Below, piece after piece: positions 1 to 15,813 of a stretch of 15,813 bases of DNA. The notes under the pieces were generated by a model that was given only the letters and a program-made list of their open reading frames with translations, did no database searches and was not told the origin of the DNA. Origin of the DNA: a virus. Made by a program: the position numbers and the translations under genes. The first letter of the stretch is position 1. Each line of letters begins with the position of its first letter. The stretch lies in the UHGV virus genome UHGV-1805274. One strand, written 5' to 3'.

Positions 1-576
1 CCGCCACCGCTCCTTCACGGCGTTTGCCGCCGCAGTGCCATCTTTTACAGTCTGCCAGACAGAGGACAGCGTATCTCCCAGAGAACCGGTTACAGCAACG
101 GCCTGTGCCGGTACGGCTGCACTGGTGTCTGTCTCTGCGTCCGGGGCTGTATCCTGCAACGACGGATAAACGGTAACGGTGAACGCGTAATAATTCAGTT
201 CATCCGCTTTAGTGCGGCATTCCCATGAATCCACCATGACGTCCACAGTGCCGAAATCAGGATGTACCAGCTCACCGCTACCCGGAGCATCAAGAGCATC
301 CATCAGCGCACCCGCTTCATCTCTGGCTGTTTCTGCGTTGCTGTTCAGAATGCAGGCGCTGAATGTACGGGAGCGAAGCTTTTTCCCCAGGTCATTGACG
401 TCGCCGGTATCACGTAACGGGTACTCGCGTTTAACCAGGCGACGTCCGCCAGCCTGTTTTTGCTCCTCGATGACGAGAAACGACACGTTACGGAACGTGC
501 CTTTGCCGGTTGTTTTCCTGCCTCCACCGGTTTTATCCCGGACAGCATTAACGGCATTTAAAGCATTTTCAAACAT
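1..576 (-). CDS. N: DNA circularization protein N-like (Mu gp43 position), N-terminal 192 codons; gene runs off the left edge of the window
   Basis: ATG at 576..574 lies 4 nt downstream of the tape measure stop (583..581). Frame is open to position 1 ([44 protein letters not shown]...). Absent from the ORF track because there is no stop in the window. Function assigned by position after tape measure as in Mu. Confidence 0.55.
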
Positions 577-580
577 GGTT

Positions 581-2653
581 TTACCAGCCCGTAATGTAGT
601 TATCGCCCGCGTAAATATTCAGCCCCATACCGTCCTCGGTGACGCGGGAACTGGTCAGACGTAACCCCTCGCCAAGTTCGACGCGCAGCGAGGCTTCCGC
701 ATTCACTTTTTGCTCCTGCGGCTCCTTATCCGGGGCCGTCCATTTCTGATACAGGTCGGTTACAAAACCGCCCAGATACTCCCCGGCGACACTGCCCAGC
801 GTGGCACCGGCAACCGTACCCAGCGGTCCGGCAAGGCTGCCAACGGCACCGCCGAGCCATGCACCGGCTGTACTGCCAATTGCGCCTGCTTTTTCATGGG
901 TTGACGCCTGCTCATCCATCAGGACGGGGGCAAGCTGTAGTGCCCCCATTACCGGGCCACCCAGACGTGACAACGCACGACCGGCACCTTTCCCCATCCA
1001 GCCCAGCGCCCCGGCACCTTTCGTCACAACCCGACCGATCACACTGCCTGAAAGTTTGTTTCCGATACCGGAAAACCACCCGCCAACAGCACGCCCGGCA
1101 TCAGCCAGCTTTCCGACCGTTCCCGTAACCAGTTGCCCGGCAGCACTGCCTGCAAGCCTGCTCAGAAGACCGGATTTACCGGGTAAAGGTAATGGTGCAG
1201 GCCGTGCCGTTACCGGTACGCCGGGTGGGGGTAATGCCAGTACAGGGCGTGGTGCAGGTAATGCCAGCGGCTGTGGCCCGGACAGCAATAACGGCTGGCG
1301 GGGTAACAGCGGGGCCATTCTTCCGCCGCTCCGTACGCGACGACCGCCGCCACTCCTGTAGCCACCAAATCCACGGGGCCAGTTGATGACAAACACACGC
1401 TGAATGCCGATACCCTGCAACAGCGTCTCAGACGTCATGGCATCCGGAACCGGCAGACCTGCCTGCCCACGTTTGCGGTTTCGCATCCAGCGCCACATAC
1501 GACGCCCGGTTTTAAACGGATAACTGGCAACCTGCCATGAGGGTTTTGCCACGGCCCAGCCTGCTCTCAGGGCTTTATTGGCAAGCCAGACAGACACCAG
1601 AACAGCAGCCAGTTTTTTCAGGCTGACAATATTCTGGTCAACCCATGCCAGCGCATCTTTACCCGGTTTCAGCCAGCGCCATAATTCCTGCGCCGCGATT
1701 TTTACCGTTCTGAACGTGGTCAGAAATTTCTGACCAATGTTTTCTGCCAGTGCGTCAAGTTCCCCGGATTTATCCGCCATGTCGTGCCAGTTAAGCACCC
1801 GGCGCATCTCGTTCTTGATTTCTTCAAAGGGGCCGCTGTTTGCCACCTTTATGCGAAATTCAAGCAGGTTGGCTTCCATCTGGGCGAACATCCCGTCCCA
1901 GGAGTTCATCGCACTGGCCTGTGCACCTTTTGACTGTTCTGACAGCGTTCTGAATACCGTCAGAATGGATTTCAGGCCCAGCTTGCCTTTTTCACCTTGT
2001 TTGCGGATATCCTTAACGTCTTTACCCAGTGCATCCGCCAGCGTCTGGTAAACGTTAATACCGTAACCGGTCAGCAGGTTGGCATCCGCCGCTGTGATTT
2101 GCTGGCGGGCAAACATCTGTTTCAGTTGCAGTGAGGCACCCTGTGCAGTGGGTAAATCCCAGCCGTGCATGGCCCCCTGATCCTGCAACATGGTGATGAA
2201 CTGTTTCGTCTGTTCATCCGTCATGCCGAAGCCTTTTGACGAACGGATCTCATCCAGAACACCACTCAGCCCCCACGTGGTGTCCTTCGCGTTCTGCTTT
2301 GCCCAGGCCATCATGGCCTGCGCTCTGACCTTATCGCCGTGATACAGCGAGTTCATGGCGATAATCTGTTGCTCACGCTGGGCGGCTGCACCAATAAACA
2401 GTTTATTGGCGGTGTAACCCACGCCAGCGATACCCAGCGCCCCGGCTGACAGCATTCGGAATGTACGGGTTGACAGAGAACCCATTCTGTCAATGGCACC
2501 AGAAACGCGCACAACCTCCATACGCAGGGCACGAAGGGAACTTTGCCCGCTACGGGACAGGGCGTTTATCTGGTTCGAATACTGGCGGGAACGCCGGGAA
2601 AGATTGCCATTAAGATCAATAATGACAGACGCCTTTAAGCGTTTCCCGGTCAT
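581..2653 (-). CDS. Tail tape measure protein (Mu gp42-like), 690 aa
   Basis: Long ORF directly downstream of sheath/tube/chaperone genes. N-terminal helical region, central Pro/Leu/Ala-rich linker and C-terminal glycine-zipper-like Gly/Ala-rich region typical of tape measure proteins. SD AGGAAA 7 nt upstream of the ATG. Confidence 0.85.
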
Positions 2654-2797
2654 AGAGATTTCCTGATTTAACGGTGATATTGAGAGAGGGTTTTAGCCTG
2701 CTGGCAGTGCCGGAAAAAGCGGGACAGCGGGAGAGACAAGGCCCATTCCGGGCCACTTTTCAGAATAACGCCAATCGCTGTCGCCGCTTTCTCAATA

Positions 2798-3232
2798 TCA
2801 TTCCGGCACCGCAGCCACTCGCCCCCGTTCTTGTGTCAGCGATGCTGCCACAGCCATGTCGTACATTTCTGTAGCCAGCGACAGACGCTGGAAGTCATCA
2901 ACAGACAGCTTGCGCATCAGCGCCAGCGATAACGGGCCTTTGATGCAACCCACGCTGGCAATCTGTCGGCGCAGCATTTCCAGTCCCATCCGGGACGGGG
3001 AACTGACCAGCACCGGGCCTTCCTTGCTCATTACCAGCTTTTCAGCAGCCGCCTGGGCATCAATCAGATCGCCTGCGGTCAGTTCACGCAGCGTCACGTC
3101 ATACTGCATTTCAGTCTCGTCACCGGTGCCGAACGGCAGGCCGTCTTTCAGTTTCAGCACGCCGGACTGAATTTCTGCCACAATGCTGTCATGCAGTTCC
3201 TGTGCTTCAGGACCTAAATTCATTTCGTCCAT
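2798..3232 (-). CDS. Tail assembly chaperone-like protein (Mu gp41 position), 144 aa
   Basis: ORF located between tail tube and tape measure genes, the conserved position of tail assembly chaperones (lambda G, P2 E). Acidic protein. Function is positional inference. Confidence 0.6.
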   Translation of the reverse strand: MDEMNLGPEAQELHDSIVAEIQSGVLKLKDGLPFGTGDETEMQYDVTLRELTAGDLIDAQAAAEKLVMSKEGPVLVSSPSRMGLEMLRRQIASVGCIKGPLSLALMRKLSVDDFQRLSLATEMYDMAVAASLTQERGRVAAVPE

Positions 3233-3241
3233 TGTTTCCCC

Positions 3242-3598
3242 TTATGCAATGCGTTTGCTTTGTTTTGCCATCAGTACCAGCGAAATTTCGCCGCCGTCGT
3301 TTTTCGGTTCATCTGCCTGCCAGGCATTCGCCATCATCCAGGTTTCACCGGTGTCTGCCTGAAACTCTGCTGTGATGTTTTCCCAGCCGATGATTTCATC
3401 CAGACCGATATCACCACCGCCCGGAATTTTGCATTCCAGCTTTGCGGCACGTGGTTTACCTTTCCAGCCATAAACCCGCGAGCCGGTCACTTCTTCACGG
3501 GTGATGCCGGAAGGTGTGAAGGAGGCCCCTTCCATCGTTTCAAGCTCCATGCCATTGACACGGATGAACGCCACCCCCTGACGCTGATTTCCAGCCAT
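3242..3598 (-). CDS. M: Tail tube protein (Mu M / gp40-like), 118 aa
   Basis: 118-aa ORF immediately downstream of the sheath gene. Size and position match Mu tail tube protein. Confidence 0.8.
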   Translation of the reverse strand: MAGNQRQGVAFIRVNGMELETMEGASFTPSGITREEVTGSRVYGWKGKPRAAKLECKIPGGGDIGLDEIIGWENITAEFQADTGETWMMANAWQADEPKNDGGEISLVLMAKQSKRIA

Positions 3599-3607
3599 AA
3601 ATGCTCC

Positions 3608-5095
3608 TTACAGAATGAACTGAACTTGTGCCGCGAAAATGCGGAACTGGTTAATCAGATTCGGGCCGCACAGCACATCAAGACGGTCTTTGTCGTCCTT
3701 GTTACGTGCCACATACAGCTCCTCTTTGAACGTGTCGAAATCCTCGACCAGTCCGGCGTTTTCCCATTCTTCAAACAGTGCCAGCAGCTCCGTTTTGATC
3801 ACGGATGGCGTCACCACGGCCTGACCGGTGGCAAAGCGGGTGCCATCACTTGCCAGCTTGTAGTTCGGGAATTTCTGCGTGATGCGGGTTCGCAGCGAAT
3901 AACGCAGATAACTCAGCGTGGCGATGGTATTCACGTTCAGATAAGACGGATCGCTGTCACCGTACTTGTTTGTGCGGTACATCGTGATCATGCGTTCAAT
4001 CTGCATTTCACCACCATCATTCACGTTAAACGTGGAGATGCCGTCAAACAGCAGCGCATTACGTTCTGACCAGGTGAAACGATCCCCCACCGCAGGCGGC
4101 ATTCTTCCGGGCAACGTCAGCGTCTGGAGTGGACGCGCCGGGTCGATGGAAAGCGCCTGGCTGGCAACGGCACACAGGGTGGCGGCGTACAGATATGACG
4201 GTTCCGGTGCACCGGCAATCCCCATACAGGAAATCAGATGGTCATTACGGCTGACACCAAACGTGGAAATATCCCCATACGTGCCGGACAGCACTGTCAC
4301 GGCAAAGCCATCAGCCTGATTGACTGGTCCCCAGCGTTCCTGCAATTCAGTGCGTAACAGATTCAGGTTCGGTTCATCGGTATAGGGCATCACAATATAT
4401 TTGTATTGCAGATCGCCCATTCCCGCGATACTTGCGCTGATATCCGGGTTGCTGTTTTTCCCGGATGCGGCTTTGAATGCCGTGATAATCCCGTAAGGGG
4501 TGGTTTCACCCGCGTAATAGTTCCAGCGCACGTCCACGGCAGATAATGCACCCGTAAATTTTGCACTCAGAACCACATCTGCATGGGTGTCATCATCCCC
4601 GCTGTCTGCGCGAACTTCTGCCGTCACCGGTAAATCAGGCTGGCCTTTGATTCGGGCAACCAGCAGGTCAGCCAGCGCCGCTCCCGTTGCACCTGCTGCG
4701 ACAGATACCGCCAGTCGCTGACCGGCAATGTAAGTCACAAGCGAGCCGTTTTCGCCTGCCGTTCCTGACAGTGAAATTTCACCGCCAGCAGCATTACCGG
4801 TGCCGTTCCCCTGCGGAATACACCACAGCTCCGCCACGCGGTTAGCGTTCAGGAATGCATCTGCCATCAGTGCCAGCATGGAACCCTGACCAAACGCCGC
4901 ACAGGCCTGTGAGCCGGAACGGATACGGACAGGCACGTTTGGTGCCGCACTGGCTTTACTTCCGCTTTGCCCGAACATCAGCACGCGCTGACGGGGTGCC
5001 GGTGTTCCGCTGACGGCATTACTGTTATCAAATTCGATATACGTCAGAGGAACGCGAACATCTGACGGGATCGCGTTAAATGAAATATCGCTCAT
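3608..5095 (-). CDS. L: Contractile tail sheath protein (Mu L / gp39-like), 495 aa
   Basis: 495-aa ORF, same length as Mu sheath protein as I recall it. Precedes tube gene. Start ATG overlaps stop of upstream small gene (ATGA). Confidence 0.88.
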
Positions 5096-5298
5096 TTCGA
5101 TTTACTCCGTTTTTTCGGCGTAGCGTCGGTATCATCCGCCGTGTTTTCAGTGCTCCCGACTTCAACCACATCACCGGCTGCAAGGCGACGTATCCAGAAA
5201 CTGTTACGGGGCTTTTCTTCTCCCTCCGGAGCCAGTAATTTCATCGTGAGCGGGTCACGGATGGCTTTTCCCGCTGCGGGTTTAATTTTCAGCATCAT
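5092..5298 (-). CDS. Small basic phage protein (Mu gp38 position), 68 aa
   Basis: Short ORF with Lys-rich C-terminus, coupled to the sheath gene start by ATGA overlap. Function unknown. Confidence 0.6.
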
Positions 5299-5830
5299 GA
5301 TCCTTTTCCTGATTCACATTGATATGTGCGGCAAATTCCGGGGTTTCGTCCGGGAATTTCCAGGTCTGCCAGTGACGCTCGTAATCATCCAGCGAATCCA
5401 TGTCCACCACGGACGGCAGCGGGGTAGTGCCACTGAACAGAACGCCGTAAAGCACCACACCGGCATTGATACGGTTGTCGTCACAAAGATTTCTGACCTG
5501 CGTCAGTCTCATCCCGGTGGTCGGGCCAAACGTCTGACCGTTAACACCGGCAATCAGTCGCTCCACAATCTGATAAATACCGGGCCGGTTTACCTGTTCC
5601 CCGTTCAGCAACTCCGCCACGACAAAAAATGCCCAGCGACTTTCAACTTCCCGACGCGTACGCCCCTCACCACAGCCCATCCATGCCAGAAATACCGATG
5701 GCGGGGCCAGAAAGAGACGGTGCACATCCTCGTTAGTCCATGTGCCGGTAAGGGGTTCCACCTGCCGCAGGGTTGCCCCAAACAACTCACGAACGCGCGC
5801 CAGCAGTGCGGCTTCGGTTTCTTCCAGCAT
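5282..5830 (-). CDS. Head-tail joining/neck protein (Mu gp37 position), 182 aa
   Basis: ORF in the head-completion gene block between major head and sheath. Start overlaps upstream stop. Function is positional. Confidence 0.65.
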   Translation of the reverse strand: MLEETEAALLARVRELFGATLRQVEPLTGTWTNEDVHRLFLAPPSVFLAWMGCGEGRTRREVESRWAFFVVAELLNGEQVNRPGIYQIVERLIAGVNGQTFGPTTGMRLTQVRNLCDDNRINAGVVLYGVLFSGTTPLPSVVDMDSLDDYERHWQTWKFPDETPEFAAHINVNQEKDHDAEN

Positions 5831-6255
5831 CAGATAAACCCCTTCTGTTTTCGTGAGAAGACCGGCGCGTCAGACTGCACCTGCACAAGGTTTTCACCAT
5901 CCGGCGAGGCTGCCGTCCTGCTTTCCACGCCGGGATCTGTTTTGCCATCGCGCACCTGTTCCAGCCAGCGCACAGTGTCCCTGTAGGCAGCGGTGATCTG
6001 CTCGGTGGGTTGTGATTCATTCAGATAAAACCAGGCCACCACGCAACACTGCCGTTTCAGCAGTGAGGGGACGACGGTAAGCGGCAGAACAAAGCGCGCG
6101 GCGAGATAGCCATCAATAAAGGCCGAGGCATCTGCCAGTGCCTGTTCTGCCACGGCATCATCCGGCTGCCCGTCCGCTGTTTTAGGGCGGGTGAGAATAT
6201 CCAGCCGCGTACGTGTATAGCGGGCGCACAAGTCATTTACCGTCGCGTAATTCAT
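5830..6255 (-). CDS. Head completion/neck protein (Mu gp36 position), 141 aa
   Basis: ORF coupled by ATGA overlap to upstream gene (stop 6252..6254, start 6255). Function is positional. Confidence 0.65.
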   Translation of the reverse strand: MNYATVNDLCARYTRTRLDILTRPKTADGQPDDAVAEQALADASAFIDGYLAARFVLPLTVVPSLLKRQCCVVAWFYLNESQPTEQITAAYRDTVRWLEQVRDGKTDPGVESRTAASPDGENLVQVQSDAPVFSRKQKGFI

Positions 6256-6662
6256 GCATCCGCCTCAGCCAGCGCCGCTTTGATTTGCGCACTGCTCACC
6301 GGTTCCCCCAGCGCCGCACTGACGGCTTTCACTTTGGGTTCTCCCCCTGCGGTAAAGTGCTCCGGATTTGCCTTATCCAGACCGGCAACGGTCGCACGGA
6401 TACGGGTATTCAGATCGCCCACACCCAGAACGTCCAGCCCCCCAGCCTCAGCGAGCGTTTCTGCTGCCGTTGTCGATACAACAGACAGCACGCTGTCGGC
6501 ACGGATAATCGCCAGTTGTTCTTCGGTGACTTCCACGGTGTTTTCGCCACGTGTAAAGGCGATTCCGGCGCGGCGGTAGACCGGACGAAGGCATTTAATA
6601 ATCGCCGTGCAAGTGATGCGAGAAGTGTCCAGCCATTGTGAATTAAGCGAAGTGCCTGACAT
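6252..6662 (-). CDS. Phage head-associated protein (Mu gp35 position), 136 aa
   Basis: ORF with strong SD (AAGGAGGA) upstream of the ATG at 6662. Directly downstream of major head gene and its terminator hairpin. Confidence 0.65.
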   Translation of the reverse strand: MSGTSLNSQWLDTSRITCTAIIKCLRPVYRRAGIAFTRGENTVEVTEEQLAIIRADSVLSVVSTTAAETLAEAGGLDVLGVGDLNTRIRATVAGLDKANPEHFTAGGEPKVKAVSAALGEPVSSAQIKAALAEADA

Positions 6663-6696
6663 AACACATGCTCCTCCTTTTCCTTTAAATCAGGTT

Positions 6697-6720
6697 AAAA
6701 GGCGGTCTGAACCGCCTTTT
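6697..6720 (-). terminator. Rho-independent terminator/attenuator hairpin immediately downstream of the major head gene
   Basis: Perfect inverted repeat AAAAGGCGG-(TCTGAA loop)-CCGCCTTTT on plus strand 6697..6720. On the transcribed minus strand it reads as a GC-rich stem followed by TTTTAACCTGATTT, 9 nt after the T stop codon (6731..6729). Its A/T flanks on both sides make it potentially bidirectional. Confidence 0.55.
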
Positions 6721-6728
6721 AATGACGG

Positions 6729-7646
6729 TTACAGGTAGTCAGCGACAACCAGTTGCAGCTTGCCCTTCATCTCGTTGGAGACGGTGGTATTGCCATCCGC
6801 GAACAGTTCACGGTTAAGCAGTTGCTCTGCGGCTTTTTCCAGCCCGACCGGTACAACGATATGCGTCGGCTTCAGGCCCAGTTTCTTACCGCCATCACCT
6901 TCAAAAGAGCGCATCAGTTGCCAGCCCTTCCAGAGGTTATCCAGCGTCAGATCGCCTTTTACCGCGACAGCCATCTGCCAGAAGCCGTAACCGGCAGCAC
7001 GCCGGGCGCTGGCACCAAACAGGAACTCGTTATCCATAAAAACGTGGTCGTCATCGATACGGGTACGTGCGACCAGTTCCGGTTTGCGGCGCTCCTGGAA
7101 AATCAGCGGTTTGACTGCGCGGGAGCAGTCCAGCAGATAGAATGGCAGACCGCTGAAGCTGTCCTGCTCAACGATGTTGGAGGTATTAACCGCGCTGCCC
7201 GTGCCATCCACAGTCGGATATACCGGATGCTCCTTGTCGAAGAAGTTCTGACCGTCATAGCAGGGCTGGGTAAAGCCATCTTTCAGAAGTTTAAAAATCA
7301 GCTCATCCGGCTGAACTGCCGCAGAACGGCCCATCTCCTGAAAAATCGGCGCATAAATACCCAGATTGTCATCCTCGAAGTCATCACGGGAAATACCCAC
7401 GGTGCCTTCAAACGTTTTATTGGCGATGGAGTAGCCATGCGCTTCCATTTGCTGAATGGTTCGCTTACCCACCCATTCTTTCAGGGTCGGGAATTTACCC
7501 AGCCAGCCATAGGTATTACTGCGGGTGGAAGAGTTCACCACCATTGCAATTTTGTTGTACTGCGACGTGGCGTCTTCAAGACCGCCCTGAAAATCCTTAC
7601 GCCAGGAGGTCATCAGGGCTTTAATGGATGCCGGGGTGACAATCAT
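6729..7646 (-). CDS. T: Major head (capsid) subunit (Mu T / gp34-like), 305 aa
   Basis: 305-aa ORF following the protease/scaffold gene. SD CAGGAAC 7 nt upstream. ATGA overlap with the I stop. Followed by terminator hairpin as is common for major capsid genes. Confidence 0.88.
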   Translation of the reverse strand: MIVTPASIKALMTSWRKDFQGGLEDATSQYNKIAMVVNSSTRSNTYGWLGKFPTLKEWVGKRTIQQMEAHGYSIANKTFEGTVGISRDDFEDDNLGIYAPIFQEMGRSAAVQPDELIFKLLKDGFTQPCYDGQNFFDKEHPVYPTVDGTGSAVNTSNIVEQDSFSGLPFYLLDCSRAVKPLIFQERRKPELVARTRIDDDHVFMDNEFLFGASARRAAGYGFWQMAVAVKGDLTLDNLWKGWQLMRSFEGDGGKKLGLKPTHIVVPVGLEKAAEQLLNRELFADGNTTVSNEMKGKLQLVVADYL

Positions 7647-8194
7647 TTTTCTTGTTCCTGTTTCATTTTCAGATACTCAGCCTCAGTAATGCCGAGCGCC
7701 TTCACTGCTGCCTGTTCATCAGCAGACAGCACCGCCACCTCCGGTTTTTCCTGCGACGGGATTTTCGCTGTGGTGGTCTGCATGGCAGATAACGCAGCGA
7801 TGGGCTGTTTTTTCTCAAGCTGTGCCGACAGTGCCGCCACGCCAATCTGACCGCCAAGCTGTTCCAGATAGGTACGTTCGCTTTTGAAAATGCGGCCTTC
7901 CTGTTCCGCCTTGTCCAGAACGGCGCTCAGGCTGGCTGTGGCGCTTTGTGCAGTCGCCTGTGCCAGTTCATCACGCAGGGCGTTGTAGCTTTCCACAGGG
8001 ACGTATTTCGTCAGGTCAACGGCGGCTTTCTGTGCCTTTTCCAGTTCGGCGGATAACGACGCCACTTTTCCGGCATCTGTTTCGAGCGCATCAAGCGCAC
8101 TCAGGGCCGCGCTGGCCTGTTCATCGGTGATGTCTGCATTTTCGGGGACAGTCACCCCAAGACGCGCAAGCAGCTTGCGCAGCGTTTCATTCAT
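7643..8194 (-). CDS. Z: Putative nested scaffold protein (Mu Z-like) from in-frame internal start within I, about 183 aa
   Basis: Internal in-frame ATG at 8194..8192 (MNETLRKLLARL...) is preceded by SD AGGAG with a 9-nt spacer. Mu is known to express a scaffold (Z) from within I. Exact internal start is not verified. Confidence 0.35.
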   Translation of the reverse strand: MNETLRKLLARLGVTVPENADITDEQASAALSALDALETDAGKVASLSAELEKAQKAAVDLTKYVPVESYNALRDELAQATAQSATASLSAVLDKAEQEGRIFKSERTYLEQLGGQIGVAALSAQLEKKQPIAALSAMQTTTAKIPSQEKPEVAVLSADEQAAVKALGITEAEYLKMKQEQEK

Positions 8195-8728
8195 GGGTTT
8201 GTTCTCCTGTTGAAGGATGTCGGGAAGGTCTGCCGCCAGTGCGGTCAGCTTTTTCATGCCGGTGGCACCGGGGTCATTGGTCAGCGCAGCAAGGCGGATT
8301 TGCAGCACTGCACCGGTGGCGGTGTCATACGGAAAAACCGCAGAGAGATAACCAAATTCGCCGTCATCGATGCGCTGCTGGGCCGCCGCCGTCCAGCGTG
8401 GGTGGATAAATAACCCTTCACCTTCACGCCACTGCATTTCATCGGCGTTAAACCAGCCAGCCGCGACGAGTTGTTCCGGGGGTAATCCTTTGTCCTTACG
8501 TAGCTGGTTATGCTCGTAATCAATCAGCACGTCCTGGTTGAGCGCGCGAACGCCTTCAACCAGACGCCCGGCAATCTCACCGTCGATGAACCACCCCTGA
8601 CCACCTGTCACATCAAACGGGCGACCATCACGGGCACTGAAATGACCGGCAGGCAATAGCTGGCACCAGCCGTCATCGTCAATGGACAGCGCATTCAGTG
8701 CGGCAATGCCAATCGCGTGTTTTTTCAT
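7643..8728 (-). CDS. I: Head maturation protease/scaffold protein (Mu I / gp32-like), 361 aa
   Basis: 361-aa ORF between G and T with Ala/Glu/Lys-rich helical C-terminal half typical of scaffold domains. Preceded by 196-bp non-coding gap. Confidence 0.82.
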   Translation of the reverse strand: MKKHAIGIAALNALSIDDDGWCQLLPAGHFSARDGRPFDVTGGQGWFIDGEIAGRLVEGVRALNQDVLIDYEHNQLRKDKGLPPEQLVAAGWFNADEMQWREGEGLFIHPRWTAAAQQRIDDGEFGYLSAVFPYDTATGAVLQIRLAALTNDPGATGMKKLTALAADLPDILQQENKPMNETLRKLLARLGVTVPENADITDEQASAALSALDALETDAGKVASLSAELEKAQKAAVDLTKYVPVESYNALRDELAQATAQSATASLSAVLDKAEQEGRIFKSERTYLEQLGGQIGVAALSAQLEKKQPIAALSAMQTTTAKIPSQEKPEVAVLSADEQAAVKALGITEAEYLKMKQEQEK

Positions 8729-8924
8729 GTCCTGCTGCTCATCATGGTTTGTGAGCAGTCAGTTTGCGGGAGGTGCGGGAAAATCTGGGGTTATGCTATT
8801 TGAGTAATGGAGAAAGAAAGTGAAAGGAAGATAAAACGGGATTCATACACCGTTAAATACCGGTTTAAAAATCCCGTGGCGCGTTTTAAAAAATCTGTGC
8901 GGCTGATTTCATGTCTGATTCTGT
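8729..8924 (-). promoter_or_regulatory. Non-coding intergenic region upstream of I; candidate C-dependent late promoter (Mu P_I equivalent)
   Basis: The only large non-coding gap (196 bp) in an otherwise tightly packed operon. It sits exactly where Mu carries late promoter P_I. Contains A/T tracts (GATTTTTTAAAAC and GATTTTTAAAC on minus strand) and a pyrimidine-rich tract. No operator or -10/-35 could be confidently assigned. Confidence 0.4.
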
Positions 8925-9395
8925 TTATTGCCTCAGAGCGGCGCTGACGCGTTTTCTGATGGCATCAAAAATTTCCTGTTCCCCGGTCTTATCCAGCCCC
9001 ATATAAGGACGCGCAGGAACGCCTGCCGGGCGGGGTGCCATATCGGGTGTACCGCCCCACTGATGAATGGCAGCATAAATTTTTGGCGAACCAATCAGGG
9101 CATAATCCTGTCCATAATCGGTGGTAATGCTGCGTGCCAGATCGCCATGCAGGGTAAGAATACTGCCCGGAACAAAACCATGATCCTGACGCCATGCCTG
9201 CCACGAATCGCTCCACGCTTCCCAGCCTTTCCCTGTATCCGGGTCTGCCTGCCGTTCAAATGCCTGTTCCGTGGATGACAGCAGCGCCGCAGCCATCACA
9301 CGGGGAATGGCGCGGTCACGTGTAACGGTTCCCAGTTCATCCAGTGCAAGCTGAATACGTCGCACATCCACGGCAACGTTCATATCAAGACTCAC
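8925..9395 (-). CDS. G: Virion morphogenesis protein G (Mu gp31-like), 156 aa
   Basis: ORF starting at GTG 9395 with strong SD GGAGGTG 5 nt upstream. GTGA overlap with F stop. Size matches Mu G. Confidence 0.78.
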   Translation of the reverse strand: MSLDMNVAVDVRRIQLALDELGTVTRDRAIPRVMAAALLSSTEQAFERQADPDTGKGWEAWSDSWQAWRQDHGFVPGSILTLHGDLARSITTDYGQDYALIGSPKIYAAIHQWGGTPDMAPRPAGVPARPYMGLDKTGEQEIFDAIRKRVSAALRQ

Positions 9396-10711
9396 TTATT
9401 CACCTCCACATGCCCCTCCAGTACGTCAATCATCCCGTCAGCAATCGCGGCTTCAAGCGACTGTGCAGATACGCGGCTGATACTGACCAGCACATCCGCA
9501 CGGTCATTCTGTCTGCCGACTGTCTGTGATGTTCTGACCACAATCCGGGCCATGCCGTCACGGGTTGCCACGACATACAGCAACTGGTGGTTCTCCCTGT
9601 CCCACAATACCGCCTGTGGTTTTGCCATCAGCGACGGCAGACGCTGTAAATCCTCCGGTTTCAGGGCGGCATCAGAAGTGGTCGCCAGACTTTTCCCGTT
9701 CATCACAAGCAGACGGGCTGGCATATTCCCGGTGCGCTGATATACGGCCTCCGCCACGGATCCCGTCATAAAACCCAGCGCACGGACCTCATGTCCTGCC
9801 CGGCGTGATTTCGCCAGACGTTTAAGCCAGAGGGAAAAAGCAAGCTGACGCTCCCGGCTGTTATTCAGCGTCTGAACAACCTGCTCACGCAGCTGCGCGT
9901 CACGAACTTCCACCAGTTTTCGAATCAGTGCCTGATCCGTACCAAATGCCGCCGAACCGGGGTTATATGACCAGCCCACATCTGGCGTCATTTTTACCCG
10001 ACCGTTGTCAAACGTGGTTGACGATGTGCGGAAAATCTCTCCGGTGCTTTCATCCGTACCGGCATCCACTTCGCGGGTATTCATGAATGACGCACCATAA
10101 CTGACCTGTAGCCCCAGTTCTTTCATGCGGGCCGCAGACAGCGCCCGGACGCGACAGCGGCAGTTCCAGCCATTGGGCGGGTAATGCGTCTGCCAGAAAA
10201 TGTCGTCATACTGGAAAACCATATTGTGCAGCCGCGCATGTTCCGGGCGTGTTCTGCCATCCATAACGGCAACGTACTGCCAGTACGGGTACAAATCGGC
10301 GGTATTCATCATCTGCGCATAACGTCCTGCCCCATACGCCGTACGGGTATTGACGTTATAAATGGTTGCCAGACGACGCGGACTACCCAGCTCGATTACC
10401 TTCGCGTTTCCCTCTGCATCCACGATGATTTGTTTTCCCCACCATCCGAGTTTTTGCAGCCGGGGGGCCAGTGTGCGGGTAAATTCCTCACGGGTGATGC
10501 CTTCACTGACAGCCCGCTCCACTTCCTCACGGATTGTGGTCAGGACATCCATCCGGGTGGCTTTGGCAACGGTAAAGGCGCGGGCGTGCGCGTCTGCCAG
10601 TTGTTCGTACCAGTTCCAGGTGATGTTGTAGCCTTTGGCGCGGAAATACGCGACAGCCTCCTTTGGCGGGAGGCGTGCGGCATACGCCAGATCAATGGTC
10701 TGCTGCGGCAT
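9392..10711 (-). CDS. F: Minor head/virion morphogenesis protein F (MuF family, Mu gp30-like)
   Basis: ORF containing the MuF-family motif (...HYPPNGWNCRCRVRAL...). Start placed at ATG 10711 (MPQQTIDL...) with GGGGG SD. Track ORF extends to GTG 10747; either start overlaps the portal stop at 10692..10694. Confidence 0.8.
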   Translation of the reverse strand: MPQQTIDLAYAARLPPKEAVAYFRAKGYNITWNWYEQLADAHARAFTVAKATRMDVLTTIREEVERAVSEGITREEFTRTLAPRLQKLGWWGKQIIVDAEGNAKVIELGSPRRLATIYNVNTRTAYGAGRYAQMMNTADLYPYWQYVAVMDGRTRPEHARLHNMVFQYDDIFWQTHYPPNGWNCRCRVRALSAARMKELGLQVSYGASFMNTREVDAGTDESTGEIFRTSSTTFDNGRVKMTPDVGWSYNPGSAAFGTDQALIRKLVEVRDAQLREQVVQTLNNSRERQLAFSLWLKRLAKSRRAGHEVRALGFMTGSVAEAVYQRTGNMPARLLVMNGKSLATTSDAALKPEDLQRLPSLMAKPQAVLWDRENHQLLYVVATRDGMARIVVRTSQTVGRQNDRADVLVSISRVSAQSLEAAIADGMIDVLEGHVEVNK

Positions 10712-12230
10712 CCAGACGCCCCCATATATCGGCAACAAAAATGGCACGGGTCAGCATGTCGATAAGTTCTGCATCATCCATCTGCGGATATAATGAAGCG
10801 GCTTTGTTCATGGCGGCTTCCGGGCCATCTTTCAGCACAGAAAAAATGACGGGTTTCAGCAGGGGGTCAACCGAACGCTGCCAGTCTTCCGGTGAGACGC
10901 CCATCCGGTCGATATCATCCTCCTGCGGGATATCTTCAGCGGATAATGCGGCCTCTTTCTGCGAACCGTTATCCGGGACAACCGGTTGTATAGTAAACAC
11001 GGCTTCATCACCGACCGGCTGTGGAATATGAAGTTTTTCCTGTATCCAGGAGACCGGAATACGCATTCCCGCCGCCAGTTTCGGAATGGCGTCAGACAGT
11101 GCCGTAATATCACCCGCTTCACTGGTATCAAATACAATGCCCGGCAGGCGGTTAATATCAATGGTGCTGTCACTGTTCAGTGCCAGCAGGGGATAAATCA
11201 GGTCACGGTTAATACTGCGGGCAAGCTGGCCCACATCCGCATTACGGATTTCCCGGCGAACCTCATCATGCACTTCACCCAGCGACCGCGCACCTTTATC
11301 GCCAGCCTCTGTGGTCAGGGTGCCGCCCAGAATGGCTTTTGAAATCGCTTTTTCTGCCCAGCCAATCATCGCCATAAAAGGGTCTGACTGACCATCTGCG
11401 GCGCTCTGAAAATCCAGCGTCATCCCCATCGGAATAATGCCACCGGCACGTCGCCCGATATCCATCACGGCCTGCATCAGCGTGGCTTTCTCGCGGTTCG
11501 TTGAGCCGGTCGGATATTTACCGACGCGCATGGGGAGTCCGTAAATTTCCAGAAACTCTGCAAAATCACGCACGGAATAGTTTTTAAAAATAAAAGGCCA
11601 GATAAGCGTGCGCACAAGGCCATTGGTGCCGACATACCCGGTGCGGGATTTGGCCCGGTGCATAAACCAGCCGAACGGTTGCAGCTCCAGCCCGTGATAA
11701 GACGCATCACGCAGGCGTAATTCGTTCAGATTGTCGGGGTTCGCGCAGAACAGCGCCGGATCGCGATGATGCAGCGCCACCGGCACGCGCATTTTCCCCA
11801 GCCAGCCCCATTCAATCTCCTGCATGGAATAGCCCTTGAGAATGGCATCACCGGCATCAAACAGGGCATCTTCAAACCACGCCGCATCATGCAGATATTC
11901 ATTCAGCATGTCGGCGTCTTTTTTCTCCTGTGCGCTGGCATCACGTGCCGGAGCGATGCGCCATTCCAGCGCCTGAATGGCAAGGCGGCGTTTGCTCAGT
12001 TCGGAAAAAAGGTGGGTGTCCTTTTCTTCCATATCAAAGGCCAGGTCAGCCTGTGCTGTCAGATCACCGCGTTCGGCATCACGCAGCATCTGCGCGGCCC
12101 GGTTCGGCGTCACACCACTGGAAGGATGCTCCTGCGTACGCTTCATGACCATTGCCAGCTCATCGCTGCGGGTCTGCATTTCATCGTCAAAATCAAACGG
12201 CTGCCCGGAAATATCCAGAATACGGCCCAT
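10692..12230 (-). CDS. H: Portal protein (Mu H / gp29-like), 512 aa
   Basis: 512-aa ORF immediately downstream of large terminase with TAATG stop/start overlap. SD GAGGGGG upstream. Acidic C-terminus typical of portals. Confidence 0.88.
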   Translation of the reverse strand: MGRILDISGQPFDFDDEMQTRSDELAMVMKRTQEHPSSGVTPNRAAQMLRDAERGDLTAQADLAFDMEEKDTHLFSELSKRRLAIQALEWRIAPARDASAQEKKDADMLNEYLHDAAWFEDALFDAGDAILKGYSMQEIEWGWLGKMRVPVALHHRDPALFCANPDNLNELRLRDASYHGLELQPFGWFMHRAKSRTGYVGTNGLVRTLIWPFIFKNYSVRDFAEFLEIYGLPMRVGKYPTGSTNREKATLMQAVMDIGRRAGGIIPMGMTLDFQSAADGQSDPFMAMIGWAEKAISKAILGGTLTTEAGDKGARSLGEVHDEVRREIRNADVGQLARSINRDLIYPLLALNSDSTIDINRLPGIVFDTSEAGDITALSDAIPKLAAGMRIPVSWIQEKLHIPQPVGDEAVFTIQPVVPDNGSQKEAALSAEDIPQEDDIDRMGVSPEDWQRSVDPLLKPVIFSVLKDGPEAAMNKAASLYPQMDDAELIDMLTRAIFVADIWGRLDAAADH

Positions 12231-13885
12231 TACCAGCCCCCTCGTTCAAACTGGTGATAATCATCAAAATCATCGTTATCAACACCATCACCACGGTGGC
12301 GTGGTGGCAGCGCCTGTATGCTGTCCTCGTCGATAACAAAACCATTCATATAAGACGCCCTGACAGCCATACAGAGCGCCACGGCAAAGTCGCCATGTCG
12401 TCGGCCTTTACCGCCTTCGTCTTTTGTGCGCCCCTTATCAATCTGCGGAATACCTTTGTCCACCTTGATGTGGAGCAGGTCATCAAGTGTGGTCTGGTGC
12501 CGGGCAATCGTGATGTTCTGCGCTTCAAACTCGCCTTTCAGTTTCGGCATCCACTCCTGATACCAGGATGCGGTCAGATTCACACAGTCGATCATCTCCG
12601 GGCCATAAATCAGACGGGCGGCTTCTGCCAGATAACCGCCGTTACCGGTGGCATCAAATGCAGCGCCGGTAAAACGGGGCAAACGGGACAGAATGAATAA
12701 AAGGATTTGTCGCTGCTGGTCATAGGTCACATTACGCAGCTCCACGCGGAAACATTCGTGTTTGCGTAAGTCAGGAGTGATGGCAAGCGGCACAAACACC
12801 GTCAGGTCGCCACGGCGTGCAAAGTCTTCGCCCAGTACGTGTTTATTGAGCGGCGACAGCGCATCGAGCAACGGGAGCAGCTCCTGTTCACACCAGTCCT
12901 GAACGATGCCGTGGCGCATTTGTGGTGTCAGCGATTCAAAATCGTCCGGGGCTTCAAAACGCAGAATCGGGATATCCCGCGCTGGCGTCATGGCGGCTTC
13001 AATCAGCACGCGTGACAGATAAGCGCCCCCGGATTTTTTAGGAATGCAGCCGTATTCCTCGTCGGCACTCTCTTTATTCGGCGCATTCCGGTACAGGCCA
13101 TCACGCCAGGCTTTTTCCGCTTCCGGCGACCACGACTGATTCGTGACGTAACAGATACGCCGGTACAGTCCGTCAGCGATGGCATCATCCAGCGTGATGC
13201 GGTGAACGCTGTAATCCTTGCGCCCCTCGCGCGCATCCTGAATGTACTGGTTAAACAGGTTATCGACGCCGTTATGTGTCGATATGATCCGCACGCGGGC
13301 ACCCCACATGGTGAGCGCAAAAGCCGCTTTCAGGAGTTCGTCCAGGGCTTCATGAAATGCCGCCTCATCAATCACCACGTCCCCCTGCAAACCACGCAGG
13401 TTAGACGGACGGCTTGACAGCGCCTGCACCTTAAATCCGCTGTTCGGAAAGCGGATCATGTAGGTGAGGATTTCTTCTTTTTTGTCGCTGTCCCAGAAGG
13501 TCTGCTCCCATACGTCAGCCTTTGCCAGCTGGTTAAAGGCGCGGGCAAACAGGGCACAGGCGGCAATGTATTCCAGCGCCATTTCCTGACGAGAACCCAC
13601 ATAAAAGACGTTGCGACCACCGCGACGCCTCGGCTTTGCGGCCGTCATGACATTGCGGCCCGCTTCGGCCCATGTCAGACCGGTACGACGGGATTTTTCA
13701 GCGATGCAAATCTGGCTTTCATCCTCAAACCAGCGGCGCTGATAGCCCAGAAAAACCGGTTCATTGCGGGGCTGTGCTTCCCCGATATCGGTCACGATAT
13801 TCACGCCGAGCAGTCCGGCTTCCTCACGCAGGTTGATTTTGCGGGGGGCATGAAGGGCTTTAAGGTTGTTTTCTCTGGTGTTCAT
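12230..13885 (-). CDS. Terminase large subunit (Mu gp28-like), about 551 aa
   Basis: Long ORF between small terminase and portal. Start placed at ATG 13885 (MNTRENN...), 7 nt after the small terminase stop, with GAGAGGG upstream. Track ORF begins at 13972 but that extension overlaps the small terminase gene. Confidence 0.85.
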   Translation of the reverse strand: MNTRENNLKALHAPRKINLREEAGLLGVNIVTDIGEAQPRNEPVFLGYQRRWFEDESQICIAEKSRRTGLTWAEAGRNVMTAAKPRRRGGRNVFYVGSRQEMALEYIAACALFARAFNQLAKADVWEQTFWDSDKKEEILTYMIRFPNSGFKVQALSSRPSNLRGLQGDVVIDEAAFHEALDELLKAAFALTMWGARVRIISTHNGVDNLFNQYIQDAREGRKDYSVHRITLDDAIADGLYRRICYVTNQSWSPEAEKAWRDGLYRNAPNKESADEEYGCIPKKSGGAYLSRVLIEAAMTPARDIPILRFEAPDDFESLTPQMRHGIVQDWCEQELLPLLDALSPLNKHVLGEDFARRGDLTVFVPLAITPDLRKHECFRVELRNVTYDQQRQILLFILSRLPRFTGAAFDATGNGGYLAEAARLIYGPEMIDCVNLTASWYQEWMPKLKGEFEAQNITIARHQTTLDDLLHIKVDKGIPQIDKGRTKDEGGKGRRHGDFAVALCMAVRASYMNGFVIDEDSIQALPPRHRGDGVDNDDFDDYHQFERGGW

Positions 13886-13892
13886 AACCCTC

Positions 13893-14468
13893 TCATGCCT
13901 TACCCAGCAGTACATCACGGATACGCTGCTCCAGCTCTTCGCTGATGCCATCCTGCCCGCGCAGTTCTTCACTCACGGCGTTTGCCGCTTCTTCTGCGAA
14001 TGCCTGGCGGATTTCTTTCTCGCGCCGGTGGCTGGACATTGCCGTGGATTCCAGACGCTGTGCCGCCAGCATGGCATTTTTCAGCAGGTCAATATCCACG
14101 TCAGATTCCGGGTTTTCGATTTGCCGCATCATGGCCTTAAAAAGCTGGCTGCGGGCCATTTCCAGAATCAGCTTTGTGGTTTCTCCCATTGGCTTGTCGC
14201 CAAGTTCTGCGGTCAGTGCTGACGTCATTTCACGCATCTGTCGCAGGTTATGGCCTACCTGCTCGACGTTCGTCGCGTAACGGTTCAGACCGGAACGGGA
14301 GAGTTTCATCTCATCCGGCAGGCCAGCGTCTTCAATCAGTACGTTAATTTCTTCCAGAATGCGGGCCTGTGGGATCGCTTTATCACGCAGCATTTCATGC
14401 AGCGTTTTACGTACGTTTTCCGGCAGTAAATCCACTTTTGAAGCCCGGCCCCGTGTTTTCCTGTCCAT
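13893..14468 (-). CDS. Terminase small subunit-like protein (Mu gp27 position), about 191 aa
   Basis: ORF directly upstream of large terminase. Start placed at ATG 14468 (MDRKTRGRASKV...), preceded by SD AGGAGG with 4-nt spacer. Track start 14483 lacks an SD. Basic N-terminus consistent with DNA binding. Confidence 0.65.
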   Translation of the reverse strand: MDRKTRGRASKVDLLPENVRKTLHEMLRDKAIPQARILEEINVLIEDAGLPDEMKLSRSGLNRYATNVEQVGHNLRQMREMTSALTAELGDKPMGETTKLILEMARSQLFKAMMRQIENPESDVDIDLLKNAMLAAQRLESTAMSSHRREKEIRQAFAEEAANAVSEELRGQDGISEELEQRIRDVLLGKA

Positions 14469-14479
14469 CACGCCTCCTG

Positions 14480-14770
14480 TCATGCACGGGGACGAGGACG
14501 CTTGACACCGGCAACGCGGGCACGACCTTCTGCCACATCCTGACCTCGGGAGGTCAGCGTTACGACATAAAAGCCGCGCAGGTTTTCCACGGTGACCAGT
14601 TGCTGCTCTGCCAGCCAGTCAATCTGGCCGCGAACCACATCGCGGGAAACGTTGTGTCCGTATGCATCCAGACAGTCCTGAAGGATGGATTCGTTTGCTT
14701 CGTTATTGCAGTCCATCAGGGAACGCAGGATGACCAGACGACGGTCTTCGGTCAGAATATCGTTAATCAT
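14480..14770 (-). CDS. Small phage protein (Mu gp26 position), 96 aa; possible DNA-binding fold
   Basis: ORF with SD GGAG 6 nt upstream. ATGA overlap with upstream gene stop. Basic Arg/Pro-rich C-terminal tail. Function unknown. Confidence 0.6.
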   Translation of the reverse strand: MINDILTEDRRLVILRSLMDCNNEANESILQDCLDAYGHNVSRDVVRGQIDWLAEQQLVTVENLRGFYVVTLTSRGQDVAEGRARVAGVKRPRPRA

Positions 14771-15066
14771 GAATTACTCCGGTTTACTGCGTTTTCAAGC
14801 AGCAGCTCCAGTTGATGGGAAAATGACTGCACCCGCTGGGACAGCACCCGGATATCGCCGGACAGCTCTGCAATTCGCAGGCGCATTTCGTGTACATCTT
14901 CTGTGCCAGGGATGCTGGCGTAGCGGGTTTCCATTTCGGTCATCCGGTTTTCAAGACGCTCCACACGCTCAGTGCTGGCAAAACTACGACGCATTGCCCA
15001 GACGGCCCCACCGGCCACAACAGGCAACAGGTAAGGCCATAACGCTAAAACTGAAATCAAATCCAT
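14767..15066 (-). CDS. Membrane-anchored coiled-coil protein (Mu gp25 position; possibly the lysis 'releasin'), about 99 aa
   Basis: N-terminal hydrophobic segment (LISVLALWPYLLPVVAGGAVWA) followed by charged helical region. Start ATG 15066 with SD GGAG, overlapping the zinc-finger gene stop (TAATG). Track start at 15084 is a GTG without SD. Confidence 0.6.
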   Translation of the reverse strand: MDLISVLALWPYLLPVVAGGAVWAMRRSFASTERVERLENRMTEMETRYASIPGTEDVHEMRLRIAELSGDIRVLSQRVQSFSHQLELLLENAVNRSNS

Positions 15067-15260
15067 TATTCTGCTCCACGGCACCAGTGGCAGTAGTTCG
15101 CCATCGGCTGCTGTCTCAGCACATCAGGCCGCAGCTCACGACCGCAACCGGCACACAATACAGGCGGGTCATACGCCGCCGGGCGGGGAATATCACGGGT
15201 ATCCCCCTGCCAGAGTTCAGCGAGCAGCAGCGCCACCGCCCGGTTCTGGTCTTCGTTCAT
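15066..15260 (-). CDS. TraR/DksA-family C4 zinc-finger protein, 64 aa
   Basis: Motif CAGC-x17-CHWC (CxxC-x17-CxxC), the spacing of TraR/DksA C4 zinc fingers. Acidic N-terminus (MNEDQN...). SD AAGGAAAG upstream of the ATG at 15260. Confidence 0.7.
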   Translation of the reverse strand: MNEDQNRAVALLLAELWQGDTRDIPRPAAYDPPVLCAGCGRELRPDVLRQQPMANYCHWCRGAE

Positions 15261-15573
15261 AAATTTCTTTCCTTCGGGTCTCCTGTTCCCGGACTGATGC
15301 CTTGTCGCGGTTGCACTGCCCGAGCGCCATCAACAGGTCAGCATTCCAGAGAAGGGATGCTCCCCACGTCAGGGGCTGTGGCATGGGCGGAACGGGCGTT
15401 GCTTCCGTCAGTTCTGCATCAGTTTCGGGCAGGATCACCACCGATGGCACGGGTGCGTTTTTCGAGTTCCCGCAACCTGTCAGCAGCAACGGCAGGCACA
15501 GGACGAGTGCTGCAATTGTCACCGGTAATGGCGGTTGTAATTTTTTGTTTTGCATCATGATGTTCTGTCTCAT
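15217..15573 (-). CDS. Outer-membrane lipoprotein, probable o-spanin (Rz1-like)
   Basis: Signal peptide with lipobox LLLTGC (MRQNIMMQNKKLQPPLPVTIAALVLCLPLLLTGCGNS...). Pro-rich mature region with a single later Cys. Starts inside and extends beyond the overlapping Rz-like frame. Start uncertain (15573 or 15558), weak SD. The track extension to 15741 runs into the palindrome and is not credible. Confidence 0.6.
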   Translation of the reverse strand: MRQNIMMQNKKLQPPLPVTIAALVLCLPLLLTGCGNSKNAPVPSVVILPETDAELTEATPVPPMPQPLTWGASLLWNADLLMALGQCNRDKASVREQETRRKEIYERRPEPGGGAAAR

Positions 15574-15716
15574 CTGCCAGCCGCGCGGCACGATTTGCGG
15601 CACGGATAGCGGAAAATACCTGCATCGTCTGTTCCTGACCGTGTAACAACCATTCAGCCGTGTTGCGGGCCTGTTGCTCCGTCTGTAATTCACGGCGCAG
15701 CGTCTGGTTATCGTGG
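15419..15716 (-). CDS. Probable i-spanin (Rz-like) C-terminal part; 5' end lost in or beyond the terminal palindrome
   Basis: Frame open from at least 15716 to stop at 15419, encoding a charged coiled-coil-like sequence (...QTLRRELQTEQQARNTAEWLLHGQEQT...AADRLRELEKRTRAI...). Overlaps the lipoprotein gene in another frame. N-terminal TMD not visible. Confidence 0.45.
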
Positions 15717-15813
15717 CGGGGGGGGGGCCGCCCCCCGCCACGATAGCCAGGCGCTGCGCCGGGAATTACAGACGGAGCAACAGGCCCGCAACACGGCTGA
15801 ATGGTTGTTACAC
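15641..15813. repeat. 173-bp near-perfect palindrome (inverted duplication) with G10/C6 centre at the window edge; probably an assembly/sequencing artefact
   Basis: 15763..15813 is the exact reverse complement of 15641..15691. Inner arms pair with four mismatches (15692/15762, 15703/15751, 15708/15746, 15724/15730), each with G on the plus strand at the right-arm position. G10 run at 15718..15727. Confidence 0.9.

What the first reader, a model, noticed from the sequence alone, without database searches (positions are those of the whole stretch)
2654..2860. Possible programmed frameshift extension of the chaperone-like gene into the 144-bp gap before the tape measure gene
The gp41-like ORF stops at 2800..2798, yet the next gene starts only at 2653. 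The +1 frame relative to gp41 is open for 55 codons (2835..2671, ...HKNGGEWLRCRNDIEKAATAIGVILKSGPEWALSLPLSRFFRHCQQAKTLSQYHR) and ends at TAA 2670..2668, 14 nt before the tape measure ATG. That geometry resembles lambda G/GT and P2 E/E+E', where a frameshifted chaperone extension ends just before the tape measure gene. Caveats: those systems shift -1, whereas the open frame here is +1; I found no canonical slippery heptamer; and a 55-codon open frame in GC-rich DNA can occur by chance.
Basis: partly seen in the sequence, partly recalled or inferred. Interest (0 to 1): 0.45.

Follow-up and report, generated by a model that had tools for sequence, protein, structure and literature searches.

The report
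Phage Mu tail-chaperone -2 frameshift

Summary
The window is the late (head and tail) region of a Mu-type phage or prophage, with genes on the minus strand. It is 98-99% identical to Mu, D108 and Yersinia Mu-like phages.

The "missing" slippery site is GG GGG CGA at 2826..2819, seven codons before the gp41 stop. A -2 shift there enters the same frame as +1 and adds 50 residues, ending at TAA 2670..2668, 14 nt before the tape measure ATG.

From the slip site to the extension stop the window is base-for-base identical to phage Mu. The Mu GenBank record annotates this joined CDS as "verified -2 translational frameshift in PMID 15469818". UniProt lists it as FS-gp41.

On this sequence alone the open frame is weak evidence, with about a 12% chance of arising at random. 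Comparison with 94 related loci settles it. Nearly all keep an in-frame G-run followed by CGA, and they keep a 44-50 aa extension that ends beside the tape measure start. The extension frame shows dN/dS of about 0.25.

Verdict: observation confirmed, interpretation supported (direction is -2, not +1), already known, low interest.

The parts
2798..3232 (-). gp41, the tail assembly chaperone made by standard decoding (144 aa, stop TGA 2800..2798)
   Evidence: ORF list and translation. Pfam PF23746 Gp41_Mu scores 118 bits against a cut-off of 27, and PHROG 508 is 'tail assembly chaperone'. Mu_41 and D108 gene 41 are annotated at the homologous position.
2819..2826 (-). Slip site GG GGG CGA (0-frame codons CGG 2827..2825, GGG 2824..2822, CGA 2821..2819)
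   Evidence: Read directly from the sequence. Identical in Mu and D108. Described as the Mu -2 tandem slippage site in PMC3458567. An in-frame G-run plus CGA is present in 92 of 97 sequences examined. CGG, GGG and CGA are used in 40, 43 and 43 of 43 distinct contexts, while flanking positions fall to 33-80% conservation.
2668..2820 (-). The -2 frame extension: 50 codons from GAG 2820..2818 (EWLRCRNDIEK...SQYHR) plus stop TAA 2670..2668. The fused product is join(3232..2819, 2820..2668), 188 aa.
   Evidence: Translation. Base-for-base identical to Mu. PHROG 12783 hit at E=9e-29. The exact Mu fusion proteins exist as GenBank UIW09302.1 and UniProt P0DJY4. dN/dS is about 0.25 and differences by codon position are 1621/769/2659.
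2661..2664 (-). Ribosome binding site (AGGA) of the tape measure gene, in the 14-nt spacer after the extension stop
   Evidence: Sequence. The Mu record annotates the homologous bases as a ribosome_binding_site for Mu_42.
581..2653 (-). Tape measure protein gene (690 aa), the presumed client of the chaperone pair
   Evidence: ORF. Pfam TMP_3 PF20155 at 58.7 bits against a cut-off of 41. Mu_42 annotation.
3242..3598 (-). Tail tube protein gene (118 aa), immediately upstream of gp41
   Evidence: Pfam Tail_tube PF10618 at 121 bits. Mu_40 annotation.
3608..5095 (-). Tail sheath protein gene (495 aa, Mu L)
   Evidence: Pfam Phage_sheath_1, sheath domain II and sheath C-terminal domain. Mu_39 annotation.

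Best explanation
This is the programmed -2 ribosomal frameshift of the Mu-type tail assembly chaperone gene.

Most ribosomes translate gp41 (144 aa) and stop at TGA 2800..2798. A small fraction does something else; about 2.2% is reported for Mu. When GGG (2824..2822) is in the P site and CGA (2821..2819) is in the A site, these ribosomes slip two bases backwards on GG GGG CGA. tRNA-Gly re-pairs with GGG 2826..2824, and tRNA-Arg (anticodon ICG) re-pairs with GGC 2823..2821. Decoding then continues at GAG 2820..2818 for 50 more codons to TAA 2670..2668. The result is a 188-aa fusion (gp41 + extension, 'FS-gp41').

What is shown: the sequence features, their identity to Mu, and their conservation under purifying selection. 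What comes from published work on Mu: that the fusion is made, and that the shift is -2. What is inferred by analogy with lambda G/GT: both proteins coat the tape measure protein through the shared gp41 part; the helical extension recruits the tail tube protein so that the tube polymerises around the tape measure; and neither protein stays in the virion.
For: - The window is Mu-type. It is 99.3% identical to D108 and 97.5% to Mu over 2400..3400, and 98-99% over nearly the whole window.
- The Mu record AF083977 has a joined CDS, Mu_56, noted as 'verified -2 translational frameshift in PMID 15469818'.
- The window is identical to Mu from the slip site through the extension stop.
- Literature: tandem -2 slippage on GG GGG CGA (PMC3458567). 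Efficiency about 2.2%, then the only known natural -2 case (PMC3498833). Review (PMC5009743).
- The exact Mu fusion proteins are in GenBank and UniProt.
- Gene order is sheath, tube, gp41, tape measure.
- Comparative data: 92 of 97 sequences have an in-frame G4-7 run followed by CGA. There are 59 distinct extension DNAs of 44-50 aa (one of 32). The 0-frame tail varies from 1 to 22 codons. The extension stop lies within 17 nt of the tape measure start wherever the start call was reliable.
- Synonymous codon choice at CGG GGG CGA is nearly fixed.
- dN/dS is about 0.25, with most changes at third positions of the extension frame.
- The extension frame has no ATG or GTG start.
Against: - Nothing was measured on this window itself. 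The claim rests on sequence identity to Mu.
- No stimulatory RNA structure was found 3' of the slip site: the fold z-score is -0.61 and the covariation term is about 0. What sets the efficiency therefore remains unexplained.
- Databases disagree on the junction residue. GenBank has RGR-EWL, which fits tandem slippage. UniProt has RGG-EWL, which fits P-site-only slippage. I could not read the primary paper.
- A few relatives have only four G's, in frame (TCG GGG CGA, CAG GGG CGA). P-site re-pairing after a -2 shift would be imperfect there.
- The chaperone mechanism in Mu is inferred by analogy with lambda.
Confidence: 0.95

Rival explanations
1. The same fusion protein is made, but by a +1 ribosomal shift. 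P-site tRNA-Gly would move from GGG to GGC while the A site waits on the slowly decoded CGA codon. The product would be 187 aa (…QERG-EWL…).
For: +1 and -2 shifts reach the same frame. CGA is invariant at the A-site position, which would also fit a 'hungry codon' +1 model. Lineages with only four in-frame G's (TCG GGG CGA, CAG GGG CGA) re-pair poorly after a -2 shift.
Against: The Mu record states that a -2 shift was verified. Three papers describe it as -2. Both database fusion proteins are 188 aa, the -2 length, and the 187-aa Mu version is not in the collection. The near-fixed CGG codon supplies the two extra G's that are needed only for a -2 shift.
Confidence: 0.03
2. The extension is a separate small gene ('41.5', as annotated in phage D108), translated from its own start codon rather than by frameshifting.
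For: D108 GQ357916 annotates a 48-aa '41.5' ORF. Its protein starts MRCRND…, which means a CTG read as Met. PHROG 12783 is a family of such stand-alone calls. The G-run could act as a Shine-Dalgarno-like element 9 nt upstream of that CTG (inference).
Against: The extension frame has no ATG or GTG. The only canonical start is a TTG that would give 23 aa. Conservation of the frame starts right at the slip site (E/D-W/L…), upstream of the proposed CTG. Slip-site codons are fixed at synonymous positions. The fused product was verified in Mu.
Confidence: 0.01
3. The shift happens in the mRNA. RNA polymerase would slip on the G5 run, deleting one G or adding two, and the edited transcript would then be translated normally.
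For: Adding two G's would give RGG-EWL, the UniProt junction. Protein data alone could not separate that junction from P-site-only -2 slippage (inference). Genomic G4 variants that fuse the frames do exist.
Against: Established knowledge: bacterial transcriptional slippage normally needs longer A/T homopolymers, and five G's is short. An invariant CGA after the run has no role in polymerase slippage but does in tRNA re-pairing. The literature treats the shift as ribosomal.
Confidence: 0.01
4. The open frame is a chance feature of a non-coding spacer in GC-rich DNA.
For: About a 12-14% chance of 50 open codons in this composition.
Against: The length and end point of the extension are conserved in 59 distinct sequences from Enterobacteriaceae to Vibrio, Aeromonas and Bilophila. 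dN/dS is about 0.25. Other frames are full of stops. No promoter, convincing terminator or Rfam RNA lies in the gap.
Confidence: 0.005

Closest known systems
Phage Mu gp41 / FS-gp41 (Mu_41 / Mu_56; UniProt P0DJY4), the -2 programmed frameshift of Xu, Hendrix & Duda 2004
   Same: It is the same element. The slip site and the whole extension are nucleotide-identical, gp41 is 96-97% identical, and the gene order and spacing to the tape measure gene are the same.
   Different: Only a few substitutions in the gp41 body and one base in the spacer before the tape measure ATG. The window is slightly closer to D108 and the Yersinia Mu-like phages than to Mu itself.
Lambda G/GT tail assembly chaperones
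   Same: Same position between the tail tube gene and the tape measure gene. [quoted passage not shown] The extension ORF ends next to the tape measure start (PMC5009743).
   Different: Lambda shifts -1 on a G GGA AAG-type heptamer, whereas here the shift is -2 on GG GGG CGA. There is no detectable sequence similarity. Lambda has a non-contractile tail and Mu a contractile one. The roles of the Mu proteins are inferred, not shown.
P2 E / E+E' (Pfam Phage_TAC_7, PF10109)
   Same: A myovirus chaperone pair before the tape measure gene. There is a weak Pfam relationship: 23.2 bits, just under the 25-bit cut-off.
   Different: P2 uses a -1 shift. The family match is below the curated threshold, and the extension has no Pfam match.
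Other natural -2 frameshifts (arterivirus nsp2TF, Trichomonas vaginalis virus 1)
   Same: The direction of the shift, and the extra residue relative to a +1 shift (PMC5009743).
   Different: Eukaryotic RNA viruses with different slip sites (for example G GUU UUU or CC CUU UUU) and, in arteriviruses, a protein trans-activator. They are unrelated genes.

Membership tests
Frameshifted tail assembly chaperone pair of tailed phages (lambda G/GT type; Xu et al. 2004) | The gene lies between the major tail/tail tube gene and the tape measure gene | tested here: met
   The order is sheath 5095..3608, tube 3598..3242, gp41 3232..2798, tape measure 2653..581. Each is supported by Pfam hits.
Frameshifted tail assembly chaperone pair of tailed phages (lambda G/GT type; Xu et al. 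2004) | A second ORF overlaps the 3' end of the first in another frame, has no start of its own, and ends next to the tape measure start | tested here: met
   The frames overlap over 2835..2798. The extension frame has no ATG or GTG. Its stop is 14 nt before the tape measure ATG. The same geometry is seen in 59 distinct relatives.
Frameshifted tail assembly chaperone pair of tailed phages (lambda G/GT type; Xu et al. 2004) | A slippery sequence in the overlap, conserved at the nucleotide level | tested here: met
   GG GGG CGA at 2826..2819. An in-frame G-run plus CGA is found in 92 of 97 sequences. Synonymous codon choice is nearly fixed while the flanks vary. Caveat: the motif was used to anchor the alignment. 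The 5 exceptions are 3 G4-fused variants, 1 frame-disrupted copy and 1 truncated contig.
Frameshifted tail assembly chaperone pair of tailed phages (lambda G/GT type; Xu et al. 2004) | The fusion protein is actually made at a low, fixed ratio | not testable with these tools
   Published for Mu: 'verified -2 translational frameshift in PMID 15469818', at about 2.2% (PMC3498833). It is transferred here through nucleotide identity.
Frameshifted tail assembly chaperone pair of tailed phages (lambda G/GT type; Xu et al. 2004) | Both products are needed for tail assembly, bind the tape measure protein, and are absent from virions | not testable with these tools
   Shown for lambda (PMC5009743). Only inferred for Mu-type phages.
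Pfam Gp41_Mu (PF23746) | Score above the curated gathering threshold | tested here: met
   118.4 bits against a cut-off of 27, covering residues 28-138 and the full profile.
Pfam Phage_TAC_7 (PF10109; P2 E, Mu gp41, gp14) | Score above the curated gathering threshold | tested here: inconclusive
   23.2 bits against a cut-off of 25. Some close homologues carry the precomputed PF10109 hit.
Canonical -1 programmed frameshift (X XXY YYZ heptamer) | An X XXY YYZ heptamer in the 0 frame, and a conserved open -1 frame reaching the tape measure gene | tested here: not met
   CGG GGG CGA does not fit X XXY YYZ (read from the sequence). The -1 frame closes 12 codons after the gp41 stop here, and after 1-90 codons in relatives, so it is not conserved.

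The most novel reading that the evidence does not exclude
The most novel reading not excluded concerns the wider family, not this window.

The CGG GGG CGA signal is kept across the whole Gp41_Mu family, from Enterobacteriaceae to Vibrio, Aeromonas and Bilophila. This suggests that -2 frameshifting is ancestral and widespread rather than a Mu curiosity.

A few lineages have only four in-frame G's (Edwardsiella-type TCG GGG CGA, and CAG GGG CGA). There the P-site tRNA cannot re-pair fully after a -2 shift. They may have switched to +1, or use a mismatched -2 shift. If so, they would be natural test cases for what decides the direction of a shift. The unresolved R-versus-G junction residue in the databases bears on the same question (tandem versus P-site-only slippage).
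Probability: 0.2. Interest if true: 0.3.

Novelty: already known. Interest (0 to 1): 0.08.

Why it matters
For this window it matters mainly for annotation. The 144-nt "gap" is coding, and the correct annotation is a joined CDS, join(3232..2819, 2820..2668) on the minus strand. It should not be called an intergenic spacer or a stand-alone "41.5" ORF. Several deposited genomes get this wrong: D108 has the separate ORF, and the Yersinia Mu-like phage records list only hypothetical proteins there.

Biologically, Mu remains the classic natural bacterial example of -2 programmed frameshifting. The wide conservation of its slip site seen here confirms that the signal is under strong selection. It adds nothing fundamentally new.

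Tried and rejected
- **Stimulatory RNA structure 3' of the slip site.** The single-sequence fold of 2818..2730 is no better than shuffles (z = -0.61). The alignment fold of 8 relatives has a covariation term of about 0. The one stable hairpin, GGCCCGGAATGGGCC at 2754..2740, lies about 65 nt downstream, too far to act as a stimulator, and it encodes the conserved GPEWA.
- **Regulatory reading of the gap.** No promoter-like sites, terminator-like hits within chance expectation, and no Rfam family.
- **Function of the extension from sequence.** No Pfam or NCBIfam match. Only PHROG 12783, 'unknown function'.
- **Function from structure.** No PDB sequence relative. The AlphaFold2 model of a naturally fused homologue, P0001, is confident (pLDDT 83.5) and shows the extension as two helices. 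Foldseek against the PDB gave nothing below E = 0.05, with TM-scores under 0.35, so no fold assignment was made.
- **The primary paper** (PMID 15469818) is not in the held library. A text search for the slip-site string found only an unrelated ribosome binding site.
- **Stop-free status of the extension frame in relatives** is true by construction. I rely instead on the conserved length, the conserved end point and dN/dS.

Full report
**1. The observation**

On the minus strand the window carries, in order:

- a 495-aa tail sheath gene (5095..3608)
- a 118-aa tail tube gene (3598..3242)
- a 144-aa ORF (3232..2798, stop TGA 2800..2798)
- a 144-nt stretch with no called gene
- a 690-aa tape measure gene starting at ATG 2653

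Pfam supports these assignments.

The frame +1 relative to the 144-aa ORF is open for 55 codons (2835..2671, HKNGGEWLRC…SQYHR). It stops at TAA 2670..2668, 14 nt before the tape measure ATG.

On this sequence alone the open frame is weak evidence. In the +1 frame of this window's genes, 12% of positions are followed by at least 50 stop-free codons. Base composition gives a probability of about 0.14.

**2. What the window is**

Region 2400..3400 is 99.3% identical to phage D108 and 97.5% to phage Mu. Nearly the whole window is 98-99% identical to Mu-type phages, with Yersinia phage vB_YpM_5 the closest at 99.3%. The window is therefore the late morphogenesis region of a Muvirus.

**3. What the feature is**

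The Mu record AF083977 annotates two CDS that start at the same ATG:

- Mu_41, the 144-aa tail assembly chaperone.
- Mu_56, a CDS joined from two pieces that ends at the extension stop. Its note reads [quoted passage not shown].

An alignment of window, Mu and D108 over 2870..2640 shows the window identical to Mu at every base from the slip site to the extension stop.

Published descriptions of it are:

- Tandem -2 slippage on GG GGG CGA. The A-site tRNA-Arg (anticodon ICG) pairs better in the -2 frame than in the -1 frame (PMC3458567).
- Efficiency of about 2.2%, at the time the only known natural -2 case (PMC3498833).
- A review listing Mu among the -2 examples and explaining the lambda G/GT model (PMC5009743).

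The exact Mu fusion sequences exist as GenBank UIW09302.1 and UniProt P0DJY4, "Probable tail assembly protein FS-gp41".

**4. Independent comparative test**

I searched with an alignment of 22 gp41 homologues that are 44-87% identical to the query. In this alignment the C-terminal Gly-Arg of the R-G-R motif is invariant, and the Arg preceding it is kept in at least 90% of sequences. The search returned 14 genomic and 80 viral loci.

- **Motif.** Of 97 sequences (the 94 loci plus Mu, D108 and the window), 92 have an in-frame run of 4-7 G followed by CGA near the gp41 3' end. GGGGGCGA is by far the commonest form.
- **Exceptions.** The five without it are three G4 variants whose frames are fused, one copy with an upstream frame disruption, and one 271-nt contig.
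- **Extension.** There are 59 distinct extension DNA sequences. The extension is 44-50 aa in 58 of them, while the 0-frame tail varies from 1 to 22 codons.
- **End point.** The extension stop lies within 17 nt of the start of the next long ORF wherever my automatic start call was reliable.
- **Taxa.** They include Kluyvera, Erwinia, Edwardsiella, Vibrio, Aliivibrio, Aeromonas, Pluralibacter and Bilophila.
- **Codon choice.** Over 43 distinct contexts, the three slip-site codons are CGG (40), GGG (43) and CGA (43), although Arg has six codons and Gly four. Neighbouring positions are only 33-80% conserved. The G4-CGA core was the anchor for this table, so the informative part is the fixed codon choice and the rarity of loci that lack the motif.
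- **Selection.** In 18 enterobacterial sequences, the part of the extension beyond the overlap has pooled pS 0.52, pN 0.19 and dN/dS of about 0.25. Differences by codon position are 1621/769/2659. This is purifying selection on a protein in exactly this frame.
- **Other frames.** They are littered with stops.

**5. Mechanism**

Shown here:

- the sequence signal, its position in the overlap and its conservation
- selection on the extension as protein
- the absence of an ATG or GTG start in the extension frame

Taken from the literature on the identical Mu sequence: that the fusion is made, at about 2%, by a -2 shift.

Inferred by analogy with lambda G/GT: gp41 and the gp41 part of the fusion coat the tape measure protein, the extension recruits the tail tube protein, and neither ends up in the virion.

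An AlphaFold2 model of a naturally fused homologue (P0001) has mean pLDDT 83.5 and predicts the extension as two helices following a long helix. That is all the structure adds.

I found no stimulatory RNA structure, no promoter or convincing terminator and no Rfam family. What tunes the efficiency is not evident from sequence. One speculation, not tested: the G-run can itself pair with the anti-Shine-Dalgarno sequence.

**6. Rivals**

- **A +1 shift.** Contradicted by the -2 verification and by the 188-aa database products.
- **A stand-alone "41.5" gene, as annotated in D108.** It would need a CTG start, and it ignores conservation that begins at the slip site.
- **Transcriptional slippage on five G's.** Mechanistically unlikely, and it leaves the invariant CGA unexplained.
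- **Chance.** Excluded by section 4.

**7. Comparison and novelty**

This is the known Mu element itself, in a close relative of Mu. It works like lambda G/GT and P2 E/E+E' but is not a canonical -1 X XXY YYZ site. That feature was tested and not met.

It is a member of Pfam Gp41_Mu (118 bits against a cut-off of 27). It falls just below threshold for Phage_TAC_7 (23.2 against 25).

Novelty: already known. Interest is low. The practical value is correct annotation of the "gap" as join(3232..2819, 2820..2668).

**8. Loose ends**

- GenBank and UniProt disagree on the junction residue (RGR-EWL against RGG-EWL).
- Some assemblies carry a G4 run that permanently fuses the frames. At least one looks like long-read homopolymer error, while another sits among intact neighbouring genes in a Logan assembly.
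- Two lineages keep only four G's in frame.

None of these changes the verdict for this window.

Noticed in passing
window 2819..2826 (-); proteins P0041 and P0042: GenBank UIW09302.1 (Mu_56) and UniProt P0DJY4 both give a 188-aa -2 product but differ at the junction residue. GenBank has …QERGR-EWL…, which implies tandem slippage after Arg decoding. UniProt has …QERGG-EWL…, which implies P-site-only slippage. The primary paper was not available to settle it.
   Followed up: partly
L098:1905-1915 (Logan ERR1010218); L005/L042 (Kluyvera genomosp. 3); L007 (Erwinia tracheiphila); L097 (ENA tig00000985): These relatives have GGGG instead of GGGGG before CGA. That puts gp41 and the extension in one frame, giving a constitutive 187-199 aa fusion (…RG-EWL…) and no free gp41. 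In L097 the neighbouring sheath and tape measure genes are fragmented, so long-read homopolymer error is likely. In L098 the neighbours are intact, so it could be a real mutation in a prophage.
   Followed up: partly
L008/L051 (Edwardsiella-type), L049/L050, L006: In-frame slip-site variants: TCG GGG CGA and CAG GGG CGA (four G's) and CAG GGG GGG CGA (seven G's). All keep a 49-50 aa extension that, in the four-G loci, ends 2-4 nt before the tape measure start. With four G's the P-site tRNA cannot fully re-pair after a -2 shift, so the direction or mechanism may differ.
   Followed up: no
L002:1187-1333 (D108 GQ357916 gene 41.5); also Yersinia phage records MT374852-6: D108 annotates the extension as a stand-alone 48-aa ORF '41.5' starting at a CTG read as Met. 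The closest Yersinia Mu-like phage records list only 'hypothetical protein' here. These look like annotation gaps rather than biology.
   Followed up: partly
window 2740..2754 (-): A perfect 6-bp GC-rich hairpin, GGCCCGGAATGGGCC, lies inside the extension and encodes the conserved GPEWA. It was flagged as terminator-like, but its T tract is poor and the hit count is within chance. Its stem is largely invariant in relatives. It is about 65 nt 3' of the slip site, too far for a classical frameshift stimulator.
   Followed up: partly
window 15721..15813: The megablast match of the whole window to Mu-type phage records covers window 11..15720 only. The last ~93 bases at the high-coordinate end, upstream in gene orientation, have no high-identity match in the phage collection.
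   Followed up: no
window 2674..2874 (+) and 2493..2666 (+): Antisense ORFs of 66 and 57 aa overlap the extension and the start of the tape measure gene. No promoter-like site is nearby, and the antisense frames are not consistently open in relatives. They are probably spurious.
   Followed up: partly

Follow-up and report, generated by a model that had tools for sequence, protein, structure and literature searches.

The palindrome at the right end of the window (the whole stretch of DNA analysed, 15,813 nt) is very probably a technical artefact that lies outside the phage or prophage genome. An earlier, sequence-only reading of this DNA had described it as a fold-back artefact that makes the right edge untrustworthy. 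This is supported by the collinearity of relatives with the window up to position 15720, by errors confined to one arm of the palindrome, and by junk at the left end of the contig. The same reading spoke of an assembly artefact. The artefact part of that claim holds, but its source is most likely a chimeric read or a read join that the assembler retained, and less probably an error of the assembler's own, since poly-G alone gives a correct de Bruijn graph no way to turn round.

The terminal palindrome and the relatives of the window

An inverted-repeat search placed the arms at 15641-15726 and 15728-15813 (86 nt each, 95% complementary, with one nucleotide, G15727, between them). The runner-up inverted repeat in the 15.8-kb window is only 20 nt long, and the predicted single-stranded DNA fold of the 173-nt stretch reaches -117 kcal/mol against -34 +/- 3 for shuffled sequences (z = -25). 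The terminal palindrome therefore lies far beyond what chance would produce. Direct comparison confirmed three earlier statements about its arms. The final 51 nt (15763-15813) pair with 15641-15691 without any mismatch, the arms differ at exactly four pairs of positions (15692/15762, 15703/15751, 15708/15746 and 15724/15730), and G is the + strand base of the right arm in all four.

All database matches to the window stop at one base, 15720. They come from 14 records of Mu-like phages and from the Mu-like prophages of 41-44 E. coli chromosomes, and these are collinear with the window over 11-15720 only. Past this point the aligned references carry TGCTGTCCAGCC..., the N-terminus of the i-spanin gp23, followed by the SAR endolysin and then the C/Mor activator gene. 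Comparison with the homologous Mu region, in which lys should follow, had been proposed as a check; the relatives indeed carry the rest of the i-spanin and the endolysin there, and no inverted copy. At the junction three aligned references read ...GTGGCGGG|TGCTGTCCAGCCTGTGCCAC..., while the window reads ...GTGGCGGG|GGGGGGGCCGCCC|CCCGCCACGAT....

When 15734-15813 was queried alone, it matched positions 1575219-1575298 of E. coli WS1933D on the + strand (96.3% identity). In the main match to the same record, window position 15720 corresponds to base 1575219 on the - strand. Both arms are thus the same 80 WS1933D bases on opposite strands. Because homology to relatives ends at 15720, the templated mirror is 80 nt long (15641-15720 against 15734-15813), and the two copies are separated by 13 untemplated bases (15721-15733, GGGGGGGCCGCCC). 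This centre consists of G and C only and has no database match; all aligned references have TGCTGTCCAGCCT at the same place. The left arm (15641-15720) is authentic: it is Mu-like and belongs to the - strand i-spanin (gp23) gene. The right arm (15734-15813) is a spurious reverse-complement copy of the left arm. One of the four mismatches, 15724/15730, falls within the untemplated centre and not within the templated mirror. The G10 run that the sequence-only reading placed at the centre is present (15718-15727), but only its first three G are authentic, as homology stops at 15720.

The end segment is therefore the reverse complement of the adjoining authentic segment (same reference bases, opposite strand), as in a hairpin chimera, and the junction is absent from close relatives and from contig collections. 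The fold-back was found in none of the more than 55 relatives compared, and the junction string had 0 matches in three public sets (viral, metagenome and GTDB genome contig collections). These absences also speak against a genuine inverted duplication (fold-back inversion), which would have formed through hairpin capping of a broken end, or through template switching, at the native sequence GTGGC-N18-GCCAC, either in a Mu-like prophage that is defective or in phage DNA that was packaged or replicating. A native 5-bp inverted repeat (GTGGC ... GCCAC, 18-nt spacer) does lie exactly at the turn-around, and entries in the reference list of PMC4787754 point to such events in E. coli nuclease mutants. 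However, an inverted duplication should keep the native 18-nt spacer (GGGTGCTGTCCAGCCTGT), and the window has 19 nt instead (G10-CC-G-C6, GGGGGGGGGGCCGCCCCCC; 9/18 identical). The differences between the arms are also confined to one arm and are all to G, and the sequence stops exactly at the palindrome. In wild-type E. coli a near-perfect palindrome of 173 bp can be cleaved by SbcCD, which further argues against such a duplication. With the native spacer not retained and the fold-back in no relative, a genuine inverted duplication is very improbable, in agreement with the earlier opinion. The same low probability applies to the palindrome as a real molecule, that is, a snap-back or inverted-duplication derivative broken in the i-spanin gene at GTGGC-N18-GCCAC, with the G/C centre as a base-calling failure at a tight loop. 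If true, this would be a snapshot of the processing of hairpin-capped breaks in a natural E. coli population.

The native GTGGC-N18-GCCAC (2414-2441 of locus L001; window 15713 onward) is located exactly at the contig break, directly after GGCGGG. Snap-back of single strands or sequencing dephasing might be favoured there, but this would leave the G/C-only centre unexplained. A model in which the centre represents the native loop was unconvincing: identity is 9/18, or 13/18 if a 'green channel lost' recoding is allowed (compared by hand, chance ~0.05), and the length is off by one.

Direction of the errors at both contig ends

Two independent references, the prophage of E. coli WS1933D and the phage vB_YpM_5, match the left arm at 100% identity, so all three templated differences sit in the right-arm copy. 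Read in the outward (+) direction, these miscalls are A>G at 15746, A>G at 15751 and T>G at 15762. The chance of three out of three templated substitutions being to G is 0.037. The right end also has seven untemplated G following the last true base. Had an old palindrome diverged naturally, differences would be expected in both arms, and without a favoured product base.

At the left end all matches begin at window position 11, and positions 1-23 appear to be low-quality bases that were left untrimmed. Bases 1-10 (CCGCCACCGC) had no match in any relative. Differences unique to the window are found at positions 14 and 23, and these are the only mismatches to the closest relative, JNEC-KY180, over 11-400. 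On the outward (-) strand the window reads ...GTGAAGGAGCGGTGGCGG and the relatives read ...GTGATGGAAGCTGTAACCGG. This difference can be described as an indel, T>G, two A>G changes, possibly C>G, and two calls that repeat the preceding A. When both contig ends are pooled, at least 7 of 9 substitutions are to G (P ~0.008), with the caveat that only three of the substitutions to G are unambiguous and that 3-4 left-end ones depend on an alignment which requires an indel. The left end contains junk but no fold-back. Both ends of the window have the appearance of 3' read tails of low quality that escaped trimming, which suggests that the window is a whole contig with low depth at its ends. The left edge is as untrustworthy as the right edge.

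In two-colour Illumina instruments the lack of light is called as G, which results in poly-G tails (NextSeq, NovaSeq) and in T/C-to-G errors late in reads (fastp, PMC6129281). The window resembles this pattern in its seven extra G, in templated copy errors that all go from non-G to G, and in the likewise biased other end. The copy errors are the signature of dark-cycle calls in two-colour chemistry, and we infer that a platform of this type was used. Poly-G or no-signal miscalls of the two-colour kind had been proposed from the sequence before; the G bias (3/3 templated changes) bears this out. Poly-G alone as the cause of the turn-around does not stand. A typical poly-G tail lasts until the read ends, whereas here a short G run is followed by a C run and then by readable sequence, so poly-G alone is no explanation of the mirror. 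The same candidate was rejected by reasoning on the graph: G^k and C^k form one node, but a change of orientation requires a read with a G-to-C transition.

Sequence-specific Illumina errors triggered by GGC and by inverted repeats have also been described, and such miscalls may repeat the preceding base (Nakamura et al. 2011, PMC3141275). At both ends of the window errors begin at most 10 nt downstream of GGC (GGCGGG|T on the right, GGCGGCAA|C on the left), and several of the miscalls repeat the preceding base as in that study. However, 17-21% of all window positions have GGC within 10 nt upstream, so the association at both ends is not significant and is no more than compatible with errors of this kind.

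Origin of the fold-back

In the proposed mechanism the contig would be an assembly, probably of low coverage, of a common E. coli Mu-like prophage, with real sequence ending at 15720. At least one read-like sequence would have followed the + strand to ...GTGGCGGG, continued through 13 G/C-only calls, and then returned along the reverse complement of the stretch just read. Such a read would be a fold-back ('hairpin') chimera, with sporadic no-signal G miscalls, presumably of the two-colour type, in its second half. In the assembly graph it would probably create an erroneous de Bruijn edge through which a correct edge is joined to its reverse complement. Having entered this erroneous edge, the assembler would stop on re-entering k-mers already used, which would leave a contig end with a perfect 51-nt mirror. 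Some read-like sequence would have to hold the G-to-C turn, since no path through a bidirected de Bruijn graph can reverse within a G homopolymer.

Comparable 'double-strand hairpin' edges, in which an erroneous stretch links a correct edge to its own reverse complement and leaves the contig with a palindromic end, are found in RNA-seq and MDA data (rnaSPAdes, PMC6736328). Here 15692-15762 would be the erroneous edge, linking the 51-mer 15641-15691 to 15763-15813. The window differs from the rnaSPAdes description in the 13 untemplated G/C calls at its turn-around, which that paper does not describe. Errors should rise toward the 3' end of a read, yet the final 51 nt are perfect; merging with true k-mers would fit this. 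The 51-nt perfect mirror is consistent with an assembler k-mer of 51, but this is not a default of common metagenome assemblers.

The chimera itself could have had two sources. One would be a physical library molecule, formed by snap-back and fill-in or by a polymerase strand switch. The other would be an in-silico, head-to-tail join of two mates from a short fragment ending at or near 15720, in which the arms are read 1 and read 2 and read 2 was not reverse-complemented. This might happen, for example, when archive 'spots' are exported unsplit, or in a faulty joining or gap-closing step. The G/C centre would then be junk at the end of read 1, such as past-insert read-through with little or no signal. 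A mate join would be one form of the artefact and offers no biological alternative to it, and it is possible but rather unlikely. The mirror axis falls within the untemplated calls, suggesting that the junk itself was mirrored or abutted, and the second half, taken in its own 5'->3' direction, carries all of the errors, which suits a lower-quality read 2. The 13-nt centre also fits the start of the TruSeq adapter (AGATCGGAAGAGC) with signal loss at 12/13 positions, a weak agreement obtained by hand that is not significant (chance ~0.11); the Nextera adapter, also compared by hand, fits worse. On the other hand, every read pair would give a join of this kind, so most contig ends in the assembly should be affected, and the left end of this contig is free of it.

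The symmetric untemplated centre (G7 against CCGCCC) is the single feature that neither the library molecule nor the mate join explains cleanly. Neither snap-back at the native sequence nor a poly-G tail alone accounts for it.

The interrupted lysis cassette and the usable sequence

The window is a Muvirus late region with genes on the - strand, and it extends from the DNA-circularisation protein gene (gp43) on the left to the lysis cassette on the right. Its identity is 99.3% to Yersinia phage vB_YpM_5, 99.2% to the E. coli WS1933D prophage, and 98.2% to phage Mu. Gene positions in the window were obtained by transfer of the Mu annotation (AF083977), and for the i-spanin the WS1933D annotation was also used. 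The phages vB_YpM_5 and vB_YpM_6, both isolated on Yersinia pestis EV76, are 99.2-99.3% identical to the window and are about as close to it as the nearest E. coli prophage, WS1933D. This near-identity of Yersinia phages and an E. coli prophage indicates that the same Muvirus lineage circulates across these records. The tape-measure protein is identical to one present in hundreds of E. coli assemblies (listed in 284 blocks).

The gene content also bears on a second biological reading, in which the palindrome marks the end of a linear replicon (N15-type), either a hairpin telomere that is covalently closed or a snap-back terminus, and was sequenced round the hairpin. Sequencing round such an end does give a contig that finishes in a palindrome. 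However, the window is a Muvirus at 98-99% identity that contains only Mu late and morphogenesis genes and no protelomerase, its 'end' lies inside an i-spanin gene that is continuous in every relative, and G/C junk takes the place of a conserved telomere-resolution site at the centre. The ends of the Mu genome are flanks of host DNA and not hairpins. The sequence-only reading had thought a hairpin telomere unlikely, and the Mu-only gene content together with the collinearity of relatives through the site makes it extraordinarily so.

The inverted repeats of Mu are the ~34-bp gix sites, which flank the ~3-kb invertible G-segment of the tail-fibre region, and the ends of Mu are attL and attR. 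An origin of the palindrome from gix was rejected, as the window spans gp23-gp43 and falls short of the tail-fibre/Gin region, which in loci L007-L014 is found several kb beyond the tape-measure gene. A rearrangement of the Mu ends was also rejected, as the junction is G/C only.

By transfer of the Mu annotation, the palindrome is positioned in the 5' part of gene 23 (i-spanin), and the gp25 releasin gene is further left. The authentic 3' part of the i-spanin gene occupies 15419-15720 on the - strand, and its translation is exactly residues 30-128 (followed by the stop) of the 128-aa Mu gp23. The left arm thus codes sensibly and the right arm does not, as had been noticed earlier. The first 29 residues, membrane anchor included, are swapped by the fold-back for the nonsense sequence 'VTTIQPCCGPVAPSVIPGAAPGYRGGGRPPP'. 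A lysis gene that is perfectly conserved in all other respects thus loses its membrane anchor to the fold-back, which was counted in favour of an artefact.

The embedded o-spanin gene (Mu gene 55, Rz1/LysC-like; 15217-15558, - strand; locus 1918-2259 in the Mu annotation) is intact. The PGAP annotation has only a 73-aa LysC here (locus 1918-2139), and the Mu record has 113 aa. In the o-spanin frame there is also a mechanical ORF of 174 aa (15217-15741, - strand) that starts at a GTG inside the artefact, and the part of it beyond the true o-spanin start is spurious. Searches for the chimeric partial i-spanin product and for the 174-aa chimeric ORF found neither on record. Compared with the Mu lysis cassette (gp22 SAR endolysin, gp23 i-spanin, gene 55 o-spanin, gp25 releasin; AF083977), the authentic sequence beneath the palindrome and leftward of it is 98.9-100% identical. 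Because its contig ends in the artefact, the window lacks the first 29 gp23 codons and all that lies upstream (endolysin, C/Mor).

Only 24-15720 should be trusted; if 11-15720 is used instead, positions 14 and 23 call for caution. Before annotation or comparison, 93 bases should be trimmed at the right end and 10-23 bases at the left end, and the gene 23 i-spanin should be annotated as 5'-partial, with 29 codons lost to the artefact. Untrimmed ends would propagate a false 'terminal inverted repeat', a chimeric 130-aa i-spanin fragment and the spurious 174-aa ORF, which a gene caller could report as a novel protein. Other contigs can be screened for a terminal mirror with a G/C-only centre in which all differences are in the outer copy and are to G in the outward direction. 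The significance of the palindrome is a matter of data hygiene only, and it supports no biological conclusion on Mu-like phages.

A 20-nt inverted repeat is also found within the gp30 (Mu F-like) gene. Its arms (9528-9547 and 10530-10549) are complementary at 19/20 positions and 982 nt apart, and the estimated chance expectation is ~0.01 per window. One arm of this repeat is exactly conserved in 7/8 E. coli prophage loci.
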